A DNA stretch of 63,260 nucleotides, counting the filler, from an uncultured Methanosarcinales archaeon (GTDB taxonomy: Archaea; Nanobdellota; Nanobdellia; Woesearchaeales; JACPBV01): the NCBI GenBank assembly GCA_964492935.1. It is 4 parts of 4 records of this genome, joined end to end, with 100 filler letters (N's around TTAATTAATTAA, not from the genome) between each part and the next. Parts side by side here need not be neighbours in the genome. Positions count along the whole stretch, not along the records: positions 21,088 to 41,050 come from CAZBLF010000021.1; 3 more parts are not named here. One strand, given 5' to 3'. The number at the start of each line of letters is the position of its first letter. Positions within the stretch are counted from its first letter, which is position 1. The notes beneath the pieces were generated by a model that was not told the origin of the DNA, did no database searches, and saw only the letters and a program-made list of their open reading frames with translations. This document shows positions 1 through 63,260 of this stretch, in pieces. The translations under genes were made by a program, and so were the position numbers.

Positions 1-918
1 GTTACATGTGTTAATGATGCTCCTGTTGCTACTGCGGACAGTGCAAGCACTTCGGTGAATACTCCAGTTACGATTAATGTGTTAGGTAATGATAATGATG
101 TGGATGGCGATACGTTGAGTGTAGAACTTTTCACGGGCGCTGCAAGTGGTAGCGTCGGCATTAGTGGGACGAACTTTGTCTATACTCCTAGTGCAGGGTT
201 TGTTGGCGTCGATAGTTTCACGTATCGGGCTCGCGATGGAAGTGTAGCTAGTAATACGGTTGCCGTTACGGTAACGGTTAATCAGGTCAATAGAGCACCT
301 GTGATTACGTCGCTTCCGGTTACGTTATTGCAGCAGGAAACCGATGAATGCTGTACGGCGTATCGATACGATGTAGAGGCGTTTGATGCAGATGCAGATA
401 GCTTAACCTTTTCTTTATTACAGGCCCCCTCAGGGATGAGAATCAATCCTGTTACCGGATTAATTACTTTGGCTGATACTCGGAACTTCGGATCATTCGT
501 GGTGATTGTGCAGGTTACGGATGGGACCTTTATTGTGAGCCAGACGTTTAGTTTGACCGTGGAGCGAGCACGTTTAGATATCAATCCGCGAAAGAAGTTT
601 CATATCACTACTATTAGAACGAATCAGGTCGCTCATAGCGATATACGGCCTGGCGAGAGGATTTTTGTTGACTTAGGTTTTGAAAATTTAGGAAGACGAG
701 ACACGCAGCACGCGACGATTAGAGTAACTGAATATGAGTTGGGGATTTCTAGAAAGTTTGGTCCGTTCAGCGGTCCTGACGTCGGAGATGCGATGAGTAA
801 TGGCGCTTCGATCCGGATTCCTGATGACGCTCGACCTGGAGTCTATACGTTGAGAATCACACTTTCAGATACGAAAGGCATTAGAAGAGTGAGGCATCGT
901 GAATTCAGAATTATTTAG
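1..918 (+). CDS. Surface protein with Ig-like/cadherin-like (Big_9/He_PIG-type) domains, 5'-truncated by window edge
   Basis: Frame open from base 1 (VNDAPVA..D); NDxDxDGD, YTP..GF.G.DSFTY and NRAPVITS/DADADSLTFSL..AP.GM.I...TG motifs typical of tandem Ig-like repeats. Confidence 0.8.
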   Translation, partial: VTCVNDAPVATADSASTSVNTPVTINVLGNDNDVDGDTLSVELFTGAASGSVGISGTNFVYTPSAGFVGVDSFTYRARDGSVASNTVAVTVTVNQVNRAPVITSLPVTLLQQETDECCTAYRYDVEAFDADADSLTFSLLQAPSGMRINPVTGLITLADTRNFGSFVVIVQVTDGTFIVSQTFSLTVERARLDINPRKKFHITTIRTNQVAHSDIRPGERIFVDLGFENLGRRDTQHATIRVTEYELGISRKFGPFSGPDVGDAMSNGASIRIPDDARPGVYTLRITLSDTKGIRRVRHREFRII

Positions 919-1076
919 GGTTGTTGCAGTAATAACTGTGAAGTTGTTAAAAATAGTAACTACTTCTGTATACTCAACTACAGAAATATTTAAATATAAG
1001 CTAGCCCCACAAAAGACCATCATTTACCAAGGGGTATTTACAGCTTACTGTAAGCCATGAATAGGGGGGTACTAAA

Positions 1077-2429
1077 ATGAAAGGAATGTTAAAGAAAAGT
1101 ATTATGGGTTTATCGGCAATAGCAATGTTGTTCTTGTTCTCAGTTATGGTGTCTGCAGCATGTAGCGGCAGCTGTGGAACATCGCAAGGTAGCACGTTTA
1201 CGTTGACCAAATTAGATATTGAGGTTAACGATGTAGATTTATCGACAGCGTCGACTTCACAGAAGGAATTGTTGAAAGAGGATGAGCTTGATGTCCTAGT
1301 TGTGTTTCAGTCAAACACGGATCTTGAGGACGTAGTGATTGTAGCTGAATTAACCGGTTACGATAAAAGTGATAGAGTAAAAATTAATGATGAATCGGAC
1401 ACGTTCGACGTTACGAATGGAACGATTTATGATAAGAGAATGGAACTTGAACTTCCTACTCGATTTGAACAGGGACAGTACTCATTGAAAGTACGTATTG
1501 AAACGAAGACTGATACCTTCACTCAAACGTACCCTGTCTATATTGATGCTGAAGAACATTCAGTTGAAATTAGAGATGTTGTTTTAAGTCCAGCTGACGA
1601 AGTACGAGCTGGTAGAGCATTATTAATTAGTGCACGAATCAAGAACCGTGGAGAAAATGATGAAGAGGACATCAAAGTCACCGCAAGCATTCCAGCATTG
1701 GGTGTACGTGGAACAGACTTCATTGATGAACTCGATTCAGAAGACTGTACAGGAAGCAGCTGTGACGATAGTATTACGTCAGAGGAAATCTACTTGAGAA
1801 TTCCAGACTGTGCTGAACCTGGTGAATACACGGTAGCAGTAACTGTTGAATTTGACGATGGAGACGAAGAGGTAACTCGAACCAGCAAGGTCCGTGTTGT
1901 TGAATCTGACCTTTGCCCAGTACATGGCGGAAGTAGCTCATCTGGATCTACGAGTGCAACAGGTAAAACCGTTATTACGATTGGACCTGAATCTCAGACT
2001 GTCGCTAAGGGAGCAACTGCTAACTACCCATTAACGCTATCGAACGAAGGAAGTTCGTCGCGAACGTACACTGTTGAAGTAAGTGCACCGTGGGCTAACG
2101 TGGCAATCTCACCGTCCAACGTATTAGTTGTTGGTGCAGGAGAGTCTAAAGCGGCTTTCATTGGTGTGACACCGAGTGGAGATGCTAGCGGAGAGCAGCT
2201 GTTCTCAGTGACTGTTAAGAGTGGTGACGCTGTGTTAAAGCAGGTACCGCTTAAGGCAACTGTAGCAGGAAAAAGCTACTCACCTATGGGAAAGGCAAAG
2301 AAGGCTCTTGAAGTTGGAATTGTTGTTTTCGTTGTGTTGTTAGTCATTCTAGGGCTTATCATCGGCTTTAACAAGCTGAAGGGAAGCGATGACGAGGAAG
2401 GCAAGGAAGACGACGAGGCTTATTACTAA
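1077..2429 (+). CDS. Secreted S-layer-like/CARDB-type Ig-fold protein with C-terminal membrane anchor
   Basis: N-terminal signal peptide, beta-rich acidic domains, S/T linker, C-terminal TM helix and acidic tail. Confidence 0.7.
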   Translation: MKGMLKKSIMGLSAIAMLFLFSVMVSAACSGSCGTSQGSTFTLTKLDIEVNDVDLSTASTSQKELLKEDELDVLVVFQSNTDLEDVVIVAELTGYDKSDRVKINDESDTFDVTNGTIYDKRMELELPTRFEQGQYSLKVRIETKTDTFTQTYPVYIDAEEHSVEIRDVVLSPADEVRAGRALLISARIKNRGENDEEDIKVTASIPALGVRGTDFIDELDSEDCTGSSCDDSITSEEIYLRIPDCAEPGEYTVAVTVEFDDGDEEVTRTSKVRVVESDLCPVHGGSSSSGSTSATGKTVITIGPESQTVAKGATANYPLTLSNEGSSSRTYTVEVSAPWANVAISPSNVLVVGAGESKAAFIGVTPSGDASGEQLFSVTVKSGDAVLKQVPLKATVAGKSYSPMGKAKKALEVGIVVFVVLLVILGLIIGFNKLKGSDDEEGKEDDEAYY

Positions 2430-2493
2430 GCCAACCTTTTTATTTTCTTTTTCTTTTTCCTTTTTTATGACCGCCTCTCTTGGAGGGATATAG

Positions 2494-4182
2494 ATGTTAT
2501 CGAAAATTATACGAATAGCTAGTAGTGTTATTATCTTTATGCTTGCTTTGCCCATTGCTTTGGGTTCGGTGGGCATTGAGCTGGGTGATGCTCTCTATAA
2601 TACTGACATTATTCGCGCTAGCGATTTTAAAGCTGGTTCTGGCTCCTATAGTGCATGTGTTACTGATCAGGTTACGGTTCCATTGAGGATAACCAATTCT
2701 AATAGTTTTGCTGAGCTGTATACGCTGCGAGTGGATGATGGGAGTGTGTTGTTATCTAGCAATCAGGCAGCTCTTCAGAGTGGGCAATCTGGAATCATTA
2801 CGCTTACGTTGCCAGCCGGTTCGTTTTCTGCAGTGAATACTTCGTTGATTATGACTGTTGGTAGTCGCAGGGAGGCTGTTGAGCGAAGTTTTGAGATTGT
2901 AGTAGCGTATGAGGATTGTTTTAATTATGTGGTGGAGTTGGTTGCTGATTCTGATTATTGTGCCTGTGAATTTGTTCAAATTGCGGGTTCGGTTGTTAAT
3001 GAGGGTGCGCGGGCAGATAGTTATCTGGTTGGATTTTCTAATGATGAGTGGTTAACAAGTTCAATCGATGCTGATACGTTTGAGCTTGCACCTGGTGCTT
3101 CATTTCCGTTCGTGTTAGAGGGTAGCGTGCCGTGTACAGGAGATGAGTCGGTCTCTGTTGCTGCCGATGTCACGTCGGGTGGTTCGGGGATTGTTCGGAA
3201 TGTTGTTGAGGAGTATGATATTGTAGACTTTTCTAGGTGTTATGACACTCGGATCGCGACAATGGATGTTCTCGTTGATTATTCTGGTAGGGAGGTGCCG
3301 ATTAAGGTGACCAACAAAGGTTTACGTCCCGCTACCTATTCTTTGAGTTTGAATGGGGTGTCGTGGTATGTGGCGAGTTTAGACACGTTTACTCTTGCTG
3401 AAGGTCAATCTCGCATAATTTCGCTTTATTTACGTCCTGATGCCTCGGTTGAGGAGGGAGAGTATGTGGCTACGTTGTTGTTGCAAAGCGATGTCTTCGA
3501 TGCTGAGAGAGATATTGTGATTACGGTTAAAGAGGCTTCGCGTGTAGGTGATGTTGTTGCGTTTTATGCTTCCTTTTTGAGATACTATTGGATTTTGGTG
3601 GTTCTTGTTTTGCTGGTAGCTTGGGGTGCGATGCAGTTGGTGCAGCGCAGAAAGCAGGTTGTAGACAAGAAGGTTACTCGTAAGTGGAGAGTTACTGTTG
3701 TGGCTTACTTCATTCTTGCTGTGCTGGTGTTATTAGGATTTATTGGAGTGGCGGCTAGTTATTTCGTCAATCGATCTGGCGCTGAGACGATTTTACCTAC
3801 ACCTACCTCATTTGTGGTTAATATCTTGGTTGGTGCTCTGGTTATTGTTGTGGTGTTGCCTTTTATTTCTCGATTTATGAAGAAGAGAGTAAAAATCGAG
3901 AAGAAGGTTGTGGCTGAGGTCAAGAAAGAGGTTGTTGAGAAGAAGGTTGCGAAAAAGGTAGTAAAAGGGCGAAAAAAGTTTTCAGATTGGATGTTGGTTA
4001 CTTCTGTTATTGTTATTGTGGTGATTGCGGTTGCGTTATTTGAATTGTTGCGTGCAGGTACTTTTCCTGTATTGAATGATTTCTTTTTGTTGTATTATCC
4101 TTACATGTTGGCTGGATTAGTGGTGTTGGTTGTTCTTATTGTTGTTCTTGTTTCTTTAGAGAAGCGGAAAAAGAAGAAGTAG
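2494..4182 (+). CDS. Large membrane protein with extracellular Ig-like domains and ~5 C-terminal TM helices
   Basis: 562-aa ORF; signal peptide, beta-rich region, hydrophobic segments separated by Lys/Val-rich loops. Confidence 0.65.
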   Translation: MLSKIIRIASSVIIFMLALPIALGSVGIELGDALYNTDIIRASDFKAGSGSYSACVTDQVTVPLRITNSNSFAELYTLRVDDGSVLLSSNQAALQSGQSGIITLTLPAGSFSAVNTSLIMTVGSRREAVERSFEIVVAYEDCFNYVVELVADSDYCACEFVQIAGSVVNEGARADSYLVGFSNDEWLTSSIDADTFELAPGASFPFVLEGSVPCTGDESVSVAADVTSGGSGIVRNVVEEYDIVDFSRCYDTRIATMDVLVDYSGREVPIKVTNKGLRPATYSLSLNGVSWYVASLDTFTLAEGQSRIISLYLRPDASVEEGEYVATLLLQSDVFDAERDIVITVKEASRVGDVVAFYASFLRYYWILVVLVLLVAWGAMQLVQRRKQVVDKKVTRKWRVTVVAYFILAVLVLLGFIGVAASYFVNRSGAETILPTPTSFVVNILVGALVIVVVLPFISRFMKKRVKIEKKVVAEVKKEVVEKKVAKKVVKGRKKFSDWMLVTSVIVIVVIAVALFELLRAGTFPVLNDFFLLYYPYMLAGLVVLVVLIVVLVSLEKRKKKK

Positions 4183-4201
4183 TTTTGTTCTAAGAAAAAA
4201 G

Positions 4202-4299
4202 TGGGGACGCCTTGATTCCCACCTAATGGTTTCACCCTCTAGGAACCCGTGCCCAGTACCTATTCGCTTTGCTCATAGGTACGAATCAATACTTGCATC
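4202..4299 (-). ncRNA. Candidate structured RNA downstream of tRNA-Trp, ending in a copy of the tRNA 3' acceptor strand
   Basis: Nested stems GATGC/GCGTC, TTGATTC/GAATCAA, GTACCTAT/ATAGGTAC and CCTAG/TTAGG, followed by CCCCA and a T-tract. Confidence 0.35.
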
Positions 4300-4317
4300 A
4301 TTGCCTGAGAAAAAAAG

Positions 4318-4464
4318 TGGGGACGTCCGGATTCGAACCGGAATCTAAGGCTGTCTTCGGGAGATCAGTCATCGCTTGCGCTCTTCTCTCCAGTTACTGG
4401 AGGCCCCTATACTAGCCAGGCTGTACCCTTTTTGGTTAACCCAAAAGGTTTATACTACGTCCCC
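4318..4464 (-). tRNA. trnW: tRNA-Trp(CCA) with two introns (4421-4449 at 15/16; 4353-4396 at 37/38)
   Basis: Acceptor GGGGACG/CGTCCCC-A, T-arm TCCGG-TTCGAAT-CCGGA, anticodon arm GGGGC-CTCCAG^A-GCCTT; removing both inserts gives a 74-nt cloverleaf. Confidence 0.9.
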
Positions 4465-4488
4465 TTTGTTGTTTCAGAACTCTTGGTT

Positions 4489-4836
4489 TTATTTAAACCT
4501 TATGCTATCTCCTATTGAGGATTGAGATTGTTTAATGGTGTTTATTGGTAGCTCTAGGATGTATTGTGCTTTTTCTTTTGAGGTGTAGCAGGTGAAGGGT
4601 TTGAAGTTTTCTTTAAGTTCTATGATTTCTTTGTTCTCGTTAAGAAATATGAGATCTATGGGATAGAAGACGAAGAACATGTGGAGTGATTGTAACCGCT
4701 CTGTTTTGAACTTGAAAATGAGTGCTTCATGTTTACGTTCTTTTGAGAACATTAAGCCTATCGCTTTCTTCAGTTGGGTGGAGGCGTATCTTATGGTGTT
4801 TGCAAGCAAGGTGTTTTTGGTGGTGTTGTGAAGCAT
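4489..4836 (-). CDS. DUF192 family protein
   Basis: GLMF...HMFFVFYPIDLIFL...YILELP motifs. Confidence 0.85.
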   Translation of the reverse strand: MLHNTTKNTLLANTIRYASTQLKKAIGLMFSKERKHEALIFKFKTERLQSLHMFFVFYPIDLIFLNENKEIIELKENFKPFTCYTSKEKAQYILELPINTIKQSQSSIGDSIRFK

Positions 4837-4889
4837 GGCCTATGTTTGACGTGATAAGTTAATAAACTCTTTGTTTCGCGATCTGAAAA

Positions 4890-6908
4890 CTAATCCAACA
4901 CCGTCAATTTACCGTTTTCATATCTTACCTTGTAGGTATTCTCTCTGTCCCGTATAATAGCGTCTAGTGGATTATATCCGATGATATTCATCTCGCTTGC
5001 ATTGAAGGAGGTCTTTGATGCTATCACTGTTCTTCCGGGAGCCATCTCAGCAACCTTACTTGCGAGGTTTACTTCGTTATTACTGCCTGATCCAGTTGAA
5101 CAGGAGTGCAGGATGATTGTTGCATTTGGAGCAAGCTTTTGCAAATACTTAGCAAACTCTGCATCACCAGTATCTACACGTGTCTGTTCGTACTCTTTTT
5201 CTGGAAGGTCGGTGAGTGAAGCTCTTGACAATCCTAGAGATTCCTTTAAACCATGACCAGCAAGCCAAAGTACTTGCAGGTTTGGGGTGTTATCTATCGC
5301 ATCATAGATGTCTTTTTCTGTGTGTGCTATCTCTATTCTTATGTCATAATGCTCTCTTAGCCACCCTTTCATAACCTCTCTTTCGAATCTTGTATGGAGG
5401 GCCCCATTATGATCATACGTAGGAAAGGTGAGTAACAAGTTCGGCTTCTTTGTATCCTTAAATACGAAATCCTCCCCCTCCAATCTTAACCTTGCCGCCA
5501 TGATTGCCTTTGGACCCGAATAAGGATCTTTATCATATTTTTTTAGGTATCTTTTCAGTTCGTTTAGTTCTAAGTTGTATCTCACTATCTCTGCGAGCTG
5601 GTACCCATCCCGGATCAGGGGATTTCCTGAAGGACTTTTCAGCTCTATTGCTTGATGTGCAAATGTGACCTCACCTTGGGCCGCAGTATATTTGAATAGT
5701 GACTCTGAATCGAAAACTGCCTTTCCTTGGCCGTTTTTTAACTGCGCGAATTTTTCCGCATCTTCTAAGGTGTACTTGTCTAGTAAGAATATACTTAGCG
5801 TGCTTGCATGAGGGAAGAGTAACTGCCCGTCGCTATTCCGAATTTTGTACATCTTTTCAATCACTGGGAAACCCACTCCGGAACGCAAGACCTCTACGAT
5901 GTCAAACCCATAGAAATACTGTCCGCCTTTTTCGTCTTTAAGACTGACGAGTTTTTTCGCAATCTCTTCCTTACCACCTATAGATAGAAATTCAACAGCA
6001 TTGTTTGACCCTTTGAATACTTGTTTTCCATCTATCTCTAGGTTATACACGTTGAGTACATCATCAATCTTCAACTTTTCTTCTAATATCCTCCTAGCAC
6101 TTCCTCCAGCGAAAATTCTCTTTCCTGCATCATTTCTCTTTTCCAGAATATTCTCTATATCCTCTATGGGGGCATCGATCTTTCTGAGCTTAATGATGTC
6201 ATTAGCCAAGAATGGATCTAGACCGTTGCAATCCTCAAGCTCATTTAGCCTCTTTGCATAGTCAACCGTTCCTTTTGCTTTCCAATAATCGACAACTTCA
6301 AATCCATCAGCAAAGAGGTGTGTTCCTCTCTTTTTCTCAATCTCTAAGAGACTTCTCGCGAATTCAGGGTCACCCTTCGCTTTCCAGTAGTTAACAATGT
6401 CATCTCCATCGAATAACGTTTTTGGTTTGATTTCACGCTTAATTCTAAGAGAAAGTGGCTCATGCATCACAACAAGACTTGCCAGCTCTTTCGCGAATGA
6501 TGTGGTTCCTCCTATCTGGACATACTTTGCAATGCTCTTTGCATTGAATACTGGATCGCCCCCTACTGATTTGAGAGCTGCTAGTGTAGCAGCAAGATCG
6601 GGATTGCCACTAAAGTATATCTTTTCAATGTCTCCCAGTTCATAAGATCTTGCTGAATACCTGTCACGCATATTTGCTATTTTTTCAGCAAACTGGAGAG
6701 GTATTCCTTTTTCATCATAGTATGTGGTTTCTTCGCTAGAAAGATGGATAGGGTTAGCTTTCGCTACCATACTTTCAATACTTTCTGAGCTTTTTTCTTT
6801 TTCAGATGGTATCTTTGGTTGCTCTTTTTCCTGGATCGTTGAGCATCCTATCATGCTCAGCAATCCAACTGCTGCAAGTGCATTTTTTAGCTTCTCTAAC
6901 GGTTGCAT
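4890..6908 (-). CDS. Putative lipoprotein with ~33-aa helical tandem repeats and C-terminal caspase/CHAT-like His-Cys domain
   Basis: LLSMIGC lipobox-like motif; repeating F..G.DIV.Y...G...A..L..L....G units; LWLAGHG and IILHSCSTG motifs. Confidence 0.6.
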   Translation of the reverse strand: MQPLEKLKNALAAVGLLSMIGCSTIQEKEQPKIPSEKEKSSESIESMVAKANPIHLSSEETTYYDEKGIPLQFAEKIANMRDRYSARSYELGDIEKIYFSGNPDLAATLAALKSVGGDPVFNAKSIAKYVQIGGTTSFAKELASLVVMHEPLSLRIKREIKPKTLFDGDDIVNYWKAKGDPEFARSLLEIEKKRGTHLFADGFEVVDYWKAKGTVDYAKRLNELEDCNGLDPFLANDIIKLRKIDAPIEDIENILEKRNDAGKRIFAGGSARRILEEKLKIDDVLNVYNLEIDGKQVFKGSNNAVEFLSIGGKEEIAKKLVSLKDEKGGQYFYGFDIVEVLRSGVGFPVIEKMYKIRNSDGQLLFPHASTLSIFLLDKYTLEDAEKFAQLKNGQGKAVFDSESLFKYTAAQGEVTFAHQAIELKSPSGNPLIRDGYQLAEIVRYNLELNELKRYLKKYDKDPYSGPKAIMAARLRLEGEDFVFKDTKKPNLLLTFPTYDHNGALHTRFEREVMKGWLREHYDIRIEIAHTEKDIYDAIDNTPNLQVLWLAGHGLKESLGLSRASLTDLPEKEYEQTRVDTGDAEFAKYLQKLAPNATIILHSCSTGSGSNNEVNLASKVAEMAPGRTVIASKTSFNASEMNIIGYNPLDAIIRDRENTYKVRYENGKLTVLD

Positions 6909-6971
6909 ACTCTTACTAGAATGAGTTCCCTATATAAATCTTTCTATCTTTCACTCCTTTTTAGTGGTGAC

Positions 6972-8393
6972 TTAATACCGATAATACTCTGGCTTGAATG
7001 GGCCTTCTACCTTTACGCCGATGTAGTCTGCTTGTTCTTTGCTCAAGGTTGAGAGCTTTGCTCCTAGTTTTTCTAGATGCAATCTTGCTACTTCTTCGTC
7101 GAGTTCTTTTGGGAGAACATAGACGCCTACTTTATGGTCTTTCTCCCAGAGATCTATCTGCGCTAGAACTTGGTTCGTGAACGAATTGCTCATGACGAAG
7201 CTTGGATGGCCGGTGGCACAGGATAAATTTACTAAACGTCCTTGCGCTAGGAGGTAGATGGAATGTCCGTCTTCGAACGTATAACGATCTACGGGGCATT
7301 CGCTGCCTTTAATTTCTTCTTTCTTTATGCCTGGAAACTTTTCTAACTCAGCTACTTGGATTTCGTTATCGAAATGTCCGATATTACAGACTACCGCTTG
7401 ATCTTTCATCTTGCTCATGTGTTCTGCAGTGATGATATCGCAGTTTCCGGTTGTGGTTACATAGATGTCAGCTTCTGGTAGAGCATCTTCTACCGTAGTT
7501 ACTTTGTAGCCGGCCATGCATGCTTGTAAAGCGCAGATGGGATCTACTTCAGAAACCATAACTCTCGCTTTTTCGTTGCTCATTGCATCGGCACTTCCTT
7601 TGCCAACGTCACCAAAGCCGCAAACCATGACGGTTTTTCCTGAAATTAAGATATCCATTGCTCTTTTAATTCCGTCTGGTAGAGAGTGTCGGCAGCCGTA
7701 GACGTTGTCGAACTTGGATTTCGTTACAGAGTCGTTTACGTTCATTGCTGGAAAGAGAAGTTCTTTCTTTTCCATCATTTGATAGAGTCGATGTACGCCA
7801 GTGGTGGTCTCTTCTGAGACTCCTTTGATTTTTTCTGCTGCTTCGGTCCATCTTTTTGGAGTTTTACTGTGAATTTCTTTTAGAATTTTCATCAATTCCT
7901 GAACGTCTTGGACTTCTTTGGAATAATCTTTGTCAAGTATGGATGCATCCTTTTCAATTTCCACTCCTTTGTGGATCATCATTGTCGCATCTCCACCATC
8001 GTCTACAATAAGGTCTGGACCTGCTCCGTTTCCGAAATCTAACGCTTTATCGGTACACTGCCAGTATTCCTCTAATGTTTCTCCTTTCCAAGCGAAGACA
8101 GGAACTCCAGCTTTTGCTATAGCTGCGGCTGCATGATCTTGGGTCGAGAAGATGTTACAAGATGCCCAGCGGACATTTGCTCCTAGTGCCACTAATGTTT
8201 CGATTAAGACGGCAGTTTGTATCGTCATGTGAAGACTGCCCATGATATTTGCGCCTTTGAGTGGTTGCTTATCTTGGTGTTTAATTCTCACTGCCATAAG
8301 GCCAGGCATTTCTTTCTCAGCTATGTCTAATTCTTTTCTTCCAAATTCGGCTAGTTTGATATCTTTAATCCAGTAATTTTCTGTTTGTTCCAT
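6972..8393 (-). CDS. ahcY: Adenosylhomocysteinase (SAH hydrolase)
   Basis: [65 protein letters not shown] motifs. Confidence 0.98.
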
Positions 8394-8529
8394 TATTGAT
8401 CACCTTTTATGGAGTAGTTTTGTTCAATTTATATACTTTTCTTGTTATTTTGTCGATTTTGTCTGCTTTATTGTTATTTTACTGGACAAATAAGGTAACA
8501 TTTATATATTAGTTGGACATTTCAATCTT

Positions 8530-8955
8530 ATGGATTTAGATAAGAAGTCTTCCTCAATTCTTTCGGTACTCAAGTCGGATGGACGTGCCTCGATTCGTGA
8601 TGTTGCAAAAAGGACTCGTTTGCGTCCCAGCACGGTGCATCAGCGGATGAAGAAGCTGCAGAAAGAGGGAGTCATAGAGAGGTTTACGGTTAAGCTAGAT
8701 GATAGCAAGGTTGGAGAGGGGTTAGTTGTTATTATGCTTGTTAAAACGAAGCCGGGTGTGATGCTAGATAAAGTTTTCAATGCTGATGAGGTAAAGGCGG
8801 TGTACGGGGTTACTGGAGAATATGATTTGATGGTGAAGTTGAAGTTCAAGGATGTTGCTGAGTTTAATGAGTTTGTCTTACATTTTAGAAAGCAGGAAGA
8901 GGTTGAGTCGACGTTGACGATGGTTGCTACGGCAACGATAAAAGAGAGCATCTAA
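8530..8955 (+). CDS. Lrp/AsnC family transcriptional regulator
   Basis: N-terminal HTH (DGRAS..VA...TV..R...L...GVI) and VTGEYDL RAM domain; divergent from ahcY. Confidence 0.93.
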   Translation: MDLDKKSSSILSVLKSDGRASIRDVAKRTRLRPSTVHQRMKKLQKEGVIERFTVKLDDSKVGEGLVVIMLVKTKPGVMLDKVFNADEVKAVYGVTGEYDLMVKLKFKDVAEFNEFVLHFRKQEEVESTLTMVATATIKESI

Positions 8956-9000
8956 TTTATATCTGCCGGGATGGCTTACCACACCCCCATGTTGGTTCTT

Positions 9001-9651
9001 TCATCCCGGCGTTTTTCTTTCTCCAAAAATTATTGTGCCGAGACGAACTTGTGTTGCGCCTTCTTCGATTGCAATTTTGTAGGAATGGGACATGCCCATC
9101 GAGAGTATATTCATCTCTACGTTTTGGATGGATAGCGCCTTTATCTTGTCAAAAAGTTGTTTAGTTGCTTTGAAGTAGGGTCTTGCTTGTTCTGGATCTT
9201 CGGTGCAGGGTGCCATTGTCATGAGTCCTTTGATTTTTATATTTTTTAGTTTGGAGATTTTAGTTATTAGGTTGATTGCTTTATCTGGATGGATGCCCGT
9301 CTTGTTTTCTTCGTTTCCTGAGTTGATTTCGATGAGAGCAGGCATGGTTTTTCCGATGAGTTGAGCTTGCTTATTGATTTCTATTGCTAGCTTTTCTGAG
9401 TCTACGGTTTCGATGAGGTCGAAGAGTTTTACAGCGGCTTTTACTTTGTTTGTTTGGAGATGTCCTATGAGATGGAGGGTTGCTCCGTCGAAATTCTTTC
9501 CTTCTGCTTCCTGGACGTAGTTTTCTCCGATGTTTTTGATACCTGCAGCTATTGCTTGTCGGATTTCTTCAGAGGTTCTGGTTTTGGAGGCTGCCACCAC
9601 CGTTACGTCTGCAGGGATTGTTAGTTTTGCAAGGTTGGCTGCGATGGTCAT
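9001..9651 (-). CDS. yggS: PLP homeostasis protein, YggS family
   Basis: VAASKT, GENYVQE, HLIGHLQTNK, GLMTM, LSMGMS, RLGT.IFG motifs. Confidence 0.95.
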   Translation of the reverse strand: MTIAANLAKLTIPADVTVVAASKTRTSEEIRQAIAAGIKNIGENYVQEAEGKNFDGATLHLIGHLQTNKVKAAVKLFDLIETVDSEKLAIEINKQAQLIGKTMPALIEINSGNEENKTGIHPDKAINLITKISKLKNIKIKGLMTMAPCTEDPEQARPYFKATKQLFDKIKALSIQNVEMNILSMGMSHSYKIAIEEGATQVRLGTIIFGERKTPG

Positions 9652-10550
9652 TAGAAGTTCCTGATTTCGATAAATTCTTGGTAGCGTTTTTCAATGTCTT
9701 TTTCGGTAATGGACTTTAATTTGTTGAGCGAGAAGTCCTCGGCATTGAAAGAAGCTAATGTGGAGGCATACATGATTGCTTTTCTGAGATTTTCTTGTGA
9801 ATGATCGTTTGTTTTTGCGAGATAGCCGATGAGTGTTCCTCCAAAGGTGTCGCCGCAGCCAGTAGGGTCTTTAATTTCTTCTAATGGATATCCGGGAGCG
9901 TTGAAGTGATGAGATTTTGTAAATAACAATGCTCCATGCTCCCCTTTTTTGATGATGACTGCTTGTGGGCCGAGAGCGAGTGTTTGCTTTGCTGCTTTCA
10001 CCAGGCTGGTGGTGTCGAACAGTTGGCGTGCCTCTCCATCGTTGAGGAGCATGATGTTTGTTTTCTTGATGACCTCGAGTACGTGTTCTTTATTGCTTTC
10101 AATCCAGAAGTTCATAGTGTCGGTGATGACTAGTTTTGGCTTTTCTAGTTGGTTGACGATGCTCAGTTGTATTTCTGGATCGAGATTTGCAAGGAAGAGA
10201 TATTCTGCTTTTTTGTAGGCTTCGGGAAGTTCTGGTTTGAAGGTGGCCAAGGAATTTAATTCTGTCTTTAGTGTTTTAGCCTCATTCATATCAAATTCAT
10301 AGGAGCCTTCCCAATGGAATGTTTTTCCTTCCTTTTTTACGCCCTCAAGGTTAATGTTGCGATCTTCTAATGTTTTCCAAAAGTCCGTTGAGAAATCTTC
10401 GCCTACGATAGAGATGATGCTGGGTTCAGTGTAAAATGATGCAGCATAGGCAGCGTAGGTTGCTGATCCGCCTAGAGCTCGATCCACTTTTCCGAATGGA
10501 GTCTCTATAGTATCGGTAGCAATGGTGCCTGCAATCAGAACGTTGTTCAT
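9651..10550 (-). CDS. PfkB family carbohydrate/nucleoside kinase
   Basis: GGSATY, DTMNFWI, IIKKGEHGA, DPTGCGDTFGG; start set at MNNVLIAG. Confidence 0.9.
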   Translation of the reverse strand: MNNVLIAGTIATDTIETPFGKVDRALGGSATYAAYAASFYTEPSIISIVGEDFSTDFWKTLEDRNINLEGVKKEGKTFHWEGSYEFDMNEAKTLKTELNSLATFKPELPEAYKKAEYLFLANLDPEIQLSIVNQLEKPKLVITDTMNFWIESNKEHVLEVIKKTNIMLLNDGEARQLFDTTSLVKAAKQTLALGPQAVIIKKGEHGALLFTKSHHFNAPGYPLEEIKDPTGCGDTFGGTLIGYLAKTNDHSQENLRKAIMYASTLASFNAEDFSLNKLKSITEKDIEKRYQEFIEIRNF

Positions 10551-10551
10551 T

Positions 10552-10797
10552 TTAGCGGAGCATGTCTTCAATGGGTTTTGCTTTAGCAGCTTTTGGCTTT
10601 TTAGAGGCCTTTTTTGCAGCAGCTTCAAGATCTACGCCTAATTCTTTTAAGCCTTGGATATGCATCTGCATGAGTTGCTCCACAATCTGGAGAATTCTTG
10701 CTAATTCCTCTCGCTCTTTAGCTAAGGTTGATAGAGATCCTTTATGAAATCCGATTTGTTCTTCGTTACTTGTTGTGGGAGTTTCTTTTTTTGCCAT
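10552..10797 (-). CDS. Small coiled-coil hypothetical protein
   Basis: 81-aa ORF preceded by GGTGA RBS, in operon with the kinase. Confidence 0.7.
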   Translation of the reverse strand: MAKKETPTTSNEEQIGFHKGSLSTLAKEREELARILQIVEQLMQMHIQGLKELGVDLEAAAKKASKKPKAAKAKPIEDMLR

Positions 10798-10848
10798 TGT
10801 GCATCACCAAGTTACTGAGTTGTTTATTGATTTAAAAGCGTGTTGTTT

Positions 10849-11745
10849 TTATTGAGTAATTTCTTCAACGAATTTGAGAATATCTTGTGCTACCTGGGCT
10901 GTTTTGTTTCCTGTTGTAAGTACATGGTCGCCTTCTGGATAGAGGAGGAGTTCCTTCTGTTCTGAGGCGATGTTGTTTAGGATGTAGTTTGCGCTTTCTG
11001 GTTCGACTCGCTTGTCTTCAGCTGATTGGATGATGAGGATAGGGGTTGTTATCTGAGGAAGCATCTTTTTGGATTCTTTGATGAGGGTGGCGAGTTGGGC
11101 TACACTTTTCGTGGAGATGGTGGTGTAATAATAGGGCAATTCATGTTCTTCTAGGTCTCTATCGGATTCTTTGAGGAGGTATTTGAAGATGCCTGCATTC
11201 ATGATGCGTTTATCGAAGAACGTGATCGGTGCGCTGATGGTGATGATTCCGTCTGGGTTGTAGGTGGATGCAGCCATTAGTGAGAGGGTGGCTCCGGTCG
11301 ATACTCCGGAAACGAAGATGTGCTCGCACGTTTTTTGCAGTCCTTTCATAGGAATGTCTAGAGAGCTGATCCAATCGTTTTTGGTTGACGCTCCTAGGTC
11401 TTCGCTCGTAGTTCCGTGGCCGACAAGTCTTGTTCCATATACGGTCAGCTGATCTTTGAGGATATCGGCGAGCATCTGGATTTCATAGGGCGATGCTGCG
11501 AAGCCATGGGTTAATAGGATGCAGTTGGTTGTATTTGCATGTTCTATTAGGAACGGATAGTTGTCTGGTCGTACCTGGTCGAGATCTGCTTTTTGTTTGT
11601 CTAACTCAAAAAAATCTTGCAAGGAACTTGTTTCGGAATTGGTTAGTTGTTGTAAAGCGGTATTAATGCCGGGATAGGCTCGTTGCTCGGTGGAGGAGCA
11701 GCCTACTAGGGCAAGCACGGTTATGATAGCCAGCCACCTCTTCAT
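10849..11745 (-). CDS. Secreted/lipoprotein alpha/beta hydrolase (carboxylesterase/monoacylglycerol lipase-like)
   Basis: LALVGC lipobox-like motif, LTHGF, GVSTG nucleophile elbow, catalytic D and H (EDKRV, GDHV). Confidence 0.85.
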   Translation of the reverse strand: MKRWLAIITVLALVGCSSTEQRAYPGINTALQQLTNSETSSLQDFFELDKQKADLDQVRPDNYPFLIEHANTTNCILLTHGFAASPYEIQMLADILKDQLTVYGTRLVGHGTTSEDLGASTKNDWISSLDIPMKGLQKTCEHIFVSGVSTGATLSLMAASTYNPDGIITISAPITFFDKRIMNAGIFKYLLKESDRDLEEHELPYYYTTISTKSVAQLATLIKESKKMLPQITTPILIIQSAEDKRVEPESANYILNNIASEQKELLLYPEGDHVLTTGNKTAQVAQDILKFVEEITQ

Positions 11746-11848
11746 TTGCTGATTTTAGGAGTTTTCGTATAAATGCTTTTGCTTTTCTTTCCTTGTGTAT
11801 TCACATCCAAAAGGTTTTTATATAGGGAAGCCTGGAATTGAAGATAGT

Positions 11849-12139
11849 ATGGTACAATATCTTGAAGGTATTCTGAAAGTTGGGAATTTGGTGCTGGCTG
11901 TAGTGGCTGGTTTTATCGCATTGAGTTTGATTAAGGCTACTAAGAAGCGTAATGAATTGAAGCCCTGGATCTTTTTGATTTGGGCTTTGGTGTTTTTCGC
12001 CGTGCAAATGATTCTTGGAGCATTGAGAGCGTTCCAGATTTTTGAGAGTGCGTTTTTGACACACGTTAATCCGGCAATTATTTTGATTCTCTTGATTGTT
12101 GCATTGATCTTACAAATACAGCAGGGCGTGAGTAAATAA
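11849..12139 (+). CDS. Small 3-TM membrane protein
   Basis: Three hydrophobic segments; similar in layout to the next ORF (shared LKPW motif). Confidence 0.6.
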   Translation: MVQYLEGILKVGNLVLAVVAGFIALSLIKATKKRNELKPWIFLIWALVFFAVQMILGALRAFQIFESAFLTHVNPAIILILLIVALILQIQQGVSK

Positions 12140-12444
12140 TGGTCGGGACGTTAGCTGCTTGTTTAGGGAGGATTGCTCCGTTTTACAATCTTGCTTTGGT
12201 TACGTTAGTGATTATTTTGTTTTTGAAGTTGTTTAAGATTAAGCACAATAAGCACGTCTTTTTGAAACCGTGGGGTTTGATGTTTATTGGCATCATTATT
12301 TATGTGGTTGAGCAATTGGTTACGGTCTTTGATCAGGCTGGTGTGATTGTGGCATCGAAGTTACTTTTCCCTATTTTTGAGTTTTTCATTATTATCACGT
12401 TTATCTATATGCTGTTACTTCAGCGGGAGCATCTTGGAAAATGA
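12139..12444 (+). CDS. Small 3-TM membrane protein
   Basis: Three hydrophobic segments; translationally coupled to neighbours. Confidence 0.6.
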   Translation: MVGTLAACLGRIAPFYNLALVTLVIILFLKLFKIKHNKHVFLKPWGLMFIGIIIYVVEQLVTVFDQAGVIVASKLLFPIFEFFIIITFIYMLLLQREHLGK

Positions 12445-12731
12445 AGGGGTTCTTTGCGACGAAGGGCATGCTGCGGAGTAAGCGGGGATTGACGCCGTTA
12501 CTTGCTACTTTGCTTTTGGTGGTGTTTGCGTTGGCCATTGGTACGTTAACGATGAGCTGGGGTAAGACGTATGTTTCCGGATTAGCAGATGAGGGTACTA
12601 CGGCGAGTGCATTGATTACTGTGTCATCAGGACAGTTAAACACACCGTTAAAGCAGCTGCAGATGGAGCATATTCAGGGTAAGATTAGTCAGCAGACCTA
12701 CCTTCAAAAGCAGCAACAGATTACTGGATAA
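12441..12731 (+). CDS. Type IV pilin/archaellin-like protein (class III signal peptide)
   Basis: KRG|LTPLLATLLLVVFALAIG. Confidence 0.75.
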   Translation: MKGFFATKGMLRSKRGLTPLLATLLLVVFALAIGTLTMSWGKTYVSGLADEGTTASALITVSSGQLNTPLKQLQMEHIQGKISQQTYLQKQQQITG

Positions 12732-12752
12732 TTGATTTCTCAGAATTAATTG

Positions 12753-13031
12753 TTATTGACCGTTTACTTTTTCTAGAAGAGAAACGATATTCCAGATTTG
12801 TGTTCTAATGTGTTGATCAAGAGTAGGATTATTTGCGATATCGTCTAGTTCAGCAAGCGCTTTATTTGTGGTGATTGAGATTTCGTTTTCCTGGGAGAAG
12901 GTTTCTTTGATTGTTTCTAACTTTGCTTTCAGATTCTTGGGCATTGAAGGTTCTTCGAGAAGCATGTCGATGTTCTCTGTGACTTCTCCTATAGATTCTT
13001 GCTGTTCCGGTGTCATCTTTTGGACCATCAT
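12753..13031 (-). CDS. UPF0147 family protein
   Basis: PKN...LDDI.N.P.L..H.RTQIWNIVS.LE signature. Confidence 0.85.
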   Translation of the reverse strand: MMVQKMTPEQQESIGEVTENIDMLLEEPSMPKNLKAKLETIKETFSQENEISITTNKALAELDDIANNPTLDQHIRTQIWNIVSLLEKVNGQ

Positions 13032-13360
13032 TCCTTCTTCATCTCAGAAACTACTTCTTTTCTTGTCTTTTCAGCTTTTTCTTTGATTTCGTTTTCTTGT
13101 TTTTCGATGGTTTTGATTCTGATGTCTAGTTTTTTCTTTTTATCTTCCAATTCTTTTTGGAGATCTTCTTTTTTGGTTGCAACCATGATGTTTCCGAGAA
13201 TTTTATAGGCTTCTTTGGTGCCGGCTAGTTCCTTTAGAGCTGCATCTGCTTCCATTTGTTGGGCTTGGAACTGCTGTTTTTGCATAAGCATCTGTTGGAT
13301 GCTCTGCTCAATAAGCTGCAGTTGCTGGATTTTCTTTTCAGAGTCTTCTTTTTCAGCCAT
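13028..13360 (-). CDS. pfdB: Prefoldin beta subunit
   Basis: Coiled coil with YKILGNIMV beta-hairpin; conserved neighbourhood with L37ae/Rpo12. Confidence 0.92.
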   Translation of the reverse strand: MAEKEDSEKKIQQLQLIEQSIQQMLMQKQQFQAQQMEADAALKELAGTKEAYKILGNIMVATKKEDLQKELEDKKKKLDIRIKTIEKQENEIKEKAEKTRKEVVSEMKKE

Positions 13361-13361
13361 T

Positions 13362-13499
13362 TTAACGTGCTTTTATTTTAGTCACTAATGAACGCTGTTT
13401 GAACAACATTTTGCTTCCACAGTATGGGCAGCGTACTCTTTTTCTTAGAAATTCTTGTCCTACTTTTTTGTGGCAGGAAAAACATTTGTAGTCAACCAT
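13362..13499 (-). CDS. rpo12: DNA-directed RNA polymerase subunit Rpo12 (P); below ORF-track cutoff
   Basis: Manual translation MVDYKCFSCHKKVGQEFLRKRVRCPYCGSKMLFKQRSLVTKIKAR, a Zn ribbon between L37ae and prefoldin. Confidence 0.93.
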   Translation of the reverse strand: MVDYKCFSCHKKVGQEFLRKRVRCPYCGSKMLFKQRSLVTKIKAR

Positions 13500-13507
13500 G
13501 CTATCAC

Positions 13508-13759
13508 CTATTCTTGCTCCTCTTCAGCTTTTGCAACGGCTCTTTTCTTTGTTGCTAGTGTGTAAGCTCGACCTGTAAACTTTTTATCGCATTTGCTACA
13601 ATTCCAGATGCCTACTGCTACTCGTTTTACACTTTGCTTGCGGCAATAGGGACAGGTATGTTTCTTTCTCTGTTCGGATTCTACTTTACCGAAGCGCTCT
13701 TTTAGCTTTCTTCCGTATCGTGTACCGAATTTTTTTGTTGATTTGTAGACTTCTGCCAT
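13508..13759 (-). CDS. rpl37ae: 50S ribosomal protein L37ae
   Basis: FGTRYG, CPYC...VKRVAVGIWNCSKC...FTG.AY. Confidence 0.95.
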   Translation of the reverse strand: MAEVYKSTKKFGTRYGRKLKERFGKVESEQRKKHTCPYCRKQSVKRVAVGIWNCSKCDKKFTGRAYTLATKKRAVAKAEEEQE

Positions 13760-13792
13760 TTTTCTTGATCGAAATTATTTTTTTGACTGGAA

Positions 13793-13867
13793 TGGGGCTA
13801 CCCGGATTTGAACCGGGGTCATCTGGTCCCAAACCAGAAAGGATGTTCCAAGCTACCCCATAGCCCC
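13793..13867 (-). tRNA. trnP: tRNA-Pro(TGG)
   Basis: GGGGCTA/TAGCCCC-A acceptor, TCTGG-TTTGGGA-CCAGA anticodon arm, CCCGG-TTCAAAT-CCGGG T-arm. Confidence 0.95.
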
Positions 13868-14083
13868 AGGACAGTTCTTGGTTTAGGATTTATTTGCTGT
13901 TTTTAAATCTATCGAATAAGAATTCTTATTCATACCTCTCAAGAGCTTCACCTAAAGCATTAAATGAGCCCTGTGCGGTTTGTAAATCGGTGCGTCTTGT
14001 TTGTATTTAATATTTATTGATAGTGAGGCATAATCATATGCTTGTTAGGAATGTTTATAAAGCATCTTTTAGCCCTTAGGGGT

Positions 14084-15184
14084 ATGGCATTGACGCAACA
14101 GGAAAAGCACAAGCTGAAGAAATTCATCAAGGATTTGAGAGGATTTCGCGGTAGACATACAGAGTTTGTTAGTGTGTACATTCCGGTTGGGTATGAGATT
14201 ACTAAGGTTATTCAGCAGCTGCAGCAGGAGGCAGGTACTGCTACCAACATTAAGGATGCTACTACTCGTAGAAACGTGATTGATGGATTGGAGCGAATGG
14301 TGCAGCATCTGCGCCTGTTTAAGAAGACGCCCCCTCATGGTTTGGCGGCATTTTCGGGTAATGTTGCAGCTCAGCAGGGAAAGCAGGATTTTCAGGTGTT
14401 TAGTATTGAGCCACCCATACCGTTGAATACACGGATTTATCGTTGTGATAAGACTTTTGTGTTATATTTGCTTGAGGAGATGATGGATGACAAAGAGGTG
14501 TATGGATTAATCGTTCTTGATCGTCGGGATGCAGATATCGCGTATCTTAAAGGGAAATCGATTGTTCATTTGTTGAAGACACACTCTGAGGTGCCGGGTA
14601 AGTATAAGACGGGGGGTCAGTCGGCTCAGCGATTTGCACGAATTAGGGAGGGTGCAGCAAAGGAACATTACAAAAAGGTTGCTGAATATGTGAAGCAGCA
14701 GTTTTTGGAGAATAAAGATTTGAAGGGCATTATTGTGGGTGGGCCTGGTCCGACGAAATATGAATTTGTGGACGGAGACTTCATTACCAATGAATTGCAG
14801 AAGAAAATTATTGGAATTAAGGATTTGTCGTATACGGGCGACTTTGGGTTGCAGGAATTGGTAGATAAGTCAGAGGATTTGCTGGCTGAGGAGGAGTTGG
14901 TTGCTGAAAAGAAGGCGATGCAGCGATTCTTTGAGTTGTTGTCTACGAAGGCAGGCATGGTCGCGTATGGTGAAGCTGAGGTGATGGAGCGTGTTAAGCA
15001 GGGTGCGGTAGATCTGTTATTGTTATCTGATGTTTTAGATGAGGAGAAGATTGAGGAATTTGAGGAGGAGGCTGAGAAGTTGGGTAGTTCGGTGATGTTA
15101 GTCTCAACGGAAACTCGAGAGGGTAATCAGCTTAAGGAGATGGGTAAGGTTGCTGCTATTCTTCGATATGCTATTGATTCGTAA
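14084..15184 (+). CDS. prf1: Peptide chain release factor aRF1
   Basis: GRHTEFVSVY, NIKD, YRCDKTF, GGQSAQRF, AAILRY. Confidence 0.97.
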   Translation: MALTQQEKHKLKKFIKDLRGFRGRHTEFVSVYIPVGYEITKVIQQLQQEAGTATNIKDATTRRNVIDGLERMVQHLRLFKKTPPHGLAAFSGNVAAQQGKQDFQVFSIEPPIPLNTRIYRCDKTFVLYLLEEMMDDKEVYGLIVLDRRDADIAYLKGKSIVHLLKTHSEVPGKYKTGGQSAQRFARIREGAAKEHYKKVAEYVKQQFLENKDLKGIIVGGPGPTKYEFVDGDFITNELQKKIIGIKDLSYTGDFGLQELVDKSEDLLAEEELVAEKKAMQRFFELLSTKAGMVAYGEAEVMERVKQGAVDLLLLSDVLDEEKIEEFEEEAEKLGSSVMLVSTETREGNQLKEMGKVAAILRYAIDS

Positions 15185-15204
15185 GGCTTTAATAGTTTTC
15201 TTGA

Positions 15205-15876
15205 TTGCTTTTTTATATGTTAACCGGTGCTGTCTCTGAATTATATCCTTCTTTTCCGTATTCTGTCTCGATTTTGTATTCTGGTCGGTTTAAGGCGTAT
15301 AATGCGAATGTTAAGTTGCGTGGCGGACAATTAACGTTTCATTTTTCTAAGGAATGGAAGGGTGTAGCGGATGATATTCAGAAGGGGTTGGTGCAGAGTC
15401 TTTTATTGAAGATCATGAAGGGCAGGGTGAAAGCTTCTGTAAAGAATACCGCTTCGATGGACCTGTATGATATTTTTCTTCGAAAATTGCATTTGGTCGC
15501 TCCGAAAACGGAATCGGATCCTATTTTGCTTAATAGTTTTAATCGGGTGAATGCTCGTTTTTTTGATGGGTTGTTGGAGTTGACGAATCTACGTTGGGGT
15601 ACGGATTCCTATCGTAAGCTGGGGTCGTATGCGTATGCTTCGGATACCATTACATTGTCTCGGTTGTTGGAGGAGGACTATGAGTTGCTTGATTATGTGA
15701 TGTATCACGAGATGTTACACAAGAAGCACAAATATGTTCGGAATAAAACTCGAAGTCACCATCATACTAAGGCATTTCGTGATGATGAACGGAAATTTCC
15801 TTCTTGGGAGTTGTGTGAGGAGCGCTTGAGTCGTATCGGTCAGAAGAAGCGATGGTTGCGCGGGTTGTTGGACTGA
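15205..15876 (+). CDS. SprT/YgjP-like zinc metallopeptidase domain protein
   Basis: LLDYVMYHEMLH and HHHT..F motifs; start uncertain. Confidence 0.75.
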   Translation: MLFYMLTGAVSELYPSFPYSVSILYSGRFKAYNANVKLRGGQLTFHFSKEWKGVADDIQKGLVQSLLLKIMKGRVKASVKNTASMDLYDIFLRKLHLVAPKTESDPILLNSFNRVNARFFDGLLELTNLRWGTDSYRKLGSYAYASDTITLSRLLEEDYELLDYVMYHEMLHKKHKYVRNKTRSHHHTKAFRDDERKFPSWELCEERLSRIGQKKRWLRGLLD

Positions 15877-15918
15877 TTAAGGGTTAGGTTTAAAAGTGTA
15901 GTTCCAACTATCACTGTT

Positions 15919-16299
15919 ATGGCAAGGGCATATATCGGACTGGTAGCTGAAAGGAAACCTGATCCTGATCGAACTCAGGGAGAGTATCATTCTCAAGATG
16001 GAGTTTTGGATCCTGATACTCCTGGTTTGGATGCGCGTGTTCTGGCGTCATGTTTGGTTTCATATTTTGCTAATGAAGGAGGTATTGCTCTCTTGGAATA
16101 TCCTTTGCGTCCGGAGAAATTAGGCGATAAGCAATTTGATGCGGGTTTTCACGTAGTCTGTGATGGTGATGTTGGCGAGGTGATTGATCGTGTTTTGCAG
16201 AGAATCGAAATCAACAACAATCGTTTTGATACGGTGCCTGTAGATAACAAATCCGTAGATAGATCAGTTAGAGCCGAAGTTTTGAGGTTTGATTCGTAA
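15919..16299 (+). CDS. Hypothetical protein
   Basis: 126-aa ORF with TTTAAA box ~25 nt upstream. Confidence 0.5.
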   Translation: MARAYIGLVAERKPDPDRTQGEYHSQDGVLDPDTPGLDARVLASCLVSYFANEGGIALLEYPLRPEKLGDKQFDAGFHVVCDGDVGEVIDRVLQRIEINNNRFDTVPVDNKSVDRSVRAEVLRFDS

Positions 16300-16409
16300 G
16301 TTCTCAGGCTATTCAATTTGTTCCAAAAGTTTTATAAAGCTCCTTGGATTTCAGAGTATTGTTCAATAAGGGGATTGCTTCTCTAACGGGGAGCATTTAC
16401 GTGATAAAA

Positions 16410-16625
16410 ATGACAGAAAAGCTCTTACCATTGGCAGCGATGGAAAAGGTTATTAAAAAGGTGGGCGGAGCCGATACCCGAGTGTCTGACAAGGCGAAAG
16501 TTGCTTTGAAGGCGGTTTTGGAGGAGGAAGCTGAAGAGCTTGCTTTGAGGGCTTGGAGATTGGCGACTCATGCAGGAAGAAAAACGGTTAAGGAAGGAGA
16601 TATTAAATTAGCTGCAAAGCAATAG
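16410..16625 (+). CDS. Archaeal histone (HMf-like)
   Basis: LPLAA..K..K....RVS..A...L...LEE...A.HAGRKTVK..DI.LA. Confidence 0.93.
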   Translation: MTEKLLPLAAMEKVIKKVGGADTRVSDKAKVALKAVLEEEAEELALRAWRLATHAGRKTVKEGDIKLAAKQ

Positions 16626-16631
16626 GTGATT

Positions 16632-17045
16632 ATGATGAGTGATGAAGTTCAAGGAAATACAAAACCGGTTCACGTGGGTGGATTGAAAAAAGGCAATTAT
16701 GTTGTTCTAGAGGGTGCAGCTTGTGTTGTAACCGATACTCAGGTGAGTCGACCGGGAAAACACGGTCACGCTAAAGTTAGATTGACGGGCGTAGGTATTG
16801 TTGATGATAAGAAGAGAGTTGTGGTTGTGCCGGGACACGATAGTGTTGACGCTCCTATGATTGAGAAGAAGATGGCTCAGGTGTTATCTATCCAGGGAGA
16901 TATGGCTAATGTTATGGATGCTGAGACGTATGAGACTTTTGATTTAAAGATACCTTCTGATTTGAAGGATAAGATTGCAGAAGGTGTTACTATTATGTAT
17001 TGGATAGTGCTTACTGATAAAATCATGAAGCAGGTGCAGAACTGA
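16632..17045 (+). CDS. eif5a: Translation factor aIF-5A
   Basis: PGKHGHAK hypusine motif, MD.ETYETF. Confidence 0.96.
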   Translation: MMSDEVQGNTKPVHVGGLKKGNYVVLEGAACVVTDTQVSRPGKHGHAKVRLTGVGIVDDKKRVVVVPGHDSVDAPMIEKKMAQVLSIQGDMANVMDAETYETFDLKIPSDLKDKIAEGVTIMYWIVLTDKIMKQVQN

Positions 17046-17206
17046 TGGTTAAGTTTGCTGAAGCTGAAGCTAGACGTTTCCGTAACGTTTTTATATGCAA
17101 GAAGTGCAAAAAGAAGATAAGGGCACAAAGCTTGAAAGTTTTGGCGGGAAAAATCTCCTGCAAGTCCTGCGGCTACGATAAGTTTAGGCCGGTTAGAAAG
17201 AAATAA
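17045..17206 (+). CDS. rpl40e: 50S ribosomal protein L40e; below ORF-track cutoff
   Basis: Manual translation MVKFAEAEARRFRNVFICKKCKKKIRAQSLKVLAGKISCKSCGYDKFRPVRKK. Confidence 0.9.
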   Translation: MVKFAEAEARRFRNVFICKKCKKKIRAQSLKVLAGKISCKSCGYDKFRPVRKK

Positions 17207-17209
17207 GAA

Positions 17210-18388
17210 ATGGATGTTCAATCTATAGCTGCACTCGTTTTTATAGGTCTTTTGAGCTTATTTATTTACTTTGAGCGGAAGAAGATAGTATTACAGAAAA
17301 TTCTGTTTCCTTTGTTGTATGTTGTTTTGTATCGTACGAAGCTAGGATTAGCGTGGATGGACCGTACTGCAAAAAGATGGACTCGGCTTTGGCATTTTCT
17401 CGTGCCGGTGTCTATCGTTGTTGGTTTTTTAGGGATGCTTCTGATTTCTTATGCTCTTATTGATAATGTTATCCAAATTTTTACTCAGCCTGAGGCGTTG
17501 CCTGGCGTGGGGTTGGTGTTGCCTATCAACGTAAAGGGGGCATTTTTTGTTCCTTTCTTTTATTGGATTATCTCGATTTTCATTATTGCTGTAGTCCACG
17601 AATTTTCTCACGGTTTATTTGCTCGGCTGTATAACATGAAGGTGAAATCGTCTGGTTTTGCTTTCTTTGGTCTGTTATTGCCGATTATTCCTGCAGCATT
17701 CGTGGAGCCGGACGAAAAGGACATCGTTACACGTCCCGCAAAGCAGCAGCTTGCGATGTATTCTGCCGGGCCGTTTGCTAATGTGGTATTGGCGTTTATT
17801 GTTCTAGGTTTGAGTGCATTACTTATTGGTCCTGTAGCGGGTAATGTGGTTGTGGCGGATGGTGTTGAGGTTACTGGATATGTTGAAGGTGATTATCCTG
17901 CAGAGGCAGCCGCTATTGGTATTGGTGAATTGATTGTTTCGCTTGATGGTGCTTCTGCAACTTCTATTGCTGAGTTTTCCACTTTACTTGCGGGAAAGAA
18001 GGTTGGAGATTCAGTAGATGTAGAGACGGATCAAAATTCTTACGCTGTTGTTTTAGGTGAACATCCTGAGGAGGAAGGTGCTGGTTATTTGGGAGTGCAG
18101 ATACAGCAGCATACTTCGATTAGTACCGAATTTACTTCTAAATATGGTACTTTTTCTGCAACTGCCATCTTATGGTTTTTGCAATTACTGTATTGGTTGT
18201 ATTTGCTTAACTTAGGTATTGGGTTGTTTAATTTGGCTCCGATGGGACCATTAGATGGGGGTCGCATGTTGCTTACGGTATTGGAGAAATTCTTTGATAA
18301 GAAGAAAGCTAGACTGTATTGGAAGAATATCGGCTTTTTCTTTTTTGCTTTAGTTTTGTTTAATATTGTGTTTGCGTTTATTCGTTGA
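17210..18388 (+). CDS. Site-2 protease (M50) with PDZ domain
   Basis: HEFSH, AGPFAN, NLAPMGPLDGG. Confidence 0.93.
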   Translation: MDVQSIAALVFIGLLSLFIYFERKKIVLQKILFPLLYVVLYRTKLGLAWMDRTAKRWTRLWHFLVPVSIVVGFLGMLLISYALIDNVIQIFTQPEALPGVGLVLPINVKGAFFVPFFYWIISIFIIAVVHEFSHGLFARLYNMKVKSSGFAFFGLLLPIIPAAFVEPDEKDIVTRPAKQQLAMYSAGPFANVVLAFIVLGLSALLIGPVAGNVVVADGVEVTGYVEGDYPAEAAAIGIGELIVSLDGASATSIAEFSTLLAGKKVGDSVDVETDQNSYAVVLGEHPEEEGAGYLGVQIQQHTSISTEFTSKYGTFSATAILWFLQLLYWLYLLNLGIGLFNLAPMGPLDGGRMLLTVLEKFFDKKKARLYWKNIGFFFFALVLFNIVFAFIR

Positions 18389-19172
18389 GTTTCTTCTTCA
18401 TTCTCCATTCTTTGAAGCATATCCAGCCGGTGATTAAGAGGTCCAGTAGGTTTGCAGATGCTTTTTTGTTGATAATTTTTACTTTACGGTTGTTTGTGAT
18501 ATTCTTGAACGGATCCTTTTCTTCCGTTTCTAGTTCCAAACAATCTCCAATTTGCCATACTTCATGAGCATCGCTTCCAGCAGCGAGGAATTTGGTTTTT
18601 TTTGGATAGTCTTCCTTCGGAATGGAAAGATTCTTGTTAATCTCTTTTCTTATCCCTTTTGTTAACAGGTTCAGCGGAAACCATGTTAATAGCTTCCCCA
18701 AGTTTGCTGGTGATCCGTTGCTTATCTCTACAGCTCCCAGCGTGTTTACTGCTTCTTGATATGATTTTCTTCCTGCAATTCTTACAATTGAAGTTGTTCC
18801 TAGCGTATAGGGGTGTGTGACAAAGCTGAATAGTTTTTTTTCTTTTACAAATGCCATTGTTTGTTTAAGAGACATCTTATATGGTTCTAGCTGAGTGTAG
18901 GTGTAGATGATTGGTTCTTTTGCAAAGAGAATGATGTCTATTCCTTCTTTCGTAAGATATTCAACTCCCGGATAGCAGTGCATTCCTTTTGGTTTTGTTT
19001 TCTGCATACATTCAAAGGCCCTTTTAGGGTTTTTGTATACATGTTCAGTTACAATGAGGTAGTGGATGTTTTGTTCTTCTAGTTTCTTCCAATATGCATC
19101 GCATTTCTTAATGGCTTTTTCTTCATCCTTAGGCAGGTTAGGATGGAGGTGGTAATCGATTCTTAGCTTCAT
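18378..19172 (-). CDS. PHP-domain metallophosphoesterase
   Basis: DYHLH, VTEH, PGVE, HPY, GSDAH; ATG overlaps upstream TGA. Confidence 0.85.
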   Translation of the reverse strand: MKLRIDYHLHPNLPKDEEKAIKKCDAYWKKLEEQNIHYLIVTEHVYKNPKRAFECMQKTKPKGMHCYPGVEYLTKEGIDIILFAKEPIIYTYTQLEPYKMSLKQTMAFVKEKKLFSFVTHPYTLGTTSIVRIAGRKSYQEAVNTLGAVEISNGSPANLGKLLTWFPLNLLTKGIRKEINKNLSIPKEDYPKKTKFLAAGSDAHEVWQIGDCLELETEEKDPFKNITNNRKVKIINKKASANLLDLLITGWICFKEWRMKKKLNE

Positions 19173-19774
19173 TTTTCCTTGAGATGTTTGTACAGTGTGG
19201 TGTAGCTTTTGTAGAGTGGAGGTACCATCAACGCTGAGAAGAGGATGATTGATTCTGTTGTGATATTGAGATTGAAAAATGCCCATAGCCCATATGTACA
19301 GTATAGGACGTATTTGGATCTAAACACCTTCTTGATGGGCTTCCCTATACTATTTCGGATAATGATGAAAATAATCAGGATTGTGTAGAGATAAGTGTAG
19401 GTGATTGCCCATAGAGAGTTTAGTAACCCTATTGTAACTAGGACTATTGTTACTGCAACCATCCCTGAATGATCGAGCATAATATCGAGGAATGCCCCAG
19501 CATTGTTCTCCCTCTTTTGATACCTTGCAAGTGCTCCATCAATCCCGTCTACAACGACATGACTGAATAAAAAGATTGATGCTATTGCGGGTGCAGATCT
19601 TGCATACACTATGAAGCCTATGAGCAGTGCAAACCCAAACAGACTCACCCCGTTTGGGGTGATTTTGAGTTTGTCAAGCATTTGACAGATAGGTTTTGTG
19701 ATTCGTGTCCTGAAGTTCTAAAAGTTTTCTTCCATCTGTTGCTCTTCTTCTGCAAAATAGTTCAGTTTTTTCAT
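19169..19774 (-). CDS. CDP-alcohol phosphatidyltransferase with an in-frame TAG at codon 19 (19718-19720); intact ORF from 19681
   Basis: ITPN.VS and DGIDGALAR...GAFLD..LD motifs; upstream ATG at 19774 coupled to the preceding stop codon. Confidence 0.85.
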
Positions 19775-20343
19775 CCCATAATCACCTTTAGAATACTATT
19801 CACGAAATTTGACCCGTCGAAGCCTGGAAGAGGTATGATGTTAAAGAATCCTAGAAACATGTTGATCTTTCCTAGAGGTATTGCTATTGCATAGTATTTT
19901 CTGTCAATCCATCCGTTTTTTACTGCTGCAACGGATAAACCCCAAAGAATGAAATTTGTAGCTGGACCTGCAATCGCTACGATTGCGGATTGGAGTGCTG
20001 GTAGGGCGGTATGCGCTACGTAACCGCCTACGAAGAATAATAGGGGGAAGTTGAGCATCTTTAGGAGGATGACGATTGCGTACCAGCCATACGGTGCGTG
20101 TAATGTGGCTGTGGCTCCGAATGAGACTGCAGCTATCTTATGTGCTAGTTCATGTAAAACAACTGCTGGCGCAGTTATCATCGCTGCATGTTTGATGTTT
20201 TCCCACCGTCTGTTCTTTTGGTAGTGTTGTAACGGATCATATCCTTCTTCTGGCTTTTTTTGAAACATGTCTGAGAAGATGTAGCCTATTGCAAAGGTCA
20301 TTGCTGCAATGTCTATGATTTCTTTTGGACTAAGGAATACCAT
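19771..20343 (-). CDS. M50 family membrane metallopeptidase
   Basis: HELAH, AGPATN, FNIIPLPGFDG. Confidence 0.9.
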   Translation of the reverse strand: MVFLSPKEIIDIAAMTFAIGYIFSDMFQKKPEEGYDPLQHYQKNRRWENIKHAAMITAPAVVLHELAHKIAAVSFGATATLHAPYGWYAIVILLKMLNFPLLFFVGGYVAHTALPALQSAIVAIAGPATNFILWGLSVAAVKNGWIDRKYYAIAIPLGKINMFLGFFNIIPLPGFDGSNFVNSILKVIMG

Positions 20344-20344
20344 G

Positions 20345-20737
20345 TTAATCGTCTAGTATTTGGATGTAGCTCTTATTTCTCATTACTATTCTTGGAATAT
20401 TCTTCGCTTTGAGTTTCTTTCTTAGGATGATGTCTTGGGTTGCGACGATGTGTTTGTCTTTTTTTACTAATGCTAAGATCTCTTTATCGACATGGTATTG
20501 TTGCGGTGTTTTGATTACGGGTATTTTTTTTCTTGTTATGAAACTCAATGCTAGTTTTGCTGCTTCTTTATCTTTGCCTTTGCTTTTCTCGATTAGATTT
20601 TGTAGTTCTTTTACGGTTCCATCTACAACTGCTAATTTGTAGTTGAAGAGGCATGATTTGTCGATTGCTGTAAAGATGTCTAGCTTGAACTGTGCAGGTA
20701 TCATTAAGAAGTTGGTGTCAAGGATGATTGTTTTCAT
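20345..20737 (-). CDS. PIN domain protein (Fcf1/Utp24-like)
   Basis: IILDTNFLM, V.EL, VD..I, VATQD..L. Confidence 0.9.
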   Translation of the reverse strand: MKTIILDTNFLMIPAQFKLDIFTAIDKSCLFNYKLAVVDGTVKELQNLIEKSKGKDKEAAKLALSFITRKKIPVIKTPQQYHVDKEILALVKKDKHIVATQDIILRKKLKAKNIPRIVMRNKSYIQILDD

Positions 20738-20780
20738 AGATAGGTTTTATTGGTGGGATATAAAAGAGTATTTGTTTTGG

Positions 20781-20914
20781 GTATGTGCATAGCACCTTCG
20801 AAATTCTTGCTCTTGACTTCTGAAGGTGCTGCGTCCCCGGATGGGGCAACCCCGCGCAACGCACTTAATTCTGAGGTATCAATGAATTTCGACCTGGTGA
20901 TGCTATGCACATAC
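20781..20914. mobile_element. MITE family 1, copy 1 (134 bp, 14-bp TIR, 8-bp TSD TGTTTTGG)
   Basis: TIR GTATGTGCATAGCA/TGCTATGCACATAC; matches copies at 24016 and 48460. Confidence 0.93.
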
Positions 20915-20932
20915 TGTTTTGGTTGAGGGGAC

Positions 20933-20987
20933 GTATGTGCATAGTCGATAATTAGCCTCGATTTTTCTGGAATTTTATCAAATATTG
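20933..20987. mobile_element. Possible end of a related (autonomous?) IS running into the contig end
   Basis: Begins GTATGTGCATAG, identical to the first 12 bp of the MITE TIR, then diverges. Confidence 0.5.
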
Positions 20988-21087
20988 NNNNNNNNNNNNN
21001 NNNNNNNNNNNNNNNNNNNNNNNNNNNNNNNTTAATTAATTAANNNNNNNNNNNNNNNNNNNNNNNNNNNNNNNNNNNNNNNNNNNN
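20988..21087. other. Artificial contig-join spacer
   Basis: 100 nt of N containing TTAATTAATTAA (stops in all frames). Confidence 0.95.
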
Positions 21088-21491
21088 TAAGGAATTTCAC
21101 TGTGCAACACCGTGGAGAACAGAAAAAACGTACTATTCAGAGCCAAAAACAACGAACCCAACAACGCAACCCGCTTAGAAAAGAGACGCAATCCTAACAA
21201 GTAGGTAAGCACCACACTCCCTACACTAAAAAGCCCCAACAACACCTTCCCAAACAACACCGCATCCAAACCCAACTTCCAGAATAATCCAAGCAGTAAT
21301 GGCCATACAACAGGCCTAGCATCCTCATACAAACCACTCTCACCGCCAGAATACAGATATTTGCCCATCCCTACATAAACCGAGCTATCCCACCAAAGAT
21401 CCGCATGGACTGCTGAAAAGGAGCCTAGGAGCAAACTAAATGCCAGTAAAATACCTATAAACAGCCCATGATCACGTATTCTAAACCGCAT
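21088..21491 (-). CDS. GT-C/family 39 (PMT-like) membrane glycosyltransferase, 3'-truncated
   Basis: WWDSSVY, RP..P.LLG, multiple TM helices. Confidence 0.8.
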
Positions 21492-21522
21492 ACCTTAAAG
21501 AAACAAATACTCCTTATTAATC

Positions 21523-22203
21523 TTACTCAGAACAAATACTCAAATTTCTACCCTGACACAAAACGTCAGTCATCATCCGCTTATCTCGCAAACCACAATA
21601 CGTGCCATCCTCTATCACCATGCACGGATAATCAGTAACGTTGTAAAACTGTGTCAATACCGAAATAGAAGGAAGCTCCAGATCCGCATCGAACGAAAAG
21701 ATAGACAACTCCTCATCTATCTCTCTATTCATGTCCGTCAGCACAAAACTCTGTGCATCACAATCCGCACATTCCTCCTTACGCTTGTAAAAGTACAACA
21801 ACACCGTCTGATTGACAACACAGCGCTGCTTCATTTCTTTCAACATAGAAAAATACCGCACCTCGTTCCGATTAAACTTTCTCTTCTGCTCCAAGTAAAA
21901 CGGATCATCCATAAATTCTTCAGTAATCGTCCGATAACGGTCAATCTTAATTCCAGCATCCCACAACGTCCTATCCATATGCGACAATCTACTTGCCATC
22001 GCAATACAACCACTCTCCTCATCAAACAAATCAGCAAGCAACGTTAACGCCTGCAACTCCTCATACTCCTCCAAAATCTCATCCATCTTATCCAACACCG
22101 CCCGCTCCCGCTCCCGAGACAAATACAAGTTAAACGAAAGAATAATCAAGAACAATAACACAGTCAACAAGAAACCAGTAAGAAAGATAGATCGCTTCAC
22201 CAT
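21523..22203 (-). CDS. Membrane-anchored protein with C-terminal thioredoxin-like fold
   Basis: N-terminal TM; YFY...CADC.AQ.FVL and YP.MVI motifs. Confidence 0.7.
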   Translation of the reverse strand: MVKRSIFLTGFLLTVLLFLIILSFNLYLSRERERAVLDKMDEILEEYEELQALTLLADLFDEESGCIAMASRLSHMDRTLWDAGIKIDRYRTITEEFMDDPFYLEQKRKFNRNEVRYFSMLKEMKQRCVVNQTVLLYFYKRKEECADCDAQSFVLTDMNREIDEELSIFSFDADLELPSISVLTQFYNVTDYPCMVIEDGTYCGLRDKRMMTDVLCQGRNLSICSE

Positions 22204-23435
22204 TCCACCTTGCGTCTAAAAATAACGGTGAAAAAGGAAACAAACCAAAAGTACTGGTACAAGAAAAACAGGGCAGCATACCCTACATATCCTACAAGCT
22301 TCTTCCGAATCTTGTGTTCCGTAATTTTCATACCATACGTGAGCAGTGCATACGTTCCAACGATACCACTAATCGCCAAAATCCCAAAGATACTAATCGA
22401 CAGCACATCCGGACTTTTTACGACAATCCAATCCAAAACATTGTAATCGGTTAATGATAGATAAGAAAGATTCCGAACGAGATTCGATACACCCATGTAC
22501 AAGGAAACAACAAATAACACCATCCCTAATGCAGTCAATGAATAGATAAAAGGAATGAACACCCCAAATAAACCGGCGCGCTTTGTAAGCAAGAACGACT
22601 TGTGCTTCCACAACGTCAACAATGCACCAGAATACCATCGCTTTCGCTGACGATACAGCGACTTAAGATTGCCCGGAATAATAGTTTCAACCGCAGTTGC
22701 AAGACAACACGCAACAGAATATCCTGCCTGCCGAATTCGATAGGCAATCTCTAAATCCTCGGTAATATTCTTAGCATCAAATCCTCCAATTTCCGCAAGC
22801 AATGAAGATCGATAAATGGAAAACGGTCCAGGCGTCACATACACACAATTACAGCGTGAAAAGACCTTCAAAAACAGCGATAATCCCAAAATATATTCCA
22901 ATTCAACAACCTTCTGCAACAACGTATTGGTATTTTTTACTTTCACCGATACCGTAACCGCTCCAACTCCTTTTTCCTTAAAATACGGCAACGTCTTCAT
23001 GAAGATATCGGCATCCACAAACGAATCAGCGTCCATACAAGCAATGTACGTTCCGCTAGCATGTTCAATACCCTGATTCAGGCACGCAGCCTTACCTTTA
23101 TTTACTGCATTATCTATCAACCGAACCGCTCCTGAATCAACATAAGGCTTAACCACGCTCGCAGTACCATCCGTACTTCCATCATTCACTACAAGTACCT
23201 CAAATAAGTGCTTAGGATAGTCAACTCGCTTCAATGAGTCCAAACACCCAGCAATCTTACTCTCCTCATTATACGCAGAGATAATCAAGCTCACCTTTGG
23301 AAGAGTGCCATTCATCTCAGGAGGATACTCAAATAACTCCTCCTTAAGCTTAAACAACGACAATAAGAATACAATAATGAAGTATGTAGATAAGAACCAC
23401 ACCAAGTAAACTAACACCGTATAGACAATATTCAT
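22197..23435 (-). CDS. Processive family 2 glycosyltransferase (cellulose synthase/PgaC-like)
   Basis: DGS.D, GKA..LN, DAD, TED, QRKRW motifs plus TM helices. Confidence 0.93.
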   Translation of the reverse strand: MNIVYTVLVYLVWFLSTYFIIVFLLSLFKLKEELFEYPPEMNGTLPKVSLIISAYNEESKIAGCLDSLKRVDYPKHLFEVLVVNDGSTDGTASVVKPYVDSGAVRLIDNAVNKGKAACLNQGIEHASGTYIACMDADSFVDADIFMKTLPYFKEKGVGAVTVSVKVKNTNTLLQKVVELEYILGLSLFLKVFSRCNCVYVTPGPFSIYRSSLLAEIGGFDAKNITEDLEIAYRIRQAGYSVACCLATAVETIIPGNLKSLYRQRKRWYSGALLTLWKHKSFLLTKRAGLFGVFIPFIYSLTALGMVLFVVSLYMGVSNLVRNLSYLSLTDYNVLDWIVVKSPDVLSISIFGILAISGIVGTYALLTYGMKITEHKIRKKLVGYVGYAALFFLYQYFWFVSFFTVIFRRKVEW

Positions 23436-23479
23436 AAAGCAAGAAAAGCAACTATGTCTTTATTAACCTTACTATCTAT

Positions 23480-23959
23480 TCACCGAATGTCAATAGTAAA
23501 ATCCTTGGGTCCAATACCGGCTAAATCAATAGAACATAACTCAACACCAGTCGGAGTAGAATCGGCTAACGTCACCAACAAATTAAACGTCCCCATCTCC
23601 GAAGGATCAATAGCTCGATCATTGGCGGTCTGTGTAATAGCATTTGCACCCGTCAACCCGGGACAAGTAATAGTCGGAGCCACCGCCGTCGCACCACTAT
23701 TAGTATTATACACATTAACCTTCAACACCAAGCTTTCGCCTGCTGATGTGATAATAGATTCTCGTGAAAGAGTAATAGGAAAAGCACCACTTGCCAAAGC
23801 AGCTTCTGGCTCACTACTAATCTGTTCATCAAATGAAGTAGAAACTTTAGTAAACATACCTCGAATAAAACCTAAACCAAGACCCAACATCACAATAGCG
23901 AGAATCAGCGTTACAATAGCAGTCACCGATAATTCCATAGCTGCTTTTTTCGACTTCAT
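23480..23959 (-). CDS. Type IV pilin-like protein (class III signal peptide)
   Basis: MKSKKAA|MELSVTAIVTLILAIVMLGLGL; the longer ORF-track start lies inside the MITE. Confidence 0.8.
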   Translation of the reverse strand: MKSKKAAMELSVTAIVTLILAIVMLGLGLGFIRGMFTKVSTSFDEQISSEPEAALASGAFPITLSRESIITSAGESLVLKVNVYNTNSGATAVAPTITCPGLTGANAITQTANDRAIDPSEMGTFNLLVTLADSTPTGVELCSIDLAGIGPKDFTIDIR

Positions 23960-24015
23960 TTGATTATGCACAAGTATATCCATGCAGAACCCATTAATAA
24001 ATCTATCTATTTTTG

Positions 24016-24149
24016 GTATGTGCATAGCACCTTCGAAATTCTTGCTCTTGACTTCTGAAGGTGCTGCGTCCCCGGATGGGGCAACCCCGCGCAACGCACT
24101 TAATTCTGAGGTATCAATGAATTTCGACCTGGTGATGCTATGCACATAC
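24016..24149. mobile_element. MITE family 1, copy 2 (8-bp TSD TATTTTTG)
   Basis: Matches copy 1; lies between divergent pilin and radB genes. Confidence 0.93.
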
Positions 24150-24193
24150 TATTTTTGCACTATCTTTATATCTCCAACCGCCCTACCCCACAC

Positions 24194-24904
24194 ATGACTC
24201 AGCGCAAGATTCCCACAGGAAGCAAAATTCTCGATCGCATGCTCCAGGGAGGCTACGAGTCTGATGTCATTACAACACTCTACGGACCTGCCGGATCTGG
24301 CAAGACCATTCTCTGCATGCTTGCAGCCGTAACGATGGCCCGCTCAGGAAAGAAAGTAATCTACATCGACACCGAAAACAACTTCTCTACAGAGCGCCTC
24401 AAACAAATAGCACCCTATGACTACAACAAAATCCTAAAACAAATAGCATTCCTCCGTCCCGTCACCTTCGACGAGCAAAAGGACATGTTCACCAAACTAA
24501 CCAAACTCATCAACAAAGGAATTGGCCTAGTCATCATCGATACTATCGCCATGCTCTATCGCATAGCTCTCGGAAATGAAACCAATCCGTTCGCAATCAA
24601 TAAAGCACTAGGAACCCAACTCGCATTAATTAACGAGATTACAAGAAAGAAAGACATCCCAGTACTCTTAGCAAATCACAGCTATGCCGACTTCGATGAC
24701 AAGACCAAGGTAGTCGCCCTAGGCGGAGAAATCCTAAGATACAGTAGCAAATGCCTGATCGAGCTCGCATCCACACCAGAAGGCAACCGCAAAGCCATCC
24801 TCAGAAAGCACCGCTCAATCGCAGAGGAAACAGAAATCACTTTCAAGATCGTTGAGGCCGGCGTCCTCGGAACAAAAGAATCCAAAGGCTTCAAATTATT
24901 CTAA
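24194..24904 (+). CDS. radB: DNA repair protein RadB
   Basis: IPTGS..LD.ML.GG.E, GPAGSGKT, IYIDTE, C-terminal LRKHRS basic patch. Confidence 0.93.
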   Translation: MTQRKIPTGSKILDRMLQGGYESDVITTLYGPAGSGKTILCMLAAVTMARSGKKVIYIDTENNFSTERLKQIAPYDYNKILKQIAFLRPVTFDEQKDMFTKLTKLINKGIGLVIIDTIAMLYRIALGNETNPFAINKALGTQLALINEITRKKDIPVLLANHSYADFDDKTKVVALGGEILRYSSKCLIELASTPEGNRKAILRKHRSIAEETEITFKIVEAGVLGTKESKGFKLF

Positions 24905-24978
24905 CTCGAGTCATTTACCCAACACCCCATTATAGCAATCTTTTTAAAGATCTCACAATTAATGAAACCTAATCAAAA

Positions 24979-26466
24979 ATGGCTAAAGGCAACAAAAAAT
25001 CAAGGTTAAGTGCATACGAACGGCTCGATATTCTTCTAGATAAAGACTCATTCACCGAACTCGATGAGCATGTTGTTCTTCAATCACACCAATTCAATCT
25101 CCAAGAGAAAAAGCAAGCTAAGGATGGTGTAGTTACCGGTTTCGGCACCATCCAAGGACGCAAAGTCTGCATCTATGCCCAAGACTTCTCCTTTATGGGC
25201 GGTTCCATGGGCGAAATGCACAACAAAAAGATTGCAAAGGTAATGGAATACTCATTAATGACGGGCATCCCCATCATAGGTTTATTAGATTCTGGCGGCG
25301 CCAGAATTCAAGAAGGAATCCAAGGCCTAGACGGTGGCGGACGCATCTTCAAACTCAACACTCTAGCATCCGGAGTTATCCCTCAAATTTCGGCAATCCT
25401 CGGCCCCTGTGCAGGAATAGCAGTCTATTCACCTGCCCTCACCGATTTCACCTTTATGGTTGAAGGCGTCAGCAACATGTTTATCACCGGACCTAACATC
25501 GTAAAAACCGTTACCGGCGAAGATATCAGTTTTGAAGATCTAGGGGGAGCACAAGTCCACGCAAAAAAATCAGGAGTAGCACATTTTACAGCAGCATCCG
25601 AAAAAGAATGCCTAGTGAGAATAAAAAAACTGCTAAGCTATCTTCCCTCAAACAACCTAGAAAATCCCCCATTCATTGATTATGAAGATTCCAAGAAAAG
25701 AAAAGCAAAACTCAAGAGCATTATCCCGAGCGATCCCAAAAAAAGCTATGACGTAAAAGAAGTCATCCAGGAAGTCATGGATAAAGATTCGTTTTGCGAG
25801 GTCATGGAAGACTTCGCCCAAAACGCAGTAACTGGTTTCGCAAGGCTTGACAATAAAGTAGTCGCAATCATAGCAAATCAACCGATGATCCTTGCAGGTT
25901 GCCTAGACATCAACAGCTCAGACAAGATAGCACGTTTCGTCAGATGCGCTGACGCCTTCAACATCCCAATCATTAATCTTGTTGACGTCACCGGCTATCT
26001 ACCCGGTACAGACCAGGAACATCAAGGCATCATCCGACACGGAGCAAAAATGCTGTATTCTTATGCAGAAGCCACCGTACCTAAAATCTCGTTAGTGATG
26101 CGTAAAGCATATGGGGGAGCCTATATCGCTCTAGCCTCAAAAGAAATGGCCTATGACTATGTTCTGAGCTGGCCCTCAGCCGAAATCGCAGTGATGGGGG
26201 CCGAGCAAGCAGTCAATCTTATTCACAGAAAGGAAATCGCAGCAGACAAAACCAATAAAAAGAGAAACGAGTACATTAAGCAGTACCAAAAGCAATTTCT
26301 AAATCCAGATGAGGCAGCACGTACCGGTAAGATCGACAAAATCATCGATCCCGAGGAAACGCGCATCCATCTTATCCGAGCAATCGAACTTCTTGAAGGT
26401 AAACGAGTAAAAGGAACCGGCCTCAAGGCATCAACCGCCAGAAAACACGGCAACATTCCGCTTTAA
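24979..26466 (+). CDS. Acyl-CoA carboxylase carboxyltransferase subunit (PccB/AccD-type)
   Basis: DGVVTG, QDFS..GGS.G, DSGGARIQEG, MFITGP, GIIRHGAK, RKAYGGA, KHGNIPL. Confidence 0.96.
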   Translation: MAKGNKKSRLSAYERLDILLDKDSFTELDEHVVLQSHQFNLQEKKQAKDGVVTGFGTIQGRKVCIYAQDFSFMGGSMGEMHNKKIAKVMEYSLMTGIPIIGLLDSGGARIQEGIQGLDGGGRIFKLNTLASGVIPQISAILGPCAGIAVYSPALTDFTFMVEGVSNMFITGPNIVKTVTGEDISFEDLGGAQVHAKKSGVAHFTAASEKECLVRIKKLLSYLPSNNLENPPFIDYEDSKKRKAKLKSIIPSDPKKSYDVKEVIQEVMDKDSFCEVMEDFAQNAVTGFARLDNKVVAIIANQPMILAGCLDINSSDKIARFVRCADAFNIPIINLVDVTGYLPGTDQEHQGIIRHGAKMLYSYAEATVPKISLVMRKAYGGAYIALASKEMAYDYVLSWPSAEIAVMGAEQAVNLIHRKEIAADKTNKKRNEYIKQYQKQFLNPDEAARTGKIDKIIDPEETRIHLIRAIELLEGKRVKGTGLKASTARKHGNIPL

Positions 26467-26467
26467 A

Positions 26468-26854
26468 ATGCGCGAGCTAAAGATAAAGATCGATGGCAAG
26501 GAACATCTCGTCAAGGTAGAAGAAGTTCGCCAAGGCAAAGTTCGCGTCCATCTCCAAGGAGAGGTCTTCGAAGTAGATACGCAGAGCAATCGAGGAAAGG
26601 AATTAGAGGATGCCATTTCTGAGAAAAAAGACGCAGGCGGAAGCTCACACATCAAAGCCCCACTTCCCGGAACCGTATTCTCCATTAACGTAAAACCTGG
26701 GCAAGCAGTCAAGAAAGGAGAGAAATTACTGAGCCTCATGGCCATGAAGATGGAAAATGAAATAACCGCGCCCAAGTCGGGAAAAATAAAATCAATAGAA
26801 GTAAAACAACATCAGACCGTCGACAAAGGAGAACTTCTCATCACGCTACAATAA
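26468..26854 (+). CDS. accB: Biotin carboxyl carrier protein
   Basis: APLPG and AMKMENEI biotinylation motif. Confidence 0.93.
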   Translation: MRELKIKIDGKEHLVKVEEVRQGKVRVHLQGEVFEVDTQSNRGKELEDAISEKKDAGGSSHIKAPLPGTVFSINVKPGQAVKKGEKLLSLMAMKMENEITAPKSGKIKSIEVKQHQTVDKGELLITLQ

Positions 26855-26998
26855 TCAGGAAGCCTGAACTTCATTCCACCTGAACTCACGTAACTTAATC
26901 CCCTTCTTTCGCAACGATATGCTAATGTGCTGATTAAGCCGCAACAAACTCTGCGTCTCAAGCAACTCGTGTAATTCCTCAAGTTCATCTATGCCCAT
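26855..26998 (-). CDS. Small hypothetical protein (47 aa)
   Basis: Manual translation MGIDELEELHELLETQSLLRLNQH...; ATG overlaps upstream TGA. Confidence 0.4.
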   Translation of the reverse strand: MGIDELEELHELLETQSLLRLNQHISISLRKKGIKLREFRWNEVQAS

Positions 26999-27237
26999 CA
27001 TCGTTTTCTTTCACCTGATGCTCTTCCAAATAAAATACCGGTCAACACATTCAACGCCCAAGCCTGAAATACATTAATCTGAAGCGAAGCAAAATTAACG
27101 AAAACATAATTCCACAACCACATTACGGGAAACGCTAACAATAAACCAACAATCGCAGAAAGAATAATAATGATAAACATCGTATATCCCAAATCCACCA
27201 AGCGTTTTAACATCGGCATTGAGTCGAGAAACGTCAT
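26998..27237 (-). CDS. Small membrane protein
   Basis: Two hydrophobic segments, P.MWLWN...I..QAW.L.L..ILF. Confidence 0.65.
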   Translation of the reverse strand: MTFLDSMPMLKRLVDLGYTMFIIIILSAIVGLLLAFPVMWLWNYVFVNFASLQINVFQAWALNVLTGILFGRASGERKR

Positions 27238-27286
27238 TTTCTAATGCTATGCCAACACCGCAGATATATAAATGTTCTCATTACTT

Positions 27287-27449
27287 GGGCTGAGTAGAAA
27301 GTCCTGGTCACCGGCATGAAGTCGAAATCCAATTAATCTTAAGAGCAGGCTGACAAAGGGGTTGTCCCTACGGGAAAAGTCAGCTTTCTATATTCAGAAG
27401 CAAGATTTCGAAGCTGGTGATCCTACGAAGTGAGACTTTCTACTGAGCC
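27287..27449. mobile_element. MITE family 2, copy A (TSD CATTACTT)
   Basis: TIR GGCT(G/C)AGTAGAAAGTC; direct repeat on both flanks; homologous to 56340-56502. Confidence 0.85.
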
Positions 27450-27478
27450 CATTACTTAATCATCTAACGAAAGAAGCC

Positions 27479-28144
27479 TTATCGACCATCAACAAGAGTC
27501 CCGTCCTGCATCACACGAGCACCCGAAGCAGTTTCCAAAATAAGATAGCCCTGCGACGTAATTCCCGTAACTTTGCCCGAATGCCGCTCGCCAGCATCCT
27601 CGACAGTAATCTCATTACCTAAGGTAACGCAATGCCTGCTGTACTCCTCAATCAACTGCTCAGCATCAACATCAGAAAATCTTTTTTCAAAGGCTGCACA
27701 TAACGCATCGACCACCGCACCGTTATCCACACTCCCAAGGCTAGCAGCAGACAATGCATCAGAAACAATATTATGAGTATTAATCCCAATTCCAATAACA
27801 TACAGTACCTCCGCTCCCTGCACCGATTCAATCAAGATTCCCCCGACCTTCTTACCCTCAATCAGAATATCATTCGGCCACTTAATACTCGCCTCAGCCC
27901 CAAACGAAGCAACCACATCACGAACCGCCAACGCACTCACAATAGGCAGCAACGATGCACTAAATGGCAACACCCCATACGTCAGCGAAACATACACGCC
28001 ACCCAACGCACTTTCCCACACCCTATCAAATCTACCTCTCCCAGCAACCTGCTCATTAGCAACAATACACAATCCCGCCTCCGCCAAACGCTTTGCCTCA
28101 GTATTCGTAGAATCTAAAGAATCATAGTTGATGCGTCTAAACAT
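27479..28144 (-). CDS. birA: Biotin--protein ligase
   Basis: LDSTN, Q.AGRGR..R.W.S, IKWPND, KKVGGILIE, GIGIN. Confidence 0.95.
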   Translation of the reverse strand: MFRRINYDSLDSTNTEAKRLAEAGLCIVANEQVAGRGRFDRVWESALGGVYVSLTYGVLPFSASLLPIVSALAVRDVVASFGAEASIKWPNDILIEGKKVGGILIESVQGAEVLYVIGIGINTHNIVSDALSAASLGSVDNGAVVDALCAAFEKRFSDVDAEQLIEEYSRHCVTLGNEITVEDAGERHSGKVTGITSQGYLILETASGARVMQDGTLVDGR

Positions 28145-30008
28145 CTTCTCCCATCTGCTCTCGTCTAGAAGCAAGTTCCCAAGTCCTATTACGTTGTAAC
28201 GGCTTCTCCTCAAGATACGAACTTACAGCAGTACTCACAATAATCAGCTTCTCCTCTTTCGACAATGTCTTCCGAGCAGAACGCGGAGCACGCAACCGTT
28301 TAAGGATACTATATTTATCCAGAAAGTGTGTCGTAACCTCTCCCTTCGCAAACGAACGATTACTCAACACAGCAAGGTGCAACGGAATCGTCGTTTCAAC
28401 ACCCTCGATAATATACTCAGATAATGCCCGCTGCATACGAGACAATGCCTCCTCGCGCGTTTTACCTTTACACATCAATTTAGCTATTAATGAATCATAA
28501 TGCGGACTCACCACATGTCCAGAATGACAGCTCGAACACACTCGAATACCAGGACCACCCGGCGGCAAATAATTAACAATAGTTCCCGTCTGCGGTGCAA
28601 AATCATCAAACGGAGACTCTGCATTAATTCTACACTCAATCGCCCAACCATCAAAAACAATATCCCTCTGCTTAAATGCCATCGTAGCACCCGCCGCAAT
28701 CTTAATCTGTTCCTTGATTAAATCAATACCTGTAATCATCTCCGTAATCCCATGCTCCACCTGGATACGAGTATTCATCTCCATGAAGTAAAATGCCCCA
28801 TCCTTATCAATAAGAAATTCAACCGTACCAGCACCCTCATATTTCACGGCCTTACAAATAGAAACAGCAGCCCGTCCAACTTTCTCGCGTAACACCTCAT
28901 CCACAGAGGGACTCGGAGTCTCCTCAATCAACTTCTGATGCTTACGCTGAATGCTACAATCTCTCTCGCCCAAATGCACAACATGGCCAGAGTGATCAGC
29001 AATAATCTGCACCTCAATATGTTTTGGATCCTCAACATATTTCTCTATGTACAATTCATTATTTCCAAATGATGCCTCAGCCTCGCCTCGCGCACTTGCA
29101 AACGCAGCCAAAAAGTCAGCCTCCTTACGAACAACACGCATACCCTTTCCGCCACCGCCAGAAACCGCCTTTACAATGACTGGAAACCCAATCGATTTCG
29201 CAGCAACAACACCAGCTGACGCATCCGTAAGCGCGGCAGTTCCTGCAACAACCGGAATACCTAATTTGATGCACTGCTTTCTCGCCTCATCCTTATTCCC
29301 CATCAATGCAATTGATTTTGAAGAAGGACCAATAAATTTAATCTTATTTTTTTCGCAGAGTCTTGCAAAATCCACACTTTCCGATAAAAATCCATATCCG
29401 GGGTGAATAGCATCCGCCTTAACGCGTTTAGCCAACGCCACAATCTTTTCATAGCGCAAATAGTCATCAGCATTATTGCCGATAAGATACGACTTATCCG
29501 CAAACTTAACTGCAAGCGCCTGAGCATCAGGTTTAGTATAAATGGCAACCGTTTCAATATCCAATTCACGACAGGCTCGAATGACTCGCAATGCTATTTC
29601 TCCACGGTTCGCAATCAACACTCTTTTGAACAATCTCTTTCGAGGAATTTGGGTATACTCCTTCGGATCAATAAAATTACCTAATCTATTCGTAATCATA
29701 TTCAGAAAGGACTTCTTAGACGTATCTCGAATCACAGCCTGCACCTGCTCTGCATCAGTATGGGGAAGTTTCGCAGCGACCTGCTCAGCAATAACATTAC
29801 TAAATCCATTCAAATCAGGAGTGTGCAACAAATCCCTATCCTTCTCCAACATGATCAATTGAGATTTAACCACCTGTTCAATCTCCTCGTACAAAGCAGG
29901 AATACTCTCTTTGGTCTTTTTTGCCATCCCTCGAGCAAGATCATAACCCATCTCTACCGGCTCCAACATCTTGTTCACGAGCTGAGCAATCTTCTTCTTC
30001 ATTCCCAT
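28137..30008 (-). CDS. accC: Biotin carboxylase with long N-terminal extension and epsilon-subunit-like C-terminal tail
   Basis: LIANRGEIA, HPGYGFLSE, GGGGKGMR, ERDCSIQR, EMNTRIQVEH, YDSLIAKL. Confidence 0.95.
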   Translation of the reverse strand: MGMKKKIAQLVNKMLEPVEMGYDLARGMAKKTKESIPALYEEIEQVVKSQLIMLEKDRDLLHTPDLNGFSNVIAEQVAAKLPHTDAEQVQAVIRDTSKKSFLNMITNRLGNFIDPKEYTQIPRKRLFKRVLIANRGEIALRVIRACRELDIETVAIYTKPDAQALAVKFADKSYLIGNNADDYLRYEKIVALAKRVKADAIHPGYGFLSESVDFARLCEKNKIKFIGPSSKSIALMGNKDEARKQCIKLGIPVVAGTAALTDASAGVVAAKSIGFPVIVKAVSGGGGKGMRVVRKEADFLAAFASARGEAEASFGNNELYIEKYVEDPKHIEVQIIADHSGHVVHLGERDCSIQRKHQKLIEETPSPSVDEVLREKVGRAAVSICKAVKYEGAGTVEFLIDKDGAFYFMEMNTRIQVEHGITEMITGIDLIKEQIKIAAGATMAFKQRDIVFDGWAIECRINAESPFDDFAPQTGTIVNYLPPGGPGIRVCSSCHSGHVVSPHYDSLIAKLMCKGKTREEALSRMQRALSEYIIEGVETTIPLHLAVLSNRSFAKGEVTTHFLDKYSILKRLRAPRSARKTLSKEEKLIIVSTAVSSYLEEKPLQRNRTWELASRREQMGEDV

Positions 30009-30131
30009 AATTCTAGTTAGTCATTCTACCTTTAAAAACCTTAGTATATGCTCCCGAGCACTCCAAACCAAAGATATTTAAAGCGTTTGCCGCTTCTTGA
30101 AGGGGTAAACAAACCGATTACGAGAACAAAA

Positions 30132-30620
30132 ATGAGCAAAATTGACGACTACAAAGACGCAAAAGGAGAAATCAGCAAAGAGGATATTGTAAAAATCATT
30201 CCCTATAATGATCACTTTCTCTTTATCGATAAAGTTACTACACTTGAAAAAGATCTCATCATAGCAGAAAAGAAATTGACTGGTGAGGAGGATTTCTTCA
30301 AAGGACATTTCGCAGAATTTCCCATCATGCCAGGAGCACTCATCATAGAAGGTATGGGCCAAGCCGGGACACTGCTCGTACGCTATAATCTTGACGATCA
30401 CGAAACAAAAGACGTTCTTGCCTATAAAATCAACGAAACCAAGTTCTCAGCTCCTACCTTCCCGCCCGCAACCCTCACGTTTGAATTGAGATTATTGGGA
30501 AAAGATGATAAGGGCGCATTACTCACCGGAACCGCAAAAGTAGACGGAAAACAAGTTGCAGAAACGCGCATCATGCTAGCCGTAGTCGATAAAAAAGAAT
30601 TCAGAAATAAATCACAATGA
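30132..30620 (+). CDS. fabZ: 3-hydroxyacyl dehydratase, FabZ/FabA hot-dog family
   Basis: IIP...FLFID and FFKGHF...PIMPG.LIIE..GQ with catalytic His/Glu. Confidence 0.9.
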   Translation: MSKIDDYKDAKGEISKEDIVKIIPYNDHFLFIDKVTTLEKDLIIAEKKLTGEEDFFKGHFAEFPIMPGALIIEGMGQAGTLLVRYNLDDHETKDVLAYKINETKFSAPTFPPATLTFELRLLGKDDKGALLTGTAKVDGKQVAETRIMLAVVDKKEFRNKSQ

Positions 30621-31753
30621 ACAAGCCGCGTTTCGTTAAGGGAGTAGGGATGACTCGCTTTAGCGCAGAGGATATTCCCACTCAAGAACTCACACAAGAG
30701 GTAATCGAAGAGGCCCTCAAGGATGCATCCATGTCTCCAGAAGAGATAGATGCAGTCGTAGTTTCCACAGTGGACACAAAAATAAACCCTGAGCGCCAAA
30801 GACTCTATCCCCCCATTGTAGCATCTCTTCTTCAGCGAAAAATCCCCATGATCCGAGTCCCCGCAGTATGTGGCGGAGGCGGAGCAGCATTCTGGACAGC
30901 ACTACGTCTACAATACAACAACATCCTGGTCCTTGCTGTAGACAGAATCCTCTCCTCAAGCACCTCAAGAATAACCCATGAGATTATGGGCGCTGCAGAA
31001 AACCTGTGGGAGCAAGAAGAAGGCCTAATTTTCCCAGCACAAAACGCAATCGTAGCACAACTCCACATGAACAAGTACAACACTCCTAAAGAAGCACTTC
31101 ATCGTATCGCTCTAAAAAATCACGAAAATGGATACCTTAATCCAAAAGCAAGATTCTATGGAAAAAAAATCACGATGGAGGATATAGAAAAGTCTCCCAT
31201 TGTCTCATCCCCTTTCAATCTCTATGATTGCTCAATCTCTGTCAACGGGGGTGCAGCAATAATTATCAGCCACGACAAAACCGACATCGAGGTGCGAGGA
31301 TCAGGTATGGCAACAGATAACATTGCCCCCTTTGAGCGAGAGGACATGACCACCTGGCAAGGTACCGTGTTAGCAGGCAAGCAAGCTTTTGAGCAAGCAA
31401 ACATCAAGCCAGAGGACATCAAAGTAGCCGAACTCCACGACGCATTTAGCATTGTAGAGCTTATAGCGTATGAAGATCTTGGATTTTGCAAGAAAGGAGA
31501 GGGATCAAAATTCATCCTAGAGGGACATTCCACCCTTTCAGGTAAACTACCTGTCAACCCGTCAGGTGGACTCAAAGCACGAGGACACCCCATCTCACCT
31601 ACGGGTGCAGCCCAGGTAGTAGAAATCGTCAATCAACTTCGCGGTAAATGCGATAAAAGACAGGTAAAGAACCCCACATGGGGATTAACACACAACATCG
31701 GAGGCGCAGGTGGAACAACCACAGTACATATCTTCCACAAAGCAGAAACATAA
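30617..31753 (+). CDS. Thiolase family protein (archaeal/SCP2-type)
   Basis: PAVCGGG catalytic Cys, ELHDAF, NPSGGLKARGHP, HNIGG. Confidence 0.92.
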   Translation: MNKPRFVKGVGMTRFSAEDIPTQELTQEVIEEALKDASMSPEEIDAVVVSTVDTKINPERQRLYPPIVASLLQRKIPMIRVPAVCGGGGAAFWTALRLQYNNILVLAVDRILSSSTSRITHEIMGAAENLWEQEEGLIFPAQNAIVAQLHMNKYNTPKEALHRIALKNHENGYLNPKARFYGKKITMEDIEKSPIVSSPFNLYDCSISVNGGAAIIISHDKTDIEVRGSGMATDNIAPFEREDMTTWQGTVLAGKQAFEQANIKPEDIKVAELHDAFSIVELIAYEDLGFCKKGEGSKFILEGHSTLSGKLPVNPSGGLKARGHPISPTGAAQVVEIVNQLRGKCDKRQVKNPTWGLTHNIGGAGGTTTVHIFHKAET

Positions 31754-32883
31754 TGGTAAGAATTATACGTTGGATTGGAGAAAAATCAGGAAAAAAGTGG
31801 ATTTATCCCGTAGAGGAAGATATCTACACCCACGAGAAAATTAAGAAGATAGTCAGCAATAAAGCAAAAGTAGTAGGATTCACAAAAGTCAGCATCCCCT
31901 CCCCGTTACATCCCATCATCCCCTATAATGTACTCATCTTAGAGGATGAGCACGGGCACAAAATGCCCAAGAAAGTCATGAAGGACTATAAAATAGGAGA
32001 TACCTACGAAGATGCATCCTCGGACAAAGACAATGCCTTCGCAATTGTAAAACTAAAATACGATTACGACGAGGCAGTAGATGAGGTGTTCGAATTAATA
32101 GGTGGAATCGACATAACTCCCAAACAAAAAATCCTCATTAAACCCAATCTCAGCGTTCCAGGAAACGCCTATCTCGGCACCTGCACCAATGACAAGACAA
32201 TAGATGCACTACTCACATACCTAATCAACAAAGGAGCAAAACCAGCCAATATCACGATAGCCGAACAATCGTTCTTCCTGCCCTTTGAAAAAACAATAGC
32301 AAAAACAGGAATTCTTGAAGTCGTAAAGAAACACAACGTCAAACTGGTAAATATCGCCGACACCAAGTTCGAAGAAAAGCAAGAGCGCGAGTTTACACTA
32401 AACATTTCAAGAATAGTCGATGAGCATGACGTACTCATTAACGTTCCCGTAATAAAAACAGACATGGTGCTCGGGATGGATGGATCTTTCGAGAATCTCA
32501 CTCGCTTTCTAAACAAGGAGTCCTATGAACAACTAGCGAAAGACCCCCAGAAAGCAGTTATGGCACTAGCAGTTCTTCCCAAGCTCCTCCCCTCATTCAT
32601 TACCCTTGGAGACGCCTCCATCGGGATGCAAGGAAATGGGCCTGCGCAGCACGGAGAACCGGGTTTCTACAATATGTTTTTTGCAGCTCGCAATCCAGTG
32701 GTACATGATCGTGTCGCATCCGAAATACTATGCCTTTCAAAATTACCCTATGCCGAACTCGCAGGAAAACTAGGAATAGGCGAATTTGACCTAACTAACA
32801 TTGACATACTAGGAAATGAGCTGGATGCAGTGAAGCGAGACGTTCTCAAACCAACCGGTTCAAGACTCTTCAAAAAGGACTAA
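31753..32883 (+). CDS. Fusion of a Cys-less DUF35 (OB-fold) domain and a DUF362 domain
   Basis: N-terminal G..YP...KVVGFT.V..P..H....Y...I.E..G; C-terminal ILIKPNL, IAE, LINVPVIKT, G.GP. Confidence 0.7.
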   Translation: MVRIIRWIGEKSGKKWIYPVEEDIYTHEKIKKIVSNKAKVVGFTKVSIPSPLHPIIPYNVLILEDEHGHKMPKKVMKDYKIGDTYEDASSDKDNAFAIVKLKYDYDEAVDEVFELIGGIDITPKQKILIKPNLSVPGNAYLGTCTNDKTIDALLTYLINKGAKPANITIAEQSFFLPFEKTIAKTGILEVVKKHNVKLVNIADTKFEEKQEREFTLNISRIVDEHDVLINVPVIKTDMVLGMDGSFENLTRFLNKESYEQLAKDPQKAVMALAVLPKLLPSFITLGDASIGMQGNGPAQHGEPGFYNMFFAARNPVVHDRVASEILCLSKLPYAELAGKLGIGEFDLTNIDILGNELDAVKRDVLKPTGSRLFKKD

Positions 32884-32884
32884 G

Positions 32885-34012
32885 ATGTACATAAAAGGAG
32901 TAGGTATGACAAAGTACGGCATTCTACGAGAGGCAACCCCCTTACTAGCCTACCAAGCATCACTCCAGGCATTGAAAGATGCAGACATGACTATGGGCGA
33001 CATCGATGCAATCGTCTGTTCCTCCATAGAATGGTTTTTTTCAGATGAACGACAACGCCATTTCTCTTCAGTTTTAAGTTCAGTATTCAATACCCGAGTA
33101 CCCATCATCAGAACCCCTACCGCATGTTCCTCCGGAGGAGCAGCCTTCTGGACAGCACAACAGCTAGGGTTCGATAATGTACTAGTAGTGGGATCAGACA
33201 AATTAATGACCTGTAAAACAGAGCGCGTCACCGACGAATTCATGATGGCTGCAGAATCAACGTACGAACAAAACGAGGGTCTCAATTTTCCTGCACAGAA
33301 CGCACTCGTCGCTCAAGAATATATGAAGAAATATCCTGATACGAACATGGATCACCTCGCAATGATAGCTCATAAAAATCACCAGAATGCTAAAGACAAT
33401 CCTCATGCCAGATTCTTCGGTAAGGAGGTAGATTTAGACACCATAAAAAAATCTCCGGTGGTAGCATCGCCACTCAGATTATTCGATTGCTCCATCTCAG
33501 CCGATGGCGCAGCGGCATGTGTTCTAACGAAAGACAAATCCGACATCAAGATCGCAGGATCAGATCTCTGTTCAGATTTTCTAGGAACCTTTGAGCGAGG
33601 CGATAACACCTCCTGGGACGCCTCCACCATTACTGCAAAGAACGTGTATGAGCAGGCAGGAATCACCGCAAAGGATATCGATATTGCCGAACTCCATGAT
33701 GCATTCACCATTGTAGAGCTCATCGCCTATGAAGATCTCGGATTCGCGAAACCGGGACAAGCCTACAAAATGATCGAGGACGGATATTTCACCAAAGAAG
33801 GAAAACTCCCCGTTAATCTTTCGGGAGGTCTCAAGGCAAAAGGTCACCCGGTAGCTGCAACCGGCCTTGGACAAATTTATGAACTCGTCCAGCAACTTAG
33901 AAACAAAGCAGGCGATCGCCAGGCAAAAAATCCTAAAATAGCATATGCACAGAATATTGGCGGAGCAGGCGCAAATATCACTGGCCACATTCTCAAAAAA
34001 GTTTCAACGTGA
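32885..34012 (+). CDS. Thiolase family protein (archaeal/SCP2-type), paralog 2
   Basis: PTACSSGG, ELHDAF, NLSGGLKAKGHP, QNIGG. Confidence 0.92.
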   Translation: MYIKGVGMTKYGILREATPLLAYQASLQALKDADMTMGDIDAIVCSSIEWFFSDERQRHFSSVLSSVFNTRVPIIRTPTACSSGGAAFWTAQQLGFDNVLVVGSDKLMTCKTERVTDEFMMAAESTYEQNEGLNFPAQNALVAQEYMKKYPDTNMDHLAMIAHKNHQNAKDNPHARFFGKEVDLDTIKKSPVVASPLRLFDCSISADGAAACVLTKDKSDIKIAGSDLCSDFLGTFERGDNTSWDASTITAKNVYEQAGITAKDIDIAELHDAFTIVELIAYEDLGFAKPGQAYKMIEDGYFTKEGKLPVNLSGGLKAKGHPVAATGLGQIYELVQQLRNKAGDRQAKNPKIAYAQNIGGAGANITGHILKKVST

Positions 34013-34020
34013 GGTATACC

Positions 34021-34752
34021 ATGAAAAAAACAGCACTCATTACAGGATCAACACGCGGCATCGGCAAGGCCATAGCAGAAAAACTTGCAGATGAGGGCAT
34101 GAACATAATTCTTCACGATTCAGGGCGCAACAAGGACGCAGCCAAACAACTAATAAAAGAAATTTCTGCTAAGAAAGTACAGTGTATCTACGTGCCAGCC
34201 GACATCACCAACCTCAAAGACTGCAAAGAAATGGTAGGGGAAATTCAAAAGACTTTCAGCCAAGTCGACGTACTGGTAAACAACGCAGGCATCACGCGCG
34301 ATAAAACACTAAAGAAAATGGAACCACAAGACTGGGAGGACGTCATCAACACCAATCTCAATTCCCTCTATTATGTTACAAATAACATATTATCGCTTAT
34401 ACCAGAACAAGGGAGAATCATCAATATCTCCTCCATCGTAGCCCAAACCGGAAACTTCGGGCAAACAAATTATGCAGCCGCAAAGGCAGGAATGATCGGC
34501 TTCACAAAATCACTAGCAAAAGAGCTCGGCAAGAGCAAAATAACCGTAAATGCAGTTGCTCCAGGCTTCATCAAAACCGAAATGACTGATCAGATACCAT
34601 TAGAATTACTTTCCAAGGTACTAGAACTCATCCCCCTAAGAGAGATGGGAAACCCTGAGGACGTTGCAGCCACCGTAGCATTCCTATCTTCTGAGCACGC
34701 ATCCTATATCACCGGATCCGTAGTCAATGTAGATGGGGGCCTAGGATTCTGA
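34021..34752 (+). CDS. fabG: 3-oxoacyl reductase (FabG/PhaB-like SDR)
   Basis: TGSTRGIG, NNAGITRD, GN.GQTNYAAAK, VAPGFI.T.MT, VDGG. Confidence 0.92.
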   Translation: MKKTALITGSTRGIGKAIAEKLADEGMNIILHDSGRNKDAAKQLIKEISAKKVQCIYVPADITNLKDCKEMVGEIQKTFSQVDVLVNNAGITRDKTLKKMEPQDWEDVINTNLNSLYYVTNNILSLIPEQGRIINISSIVAQTGNFGQTNYAAAKAGMIGFTKSLAKELGKSKITVNAVAPGFIKTEMTDQIPLELLSKVLELIPLREMGNPEDVAATVAFLSSEHASYITGSVVNVDGGLGF

Positions 34753-34843
34753 GATAACGTGAAGTAAATCCTTCTATCAGGCCTGAATATCATTAGCACG
34801 CTCTTCGAAAGATTTATAACCGTTTCTGGCACTTTATGCTATC

Positions 34844-35482
34844 ATGGTATATCCCATAGCAAGGCGCGTGTTACCCTTACTCTTTAAGCTCTGGCTGCGC
34901 GACGTAAAAGGCCTCAACAACCTCCCTGCCGGCCCGTTCATAGCATGCATGAATCATTCCAGTTTCATAGATGACCTACTCATACCACTCATAATTGTTC
35001 CAGAAGTAAATAGAAACATGTGCATGTACGTGAATAGAAAATTTTTCAACAATGCAATAGTAAGAACATTTCTCAACTGGGGAAATTCCATCCCTGTCGA
35101 AGTCTACAAAGCACCCGATAAGAAGCAGGTTAACGAAAAGGCATTCAACAATGCTCTAACCCACCTTAAAAAAGGAGAAATCATAGGAATCTATCCAGAG
35201 GGCCATCGAAGTAAGGATGGCAAACTCCAACGAGCGAGAAATGGTGCAGCAAAGCTAGCCCTAACTGCAAACGTACCTATTGTACCCATCGCCATCACCG
35301 GTTCACGAGAAGTTCTACCGAAAGGCGTTGCACTACCCAAACTCAAGAAGTGTATAACTGTGACCATTGGCGCCCCCCTCACTTTAAAAGAAGCATCCCT
35401 CAGCCAACAAGCACTCACCAACTCCACAAGAAAGATCATGAAATCGATTGCAGCCCTTCTCGGGCAGGAGTACAACTTCTAA
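34844..35482 (+). CDS. plsC: Lysophospholipid (1-acyl-G3P) acyltransferase
   Basis: NHSSFID (HX4D), IYPEGHRS, GAA.LA...VPIVP. Confidence 0.9.
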   Translation: MVYPIARRVLPLLFKLWLRDVKGLNNLPAGPFIACMNHSSFIDDLLIPLIIVPEVNRNMCMYVNRKFFNNAIVRTFLNWGNSIPVEVYKAPDKKQVNEKAFNNALTHLKKGEIIGIYPEGHRSKDGKLQRARNGAAKLALTANVPIVPIAITGSREVLPKGVALPKLKKCITVTIGAPLTLKEASLSQQALTNSTRKIMKSIAALLGQEYNF

Positions 35483-35652
35483 TGAGAAAAAGCAGGGCCA
35501 ATACAAGAGGCACCGTTGAAATATTGCCCAAAGTGAAGAAAATACCAAAGTTAAAAAAGGCAGACTTATTTAATAGGAATATCCAAGAACAATCACCTTG
35601 AGGCAGATATCACCAAGGAAAAATATCCATTCGATAGCGAGCTGATGAAGAA

Positions 35653-36633
35653 ATGAAAATAACCATTATGGGCGCAGGATCCTGGGGAACCACTCTAGCA
35701 CATATACTAGCACAACGCGGCCACACCATCTCTCTATGGGCACGCGAACAAAAGACAGCCGACGAAATTAACAACCATCACACCAACAACACCTATCTCA
35801 AAAAAGTAAAGCTAGAGTCTAAAATAATGGCGACACATCAGCTAGCAGATGCACTTAAAGCAGCCGAGCTCGCAATTATTGTAATACCGTCTCCCTATGT
35901 GCGCGACATCACCCAAAAGATGAGCAAGCACATACCAAATACACTCAAATTCATCATCTCGGCGTCCAAAGGACTCGAACCCAGCACCGGCAAGCGCATG
36001 TCCGAAGTCATCGAGGAGGAAATAAAAAACGTACCAGTAGCAGTACTTACCGGTCCCAACCATGCAGAGGAAGTCATCAATAATATTCCTACTGCAACCG
36101 TTCTCGCTTCAGAAAACAAAGCAGTTCGTGAAACCCTGCAAAAAGAGCTGAGTACTCCGCACTTCAAAGTCTATCCTATCGAGGACATCATCGGCGCAGA
36201 GTACTGTGGAGCCCTCAAAAATGTATGTGCGATAGCGGTAGGGGTGTCTAAAGGCCTCCATCTCGGAGATAATGCCACAGGCTCGATCATCACCCTAGGT
36301 CTCGCCGAAATGGCACGCGTAGGGGCCGCTTTCGGAGCAAAAAGAGAAACCTATTACGGGCTCGCAGGAGTAGGAGATCTCGTAGCCACCTGTACCTCAT
36401 CCCACTCAAGAAATCTCTATCTAGGAGAACAGCTTGCTAAGAAGAAAACCTTCGAAGAAATCACCAAGGAAATGAAAGGAATGGTCGCTGAAGGAGCAAA
36501 TACTGCGCGCGTCCTTAACAATCTCGCAAAAAAGCAAAACATCAACCTACCCCTTACAAAACAGGTCTATGAAGTAATCTACAAAGAAAAAGAGGTAGAG
36601 AAAGCAGTAAAAGATCTGCTTACCGTACTCTAG
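35653..36633 (+). CDS. gpsA: NAD(P)H-dependent glycerol-3-phosphate dehydrogenase
   Basis: GAGSWGT, SKGLE, GPNHA, GALKNV, GLAGVGDLVATCTS.HSRN, AEG. Confidence 0.97.
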   Translation: MKITIMGAGSWGTTLAHILAQRGHTISLWAREQKTADEINNHHTNNTYLKKVKLESKIMATHQLADALKAAELAIIVIPSPYVRDITQKMSKHIPNTLKFIISASKGLEPSTGKRMSEVIEEEIKNVPVAVLTGPNHAEEVINNIPTATVLASENKAVRETLQKELSTPHFKVYPIEDIIGAEYCGALKNVCAIAVGVSKGLHLGDNATGSIITLGLAEMARVGAAFGAKRETYYGLAGVGDLVATCTSSHSRNLYLGEQLAKKKTFEEITKEMKGMVAEGANTARVLNNLAKKQNINLPLTKQVYEVIYKEKEVEKAVKDLLTVL

Positions 36634-37236
36634 CTATTCGTCCGTAAAGTCTTCTGCAGTCGCCTTAAACTCAGCATCCGTTTTAATCTTGCCCGTCGCC
36701 TTCAAATACTCTCGAGCCATGATGAAGAATAACAATCCAAGACTTTTTCTTCCCTTGTTATTGCAAGGAATCACCAAATCAATATTATTCGACTGGTTGT
36801 TTGTATCACATAATGCAACCACCGGAACTCCAACCTGATTTGCATCAAGAATAGCGTTTCGGTCTGGCCAAGCATCAGTAACCATAACCACCTTAGATTC
36901 TCTATAAATTTCCAATGCGGGGTTTGTCAACATTCCCGGAGGATATCGACCAGCAACCACATTAATGCCAGTAGTTTCATTTAACTTGCGCAACGGCTTC
37001 CATCCATTTTCTCGTCTACTGATAATTAAGATATCGTCAGGAGCAAATTGCGATAAAAATTGAACAGCAACCTTAATCCGCTCGTCAATACGCTGTAAAT
37101 TAAGCACACTCAATCCATCAGGTCGCGTCTTGTAAATAAAACGCTCCATGTATCGAGTTTTAAATTTAGTTCCAATATGAATACCGGATTTTAAATACAT
37201 ATCACTAGGTACAAGTAATTCTTTTTCGTTCGCCAT
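36634..37236 (-). CDS. rps2: 30S ribosomal protein S2 (archaeal type)
   Basis: YL.SGIHIGT, R.DGL.VL, GRY.PG.LTNP, IPCNNKG. Confidence 0.96.
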   Translation of the reverse strand: MANEKELLVPSDMYLKSGIHIGTKFKTRYMERFIYKTRPDGLSVLNLQRIDERIKVAVQFLSQFAPDDILIISRRENGWKPLRKLNETTGINVVAGRYPPGMLTNPALEIYRESKVVMVTDAWPDRNAILDANQVGVPVVALCDTNNQSNNIDLVIPCNNKGRKSLGLLFFIMAREYLKATGKIKTDAEFKATAEDFTDE

Positions 37237-37397
37237 CGTAATTCCTCCATGTGCATTTTTATCGCCTCAGCACACTATGTTCCCGCGAAGCTTGCAAGAA
37301 CCTTTGGCATTACTCTATAGAAAGCGCACTTCGTTTATAAATATATGGCATTTTCAAATTTTTTAGATTTAAGGCAGGGCAACAACATGTTGGTCCG

Positions 37398-37889
37398 CTA
37401 TAGTTTTCTACGCATTTCCAAGCAGTAAGTTTCAAATCCCCACTTCAGGTATGCTTTGTAAGCGTTGGGATTCGCTGGAGATACATTAAGAGAAGCGTGT
37501 TTAATTCCCTTGGATGCAAACCATGAAAATATACGAGTTTTAAATCTGGAACCGATCCGCTGCCTACGATAGTTCTTCTTGACAAAAAGGTCGCTGACAT
37601 GACCAAGTTTAGCTAGCTTATATACAATAATATTTTTTTTGATATAAGATAAGCTATATCCGACCAATCTTCCATGTTCTTCAGCAACCAGGACTAATCC
37701 ATTTCTATCCCTAATAGTCTCTACAGCAAATTTTTTGAAAAGGCTAGGTCCATGAGAATTGAGTTCATCGTATCTAGAAAGTTTCATATCCGTTTTAGCA
37801 ATAATCTTGCGGGTATCAAGCATGAATTCTTTCCACAGCTCAACGATCTCAGGTACATCTACAATCTTTGCCGTCCTAATGGTGACCAT
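37398..37889 (-). CDS. GNAT family N-acetyltransferase
   Basis: LFV...YRRQRIG, LNV...N..A...Y..WGF. Confidence 0.88.
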   Translation of the reverse strand: MVTIRTAKIVDVPEIVELWKEFMLDTRKIIAKTDMKLSRYDELNSHGPSLFKKFAVETIRDRNGLVLVAEEHGRLVGYSLSYIKKNIIVYKLAKLGHVSDLFVKKNYRRQRIGSRFKTRIFSWFASKGIKHASLNVSPANPNAYKAYLKWGFETYCLEMRRKL

Positions 37890-37982
37890 ACTAACAATTA
37901 GAATTCCAACTTTATAAGCTTGCCGTCAATAATTAGGCTAGTCAACCATACTAAAATAAACATGTTCAAAACAGAATTGACC

Positions 37983-38849
37983 CTAACGAGCATTAAAACT
38001 TTCCTGAATAATTCTACGATACGTCTCAGCATTACCCAACACATACGTCTCTACGGCTACCGCAATCACCAACACAATCAAAGCAAAAATAACAAACATG
38101 ATCGTATTCTTTAAGATATGATTAAACCGTTCAGAAAAAGCCTCCTCTCGTAACAACCCCTTGGAAATGATGCCTCCCGCCGTCGCCGCACACACATACG
38201 CAAACGCTTCTAAAATCATGTGCGGAAATACAGTAGCAAACACAATAGAAAAATAGACAATAGGATTATTGGCAGTACTAATCGCTGCTGTTTTAGCTAA
38301 ATTACCAAAGATCGTACCCCACACCGACGCATTCCACACAATTAAGAATATTCCTCCCTCACCAAACACAAAGGCAGTAACAAAACACAAAATCATAACA
38401 CTCAAATTATTCATAAAGATATTCATGAACAAGCCCTGACTAAAGATAGCCTTTCCAGCAGTCCCATATCCATACAACACATTAATCTGATTTTCAAAGA
38501 TATGATTAGTTGCAAGTGACGGCAACATCAATGCAAAAAACGAGAATCCTAATAACACGCCCAAAAACAAAAGAGTATACACCTTAAACGAATTGTGATG
38601 GTCAAAAATAAAAGTGTGCAGATGGAACTCATCATTAACACTCTCCATCTCCTCCTCTTGCCGCAACATCTGGCTCAGCGTCGGATAAATCATCAAAGAA
38701 ATAAAGGCAACGCCAACAATCGCAGGATCTTCTGGAAACAACAAGACTGCAGCCCCAATACCAATAAAAGCATATCCTAATCCAAGAAGAAACGCGTAAA
38801 TGGGCGTTCGCTCAATCAATTCAAGCGGGTACAGTCTTTCCAGCACCAT
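37983..38849 (-). CDS. Stage II sporulation protein M-like membrane protein
   Basis: IF.NNL.V, WNASV.G, PH..LE..AY, AV.VE. Confidence 0.8.
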   Translation of the reverse strand: MVLERLYPLELIERTPIYAFLLGLGYAFIGIGAAVLLFPEDPAIVGVAFISLMIYPTLSQMLRQEEEMESVNDEFHLHTFIFDHHNSFKVYTLLFLGVLLGFSFFALMLPSLATNHIFENQINVLYGYGTAGKAIFSQGLFMNIFMNNLSVMILCFVTAFVFGEGGIFLIVWNASVWGTIFGNLAKTAAISTANNPIVYFSIVFATVFPHMILEAFAYVCAATAGGIISKGLLREEAFSERFNHILKNTIMFVIFALIVLVIAVAVETYVLGNAETYRRIIQESFNAR

Positions 38850-39645
38850 GTTCTAATTCCTCGAATACCTCATCGATATGACTATTGTCCCAGCCCTGCT
38901 GCAGTAATTGCGGCTTAAAGTATTGTTCCAAATGCTGCTTCGTATAGCCTCGTTGCACATACGCCGAAAGATATTGCTTCAGCTGATCCTTCTGTACATT
39001 CACTTTCTTTTTCTTCGAATGTCTAACAACGCCAAATGCCAACATCGGCGAAACAATCATTCCACCAAGAATTGCAAGAAAAACCGTATTCGATATACCG
39101 GGTGCATATTGCTCGCGTACACTTCCTAGAAAACCCTCACTCGAACTCCCTGGAGAAAGTTGCTCAACAGGTGGCTGACTTGCAGCAACAGCCGGTGCAC
39201 TAGCAGCCTGTGCTGCAGCCGGACTTCCAGCTACAGGCACCAACTGAGCGTTCATCAAAGACGAAATGGAAGCTGCTATCTGACTAGCACTACTTCCTGC
39301 AATCACCAATTTATTTCCATTACTCGTATCCACTAATAAAGAATCACCACTCACACCAAGACTCTTGATAATCTTATGTTTCAACGGATTTCCTATCAGT
39401 ACCAATTTATCTTCCGGCAACCCCATATCAGAATCAAGCCTACTTCTACTCATCCCATAATGATCCATAAACGACAATGCAGCTGTTTCTGTCTCACTAT
39501 CGATGGCCTCCTCAAACACCAAGATATATTCGCTTGGATACACCTGTAAATCCCAAAGAAAGTCATTGACAGGCGCCTCGAGCCCACTAACTACGCTTAC
39601 ACATAACAAGACAGCTAATACTATCGACAATCTAGTGTTTTTCAT
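38821..39645 (-). CDS. Secreted membrane-anchored hypothetical protein (S-layer-like N-terminal domain)
   Basis: Signal peptide, LVLIGNP, Ala/Pro linker, TM helix, C-terminal GY...L...GW...I helical motif. Confidence 0.6.
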   Translation of the reverse strand: MKNTRLSIVLAVLLCVSVVSGLEAPVNDFLWDLQVYPSEYILVFEEAIDSETETAALSFMDHYGMSRSRLDSDMGLPEDKLVLIGNPLKHKIIKSLGVSGDSLLVDTSNGNKLVIAGSSASQIAASISSLMNAQLVPVAGSPAAAQAASAPAVAASQPPVEQLSPGSSSEGFLGSVREQYAPGISNTVFLAILGGMIVSPMLAFGVVRHSKKKKVNVQKDQLKQYLSAYVQRGYTKQHLEQYFKPQLLQQGWDNSHIDEVFEELEHGAGKTVPA

Positions 39646-39726
39646 ATGTAAGCCAATTATTGAAAAAGAAGTTTAAAAAAGTATTGTTTTTAAGATAATA
39701 TGTGAGAAAAAGAGGACAGCCTACAG

Positions 39727-40047
39727 CTAATCCTCTTCCTCACCAAAATCCTCAGAATCCTCGATCTCTTCGACCGGTTCAGGAGCGACTTCTGGGCTTT
39801 TACTCTGCCCTTCTTGCGGTGCAGCCTTTCCTACAACCTCGGCAAAGCCTACTTTCTGCAAGACACGAGTAATCTTAACCTTAACCGTTTCGCCTGCCTG
39901 TGTATTAGGCACAAACAGCACAAATCCATCCTTTTTAGCTAATCCGTCGCCCTTCTCGCCGACAGCCTCGATAGTAACATCAATTTCATCTCCCACTTTT
40001 ACGGGGGCAGCAAATCCACTTCCACTGGGTCTGTATTCATCATCCAT
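39727..40047 (-). CDS. Single TRAM-domain RNA-binding protein
   Basis: PVKVGD...V.IE.VG.KGDG.AK..GFV.FVP....GE.V.VKI. Confidence 0.92.
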   Translation of the reverse strand: MDDEYRPSGSGFAAPVKVGDEIDVTIEAVGEKGDGLAKKDGFVLFVPNTQAGETVKVKITRVLQKVGFAEVVGKAAPQEGQSKSPEVAPEPVEEIEDSEDFGEEED

Positions 40048-40297
40048 ATCTCTTCACCTATCTATGTATATGCCTTTCAACAGGCAATGCAATGACAGTA
40101 AGGAGTATAATTTCCTTTTTAAATGTATAGCAACGGTGCAAATAATCGGAGATGGGTACACCGTGGTTATGATAGAAAACAAAGTTTTCTAGCACGCCAG
40201 AAACTTCGTTTCTGAGCATATACAGAAGTGATAACAATTTGTCCGAGAATTTATCACTTCTACTATAAGTATAAAAAAGAAAGAAAAAAAGAGGACG

Positions 40298-41050
40298 TTA
40301 GACGTCCTTGATAGCCTCAGTGGTAATGACAAATGCACATTCACCATCCTTTAGATTGGGACTATCCACTAATTTCGCAACCCGTGTTCCTTTTTTACCG
40401 CGTCTCAGGTAAATTCGAAAGGTAGAGTTGTGTGCAACAATGTTCCCCCCAATAGCTTCCGTGGGATCACCAAAGAACATATCTGGTTTTGCCATGACTT
40501 GATTTGTCACATACGCAACCAAATTGTGCATGACCGCAACCTTACTCAATACGTGCATGTGTTTGTTCAATTTCTGCTGTCTATCTGCTAGCGTTCCACG
40601 CCCAACAAATTCAGCTCTGAAATGCGCAGTCAAACTATCAACAATCACCAGCTTCACATCAAGATTCTGTTTCTTGATCAAATCCTCAACCTTTTCAGCA
40701 AGCAGCATCTGATGGTCCGAGTTATAAGCACGAGCAACCTTAATATGTTTTAACACATCATCCGGATCCATACCTGCACCCTCTGCAAACTGAATAATAC
40801 GCTCCGGTCTAAACGTATTCTCCGTATCGATATACACCGCATAACTGCCCGGAAACTGCTTCTGTACATTCACACACAGCTGATGTGCAATCTGCGTCTT
40901 ACTACTGCCATACTGACCATAACATTCCGTAATTGCGCCCGACTCAAATCCGCCAGCCATCAATTCATCAAAAGCCTCACACCCAAGTGAAATCCTAATA
41001 ATCTGTTCACGTTTCCGCAACAAATCATCTCCTGATTCGAAGCCCATCTC
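40298..41050 (-). CDS. radA: DNA repair and recombination protein RadA, 5'-truncated at contig join
   Basis: YIDTENTFRPERI, ARAYNSDHQ, DSLTAHFRAEFVGRG.LA.RQQ, LVDSP. Confidence 0.95.
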   Translation of the reverse strand, partial: EMGFESGDDLLRKREQIIRISLGCEAFDELMAGGFESGAITECYGQYGSSKTQIAHQLCVNVQKQFPGSYAVYIDTENTFRPERIIQFAEGAGMDPDDVLKHIKVARAYNSDHQMLLAEKVEDLIKKQNLDVKLVIVDSLTAHFRAEFVGRGTLADRQQKLNKHMHVLSKVAVMHNLVAYVTNQVMAKPDMFFGDPTEAIGGNIVAHNSTFRIYLRRGKKGTRVAKLVDSPNLKDGECAFVITTEAIKDV

Positions 41051-41150
41051 NNNNNNNNNNNNNNNNNNNNNNNNNNNNNNNNNNNNNNNNNNNNTTAATT
41101 AATTAANNNNNNNNNNNNNNNNNNNNNNNNNNNNNNNNNNNNNNNNNNNN
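41051..41150. other. Artificial contig-join spacer
   Basis: 100 nt of N containing TTAATTAATTAA. Confidence 0.95.
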
Positions 41151-41151
41151 A

Positions 41152-41370
41152 CTAAACGAGTTACAAAAATTAGTAGAAGGAATTAAAGTACTTCGCTCAA
41201 CCGAATTAGTCATGGTAGCATACGAGAAGGGACTTCTAGACAAATTCAAACTAAAGATAGACAAACCTCGAGAGACACTTCTTTCCGCATTACTCTGGGC
41301 CCTAAAACTCCAAGGAGCAGCTATTTCTGACCAAGAGATTAATGAAGTGATTAGGATAGAGACGAAGTAA
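41152..41370 (+). CDS. C-terminal fragment of a conserved archaeal protein, 5'-truncated
   Basis: Manual translation ...IKVLRSTELVMVAYEKGLLD...LLSALLWALKLQGAAISDQEI...; host-like codon usage. Confidence 0.65.
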   Translation, partial: LNELQKLVEGIKVLRSTELVMVAYEKGLLDKFKLKIDKPRETLLSALLWALKLQGAAISDQEINEVIRIETK

Positions 41371-43273
41371 TCAAGATTCTTGTTTCTCCCAATAACGATT
41401 CCAAGCAAGCAGTTTGGATTTGTAGCGTTTAAATAGATCAGGCACCCGCTCCTGCGTCAATGCGATTAATCGTTTTCGAATACCCTCCGGTTTTCCGTAT
41501 TGGATCCTAGATTCTTCCCAAGATGTTTTTTCAAGGTCTCTCCACAGAGAATTATCATGCAGAACAGACACCCCTCCAAACTCTCGACAAAGTGCGCCCC
41601 AGGGTAAATTTCCTTTTCCGGAAGCCCAATCATATTTACTCAAATCCCTCTACAAGAAAAATCCTTTCTCAATGATGGTGTTCATAATGCGACACCGAAA
41701 AAGTGAAGATGTTTCAGTTTTCTTTTTACGAAGAATTATGCAGCTATCGGGAAAACGCACATATCCGACAAAAATAACATCAACGACCATCCCCCCATAG
41801 AAGGTATCTCGATTAATTCGAATAGCATCTTGAAATGGGACAAGAATCGCTACATCCGCGTCTTCCCAGTCTCCTCCACTGTGCCCGCCAACTACTCCAT
41901 TTAGAGCGAAATGGGTTGTCGGTCTGATAGCGTTCGAAAACATTATTTTATATTTTCCTCCCGTAGACGAAAGATAACGGGACAGATACCGAGATCGCTC
42001 CATTCGAACCAATACCAAATCCGATGCTTCAAATCGGCTCTCCCATTCAGGTGCACGGGAAAGTTGAGTTAACAATTTGAATTCCGACTCACACAAACCA
42101 GTTAAGGTCGGATGGTCAAAAGTATCCAGAGTTATTCCATGTTTCGCCACAAGCATGGCTAAAACGTCTGATGTAAGCGAGTACTGATCGTGTAAATATT
42201 GAATTGCCCACCTTACCTCTAGTAGCCGATCCTTATACTTCTTAAGCTGATTGAAGGTGAAGGCGGGAAGACCCCCCATAGATACGATTATCTCTGGACC
42301 ATGATCTCCTTTCGAAAAGGGAATAATAAATTTGAAATATTCTCCAATTTCACTGGGCTTGAGCTGAACAATGTCTTTTTCTATCAAAAAGAGTGTGATG
42401 TCGGGAAAACTTGATATCTTATCCGGACCACAGCCAATTTCAGGAAAGACAATCCGGTTCAGGGCAGGAACAATGTTTTTTGCCCATTTGCGAAAATTGT
42501 CCACCTCTAGTCTACCACTTTTGAAGAGAGCCTGAAGTATGCTCTTTGCATAGTAAACTAGATTATCAATTTTTGAACCAGGGAATTCCTTGTGGCATAG
42601 CTCAAATAAGTAATCTATCAATTCAAAGTGAGACATCAAAAAATTTCTAAATTCGTCAGAGGTATCCCATCCTAATTGGTCACTTTTTTCTTGATAGCCA
42701 GTATCAGCAGATTGAGTAAGCGAGCGAAGGTGCAGCAACTGATCCTTTTCCAATCCAATCACTGGAGCCTCCTTGCGGACAAGCTTTAATAATTGGTCAC
42801 AATGCTGCCGAAAATCGATAACTTTTTCTGGCTAATTGCTCCGAAATAATCGCGACATACTGCCGAATACTTTTCCTGGCCGTTCTGAGGCAACCATCTA
42901 CCACATCATTTCTGACTGAAGCATCACGCGGTGTAGCAAGGATATTCTTTATTTCCTCCGCAGCACTCAAAAGTCTTTCCCGATAGCTATCGATGGCATC
43001 GCGGTCTTCAATATCTAATCTGTGAAACTCATGTATCCAGCCTTTCAGTTTTTTAAATTTCGCAGCGTCCCATCCTGCTATAAAATCCCTCAAGATGTCC
43101 ATCTTCCCATGGTAATTTTTTTCCAACTCCGATAATTCATCAAGCAATTTACTAAGAGAATAACTAATCTTTTGAATGGACTTCCCCGATTTCTTGACTA
43201 TGGAGCAAAACGACATACCGCAATGGTGGCATACGAGATATATAAGTATTTCCGTTCCAGGGAGGATGGCCAA
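41371..43273 (-). pseudogene. Probable single large hypothetical gene broken by a frameshift (~42830) and an in-frame TAG (41650-41652)
   Basis: The 41650-42762 frame stays open to 42831, overlapping the upstream ORF; 41371-41643 is in frame after TAG-AGG-GAT. Confidence 0.55.
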
Positions 43274-43341
43274 GATCTATCATCAGACGAAGTAAACTAA
43301 ACCATCTAAATCTTTAAATAACTTCTAGAGTTACCCAAACC

Positions 43342-44853
43342 ATGAAAGGGTTAGTCATTGGGGGAGAATTCGGAAAGATTCTTGCCAGACAAAAATCGAG
43401 TGAACCGATTGAGCTAGGAGAACTCCTCGTAGCAGAATCCGCAGATGCAAAAATTCTCTTACAAGCAATAGGTCTAGAGTTCGGCTCCCAAATCTCACAG
43501 CAAAATCTAGAGCTTATTTCAGGAATGCAATTAGAAGAAGACGAAAAGGCCGAGTTCATCGATCCAGAACTCAGAAATTACAATATCGCCATCCTCAAGA
43601 ACCTAATCACCTTCCAAGGAGAGCAAGCAAGAATAGCAAAACAACTCCCCACCTTTTTCTCCCCCATCAGAACCATCACCAAAGAGGACATCACTTTCCT
43701 AACACAACCAAAAAACCCATTAAAACTAGGAGTGCTCCGCTCAGGATCAAAAACACTAGATGTTCCTATATACTTGGATGGCAAAGAAGCCTTTTCACAT
43801 CACATCTTAATTCCAGCAACCACTGGCAAAGGTAAGAGCAACCTCCTAAAAACAATGCTCTGGGACTGCATCGACAAAGACTATTGCGGCATGTTAGTCT
43901 TAGACCCCCACGACGAGTACTACGGACGTAACAAACCAGGATTAAAAGACCATCCCAGCAAGAACATCGTCTACTACACTCCACAAAATCCACCACCTGG
44001 TGCAAAAACACTCAAAATCCAACTTAACAAAGTAAAACCAAGACATTTCAATGGTGTAGCCGACTGGTCAGATCCACAACGAGAAGCACTGCAAGCATAC
44101 TACCAAGAATACCAAAACGACTGGATAGAAGCCATTGTATTAAATAAGCCCCTCCAAAACTTCCACGAAGGAACGCTAGGAGTGGTAAAAAGACGCATCA
44201 CCCAACTCCTACACATCAACTTCAATGCAGGACAACTCATCTGTTCAGGAGTGTTCGATCTATCCGCAGGCGAAACAACCATCTCCGACATCGGAAACGA
44301 GCTAGAGCAAGGAAAAACAGTCATCATCGACACATCCTCCTTTGAAGGTAGCATCGAAATCCTTATCGGATCACTACTAGCAACAGAAATATTTAACCGC
44401 TACAAACGCTACAAAGCATCTGGAGAACTACAAAATAAACCAGTACTTTCCATAGTCCTAGAAGAAGCACCGAGAGTATTAGGAAAAGAAGTCCTAGAAA
44501 AAGGCCCCAACATCTTCTCAACCATCGCTAGAGAAGGAAGAAAATTCCAGATAGGCCTTACAGCAATCACCCAACTCCCATCCCTCATCCCAAGACAAAT
44601 CCTAGCGAATATGAATACAAAAATAATTCTCGGAACAGAGATGAAACCAGAACGTGAAGCAATCATCCAGAGTGCAGCTCAAGATTTGAGTGAAGACGAC
44701 CGCACCATTGCTTCGCTAGATCGAGGAGAAGCCATCATCTCCTCCAATTTCGCAAAGTTCGCAACGCCCATTAAAATTCCTCTCTTCGAAGATCTCGTAA
44801 AAGCATCACCTACAAAACCAAAAACCGATTTCGGAGGATCCACCTTAAGATGA
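43342..44853 (+). CDS. herA: HerA/DUF87 ATPase-helicase
   Basis: [34 protein letters not shown]. Confidence 0.9.
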
Positions 44854-46058
44854 AGTTCGCCCACATGGCAGACTGTCACCTCGGAGGCTGGCGCGACGAC
44901 AAGCTAACCGAATTAGGCCAGAAATCTTTTGAAAAAGCCATCGATATCTGTATCGAAAAGAAGGTAGACTTCGTCATCATTGCAGGAGATCTCTTCAATA
45001 CCGCAATACCTCCGATAGACTCAACAAAACATTGCGTCAACCACCTAAAGCGATTACAAAACGAAAACATTCCAGTCTATTGCATCGCTGGATCGCATGA
45101 CTTTTCACCATCAGGCAAAACCATGCTTGACGTCCTAGAGGGTGCAGGATTATTAATCAACGTCGGCAAAGGCCAAGAACTAGATGGACACTTAGTGCTT
45201 GATTTCACAACAGATGAAAAAACCGGAGTAAAACTCACAGGAATCCCTGGAAAACGAGCAGGACTGGACAAAACCTACTACGAACAACTCGACAGAGCAT
45301 TAGAACAAGAGCCCGGCTACAAAATCTTCCTCTTTCACTGCGTCATAGACGAATTAAAAACGAAAAAGTTCGAAAAAGTCGACGGCATAGCAACATCCCT
45401 AATGCCAAAAAACTTCGATTACTATGCAGGCGGCCACGTCCATATTGTCAAGCAACAGTCTATCGAAGGCTACAAGCAAGTAGTCTATCCCGGTCCGTTA
45501 TTCCCGAACAATTTTTCCGAATTAGAGGAACTCAAGCAAGGAGGATTCTATATTGTAGAAGATGACCAACTAGAATTCCAACCGGTGCAGATAAAGAAGG
45601 TCGAATCGCTGGAAATAGATGCAACCAACAAAGCTCCCGAAGCAATCACCCAACAAGTCAAAGAGCTCATCGCAAATAACGACTACGCAAATGCCATCGT
45701 CACCATCCGCATCGCAGGCACACTTAAATCCGGAAAACCATCCGACATCGATCTCAGAAAGATCTACGAAGAACTCTACGCTCAACACGCATATATGGTC
45801 ATGAAAAACACCAACGCCGTCAAAACAAAGGACTACGAAGAGATTAAGATCGAGGCACATTCAATAGAATCCGTCGAAGACAATCTCATTAAGCAACACA
45901 CCTCACAAAGTAATTTAAAGGCCATTCCTCCCGAGCAACTAGGCGATTTCACCCGCAGCCTAATGCAGGTACTACAAACCGAAAAGCAAGAAGGAGAGAG
46001 GGTAAATGACTTCGAAGTGCGCGTCAAAGGCGAAATGGATAAAACTATTCGGCTGTAG
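44850..46058 (+). CDS. mre11: Mre11/SbcD nuclease
   Basis: ADCHLG, AGDLF, GSHD, FH, GGHVH, YPG. Confidence 0.92.
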
Positions 46059-46998
46059 TCTTCTTTTGTTAATCATCGCCTGCACCCCATCACCAACCGG
46101 CAACACCATAGCTCTACCTCAAGAGCAAACGCAACCGATTGAAGTCTATTTCTGCCCACAAGACGATTGCGAACAAGTCCTAGTCAACACGCTATCAACC
46201 TCCCAAAAATCAATACACTGCGCCTTCTTCGATCTTGACCTCAAGTCCGTAGAGACCATATTGGGAGAGAAAAGCGCAACTCAGGACGTCAAACTGGTAG
46301 TAGATGAAACCAACAAGATAACCATCCGGGGCCCCGGCGTGCGTAAAGACACGACCTCCCAGTACAGCCACAACAAGTTCTGTATTATTGACGATCACCT
46401 ACTTATTACCGGATCCATGAATCCTACCGTAAATGGCGCAACCAAAAACAACAACAACCTCCTTATCATCGAATCAAAGCTCCTCTCCATCAACTACGAG
46501 GAAGAATTCCAAGAACTCTGGGCAGGAGAATTCGGTTCTGGAAAGAGAGTAACCCATCCAAAAATAACGCTCAACAACAAACTCATGGAAAATTACTTCT
46601 GCCCCGAAGATGACTGCGCCAAACACATCATCAACCACCTCAAGCAAGCTCGCAACACAATACATTTCATGACCTTCTCTTTTACACATGAAGGCATTGC
46701 AGACGCCATGCTCTTCACTAAAGCAGAAGTAAAAGGCATCTTCGAAAACCGAGGCGCAGAAGGCAAATATTCTCAACTTCCAAGACTCAGAGATTTCGGA
46801 ATCAATGTAACGAAAGACACCAATCCCGCAACCATGCACCATAAAGTGTTTATCATCGACAGCAAAATAGTAATAACAGGCTCCATGAATCCATCAAATT
46901 CAGGCAACACCCGAAATGATGAGAACGTCCTCATTATACATGACAAAACAATAGCAAGAGCGTTTCTGAAAGAATTCAACAGCTTAAGGAATAAATAG
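46006..46998 (+). CDS. Phospholipase D superfamily lipoprotein with two HKD motifs
   Basis: LLIIAC lipobox-like motif; HNKFCIID..GSMN and HHKVFIID..GSMN. Confidence 0.88.
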   Translation: MTSKCASKAKWIKLFGCSLLLLIIACTPSPTGNTIALPQEQTQPIEVYFCPQDDCEQVLVNTLSTSQKSIHCAFFDLDLKSVETILGEKSATQDVKLVVDETNKITIRGPGVRKDTTSQYSHNKFCIIDDHLLITGSMNPTVNGATKNNNNLLIIESKLLSINYEEEFQELWAGEFGSGKRVTHPKITLNNKLMENYFCPEDDCAKHIINHLKQARNTIHFMTFSFTHEGIADAMLFTKAEVKGIFENRGAEGKYSQLPRLRDFGINVTKDTNPATMHHKVFIIDSKIVITGSMNPSNSGNTRNDENVLIIHDKTIARAFLKEFNSLRNK

Positions 46999-47039
46999 CA
47001 CCGATTCCAAACAGCTAGCTTTTTAACTGCACCTACAAC

Positions 47040-48359
47040 TTGCTGTGCATGCCAATTGAAAGGATATATCACTATTCTCCCCTTAGTCCACTTCATGACT
47101 CATTCTTCGGAGAGCTTTTCGTGATGAGAGATCTTGCCCGGGGAGCTAAGCTACATTCCTCTGAAAATCAAGCATCTCTAGTAGGATATGATCAAGAGTT
47201 CAGTTCATCTTCAGGGGCGCAAGCAGAACTCGCCGCATTGAGAAAATCTTATTTCGATGAAATCGTTCCACCTCACCGTTTTGAAAAAACCTTGTCCCAA
47301 GAGACCCAACTAGCAGAGAACAGGAGTGTAATCTATCACTTCATGAAGGAAGGTGTTGCAGCAATTGAGACGAAAAAGGCACATCCAGACATACCTCAAG
47401 CACTGTATCTACATTGTTGTCGCGAAGATTACACATCTGCTACACTCAAAGAGATACAAAATGCACAGGATGAAGATCCAAGCTCAATCGATGCATTCAT
47501 TGCTGTAAGCGAACATGTAGCAGCATCATTTCGACCTATTTTCGGAGAAAAAGTACACGCCGTAATCAATGGAATAGACACGGATCTCTACACGATCCTC
47601 CCACAGGAAGAATTCCTAAAAAAGCGAGCACAACTAGGGCTAGATCCTGAAGACAATGTAGCGCTATATATTGGAAGGCCAAGCAACATCAAGGGCAGAG
47701 AGGTGCTGATGTATATGCTATCCAGATACGAACAAGAAAATGATCCAAACATTAAATTTGTATTCGCACTTTCTGGAAGCGAAAAGGAAAAACTACTTTT
47801 TGCAAATTGCATAGAAGAGTTAGCACCTCAGCTAGTAGGAGAAGGAAAAGTAAAAGTAGTTCTGGATATCTCCAAACATACGATGGGGGCAAGTAACCCT
47901 ACACTAGAAAATCACTTTCTGGAACAAACCCCTTGGAGATTGAGAAACGCGCCCTATTTCGCAGGAGTAACCACTTTTCCAATCCACCAGATTGCAGATG
48001 TTACGCTTATTCCCTCACTTAGGGAAGCACTGTCCCTTTCTCAAATAGAGGCTTTCGCATGTGGACAGCATGTAGTAGCAATAGACTCCGGCGGAGTGAG
48101 CGAGGTTGCATCAAAAGACCCCTATAGCCGACTTATCTCAGTAGATACCCCCGTACTCTTAAATGAGAGCGCCCCTAGAAGATATGATGCTTTAGAGGAT
48201 GCAGGTGAGCAATTCTGTCTAGGCATTGACGAGATACTTGCCATGAATAATACTGCAGAAGTAAGGCAACAAACAAGGAAGATGGTGCAAGAGAATGGCT
48301 TCACCTCAGAGGGGATGGCCCGCAAAGTAATCCAAATCATGGAGCAAATAAGGAGCTAA
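47040..48359 (+). CDS. Family 4 (GT-B) glycosyltransferase
   Basis: IAVS, VINGID, YIGR...KG, PSLREALSLSQIEAFACG...GGVSE; start uncertain. Confidence 0.85.
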   Translation: MLCMPIERIYHYSPLSPLHDSFFGELFVMRDLARGAKLHSSENQASLVGYDQEFSSSSGAQAELAALRKSYFDEIVPPHRFEKTLSQETQLAENRSVIYHFMKEGVAAIETKKAHPDIPQALYLHCCREDYTSATLKEIQNAQDEDPSSIDAFIAVSEHVAASFRPIFGEKVHAVINGIDTDLYTILPQEEFLKKRAQLGLDPEDNVALYIGRPSNIKGREVLMYMLSRYEQENDPNIKFVFALSGSEKEKLLFANCIEELAPQLVGEGKVKVVLDISKHTMGASNPTLENHFLEQTPWRLRNAPYFAGVTTFPIHQIADVTLIPSLREALSLSQIEAFACGQHVVAIDSGGVSEVASKDPYSRLISVDTPVLLNESAPRRYDALEDAGEQFCLGIDEILAMNNTAEVRQQTRKMVQENGFTSEGMARKVIQIMEQIRS

Positions 48360-48459
48360 TCCCTTGAACTACATCTTGATAAACGCTCATCCCATCCGAT
48401 CTCCAAACATCCTATCCAACAAAAAGGGAATCCTCCCTATATAAACTTTTCCCTAGTAT

Positions 48460-48593
48460 GTATGTGCATAGCACCTTCGAAATTCTTGCTCTTGACTTCT
48501 GAAGGTGCTGCGTCCCCGGATGGGGCAACCCCGCGCAACGCACTTAATTCTGAGGTATCAATGAATTTCGACCTGGTGATGCTATGCACATAC
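48460..48593. mobile_element. MITE family 1, copy 3 (8-bp TSD CCTAGTAT)
   Basis: Matches copies 1 and 2, with its own flanking duplication. Confidence 0.93.
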
Positions 48594-48779
48594 CCTAGTA
48601 TGAACTATTAATGCATACTAAAACAAGTATCAATCCATACTATATGAACTATTAGTCCATATAACAAGAGTTATCCGACAGAGAAATGGAATGCAAAGTA
48701 ACTAACTTTAGCTCCAATACATCAAAGCAGCCAGAGACACATTGAAAAATTATTTATAGCCCAAAGAAACAAAGCAAGC

Positions 48780-49190
48780 ATGAACTACACCTTCCAAGCA
48801 CGAGGACATAAAAACGTCCTAAGCCACCACAAAACAACCTTCGAATTCACCAAAGACGAAGAAATCGGAATTGAAGCTGACTGTATCATAGGAGTTAAAG
48901 CAAATTTCGAACACAACAAACTCAAAGACTTCATCAACTATTGCAGAACCAACAATAAAGACCTAGTAAGAATCACCATAAAGGCAGACAATATAACCGA
49001 AGACATCCGCTGCCATCTCAACATGCATTTCGACGATGAAAGAGAAATAGTAATAAGAACAAGCAAATTCCTCAGCAAGAGAACCTTCGGAATATTAGCA
49101 AATAAAGCAAGCAGACATCTCAAGCAAGAACTCAGAGACAAAATGAACGATCCCAATCAAATCATTACCGTCTCAATCACTAACCTGTAA
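48780..49190 (+). CDS. DUF371 family protein
   Basis: ARGH.NV...H.TTFEFTKD....ADCIIGV, IVIR.S. Confidence 0.9.
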   Translation: MNYTFQARGHKNVLSHHKTTFEFTKDEEIGIEADCIIGVKANFEHNKLKDFINYCRTNNKDLVRITIKADNITEDIRCHLNMHFDDEREIVIRTSKFLSKRTFGILANKASRHLKQELRDKMNDPNQIITVSITNL

Positions 49191-49625
49191 ATAGCGAGTT
49201 TTCGGAACAAAGTTCAATATCACGCCTTCTTTAACCCGACCACACCCTAAGAAGTCAGAAGAATTCTTAATCAGCACAAAACCTGTTTCCGTAGTATCAG
49301 TCTCAATATCATTACCCTTGATCCACATCCTAGCAACGCTATCACTAACCGTAACAACACCTTTCGTAGCTGCAACACCAATCACCTGACTCCCCTCAAT
49401 CGACAACCGAGCCTCACCATGCGATACCTCACCCAAATACACGCCCAAAGAATTAACCCGAACGTTAGAAAGATCAAGCAACCCAACATCCCTATTGACT
49501 CCATAAATCTTACCTTTTTCCGTCTTAAAAAAAGCAAAGTCTAATTTCAAAGTAAAACCAAATTGTGATTCTAATAACTTAAGAAATTCTTTCCGCTCTT
49601 TCCGCTCCAATACAGCAACCTTCAT
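49173..49625 (-). CDS. PUA-like NOL1/NOP2/RsmF C-terminal domain protein
   Basis: GVYLG.....RLSIEGSQ.IG, W..G.D, DFLGCG......NFVPK.R. Confidence 0.75.
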   Translation of the reverse strand: MKVAVLERKERKEFLKLLESQFGFTLKLDFAFFKTEKGKIYGVNRDVGLLDLSNVRVNSLGVYLGEVSHGEARLSIEGSQVIGVAATKGVVTVSDSVARMWIKGNDIETDTTETGFVLIKNSSDFLGCGRVKEGVILNFVPKTRYLQVSD

Positions 49626-51385
49626 ACGCCCCACAACGGATTATCTTTTCGCATAATCTCAGCAATCTCCTTCAACACCACCTTCTGATCATCAGAAAGA
49701 TTCGACTTCAAATCGCGCAATTTCCTAAAATCTTCCTCAGGTATCGCAGCATACAGTACTGTGCCTTCATCAATCTGCCTGCCAACCGTAACATCCTCTA
49801 ACGACACGGCAACCTGTTTCCCCTTTTCAGCAGCCTCAATTGTTTTCTGTTCCAACTGCATACTTTTAACCGTGGTAATCGAAATGCCATCATCCTTCAT
49901 CAACTTCATGCCAGTCTTTAACGTACCACCCAAAATATCCATACCCACAACGGCAGGATTATTCTGCCTAAAAATATAGCCTTTCATGATTTCTCCCTTG
50001 ACCGGCTGCATCAATCCCGCTAAATCACCGGCTTCCGCAGATTTTTGAGTATCCTCTCGCCATTTCTCAAAATCTTCAATTAATTTGTAAATAATAGGAT
50101 TAGTAAAAATGGTAAGGGAATCCTTCTCATTTCCAGAGGCATCGTCGACATTAAATCCAAGCACAACCGCATTCAACGCATCATGCTCCAGATTAGCCTC
50201 GGCATCCGCAATATCTTTCTTAGTAATCGGACCAATCGAGGCACGCTTAATCGGAATGTCAATATCGCGAAGCATTTTCTCCAAAGCCTCCAACGAACCA
50301 ATCGTATCAGCCTTAATCACAATACCTTCTTTGTCCGTCTGAATCAGCACATCCTCAATCTCCTTTTGAATTTCTTCCTTAACCGCATCTACTTCATCCT
50401 CAGAACAAGATTGAATCGGCATCCCTGCTAAGACTCCCTCCACATCCGGAGCAATAATACGAACGCCCGTAGCAGCAACTGCCTCATCCACACCCTCAAA
50501 CTTAGCGCGCTTATCTCTCATTTCAGAAAGTGCACTCGGCTCAAACAATCCACGAACCTTACTTACAATCGGTTCATTTAACGTTCCCACCACAATCGTA
50601 TCTCCCTTACGGAGCGTACCATCATACACAATAACATCCATACTCAATCCTAACCCTTTAACTTCCTTAACTTCTAAAATAGAACCCTTTGCATTTCCAG
50701 CAACATCAACATTTAGTTTATCCTCTAAAAATTTCTGAGCCAATCCCGAAATCACCATCAACAATTCAGGAATACCTTCCCGAGTTTTAGCTGATGTAGG
50801 AACAATCGCAACGCGTTTCGTAAAATCTCCCACTCGATCAAAACGTTCAGCATCAAACCCATGCTCCGATAACGATCCAACAAGTTCATACAACTTACCC
50901 TCAATCGCCTGCTGCACCGCACTCGTCTGACTAGAAATGTTAGGAATCAACATCTGATCCGGTTGCGACTTCCACCCATACAACAAATCAATTTTATTCA
51001 TAGCAATAACGAATGGAACCTTATATGTCTTCAAAATCTCCATCGACTCAATCGTCTGTGGCTTCAATCCTTCATTAACATCCACCACCAAAATCGCAAT
51101 ATCTGCTAAGTTACCGCCTCTTTTACGCAATGATGTAAACGAAGCGTGGCCGGGAGTGTCAATAAACAACAAGCCAGGAATAGTAAAAGGAATTTTTAAC
51201 GCATCTAACAACGGTCCACACACCTTCTTAACGGTGTCCATCGGAATTAGAGAAGCACCAATAGCCTGCGTAATCCCGCCAGCCTCCCCAGAGGTAATAG
51301 CCGTCCCTCTAATCGTATCTAAGATGCTCGTCTTTCCATGATCAACGTGCGCCAGTATCACACACATCGGACTCCGTAATGCCAT
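49622..51385 (-). CDS. infB: Translation initiation factor aIF5B (IF-2)
   Basis: LRSP...HVDHGKT, EAGGITQ.IGA, DTPGH..F..LR.RGG, NKID, KADT.GSLEAL. Confidence 0.97.
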   Translation of the reverse strand: MALRSPMCVILAHVDHGKTSILDTIRGTAITSGEAGGITQAIGASLIPMDTVKKVCGPLLDALKIPFTIPGLLFIDTPGHASFTSLRKRGGNLADIAILVVDVNEGLKPQTIESMEILKTYKVPFVIAMNKIDLLYGWKSQPDQMLIPNISSQTSAVQQAIEGKLYELVGSLSEHGFDAERFDRVGDFTKRVAIVPTSAKTREGIPELLMVISGLAQKFLEDKLNVDVAGNAKGSILEVKEVKGLGLSMDVIVYDGTLRKGDTIVVGTLNEPIVSKVRGLFEPSALSEMRDKRAKFEGVDEAVAATGVRIIAPDVEGVLAGMPIQSCSEDEVDAVKEEIQKEIEDVLIQTDKEGIVIKADTIGSLEALEKMLRDIDIPIKRASIGPITKKDIADAEANLEHDALNAVVLGFNVDDASGNEKDSLTIFTNPIIYKLIEDFEKWREDTQKSAEAGDLAGLMQPVKGEIMKGYIFRQNNPAVVGMDILGGTLKTGMKLMKDDGISITTVKSMQLEQKTIEAAEKGKQVAVSLEDVTVGRQIDEGTVLYAAIPEEDFRKLRDLKSNLSDDQKVVLKEIAEIMRKDNPLWGV

Positions 51386-51513
51386 ACCTACTAAGAAAAA
51401 TAACGGATTTTTAAAACTATGGAATTTCTCAAGAGAATACACCAAAACCACCATCCCAACCCCCATAATCAACTAAATAAAACTTTATATAGCATTGCCT
51501 CCTGAAAAACAAC

Positions 51514-51894
51514 ATGAAAGGGGATTTCATGCCTAAATCATTGGCAGGCTTGCTGTTAGTTTTTATTTTCGCAGCAGCTTTTGTCAATTTTCACCCACTG
51601 GGACGGTATTATCTTGACGAACCCTACCAGCGAGGAACGTTCGGCCAAGCCTTTGTCACCGTTCAGAATCCAACGAGCAGCGAAATTGAGGATGTAAGCG
51701 TAAAACTCATCATCTACGACCTTGGCATCCAGTACACATCCATTCCTTTTGACGTTCCGAAGCGAGATTCGCGACTTTCCATGATACACATGCCGATTTC
51801 CAGGAACATCCCCCCAGGAACCTACATCTCAAAATTAACCGTTTCGAATGACGAATTCCGAGATTCAAAGCACATCGAAATCACAATCGTTTAA
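51514..51894 (+). CDS. Small secreted Ig-fold hypothetical protein
   Basis: Signal peptide; PGTY...LTVS motif resembling the C-terminal domain of the 1-918 protein. Confidence 0.55.
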   Translation: MKGDFMPKSLAGLLLVFIFAAAFVNFHPLGRYYLDEPYQRGTFGQAFVTVQNPTSSEIEDVSVKLIIYDLGIQYTSIPFDVPKRDSRLSMIHMPISRNIPPGTYISKLTVSNDEFRDSKHIEITIV

Positions 51895-51944
51895 TTCTAT
51901 ACAATTTAAGCAACCTTTTAATACTGACTTCTTATTGTACAACT

Positions 51945-52976
51945 ATGCCAACCATTCAAGAAGGCCTAGCCACCATAACCACCTCAAATCCCAAAATAGT
52001 CAGCAAAGCAATGCCCGTCTTCTACAATCCCATCATGAAGTTCAATCGAGACGTCTCCATCCTCCTACTCAATTCTGTCAACGACAAAGCATTAGCAATT
52101 GCAGATCCCCTAGCAGGCTCCGGCATCAGAAGCATTCGCATGCTCAAAGAACTACCAAAAAACAAGATACAATCAATAACAATAAATGACGCCTCACCTG
52201 AAGCATGCAAGCACATACGCAAGCATCTCAAAAAGAATAAAGTCAAAGCACAAGTTACAAACGAAGATGCAAATCTCTTCCTCCTAAACAGTAAAGGCTT
52301 CAACTACATCGACATCGACCCGTTCGGCTCCCCCAACCCATTCCTACAGTCAGCAGTCATCAGAATCGCCAGAAACGGCATCCTAGCAGTTACCGCAACC
52401 GATACCGCAGCACTTGCCGGCACCTATCCCAAGGCATGCCAAAGAAAATACTGGGCAAAACCCCTCAGAACAGCAGAGATGCACGAAGTCGGTTTGAGAA
52501 TCCTCATACGAAAAGTGCAATTAGTAGCAGCACAATTCCAGAAAGCACTCATTCCAATGTACAGCTACTCCAAAGACCATTACATGAGAGTATTTTTCAG
52601 AGCCGAAAAGAGCAAGGAAGCTGTTGATAAAATCCTAAAACAACACGACGACTACAAAGAAGCCGGACCCATGTGGACAGGCAACCTTCAAGATGTCAAA
52701 TTAGCAAAAACAATAGCATCTACCAACAAAGATGACACCATCCAAGACTTCCTAGATTTGATAGCGAAAGAACTACCGATTCTAGGCTTCTACGACATCC
52801 ACGCACTAGCAAAAACACACAAACTCAAAGCACTGCCAAAAACAGAAGACCTCATTAAAGCAATCAAGAAAACCCACAAAGCCACGAAAACACACTTCGC
52901 ACAAGCCTCAATTAAGTCTTCCATCACCGAGCCGCAACTCATAAAGCTCCTCAACTCCACTCATCTCAAAAACTAA
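51945..52976 (+). CDS. trm1: tRNA (guanine26-N2)-dimethyltransferase
   Basis: VFYNP.M.FNRD, GSGIRSIR, IDIDPFGSP, VTATD.A.L.G, E.GLRIL. Confidence 0.95.
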   Translation: MPTIQEGLATITTSNPKIVSKAMPVFYNPIMKFNRDVSILLLNSVNDKALAIADPLAGSGIRSIRMLKELPKNKIQSITINDASPEACKHIRKHLKKNKVKAQVTNEDANLFLLNSKGFNYIDIDPFGSPNPFLQSAVIRIARNGILAVTATDTAALAGTYPKACQRKYWAKPLRTAEMHEVGLRILIRKVQLVAAQFQKALIPMYSYSKDHYMRVFFRAEKSKEAVDKILKQHDDYKEAGPMWTGNLQDVKLAKTIASTNKDDTIQDFLDLIAKELPILGFYDIHALAKTHKLKALPKTEDLIKAIKKTHKATKTHFAQASIKSSITEPQLIKLLNSTHLKN

Positions 52977-53022
52977 ACGCTTTTATACCTCATTACCTAA
53001 AAATCACTAAAAAGAGGCTATC

Positions 53023-54216
53023 ATGGATCCAATTACGTTTATTACCTATCTTGTTGTCGTGCTTATTATAGGTATTCTCTGTTCACTATTAGCAGACAAG
53101 CTCGGCATTCAAAAGATCATGCTGCTGCTGTTCGCAGGAGTAATCATTGGCCATCTCTCAGTGGGCGAGGCACCACTCCTCGATTTTCCACCGGAATTTC
53201 TGACTGCAATAGCTATTATCGCTCTAGCCATCATAGTGTTCGATGCCAGTTCGAATCTCAACATTCACCAATTCGACACCCTCTCCATCCACGCTCTCCG
53301 CCTAACTTTCATCTTTCTCCTCCTCAATTCGATTTTCCTCACCATATTCACCGTCAAATTCTTTGCCCTGCCCAGCCCGCTAGCAGCACTCCTCTTCGCC
53401 TTCATGATGTCCGGCACCGCACCCGACGCAATCATCAGCCTTCTAAAATCCACCAAAAATAAGGCAGCCTCTTTATTATCGATAGAATCAGTCATCAACT
53501 CCCCATTAACCGTTCTTCTCCCCTTTATCCTCATCGATTTCATCACATCGTTCGACCAGGTAGACCTTTTTTCAACGTTCGTCCAGCAGATTGGACCTTT
53601 TTTCCAACAATTCGTCTCCGGAATCGGATCAGGTATTGTCGTAGGAATCATCATCTCAAAGGTCATGAAAAAACAATATTCCGAGACCATTAGCCCGTTA
53701 GCAATCATCACTGCAGCATTATTTACCTACGTCCTAGCCGAGAACTTGGGAGGTAATGGTGTTCTAGCAGTCACAACACTAGGACTCTTCATCGGACACG
53801 TCTACGTCTCGCATCGAGTGCATATAATGGAGATTGCCTCCTTCTTCGCAAATTCCCTAGAGATTCTAGTATTCGTCCTCATCGGAGTCATCATCAAATT
53901 CCCACTAGATGCAAAGTTCTTAGCAACCTCACTCGCTCTCTTCGGAGTCTACCTCGTCATCAGATTTGTAGCAATAGAATGGTCCTGTCGCAAGATTGAA
54001 TTAACTGGAAAAGAAAAAATCTTCATGGCATTAAATACACAAAAGGGAATCGCTGTAGCCGTAGTAGCATTCAGCCTCTCCACATTAAATCTACCTGGCT
54101 TAACCACCATACTCCATCTCACCATCGTCTTCATGCTCTATTCAATCATTCTCTCAACGATTGTAGCAAAAACATCAAAAGTATTCTTGGGCAAGAAAAT
54201 TAAACCAGAAAACTAA
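53023..54216 (+). CDS. Cation:proton antiporter (CPA1/NhaP-like)
   Basis: ~12 TM helices; L.IES.IN and GNGVLAV motifs. Confidence 0.85.
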   Translation: MDPITFITYLVVVLIIGILCSLLADKLGIQKIMLLLFAGVIIGHLSVGEAPLLDFPPEFLTAIAIIALAIIVFDASSNLNIHQFDTLSIHALRLTFIFLLLNSIFLTIFTVKFFALPSPLAALLFAFMMSGTAPDAIISLLKSTKNKAASLLSIESVINSPLTVLLPFILIDFITSFDQVDLFSTFVQQIGPFFQQFVSGIGSGIVVGIIISKVMKKQYSETISPLAIITAALFTYVLAENLGGNGVLAVTTLGLFIGHVYVSHRVHIMEIASFFANSLEILVFVLIGVIIKFPLDAKFLATSLALFGVYLVIRFVAIEWSCRKIELTGKEKIFMALNTQKGIAVAVVAFSLSTLNLPGLTTILHLTIVFMLYSIILSTIVAKTSKVFLGKKIKPEN

Positions 54217-54220
54217 CTCT

Positions 54221-55300
54221 TCAAATGCGCTCAATAATAATTTGACCTTCTTTAACCTTAATAATACATTCTCCCCTATCAGCAAGGTCAGAAATCTTAG
54301 TAATCACATTCGGCAATAACAACCTTCCGCCGCGCACATCGAGCTGAGCGATAATCTGCTGCTCCGTAGTATCGTCCTTCTTACGACTAATCTCTTTCAA
54401 TAATTCGGAGGCACCGTGCTTCGTCCCCTTATCCTTCAACTTTTTCGTCTGTTCAAATAAATATTCTGCAATCTTATCCGCAACCCCAACCCCGGAAGCC
54501 TCTGTAATGCCCTGTAATCCAGGAGATAAGTTAACCTCCACCACTAACGGACCTTTCGAACCCTCTAAAATATCCACAGCACACAACGAAGCACCTAATG
54601 ATTTAGCAGCACGAATAGAAATTTCCTTAGTATGTGCATCCGGCGTGTATGATTCTACCGCGCCACCTGCATGCGTATTAGCCCTCTTCTCTCCATCCAT
54701 CGCCTTGCGCTTCATCGCAGCAACCACCTTATCACCTGCAACCAACACTCGAATATCCTCGCCATTCGTCTCTATATACTCCTGGATCAGGAACGGCTGT
54801 CGCAACGTAGTAAGCGTATCCAATAACGAGTTAGCAGCAGCATACGATTCAGCATACATCACTCCCTTACCGCCCGTCCCACTCGGCAACTTAAAAATAA
54901 TGGGATAGTTAATCTTCTCCAAAATCTTTTTCCCTCCTTCGGGAGTAGCAGCCAAATACGTATTCGGCATCGGAACCTGAAAATGCTGTAATGCCAAATG
55001 CGTCAGTAATTTATCATGCCCCACCGAAAACGAGTAGGGCAAAATGGGCATGTACGATGTTTTTCCCAAGACACTAGTTAACGCACGTAAAATCTGAGCA
55101 TAACGAAAAGATCCCTTAGCAAAAATACAATCATAATCAGGCAACGCCTTACCATTCGCCAGCACTTCTGCCTTATCACTTCCCATCTTCACCTCGATGC
55201 TTCGAAGATCAATGGCATCCACACTAGAAAAATGCTTCTCCATGGCCTCAATAGTCCATTTCGAGCTCGTACTTCCTAATGAAATAAGTGCAGCTTTCAT
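54221..55300 (-). CDS. RimK/LysX family ATP-grasp ligase with C-terminal AbrB-like extension
   Basis: DKLLT, P.I.K...G.GG.GV, QEYI....DIRV, RAN.H.GG, EVN.SPGL. Confidence 0.9.
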   Translation of the reverse strand: MKAALISLGSTSSKWTIEAMEKHFSSVDAIDLRSIEVKMGSDKAEVLANGKALPDYDCIFAKGSFRYAQILRALTSVLGKTSYMPILPYSFSVGHDKLLTHLALQHFQVPMPNTYLAATPEGGKKILEKINYPIIFKLPSGTGGKGVMYAESYAAANSLLDTLTTLRQPFLIQEYIETNGEDIRVLVAGDKVVAAMKRKAMDGEKRANTHAGGAVESYTPDAHTKEISIRAAKSLGASLCAVDILEGSKGPLVVEVNLSPGLQGITEASGVGVADKIAEYLFEQTKKLKDKGTKHGASELLKEISRKKDDTTEQQIIAQLDVRGGRLLLPNVITKISDLADRGECIIKVKEGQIIIERI

Positions 55301-55647
55301 TTTTTACCCGGGTTAATCAAAAAACCGTGTTCCAACACGTTCACCCCAATCAAAATCTTATAACGTAAATGACTTCTATTCGCAACCGTAAATTCAGTCT
55401 TAAATTTCTCTGATGCAAATTCTATGTTAGCCCCAATCACCGGTCTCAGCGTAGTTCCGTGAGCACTCTTCACCAGCTTCTTCCGCAACACCGGACCAAA
55501 GTCCATCTCTTTGGTCAAAGACACATCAATTGACGATCTAGTCGCACCCGTATCCATCTTAGCCTTCAACGTACGTTTCTTGCCTTTCTTATCGATAAGG
55601 GTAACTGATTCAATCAGCCCTACTACCTTCTTACCCCGAGCTACCAT
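55297..55647 (-). CDS. RimK-associated retropepsin-like aspartic protease
   Basis: AKMDTGA..SSID, RP, FTVANR....Y.ILIG. Confidence 0.88.
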   Translation of the reverse strand: MVARGKKVVGLIESVTLIDKKGKKRTLKAKMDTGATRSSIDVSLTKEMDFGPVLRKKLVKSAHGTTLRPVIGANIEFASEKFKTEFTVANRSHLRYKILIGVNVLEHGFLINPGKK

Positions 55648-55786
55648 GAAAACAACTCCGCTAACTACGTTTTTAAGGCTTTCTATTACATAGAAGACGA
55701 CACAAGTAACGCATGATTATTCTCGTCTTCTATATTGTACAAGACAAACAAATTATGCGTGATTTTTGTCTTTTACTTACATCTCT

Positions 55787-56296
55787 CTACTGAAGCTTCC
55801 CAGAAAAAAGTTTCCGAGACTTCCAGAAATAATCAATACCAGAAACTACCGTCAACACCGTAGCAATCAGCATCAGCTCCCATGCATAGGGCAACGCTAA
55901 CAATACCACCACAATCGCAACCATCTGACTAATCGTTTTAATTTTACCCCATTGAGACGCCGCTATCGTAATGCCCTGCGACTGAGCTCCGAGACGCAAT
56001 GTAGTAACCACAAATTCCCTCGTGATTATCAGAAACACCATCCACGCATCAACACCTTTACCGATTAAAAAAATCAAAGCAGCAACCACTAAAATCTTGT
56101 CCGCCATCGGATCTATGAGTTTCCCAAAATTAGTAATTAGGTTATGTTTCCTTGCCAAGTATCCATCCAACCAGTCACTTGCAGCCAATACAATAAAAAC
56201 AACCGTAGCCCAATAATAAAAATCCATCACCAACAATACAATAAATACGGGAATAAGTAAAATTCTCAGCAACGTAATGATGTTAGCGATGTTCAT
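55787..56296 (-). CDS. pgsA: CDP-diacylglycerol--glycerol-3-phosphate 3-phosphatidyltransferase (PgsA-type)
   Basis: MNIAN.IT..RI..IP, DWLDGYLAR...T.FGK..DP.ADK, RE..VT.LR, GK.KT..QM. Confidence 0.9.
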   Translation of the reverse strand: MNIANIITLLRILLIPVFIVLLVMDFYYWATVVFIVLAASDWLDGYLARKHNLITNFGKLIDPMADKILVVAALIFLIGKGVDAWMVFLIITREFVVTTLRLGAQSQGITIAASQWGKIKTISQMVAIVVVLLALPYAWELMLIATVLTVVSGIDYFWKSRKLFSGKLQ

Positions 56297-56339
56297 ACGC
56301 CGATAACACGAACAAGCTATAAAAAGCTATCCTTATGCG

Positions 56340-56502
56340 AGGCTCAGTAGAAATTCATGGTCACCTGCTTTAAGTCGAATTCCCATAGGTACAAAATCAG
56401 GCTGAAAAGAGGGTTGGCTCCTATGGAGAATGTCAGCATTCATAGAGAGAAGCAAGAATTCGAAGCTGGTGACTCGAACGAAGTGAGATTTTCTACTGAG
56501 GC
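56340..56502. mobile_element. MITE family 2, copy B (diverged; degenerate TSD CTTATGCG/ATTATGCA)
   Basis: GGCTCAGTAGAAA...TTTCTACTGAGGC termini; colinear similarity to 27287-27449. Confidence 0.8.
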
Positions 56503-56503
56503 A

Positions 56504-57232
56504 TTATGCAGGTTTCCTAAACACGCCGCCCCAGAAATGAGCAGTAAGTACTTCCTTAGAATCATGGGGATGTTCGTCAAAACCCTCTTTAGACCAATAA
56601 TGATCATCAAGCTCCTCATATACAAATCCAGCATCCTCAAAAACCTCAATGATGGGGTCCGGATCCTCTACAAATACCCGAGAAATACCGTCAGGACCCA
56701 CTATTACTGGTCCAGCTGGATGTTCTTCATTAGCAGGTTCTCCAAACTCACTATATTCATCTTCAACCGTCTTAAACGAATATCCATTTCTCCCGCCAGG
56801 AGCAGTTGCAGCATATGCTAATTCAGCAAATTCTTTCAACCTATCATACGGGAGAGTGTGAAGAATGGAATTTCCATGGACGACATCGAACGATTCGTCT
56901 TTATCCAAAAGATAGTCAAACATACAGGATTCTATAATGTCATAACTTCCAAAACCATTTTCCTCATGTCCAGCGTAAAACACATCGGTAAGTTCCTTTG
57001 CTTCATGAACAACATCCTCATCATATTCAACCCCCACCATATCAACACCAGCCGCAACAAATTCTCTAAAATGAGATCCTGCGCCCATCGCAACTTCAAG
57101 ACCAGAAGAGCCACGAGGAGTAAATTCAAGAAGATGTTCAAGCAATGGAGTAGAATCCCCTTCTCTGCTGTACAAACGATCAGCTACAGACCCAGCATTC
57201 CTATCAACGTAAGCCTCACTTCCATCACTCAT
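56504..57232 (-). CDS. Class I SAM-dependent methyltransferase (acidic)
   Basis: LEVAMGAG, VGVE, SFDVV....ILH, APGG. Confidence 0.75.
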   Translation of the reverse strand: MSDGSEAYVDRNAGSVADRLYSREGDSTPLLEHLLEFTPRGSSGLEVAMGAGSHFREFVAAGVDMVGVEYDEDVVHEAKELTDVFYAGHEENGFGSYDIIESCMFDYLLDKDESFDVVHGNSILHTLPYDRLKEFAELAYAATAPGGRNGYSFKTVEDEYSEFGEPANEEHPAGPVIVGPDGISRVFVEDPDPIIEVFEDAGFVYEELDDHYWSKEGFDEHPHDSKEVLTAHFWGGVFRKPA

Positions 57233-57291
57233 ACTGCTGAAAGCAAGAACCCTACTTAAATAACCACTTGATTAAATAATTCCGATTAGAA

Positions 57292-57360
57292 TCAACAGAA
57301 AGGGCAACCCTCATCCTCACCTTCGGGATGGTCGCACTTGTCTTTCTTTTTATCTGACAT
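57292..57360 (-). CDS. Candidate 22-aa Cys-rich micropeptide MSDKKKDKCDHPEGEDEGCPFC
   Basis: Manual translation; TTTAAATA box ~22 nt upstream of the ATG, consistent with a leaderless transcript. Confidence 0.5.
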   Translation of the reverse strand: MSDKKKDKCDHPEGEDEGCPFC

Positions 57361-57529
57361 CAGCTAATGGTGAAAAAACAAATATTTAAAGGTTTGGTTC
57401 TGGGAAGATTTCAAGGCCCAGAGAATCCCCGATTCTCGCTAGTTTGGTTGTTGGAGGAGTAAAGCGAAATTCACGGTCTCCAAACGCTAAACCAAACATT
57501 TATAATCTAACGGAGCAACCTCAAAACAC

Positions 57530-58891
57530 ATGGCAGATCAATACGACGTTATCGTTATCGGCGGTGGAACAGCTGGACTCAAGATAGCTATGCACGCAGC
57601 TTCTAGCAAATTAAAGACAGCGATGATCGACCCAGGTGCATTAGGAGGAACCTGCCTCAATACCGGCTGCATCCCAAGCAAAGCAATGCTCCAGGCCTCA
57701 CACCTTTTTCATCAAACAAATAATCTAGAAGAATTCGGAATAACAGCTACAGCAAAGTTCGACTTTAAGAAAGTGCTAGCTCGCGCTCAAGGCATGGTCG
57801 ACTACGGCCAGAAATCTATCGAGATGAGTATTCGCAATCCTAATCTCACCACTATTCGCGAGCCAGCTGAATTCATTAACGACACAACCGTAAAAGCAGG
57901 AGACAAAGAACTAACAGCAAAAACCATCATCATCTCTACAGGAAGCAAAAACTTCATCCCACCCATCAAGGGATTAGATAACACTGACTACATCACCAAC
58001 GAAAACATACTCCAAACGAAGAAATTTCCAAAGAAGGTGGTCTGCATCGGCGGCGGCTACATAGCAATGGAGTATGCAACCTTCTTTAACGAACTAGGAG
58101 CACAAGTAACCGTACTAGAAAGATTACCAACTATCCTCGGCCTGATTGACGAGGATGTCTCCTCAACATTACACAAAGCCTACGAAGAAGAAGGAATGAC
58201 CATCAAAACAGGCATCAATATCATCGAAGTATCAAACAAGACCATCACCTTCAACGACCTAGCAGATAAAAACTCAAAACAAGAAACAATAAATGCAGAT
58301 GCAATCGTCGTTGCAACCGGCCGCATCCCAAACATAGAGGGATTGCAACTAGAAAAAGCAGGAATCAAACTCAATGACAAAAAAGGAATCAAAGTAAACG
58401 AACAATTCCAAACAACCAATAAAAACGTCTACGCCATCGGAGACGTGATTGGCGAAGCCTTATTTGCACATGCAGCATCACGAGAAGCACATATCATCAT
58501 CGACAACATCTTCAACAAAGCATCTCGCAAATTAAATTTCGATTTAATCCCCTGGGCAGTCTTTACCCATCCACCGATAGCAGGCATTGGACTATCAGAA
58601 AAAGAAGCACAAAAAAAGAAAGTAAACTACCGATTATTCAAAGCAAACTTCGCGAGAGCCGCAAAAACAAGAATAGAGAACGAATCAAGAGGCTTCATGA
58701 AAATCCTAACCGATAAAGCAGGAAAAATCCTCGGAGTAACGATGATGGGACTAAGAGCAGACGAATTAATCCATGAATACGTTGCCGTCATGAATTCAAC
58801 CTCTCCAACCATAGAAACCATTCAAAACACAATCCACGTGCATCCCACTATTGCTGAAGTAGCAGAGACATTAAGAGAAAAATCAAGGTGA
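57530..58891 (+). CDS. Pyridine nucleotide-disulfide oxidoreductase (dihydrolipoyl dehydrogenase/mercuric reductase-like)
   Basis: GGGTAG, GGTCLNTGCIPSK, GGGYIA.E, GD, HPT.AE. Confidence 0.92.
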   Translation: MADQYDVIVIGGGTAGLKIAMHAASSKLKTAMIDPGALGGTCLNTGCIPSKAMLQASHLFHQTNNLEEFGITATAKFDFKKVLARAQGMVDYGQKSIEMSIRNPNLTTIREPAEFINDTTVKAGDKELTAKTIIISTGSKNFIPPIKGLDNTDYITNENILQTKKFPKKVVCIGGGYIAMEYATFFNELGAQVTVLERLPTILGLIDEDVSSTLHKAYEEEGMTIKTGINIIEVSNKTITFNDLADKNSKQETINADAIVVATGRIPNIEGLQLEKAGIKLNDKKGIKVNEQFQTTNKNVYAIGDVIGEALFAHAASREAHIIIDNIFNKASRKLNFDLIPWAVFTHPPIAGIGLSEKEAQKKKVNYRLFKANFARAAKTRIENESRGFMKILTDKAGKILGVTMMGLRADELIHEYVAVMNSTSPTIETIQNTIHVHPTIAEVAETLREKSR

Positions 58892-58895
58892 TACC

Positions 58896-59639
58896 ATGTT
58901 AGACGAAAGAGAAAAAAAATTAGCCAAATTACTAGTAGAACATTCTATCAAAGTAAAAAAAGGCGACATCATCAAAATAAATTCTGGAGTAGAAGCAGCA
59001 ACCCTAGTCAACGAAATCTGCAGATTAATCCTAGAAAAAGGCGCCGCACCGAGAGTAAACGTAGATATGCCCGGTTTCGCCTACACCTACTACAANNNNN
59101 NNNNNNNNNNNNNNNNNNNNNNNNNNNNNNNNNNNNNNNNNNNNNNNNNNNNNNNNNNNNNNNNNNNNNNNNNNNNNNNNNNNNNNNNNNNNNNNAGAAA
59201 CATGCCCGATGGCGAAGTCTTCATAGCGCCCGTAGAAGACACCACAGAAGGCTTCATCGAGTACGATTTCCCCGCTATTTATGGAGGAAGAGAAGTAGAC
59301 GGCGTCAGATTAGAATTCAAGAAAGGCAAAGTCGTAAAGGCAACCGCAAAAAAGAATGAAAAGTTCCTCCACCAAATGATCGATATCGATGAGGGAGCAA
59401 GATTTCTAGGCGAGTTCGGCTGGGGCGACAATTTTGGTATAACAAAACACGTCAAGCAAATTCTCTTCGATGAAAAGATCGGCGGAACCATCCATCTAGC
59501 GCTAGGAATGGCCTACAAAGAAGGTGGCGGCGTAAATGACTCAGCATTACACTGGGACATGATTAAAGATCTAAGAAAAGAAGGAACCCTCTTCATCGAT
59601 GATAAACCAGTCATGAAGGACGGAAAGTTTCTGTTCTAA
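58896..59639 (+). CDS. M29 family aminopeptidase, interrupted by an internal N gap (59096-59195)
   Basis: [33 protein letters not shown]. Confidence 0.9.
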
Positions 59640-59675
59640 AAGAAAGCGAGTAGCATTGAGAATAAGTGGCGAAAA

Positions 59676-59939
59676 CTAAACCTTATTCTGTTTTGCTAGA
59701 TCGCCTTTGATTTGAAGAAGATGCATTAACTTCAAAGCCTTTAGTTCATCTGAAATACGTTCCATATCGCGTTTCAGTTCATAAATCAACTCATAGTTGT
59801 GTTGTACATTATCTGAGTTTTCTTCTACAATGGCGGAGGTGTCAGTTATCTGAGACACCTCCGAGCGGACCTGTTTAATCCAGGAATCCACATTTTCAGT
59901 AAATTGCGCCAAATCGTGTGTTTGTAGTGTTGCTTCCAT
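59676..59939 (-). CDS. Small coiled-coil hypothetical protein
   Basis: 87-aa ORF with GAGGCGA RBS-like sequence. Confidence 0.6.
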   Translation of the reverse strand: MEATLQTHDLAQFTENVDSWIKQVRSEVSQITDTSAIVEENSDNVQHNYELIYELKRDMERISDELKALKLMHLLQIKGDLAKQNKV

Positions 59940-60149
59940 CGGTATCGCCTCTTTGAAGGCTCGTCGGCCGAATTTCGACCAGTAGCCTTTATACTGATTT
60001 TTACAAACCAGTATACAAATATGTATATTAGTGATATATAAAGGTTTTGGTTATAATAGCAACTAGAATATAGCTGTTGGAGAATATAGGTTAAGTAAAT
60101 AATCACCTGATTGTTTAGTAAGTAAGCGATAGCCAAAACTGGTTTAGAG

Positions 60150-60597
60150 TCATCTTTGAGCATATGGCAAGACTGATCTGAAGTCATACAGAATTAGCAC
60201 TCGAAATCCATCGTCGTGTTTATGAGGATGCACTCTGGTACTCTGCACACCTTCATCGCTCAATACTCTAAGTCCATTTCCCCTATTGTCTTGACCTACG
60301 GCATGTTTCTTACTATCAATAGTAGCAGCAAGATCATCTTGAGAAAAATCAAATATTGTCCCCGGGTCATCAATTAAGGCGACGGCTCCGAATTCGCCAC
60401 CTATATACCTGAAAGTAACGTCACCGTGTTCGCCAAAATTCGATCCATGTTCGATCGCGTTCCGTAATGATTCGACTATGCTAGGGTAGCCAATACGATA
60501 GTGATATTCCATGGTGAGAAGAGATAGTTTATCGCGAATGTTCAGTTTAGCATCTGGTTCAACTGATTCCAACAACACCCCATATTCAGGTCCATCG
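60150..60597 (-). CDS. HATPase_c/anti-sigma-like ATP-binding domain protein, 5'-truncated
   Basis: E.LRNAIEHG, I.DPG..FD, RGNGL. Confidence 0.7.
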
Positions 60598-60697
60598 NNN
60601 NNNNNNNNNNNNNNNNNNNNNNNNNNNNNNNNNNNNNNNNNTTAATTAATTAANNNNNNNNNNNNNNNNNNNNNNNNNNNNNNNNNNNNNNNNNNNN
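60598..60697. other. Artificial contig-join spacer
   Basis: 100 nt of N containing TTAATTAATTAA. Confidence 0.95.
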
Positions 60698-60774
60698 GTT
60701 ATTTAGCGTTTATCACTCTGCTAAAGCAGAGTACGGAATTCTCCTTTAAATAGGGATATTCGTTAGTTGAGAGT

Positions 60775-61224
60775 ATGGCAGTCGTACCTCGACCAGGAAG
60801 GGTCATAGTTATAGAAGATGAACCAAGAATTAGAGAACTTGTCTCTGCCGTGGTGGGTATTGTTAATATGGATTCTTCTGCTTACGAAAATGGCCAGGAT
60901 GCGGTAGATGGGATATCTGAACATTTTCAGGAATTAGATGGAGTTGCTCCTGATATTGCGGTGATTCTATCAGATATTCAGATGCCAGTACTGGATGGAC
61001 CTTCCGCCGTTGAAGAAATTATTGGTCTTTATGGGCAGCACTATAATGGTAGCTATCTTCCCGAGATAAAATTTATGAGTGGGCAATATACTCCTGAGCA
61101 AGGTAAACAGGTATCTACTTTAACTGATCATCCTATCCTAGAGAAGCCTGTTAATGTATCTGATATCAAGAAAAATTTAACTGAAGCTCAGGAAGCATTC
61201 TACCAAAGAGTTAATTCTGACTAA
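60775..61224 (+). CDS. Stand-alone response regulator receiver domain
   Basis: VIEDE, SDIQMP.LDG, MSG, EKP. Confidence 0.88.
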   Translation: MAVVPRPGRVIVIEDEPRIRELVSAVVGIVNMDSSAYENGQDAVDGISEHFQELDGVAPDIAVILSDIQMPVLDGPSAVEEIIGLYGQHYNGSYLPEIKFMSGQYTPEQGKQVSTLTDHPILEKPVNVSDIKKNLTEAQEAFYQRVNSD

Positions 61225-61541
61225 TCATAATCGCGCCACGTATGTTTGCACTTGACACATTTTAGAAATTTAGTTTCTGGTTCGTCTGCTGCTCTCGTTT
61301 GGACGGTCCAGAAGTACGCTTTTTCATGACTGCAGTCGTCGCATTTTGCATCGATGACGGGTAGTGAGTCTAGGGTGTGGTCTTTCTCAATGACTTCGAT
61401 CTTTTTCTTGACACCGGTGACTTCTTCCTTTACGGTTAGAGAATCGTTATCTTTTGCGGAGTAGCCGCACGAACATTTTGCTATTGTTTTCTTTCCTTCT
61501 TTCTTGGGCAGCATTATGGAGCCGCATTTTGGACAAAACAT
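61221..61541 (-). CDS. tfs: Transcription factor S
   Basis: MFCPKCGS, QTRAADEPETKFLKC.KC..TWR. Confidence 0.96.
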   Translation of the reverse strand: MFCPKCGSIMLPKKEGKKTIAKCSCGYSAKDNDSLTVKEEVTGVKKKIEVIEKDHTLDSLPVIDAKCDDCSHEKAYFWTVQTRAADEPETKFLKCVKCKHTWRDYD

Positions 61542-61547
61542 GGGGTA

Positions 61548-62198
61548 TCACCTTATTAGTAGTTGTATGAGTTCGACAAACCAGATTTTGATGTAGCCGA
61601 GCAACGGTATTCGGATAAAGGCGTTGCCGAGCACCTGGTCTTCAGCGATGTTGTCTTCCTTTATCGGATGTTCGCTGATGACGCGCGCGTTGTGGTCGCC
61701 TTTGGTTGTGAAGTAATAGCCGTCCCGTATATCAATGACCCGATGAATGATGGGGTCTGGTCTGCCTGATTGGAAGACAATTACGTCGCCTATATTAATG
61801 TTTCGTGGCTTCTTACCTCGAAGAATCATGATGTCTCCTTTGTTGAATCCGTTGCTGAATGGGAAGTCTTTGAAGTCTTGTTCATTGATGACGGTATTTT
61901 GTTCGTACCATTCGCCACAGGTCTCCCAGAAGTCTGCGTTTTCTTTTTCTTCGAAAGAGACACCACAGTATTTGTAGTTTGATGTTGAATCTAATGTCAC
62001 TTTGTGTTCCATGGAACCGGAAACTACGGCTACGATGGGAAAGGCTGTTTGTAAGAGAAATCCTAGCGTGGGATAGACAATGAATTTTATTAATACGAAG
62101 GCGAGAACGATGTTGACGAGCCAGGATGCTGCGCTATCCTCTTCCCAGATGAACTTCCATGTTTTTCGAAGGTAATGCTTTATTTCGTCTTTTCGCAT
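61548..62198 (-). CDS. Signal peptidase I (archaeal/Sec11 type)
   Basis: VVSGSMEH, GD, PIIHRV, TKGDHN. Confidence 0.92.
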   Translation of the reverse strand: MRKDEIKHYLRKTWKFIWEEDSAASWLVNIVLAFVLIKFIVYPTLGFLLQTAFPIVAVVSGSMEHKVTLDSTSNYKYCGVSFEEKENADFWETCGEWYEQNTVINEQDFKDFPFSNGFNKGDIMILRGKKPRNINIGDVIVFQSGRPDPIIHRVIDIRDGYYFTTKGDHNARVISEHPIKEDNIAEDQVLGNAFIRIPLLGYIKIWFVELIQLLIR

Positions 62199-62363
62199 GG
62201 CTTGCTTTACTTTAGGTCACATAAAAAGGTATCGTTTATAGCAAAGGCAGCTAATTTTCGAAGATTACTCCTGCCTTTGCTTATTAGGAACGCAGACAAA
62301 TCTCTGATTATTTTCTGCCGTGACTATAGATACGTTTAAAAGTATATGGGTGAGTTTAGCTGT

Positions 62364-62675
62364 ATGGGAAACATACCAGACAGAAACCCGCAGTATTTTG
62401 AAGGAGTTTTACAGCTTCGCAATCCTACTGAGGAAGTTTTTCAAATGATCAAATCGCAGATGAAAAAGGACGGGAAGGTGTGGGTTGCTAAAGAGGTTCC
62501 TTTGAAGACTGGAGTAGATTTGTATCTCTCGTCTAACAAATTCTTGAAGATGATTGGGAAGAAATTGAAGAAAACGTTTCCTAAAGGTGAATTGAAGCTT
62601 TCTAAGAGTATTTTTACTCGTGATCATCAGACGAGTAAAGAAGTTTACAGGGGAACGGTTTGTTTTCGGTTGTAG
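62364..62675 (+). CDS. Small NMD3-related protein
   Basis: YFEGVLQLR, GVDLYLSS, D.QTSK.VYR.TV. Confidence 0.75.
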   Translation: MGNIPDRNPQYFEGVLQLRNPTEEVFQMIKSQMKKDGKVWVAKEVPLKTGVDLYLSSNKFLKMIGKKLKKTFPKGELKLSKSIFTRDHQTSKEVYRGTVCFRL

Positions 62676-62847
62676 AATTACTGCATAATTCCTTTTCCAT
62701 TCAGAACAACTGCTTTCTTATGAGGTTCATAATATTGCTTTCTTTTCTTAGCAATGTTTTCTTTATTAGCTTCACGATATTCTTTATTGTGTATTACTCA
62801 CATTTGAGTAGCGTAACATTTTTAAGTGGGTTGGCGTTTGTAGTGGT

Positions 62848-63260
62848 ATGCAGATGACGTTGCTTGAGTATATTGCTGAACGAGCTGGATTGTATGGTAG
62901 TTTGGAGACTTCTACAAGTGAAATTGCAAAGTATTTGGAAACGAGTCAGCAGACTATTAGTCGGAAATTGATCGAATTTGAGGGGCAGGGCATTATTGCT
63001 CGGCAGATTACGGGTAAGGGAGTTACTCTTAGTGTAGATGCTGCTGGACGGAAACTGTTGGAGGACAAATTTCAACTTCTGAGTTCTGTTTTCAAGTCGG
63101 GTTCGGTTGTGAATGGGACGTTGGTTACTGGGCTTGGTGAAGGTGCATACTATGTTGATCAGGCTGGATATCAAAAGCAGTTTCTTTCGAAATTGGGATT
63201 TAAAGCATTTCCCGGTACGCTTAACTTAACGATTTCTGAAAGTGAATTTGGAAAGATTGC
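62848..63260 (+). CDS. ribK: CTP-dependent riboflavin kinase (DUF120) with N-terminal wHTH, 3'-truncated; absent from ORF track
   Basis: Manual translation ...EIAKYLETSQQTISRKL...GTLVTGLGEGAYYV...LGFKAFPGTLNL. Confidence 0.9.
   Translation, partial: MQMTLLEYIAERAGLYGSLETSTSEIAKYLETSQQTISRKLIEFEGQGIIARQITGKGVTLSVDAAGRKLLEDKFQLLSSVFKSGSVVNGTLVTGLGEGAYYVDQAGYQKQFLSKLGFKAFPGTLNLTISESEFGKI

Follow-up and report, generated by a model that had tools for sequence, protein, structure and literature searches.

The window (the whole 63-kb stretch of DNA that was analysed) carries a core operon encoding FabZ, a ketothiolase, a DUF35-DUF362 fusion, a second ketothiolase and FabG. Acyl-CoA carboxylase genes with a BirA gene of their own are divergent from this operon, and PlsC and GpsA genes lie downstream of it (Table 1). 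Pfam and NCBIfam models confirmed the placement of all genes named in an earlier note on this DNA, which had set the cluster between radB and rps2/radA; S2 indeed adjoins the cluster, but RadA lies beyond S2 and is not adjacent. A RadB gene next to the carboxyltransferase gene is also found at four related loci (L002, L003, L004 and L007). The RadB-like gene of the window probably starts downstream of a 134-bp repeat ending at 24149.

Table 1. Features of the window, with positions, strands and supporting matches
Feature	Position	Strand	Evidence or remark
RadB-like recombinase (flanking gene)	24140-24904	+	PF08423, 93 bits
Acyl-CoA carboxylase carboxyltransferase subunit (12S/PccB-MmdA type)	24979-26466	+	PF01039, 583.6 bits
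Biotin carboxyl carrier protein (BCCP)	26468-26854	+	PF00364; AMKM biotinylation motif, residue 92
Conserved 79-aa ORF	26998-27237	-	between BCCP and BirA
Biotin-protein ligase BirA	27479-28213	-	TIGR00121, 145.9 bits (cut-off 83.1); without repressor domain
Biotin carboxylase	28137-30008	-	PF02786, PF00289, PF02785; TIGR00514, 632.3 bits vs 626.5
Divergent intergenic region, biotin carboxylase / FabZ operon	30009-30131	.	two TTTAAA-type A+T boxes
FabZ-type (R)-3-hydroxyacyl dehydratase	30132-30620	+	PF07977, 75.4 bits; longest ORF from 30048
Ketothiolase 1 (archaeal/SCP2-type thiolase)	30617-31753	+	PF22691, 162.5 bits
DUF35-like (OB) + DUF362 (LarA-fold) fusion	31753-32883	+	PF04015, 90.4 bits
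Ketothiolase 2, paralogue of ketothiolase 1	32885-34012	+	PF22691, 144.1 bits; has solved relatives
FabG-type 3-ketoacyl reductase (SDR)	34009-34752	+	TIGR01830, 302.6 bits vs 297.75
PlsC-family acyltransferase	34844-35482	+	PF01553, 83.5 bits; HX4D motif, residue 38
GpsA, NAD(P)H-dependent sn-glycerol-3-phosphate dehydrogenase	35653-36633	+	NF000942, 393.3 bits (cut-off 257); PF07479, PF01210
Ribosomal protein S2	36634-37236	-	flanks GpsA
RadA	40298-41047		3.7 kb past S2
PgsA-type CDP-alcohol phosphatidyltransferase	55787-56296	-	TIGR00560, 152.6 bits vs 109.1; PF01066

Misassembly, or bacterial DNA binned with an archaeon, might be suspected from the fit of FabG, FabZ, GpsA, PlsC and PgsA to bacterial-type family models and from the G+C content, which is slightly higher in the cluster (0.446) than in the rest of the window (0.421). 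However, contigs from four metagenome runs of other studies tiled positions 22000-40000 at at least 99% identity and bridged every gene junction, including radB-carboxyltransferase and GpsA-S2. No N run falls within the cluster, whose reading frames are unbroken and recur unchanged in other samples, and the gene order from radB to rpS2 is repeated in distant relatives. Archaeal genes were identified elsewhere in the window with Pfam (eRF1, histone, aIF5A, aIF5B, RadA and HerA-Mre11). This explanation is already contradicted and retains next to no probability; the contig is sound at each junction, and the earlier conclusion against contamination holds.

The genes from fabZ to fabG overlap or abut (ATGA, TAATG, a 1-nt spacer and GTGA) and, judging from these junction sequences, are translationally coupled. 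The A+T boxes in the divergent intergenic region are possible archaeal promoters. Alignment with 14 orthologues placed the likely start of FabZ at 30132, and its GHF...PIMPG...IEG catalytic motifs (His/Glu) align to solved FabZ structures. Ketothiolase 1, whose best solved relatives are 7yvy, 4yzo and 6esq, has a nucleophile, Cys85, invariant in 15 of 15 aligned orthologues; the nucleophile of ketothiolase 2, Cys81, is invariant in 14 of 14, and both proteins carry the motif HDAF. FabG shows the TGxxxGIG and YxxxK motifs and has an alternative ATG start at 34021.

A structure model of the fusion protein showed a pLDDT of 91.9. In model fold comparisons, residues 3-100 matched DUF35 subunits with Z scores of 6.5-7.1 over about 86 residues, the matches coming from solved thiolase complexes (7pxp, 6ok1, 6esq, 5m3k and 9vbt), and residues 100-364 matched LarA-family racemases with Z scores of 17-18.8. 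The protein had been described earlier as DUF35/DUF362; its DUF35 part is borne out by the fold and by the family alignment, in which a zinc-ribbon CxxC...CxxC is present in 29 of 32 rows, but was undetected in a Pfam search up to an E value of 10. All four zinc-ribbon cysteines are lost from the window's copy. This loss could represent decay, though the frames are intact and identical across samples. Comparison of the modelled fold supports the middle protein as a DUF35-type thiolase partner, and we propose that the fusion may serve as a thiolase-docking adaptor. A single 727-aa reading frame spans both the fusion and FabG in L012; in L009, L011 and L015, the stop codon of the fusion is separated from the FabG start by 1-2 nt.

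On the carboxylase side, the carboxyltransferase scored 686.9 bits with TIGR01117, under the cut-off of 998.8. BirA likely starts near 28144, as read from the sequence, and would overlap the end of the biotin carboxylase gene. The divergent biotin carboxylase is present at 12 of the 16 related loci. Two features of this side were missed by the earlier note. One is an N-terminal extension of biotin carboxylase (~125 aa), conserved and alignable across 13 loci. The other is the 79-aa ORF, which matched no family in a Pfam search, is 57-63% identical to the equivalently placed ORFs of L002 and L003, and has hydrophobic stretches interpretable as two membrane helices.

The lipid-assembly genes of the window were compared with those of related cluster-bearing genomes (n = 17), including the closest relative, G001. 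PlsC of the window is 71% identical to PlsC-a and 39% identical to PlsC-b of G001. It is the orthologue of the first of the relatives' two tandem paralogues; a tblastn search of the 63-kb window found no second PlsC. The motifs of GpsA are present in the window protein. PgsA, 19 kb off by window coordinates, may possibly serve this lipid pathway by catalysing its head-group step. In the relatives, an archaeal CarS homologue is found instead of CdsA. Two fatty-acid desaturase genes directly follow FabG in G001; desaturases occur in 3 of the 17 relatives, inside the cluster in 2 of those 3, and may be a sign of long-chain acyl lipids.

The same gene order is conserved at 16 Woesearchaeota/Nanoarchaeota loci. 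FabZ-ketothiolase-fusion was found at 14 of these, and the remaining 2 are cut by a contig end. In G139, a single operon reads FabZ-KT-fusion-KT-FabG-ACAD-EtfB-EtfA-PlsC-PlsC-GpsA. Co-occurrence was scored in a sample of 151 genomes of the order, 15 of which encode a full-length fusion. GpsA is present in all 15 fusion genomes vs 28 of the 136 others (Fisher p = 8e-10, shared ancestry uncorrected) and shares a contig with the fusion in 11 of the 15; the long biotin carboxylase is present in 15/15 vs 1/136 (Fisher p = 9e-20, likewise uncorrected for shared ancestry). None of the 15 fusion genomes has kept the module and lost the lipid genes. These results support strict co-occurrence of the condensing module, the carboxylase and GpsA.

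The cluster had been described as free of ACP and ketosynthase. Among the Pfam-scanned ORFs of the window, no ACP or ketosynthase family was matched; in the 17 relatives, ketosynthases (0/17) and AcpP-type carriers were not found, and 13 had no PP-binding match at all. The matches in the other 4 were rejected as AcpP: two lie within large multidomain ORFs, and two small ORFs adjoin FkbH genes and score under the ACP cut-offs. In 5 relatives examined, nothing exceeded the cut-off for FabD (5/5), and neither PlsX (0/5) nor PlsY (0/5) was found. The description is thus upheld, but on draft metagenome genomes throughout, among them G001, a 1.1-Mb draft of unstated completeness. Of the archaeal backbone enzymes, GGGPS had a full-length match in 0 of the 151 genomes of the order, and G1PDH was not found in the relatives; the Fe-ADH_2 matches that were checked proved to be AroB or an alcohol dehydrogenase. 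The earlier suggestion that the cluster would cross the lipid divide gains from GpsA, PlsC and these negative searches. CarS in the relatives speaks against it, as do UbiA prenyltransferases, which occur in 9 of the 17, so that isoprenoid lipids may also be made.

In tblastn searches, the 63-kb window gave no match to ACAD, Etf, thioesterase, 2-oxoacid oxidoreductase, CarS or desaturase, and G001 showed no ACAD, no MDR and no credible FabK as an enoyl reductase. A complete elongation cycle is thus not encoded in view. ACAD is present in 9 of the 17 relatives, each time on the GpsA-bearing contig, and EtfB and EtfA adjoin it in L002, L012 and G139; ACAD/EtfAB is the candidate enoyl reductase of the relatives.

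We consider it reasonably probable that the cluster encodes a Woesearchaeal fatty-acid synthase that works on CoA thioesters independently of ACP and is linked to bacterial-type G3P glycerolipid assembly. We infer all activities, the complex, the direction of flux, the chain length and the role of malonyl-CoA. The two ketothiolase paralogues would bind to the fusion through its DUF35-like N-domain and join acyl-CoA to a C2 unit; FabG would reduce the 3-ketoacyl-CoA, FabZ would dehydrate the (R)-3-hydroxyacyl-CoA, and an enoyl-CoA reductase, perhaps ACAD with EtfAB in roughly half the related clusters, would close the cycle. The divergent carboxylase with its own BirA may supply malonyl-CoA or otherwise support condensation. 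GpsA would provide sn-glycerol-3-phosphate, to which PlsC-family acyltransferases would add acyl groups from acyl-CoA, and head groups would be attached via the CarS homologue (relatives) and PgsA (window). The hybrid CoA-based synthase put forward in the earlier note gains from the lack of ketosynthase matches in the 17 relatives, the DUF35-type partner and the co-occurrence, but the window lacks an enoyl reductase and a second PlsC. As a rule, thiolase-type enzymes condense without decarboxylation. Since malonyl-CoA use was also disproved for one Sulfolobus ketothiolase (bioRxiv 10.1101/2024.07.05.601840), the known mechanism leaves the strict link to the carboxylase unexplained.

The failure to find an enoyl reductase in the window and G001 is also what would be expected if host fatty acids or lipids were taken up, the module elongated or modified acyl-CoA, and GpsA, PlsC, CarS and PgsA rebuilt phospholipids, with no de novo synthesis. 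The genomes are small (0.6-2.1 Mb), the desaturases beside FabG in G001 work on existing acyl chains, and Woesearchaeia are assumed in current literature to be unable to make lipid building blocks (PMC11868695). However, each of 5 relatives has one AMP-binding enzyme of ~660 aa, read as the size of an acetyl-CoA synthetase, and only G003 has a second (504 aa); as these enzymes are mostly acetyl-CoA synthetase-sized, no clear fatty-acid activating enzyme is seen in the 5. With the carboxylase and BirA strictly tied to the module (15/15 vs 1/136) and the cycle completed by ACAD/EtfAB in 9 of the 17 relatives, such salvage is unlikely.

In fermentative chain elongation by reverse beta-oxidation, comparable to butyrate fermentation in clostridia, the module would produce butyryl- or medium-chain acyl-CoA as an electron sink; a thioesterase or CoA-transferase would free the acids, and the lipid genes would be mere neighbours. 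The relatives' clusters do include ACAD, EtfB and EtfA (with a ferredoxin domain in EtfA of L012), 2-oxoacid:ferredoxin oxidoreductase subunits, a 4HBT thioesterase and a family III CoA-transferase, and fermentation is generally predicted for DPANN archaea (PMC8204110). We regard this as quite improbable: an ATP-consuming carboxylase comes with the module every time, together with its dedicated BirA, FabG and FabZ belong to the (R)-specific biosynthetic type rather than Hbd/crotonase, GpsA accompanies the fusion in 15/15, the G139 operon includes PlsC-PlsC-GpsA, desaturases lie within the cluster in 2 genomes, and the window is without ACAD/Etf, thioesterase and oxidoreductase. Thiolases and ACAD/Etf are also the classic enzymes of beta-oxidation, by which host or environmental lipids would be degraded. 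That pathway is very improbable here, as no (S)-specific hydroxyacyl-CoA dehydrogenase, crotonase or FadD-type ligase was found among the cluster genes scanned, 8 of the 17 relatives are without ACAD, and the linkage to carboxylase, BirA, GpsA and PlsC points toward synthesis.

Returning to the CoA-based synthase, parts of this reading are in print. CoA-based archaeal fatty-acid synthesis that needs no ACP and is built around ketothiolase/DUF35 has already been proposed, and demonstrated in Sulfolobus acidocaldarius, where KT/DUF35 binds an SDR reductase and a dehydratase and fatty acids are made on CoA (bioRxiv 10.1101/2024.07.05.601840). Here, as read from sequence, such a system appears joined to G3P acyl-lipid genes. 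GpsA, PlsC and FabG/FabZ genes of Woesearchaeota/DPANN are also already published; the integrated cluster architecture was not found in the published literature. The biological interest of the cluster stands even with the concept and several single genes in print. If the reading is true, a very small marine archaeon, whose group is presumed to depend on hosts for membrane lipids, would build fatty acids without the usual carrier protein and join them to a glycerol backbone of bacterial style.

Pfam and NCBIfam scans located in the window every gene that the earlier note had named. The genes from fabZ to fabG form an operon whose members overlap or abut, and 123 bp separates this operon from the divergent gene for biotin carboxylase (BC); downstream, a spacer of 91 nt precedes plsC and one of 170 nt separates plsC from gpsA. 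The catalytic His and Glu loops of FabZ, the TGxxxGIG and YxxxK motifs of FabG and the GxGxxG motif of GpsA are intact. Together, BC, a biotin carboxyl carrier protein (BCCP) with the biotinyl-lysine motif and a carboxyltransferase (CT) make up a complete set for a biotin-dependent acyl-CoA carboxylase. The remainder of the window is archaeal, with genes for eRF1, histone, aIF5A, aIF5B, RadA, HerA-Mre11 and Trm1.

Genes of the cluster and related genes in the window, followed by the contigs from other sequencing runs that span the junctions
Feature	Position	Strand	Run	Remarks
RadB	24140-24904	+		
12S-type carboxyltransferase (CT)	24979-26466	+		single-chain, not AccA/AccD
BCCP	26468-26854	+		AMKM motif
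79-aa membrane ORF	26998-27237	-		conserved
BirA	27479 to ~28144	-		overlaps BC stop codon
Biotin carboxylase (BC)	28137-30008	-		
FabZ	30132-30620	+		FabZ/FabA-type, PF07977
Ketothiolase 1 (KT1)	30617-31753	+		
DUF362 protein (fusion)	31753-32883	+		
Ketothiolase 2 (KT2)	32885-34012	+		
FabG	34009-34752	+		TIGR01830 302.6 bits vs cut-off 297.75
PlsC-family acyltransferase	34844-35482	+		PF01553 83.5 bits; HX4D (HSSFID at residue 38)
GpsA	35653-36633	+		NF000942 393.3 bits vs cut-off 257; abuts convergent rpS2
PgsA-type transferase	55787-56296			TIGR00560 152.6 bits vs bacterial equivalog cut-off 109.1
radB-CT junction	24121 to 25376 or beyond		X7 and X10	
CT-BCCP junction	25714-26683		X7	
BCCP-BirA-BC junction	26665-28421		X7	
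BC-FabZ junction	29472-30185		X8	
FabZ to KT2	29973-34019		X7	
KT2-FabG-PlsC junction	33807-35101		X8	
PlsC-GpsA junction	34405-36638		X7	
GpsA-S2 junction	35899-37341		X10	

The membrane ORF between BCCP and BirA has two hydrophobic stretches and is 57-63% identical in two related loci (L002 and L003); judged from its sequence, it might anchor the carboxylase or the synthase at the membrane. The product of 46006-46998 (+), which belongs to the PLD family and matches PLDc_2 in two stretches, was rejected as a cardiolipin synthase, its best matches being the nuclease NucT and a defence-system PLD, and is probably not a lipid gene. In the region 22000-40000, Rfam gave no match at gathering score.

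The earlier note had called for a check of contig integrity. Contigs from four runs that carried no flag as possible source of the assembly tiled the region 22000-40000 at >=99% identity and bridged every junction; the junctions of the cluster hold in independent runs. Because such contigs bridge the fabG-plsC and plsC-gpsA junctions, there are no further genes at these two places in this population. A 9.9-kb core was present, with at least half of the sampled words, in 17 listed run entries, and 18 metagenome studies, of marine, seawater, aquatic and hydrothermal-vent origin, account for the holders listed.

The runs of N are confined to positions outside the cluster (20988-21087, 41051-41150, 60598-60697 and 59096-59195). 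Three of them are pairs of 44 N with 12 bases between and the fourth has 100 N, a pattern suggestive of masking and not of gaps in a scaffold; radA (40298-41047) terminates at an N run. A joint from 29353 to 37626 in two runs (X8 and X9) had just 21 letters on one side and was taken as a chance or repeat match. In a variant contig of run X10, four other letters replaced 638 bp at 37342-37979, and a GNAT acetyltransferase gene (37398-37889) falls within the missing segment.

A 134-bp element occurs in three 100% identical copies (20781-20914, 24016-24149 and 48460-48593), one of them just upstream of radB at the left edge of the cluster. It has terminal inverted repeats of at least 14 bp, its flanks read as an 8-9 bp direct duplication, and it matched no Rfam family. 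In other runs, the copy by radB stood at roughly threefold depth, with loose ends that led into different contexts. The element looks like a recently active MITE.

Searching species-representative genomes with the DUF35-DUF362 fusion protein that lies between the two thiolases, we obtained 16 loci, six titled Woesearchaeota, five Nanoarchaeota or Nanoarchaeia and five 'uncultured Methanosarcinales'. The last five (L002, L005, L012, L015 and L016) have the Woesearchaeal cluster with matching synteny, and their titles are probably wrong, a labelling artefact of automated submission. In the closest locus, L001 of genome G001, the fusion is 87% identical. A survey of synteny had been proposed in the earlier note; by tblastn, the cluster order recurs across these loci as radB-CT-BCCP ... 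BirA-BC, divergent FabZ-KT-fusion-KT-FabG, and then rpS2 / GpsA-PlsC-PlsC. FabZ-KT-fusion was found in 14 of the 16 loci, the remaining 2 being cut by contig ends, and the divergent carboxylase in 12.

The clusters of relatives contain extra genes, for a 4HBT thioesterase, three 2-oxoacid:ferredoxin oxidoreductase subunits, acyl-CoA dehydrogenase (ACAD) with EtfB and EtfA, a CoA-transferase and a methyltransferase. The most orderly arrangement is that of one genome (G139), a single operon FabZ-KT-fusion-KT-FabG-ACAD-EtfB-EtfA-PlsC-PlsC-GpsA. Compared to this operon the window holds a minimal version in which the first PlsC paralogue is kept alone; ACAD/Etf, thioesterase and oxidoreductase were not found in the window by tblastn. 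In G001, two fatty-acid desaturase genes follow straight after fabG. A desaturase was present in 3 of the 17 cluster-bearing genomes, all three among those without ACAD, and two relatives have PF00487 membrane desaturases within the cluster itself (L001, 4786-6515; G020:C11:114966-115607).

Across a sample of 151 genomes of the order, the full-length fusion was encoded in 15 (14 without G136, which is flagged as unpublished). GpsA was found in 43 genomes, including all 15 with the fusion, and the two genes shared a contig in 11 of these 15. Biotin carboxylase was present in 21 of the 151 genomes and in 17/17 of the cluster-bearing genomes. Its long form, with an open frame of 599-667 aa and an N-terminal extension, occurred in exactly the 15 fusion genomes and G148, one of the other 136. 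Fisher's test gave p = 8e-10 for the association of the fusion with GpsA and p = 9e-20 for that with the long BC, values that overstate independence since the genomes are related.

The fusion belongs to a family of 212 clusters at E <=1e-5, in which the organisms named are all Woesearchaeota or Nanoarchaeota bar one partial record and the source names given are solely 'DUF362 domain-containing protein', 'uncharacterized protein (DUF362 family)' or 'hypothetical protein'. The N-terminus of the family reads RWxCxKC...CxYC and leads into a short segment rich in beta structure, and the zinc-ribbon CxxC...CxxC is kept in 29 of 32 aligned members. All four cysteines are replaced in the window fusion and its 87% identical relative, and three are gone in one other member. 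The cysteine-less stretch (31753-31850; fusion residues 1-30) has an identical sequence in an independent run, and the OB part is still conserved. In an AlphaFold model of the fusion (pLDDT 91.9, pTM 0.91), residues 3-100 superposed on DUF35 subunits whose structures are known from thiolase complexes (BbsA 7pxp, ChsH2 6ok1, PhlB 5m3k, MucB 9vbt and 6esq_E) with Z 6.5-7.1 and rmsd 2.5-3.3 Å over ~86 residues, and Foldseek assigned a probability of 1.00 to the DUF35 subunit fold. Pfam detected no DUF35 at E up to 10 in the first 116 residues of the window fusion or of three relatives, giving weak zinc-finger hints only. The DUF35 call of the earlier note was thus borne out by the fold and by the cysteines of the family, but not by the Pfam DUF35 models or by the window copy, which lacks the four cysteines.

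Residues 100-364 superposed on the N-domain of LarA-family racemases (Z 17-18.8, rmsd 2.7 Å, ~211 residues); the fold of this N-domain alone is common to the two, the LarA C-domain being absent from the fusion. DUF362 and the LarA N-domain are placed in one Pfam clan, CL0471, in the available part of PMC11770544. No His or Cys is invariant in the DUF362 domain across 32 sequences. LarC, an enzyme of the nickel-pincer cofactor, was found in one of five relatives, which argues against such a cofactor for DUF362. Many other DUF362 clusters in the protein atlas carry 4Fe-4S domains, and none has a function assigned; unlike these, the fusion family has a DUF35 module.

In locus L012 (9995-12178, +), a single 727-aa frame with DUF362 and SDR matches comprises the DUF35-DUF362 protein, an extension of ~110 aa and FabG. 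In three other loci (L009, L011 and L015), fabG starts 1-2 nt past the stop codon of the fusion gene. In a second group of relatives the fusion proteins are 480-496 aa long and have the same C-terminal extension as in L012, for which no family match was found. Longer fused forms were not found at E <=1e-10, in a search that also missed the L012 fusion. A physical tie between adaptor and reductase, shown by co-elution in Sulfolobus acidocaldarius (bioRxiv 10.1101/2024.07.05.601840, as far as the part available describes it), is suggested here by the fused frame and the abutting genes, which echo the recruitment of a reductase by the Sulfolobus DUF35 protein.

The claim in the earlier note that ACP, beta-ketoacyl-ACP synthase (KAS), FabD, PlsX and PlsY are lacking held when extended to the genomes of relatives, all of them drafts of unstated completeness. 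KAS (PF00109) was found in none of 17, the control matching in 14/14 known genomes. AcpP was found neither among the scanned window ORFs nor in the 17 relatives; PP-binding matches in 4/17 comprised two in large ORFs and two in small ORFs below all ACP cut-offs. Each of the small ORFs follows a gene for an FkbH-domain phosphatase (L023, 11-1238; L024, 16-1183; genomes G020 and G002), by domain content a pair of the glyceryl-carrier type unrelated to FAS II; in G020 the pair lies ~10 kb from the cluster. FabD (PF00698) gave no match over cut-off in five of five relatives, one partial match reaching 24 bits, and PlsX and PlsY were each found in none of five. PlsC is encoded by two tandem PF01553 paralogues in relatives and by one in the window.

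An AMP-binding enzyme of ACS size was found once in each of five relatives. Short CTP-transferase (CTP_transf_1) ORFs were present in 16/17 relatives, and the two checked passed the CarS model NF003114 (151.4 and 149.7 bits vs cut-off 148); a CDP-activating gene of the CarS/CdsA type was not found in the window. UbiA scored over cut-off in 9 of the 17. As to the archaeal ether-lipid backbone enzymes, matches to GGGPS (PF01884) in 24/151 genomes were partial (<=107 of 226 positions) and reached at most 29.5 bits, so they were not counted. Of the best Fe-ADH_2 matches in relatives, those checked as possible G1PDH were identified as AroB in three cases and as an alcohol dehydrogenase in one, with 38-71 bits to the G1PDH model vs a cut-off of 413.

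ACAD was present in 9 of the 17 relatives, always on the contig of GpsA. No MDR-type NADPH enoyl-CoA reductase was found in the window; MDR-family matches over cut-off were obtained in two of five relatives without ACAD, G001 not being one of them. NMO/FabK matches were rejected as enoyl reductases (<=25 bits and partial). No enoyl reductase was recognisable in the window, G001 or six other genomes. ACAD with EtfAB can supply enoyl reduction in half of the relatives; in the window this step is missing from what the sequence shows, and it does not fit neatly with a synthase.

KT1 and KT2 align to 7yvy, 4yzo and 6esq, with the nucleophile Cys invariant. Where SCP2-type thiolases have HDCF, 26/26 cluster thiolases have HDAF; the HDCF cysteine is one of a pair of catalytic cysteines, according to the available part of PMC12329534. 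From the residues, HDAF would be compatible with a carbanion formed by decarboxylation. It is a lead and not a demonstration, because another cysteine (FDCS) is invariant and the HDAF thiolase 7yvy was deposited as an acetyl-CoA acetyltransferase. In the thiolase tree, KT1 and KT2 separate from each other inside each of two species groups instead of splitting into two clades across species, which suggests independent duplications or early gene conversion in each group.

The N-terminal extension of BC (~125 aa, residues 1-125) is conserved, down to a KSF(L) motif in which the Ser is invariant. It matched no Pfam family, and in the BC model it was predicted to be helical, with pLDDT 34-48 and without a usable fold. 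Its profile against PDB sequences gave no ACP and only a weak match to OxsA (E 2e-4, 24.7 bits). As a rule, the condensation of acetyl-CoA by thiolases involves no decarboxylation. One ketothiolase of Sulfolobus did not accept malonyl-CoA, according to the available part of bioRxiv 10.1101/2024.07.05.601840. The tie to a carboxylase does not fit neatly with the known thiolase condensation.

A carrier-free synthase of ketothiolase and DUF35 was proposed from genomics in 2012 (PMC3533463, in the part available) and has been reconstituted from S. acidocaldarius with KT Saci_1121 / DUF35 Saci_1120, SDR Saci_1104, MaoC Saci_1085 and enoyl-CoA reductase Saci_1115 (bioRxiv 10.1101/2024.07.05.601840). 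As predicted from its genes, the window system shares with it a thiolase-type condensing enzyme with a DUF35 adaptor, a FabG-like SDR and the use of CoA thioesters rather than ACP. The dehydratase is of the FabZ type instead of MaoC, the same step by another family. Unlike in S. acidocaldarius, two thiolase paralogues flank the adaptor, which is fused to a LarA-fold DUF362; the cluster includes ACAD/EtfAB in the nine relatives instead of an MDR-type reductase, and the linkage to acyl-CoA carboxylase, GpsA and PlsC is strict. In S. acidocaldarius, fatty acids are minor in cells with ether lipids, and the use of malonyl-CoA was judged unlikely in that part of the same report. Both window thiolases also match 6esq_A (E 5e-52 and 8e-51) of the thiolase/HMG-CoA synthase/DUF35 complex of Methanothermococcus thermolithotrophicus (PDB 6esq, 6et9), whose DUF35 chain 6esq_E resembles the fusion N-domain with Z 6.5 at 24% identity. 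Unlike that complex, the window cluster has no HMG-CoA synthase, its thiolases have HDAF rather than HDCF and its DUF35 part is without the zinc-ribbon cysteines.

With bacterial FAS II the cluster has in common FabG and FabZ, which match bacterial models, and the adjoining BC/BCCP/CT set; it differs in that relatives have no AcpP-type carrier, KAS or FabD, condensation would be performed by thiolases, and CT is of the 12S type, not AccA/AccD. The predicted lipid assembly resembles the bacterial G3P pathway in that GpsA and PgsA exceed the cut-offs of bacterial equivalog or subfamily models and the PlsC-family protein has HX4D. Unlike in that pathway, both acylations would be left to two tandem PlsC paralogues (one in the window) without PlsX/PlsY, a CarS homologue replaces CdsA in relatives, and the lipid genes share one operon with the fatty-acid module. 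Partial copies of the G3P pathway are reported for Marine Group II/III, Lokiarchaeota and some DPANN in the available parts of PMC6431249 and PMC8204110.

The same enzyme types could serve degradation or fermentation, and the nearest fermentative counterpart shares part of the gene set. The clostridial butyryl-CoA pathway consists of thiolase, Hbd, crotonase and Bcd-EtfAB. Like it, the cluster combines thiolase with ACAD-EtfB-EtfA in 9/17 relatives; unlike it, the cluster has (R)-specific FabG/FabZ instead of Hbd/crotonase and is linked to a carboxylase and lipid genes, and the window is without ACAD/Etf. The evidence points to synthesis over degradation or fermentation, because the carboxylase is obligatory and has its private BirA, FabG and FabZ are (R)-specific, PlsC-PlsC-GpsA is operonic, and two genomes have desaturases in the cluster. 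The simplest interpretation is that the cluster encodes a fatty-acid synthase of the KT/DUF35 kind known from archaea, which works without a carrier, has bacterial-type FabG/FabZ and is coupled to the assembly of G3P acyl lipids. A bolder possibility, which we regard as improbable, is that this DPANN archaeon uses acetyl-CoA to make a bacterial-type membrane of ester lipids by itself, through a fatty-acid synthase of a kind not known before, with HDAF thiolases, devoid of the acid/base cysteine of HDCF, condensing malonyl-CoA decarboxylatively, the long-form carboxylase supplying it and the tethered LarA-fold DUF362 being catalytic. On this bolder view, DUF362 would be a candidate for the missing enoyl-CoA reductase in lineages without ACAD/Etf, the window included; the clade would offer a third solution to chain elongation, beside ACP/KAS and the non-decarboxylative Sulfolobus system, and the lipid divide would have an extant archaeon on its bacterial side. 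Returning to the simplest reading, the cluster is real and conserved and is best filed as a form of the archaeal CoA-based synthase joined to bacterial-type lipid assembly, a function that we infer from its genes.

The general view of DPANN, Woesearchaeota among them, is that they do not synthesise lipids but obtain them from hosts. A 2025 study assumed Woesearchaeia unable to make lipid building blocks (PMC11868695, in the part available). GpsA in Woesearchaeota and PlsC in DPANN were noted by Coleman et al. (PMC6431249, likewise), and FabG, FabI and FabZ in marine DPANN genomes by Zhang et al. In the literature, we found no description of two thiolases, a DUF35-DUF362 adaptor, PlsC/GpsA and a long carboxylase at a single locus devoid of ACP/KAS, though Supplementary Table 4 of PMC8204110 may list parts; neither a link of DUF362 to fatty acids nor a paper on acetyl-CoA carboxylase in Woesearchaeota was found.

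The clade retains a compact, conserved set of genes that starts with the fixation of CO2 onto acyl-CoA, continues with chain building and ends with the acylation of sn-glycerol-3-phosphate; the archaeal backbone enzymes were not found. The cluster is also a warning that ester-bound fatty acids in the ocean are not assignable to bacteria alone. If functional, it would give DUF362 its first metabolic context and make the role of a carboxylase in thiolase-based condensation a testable question. It would also mean that there are archaea with bacterial-type membranes built by a largely archaeal-type, carrier-free synthase, which would bear on the lipid divide and on the switch of membrane chemistry in archaea, a question raised by the origin of eukaryotes.
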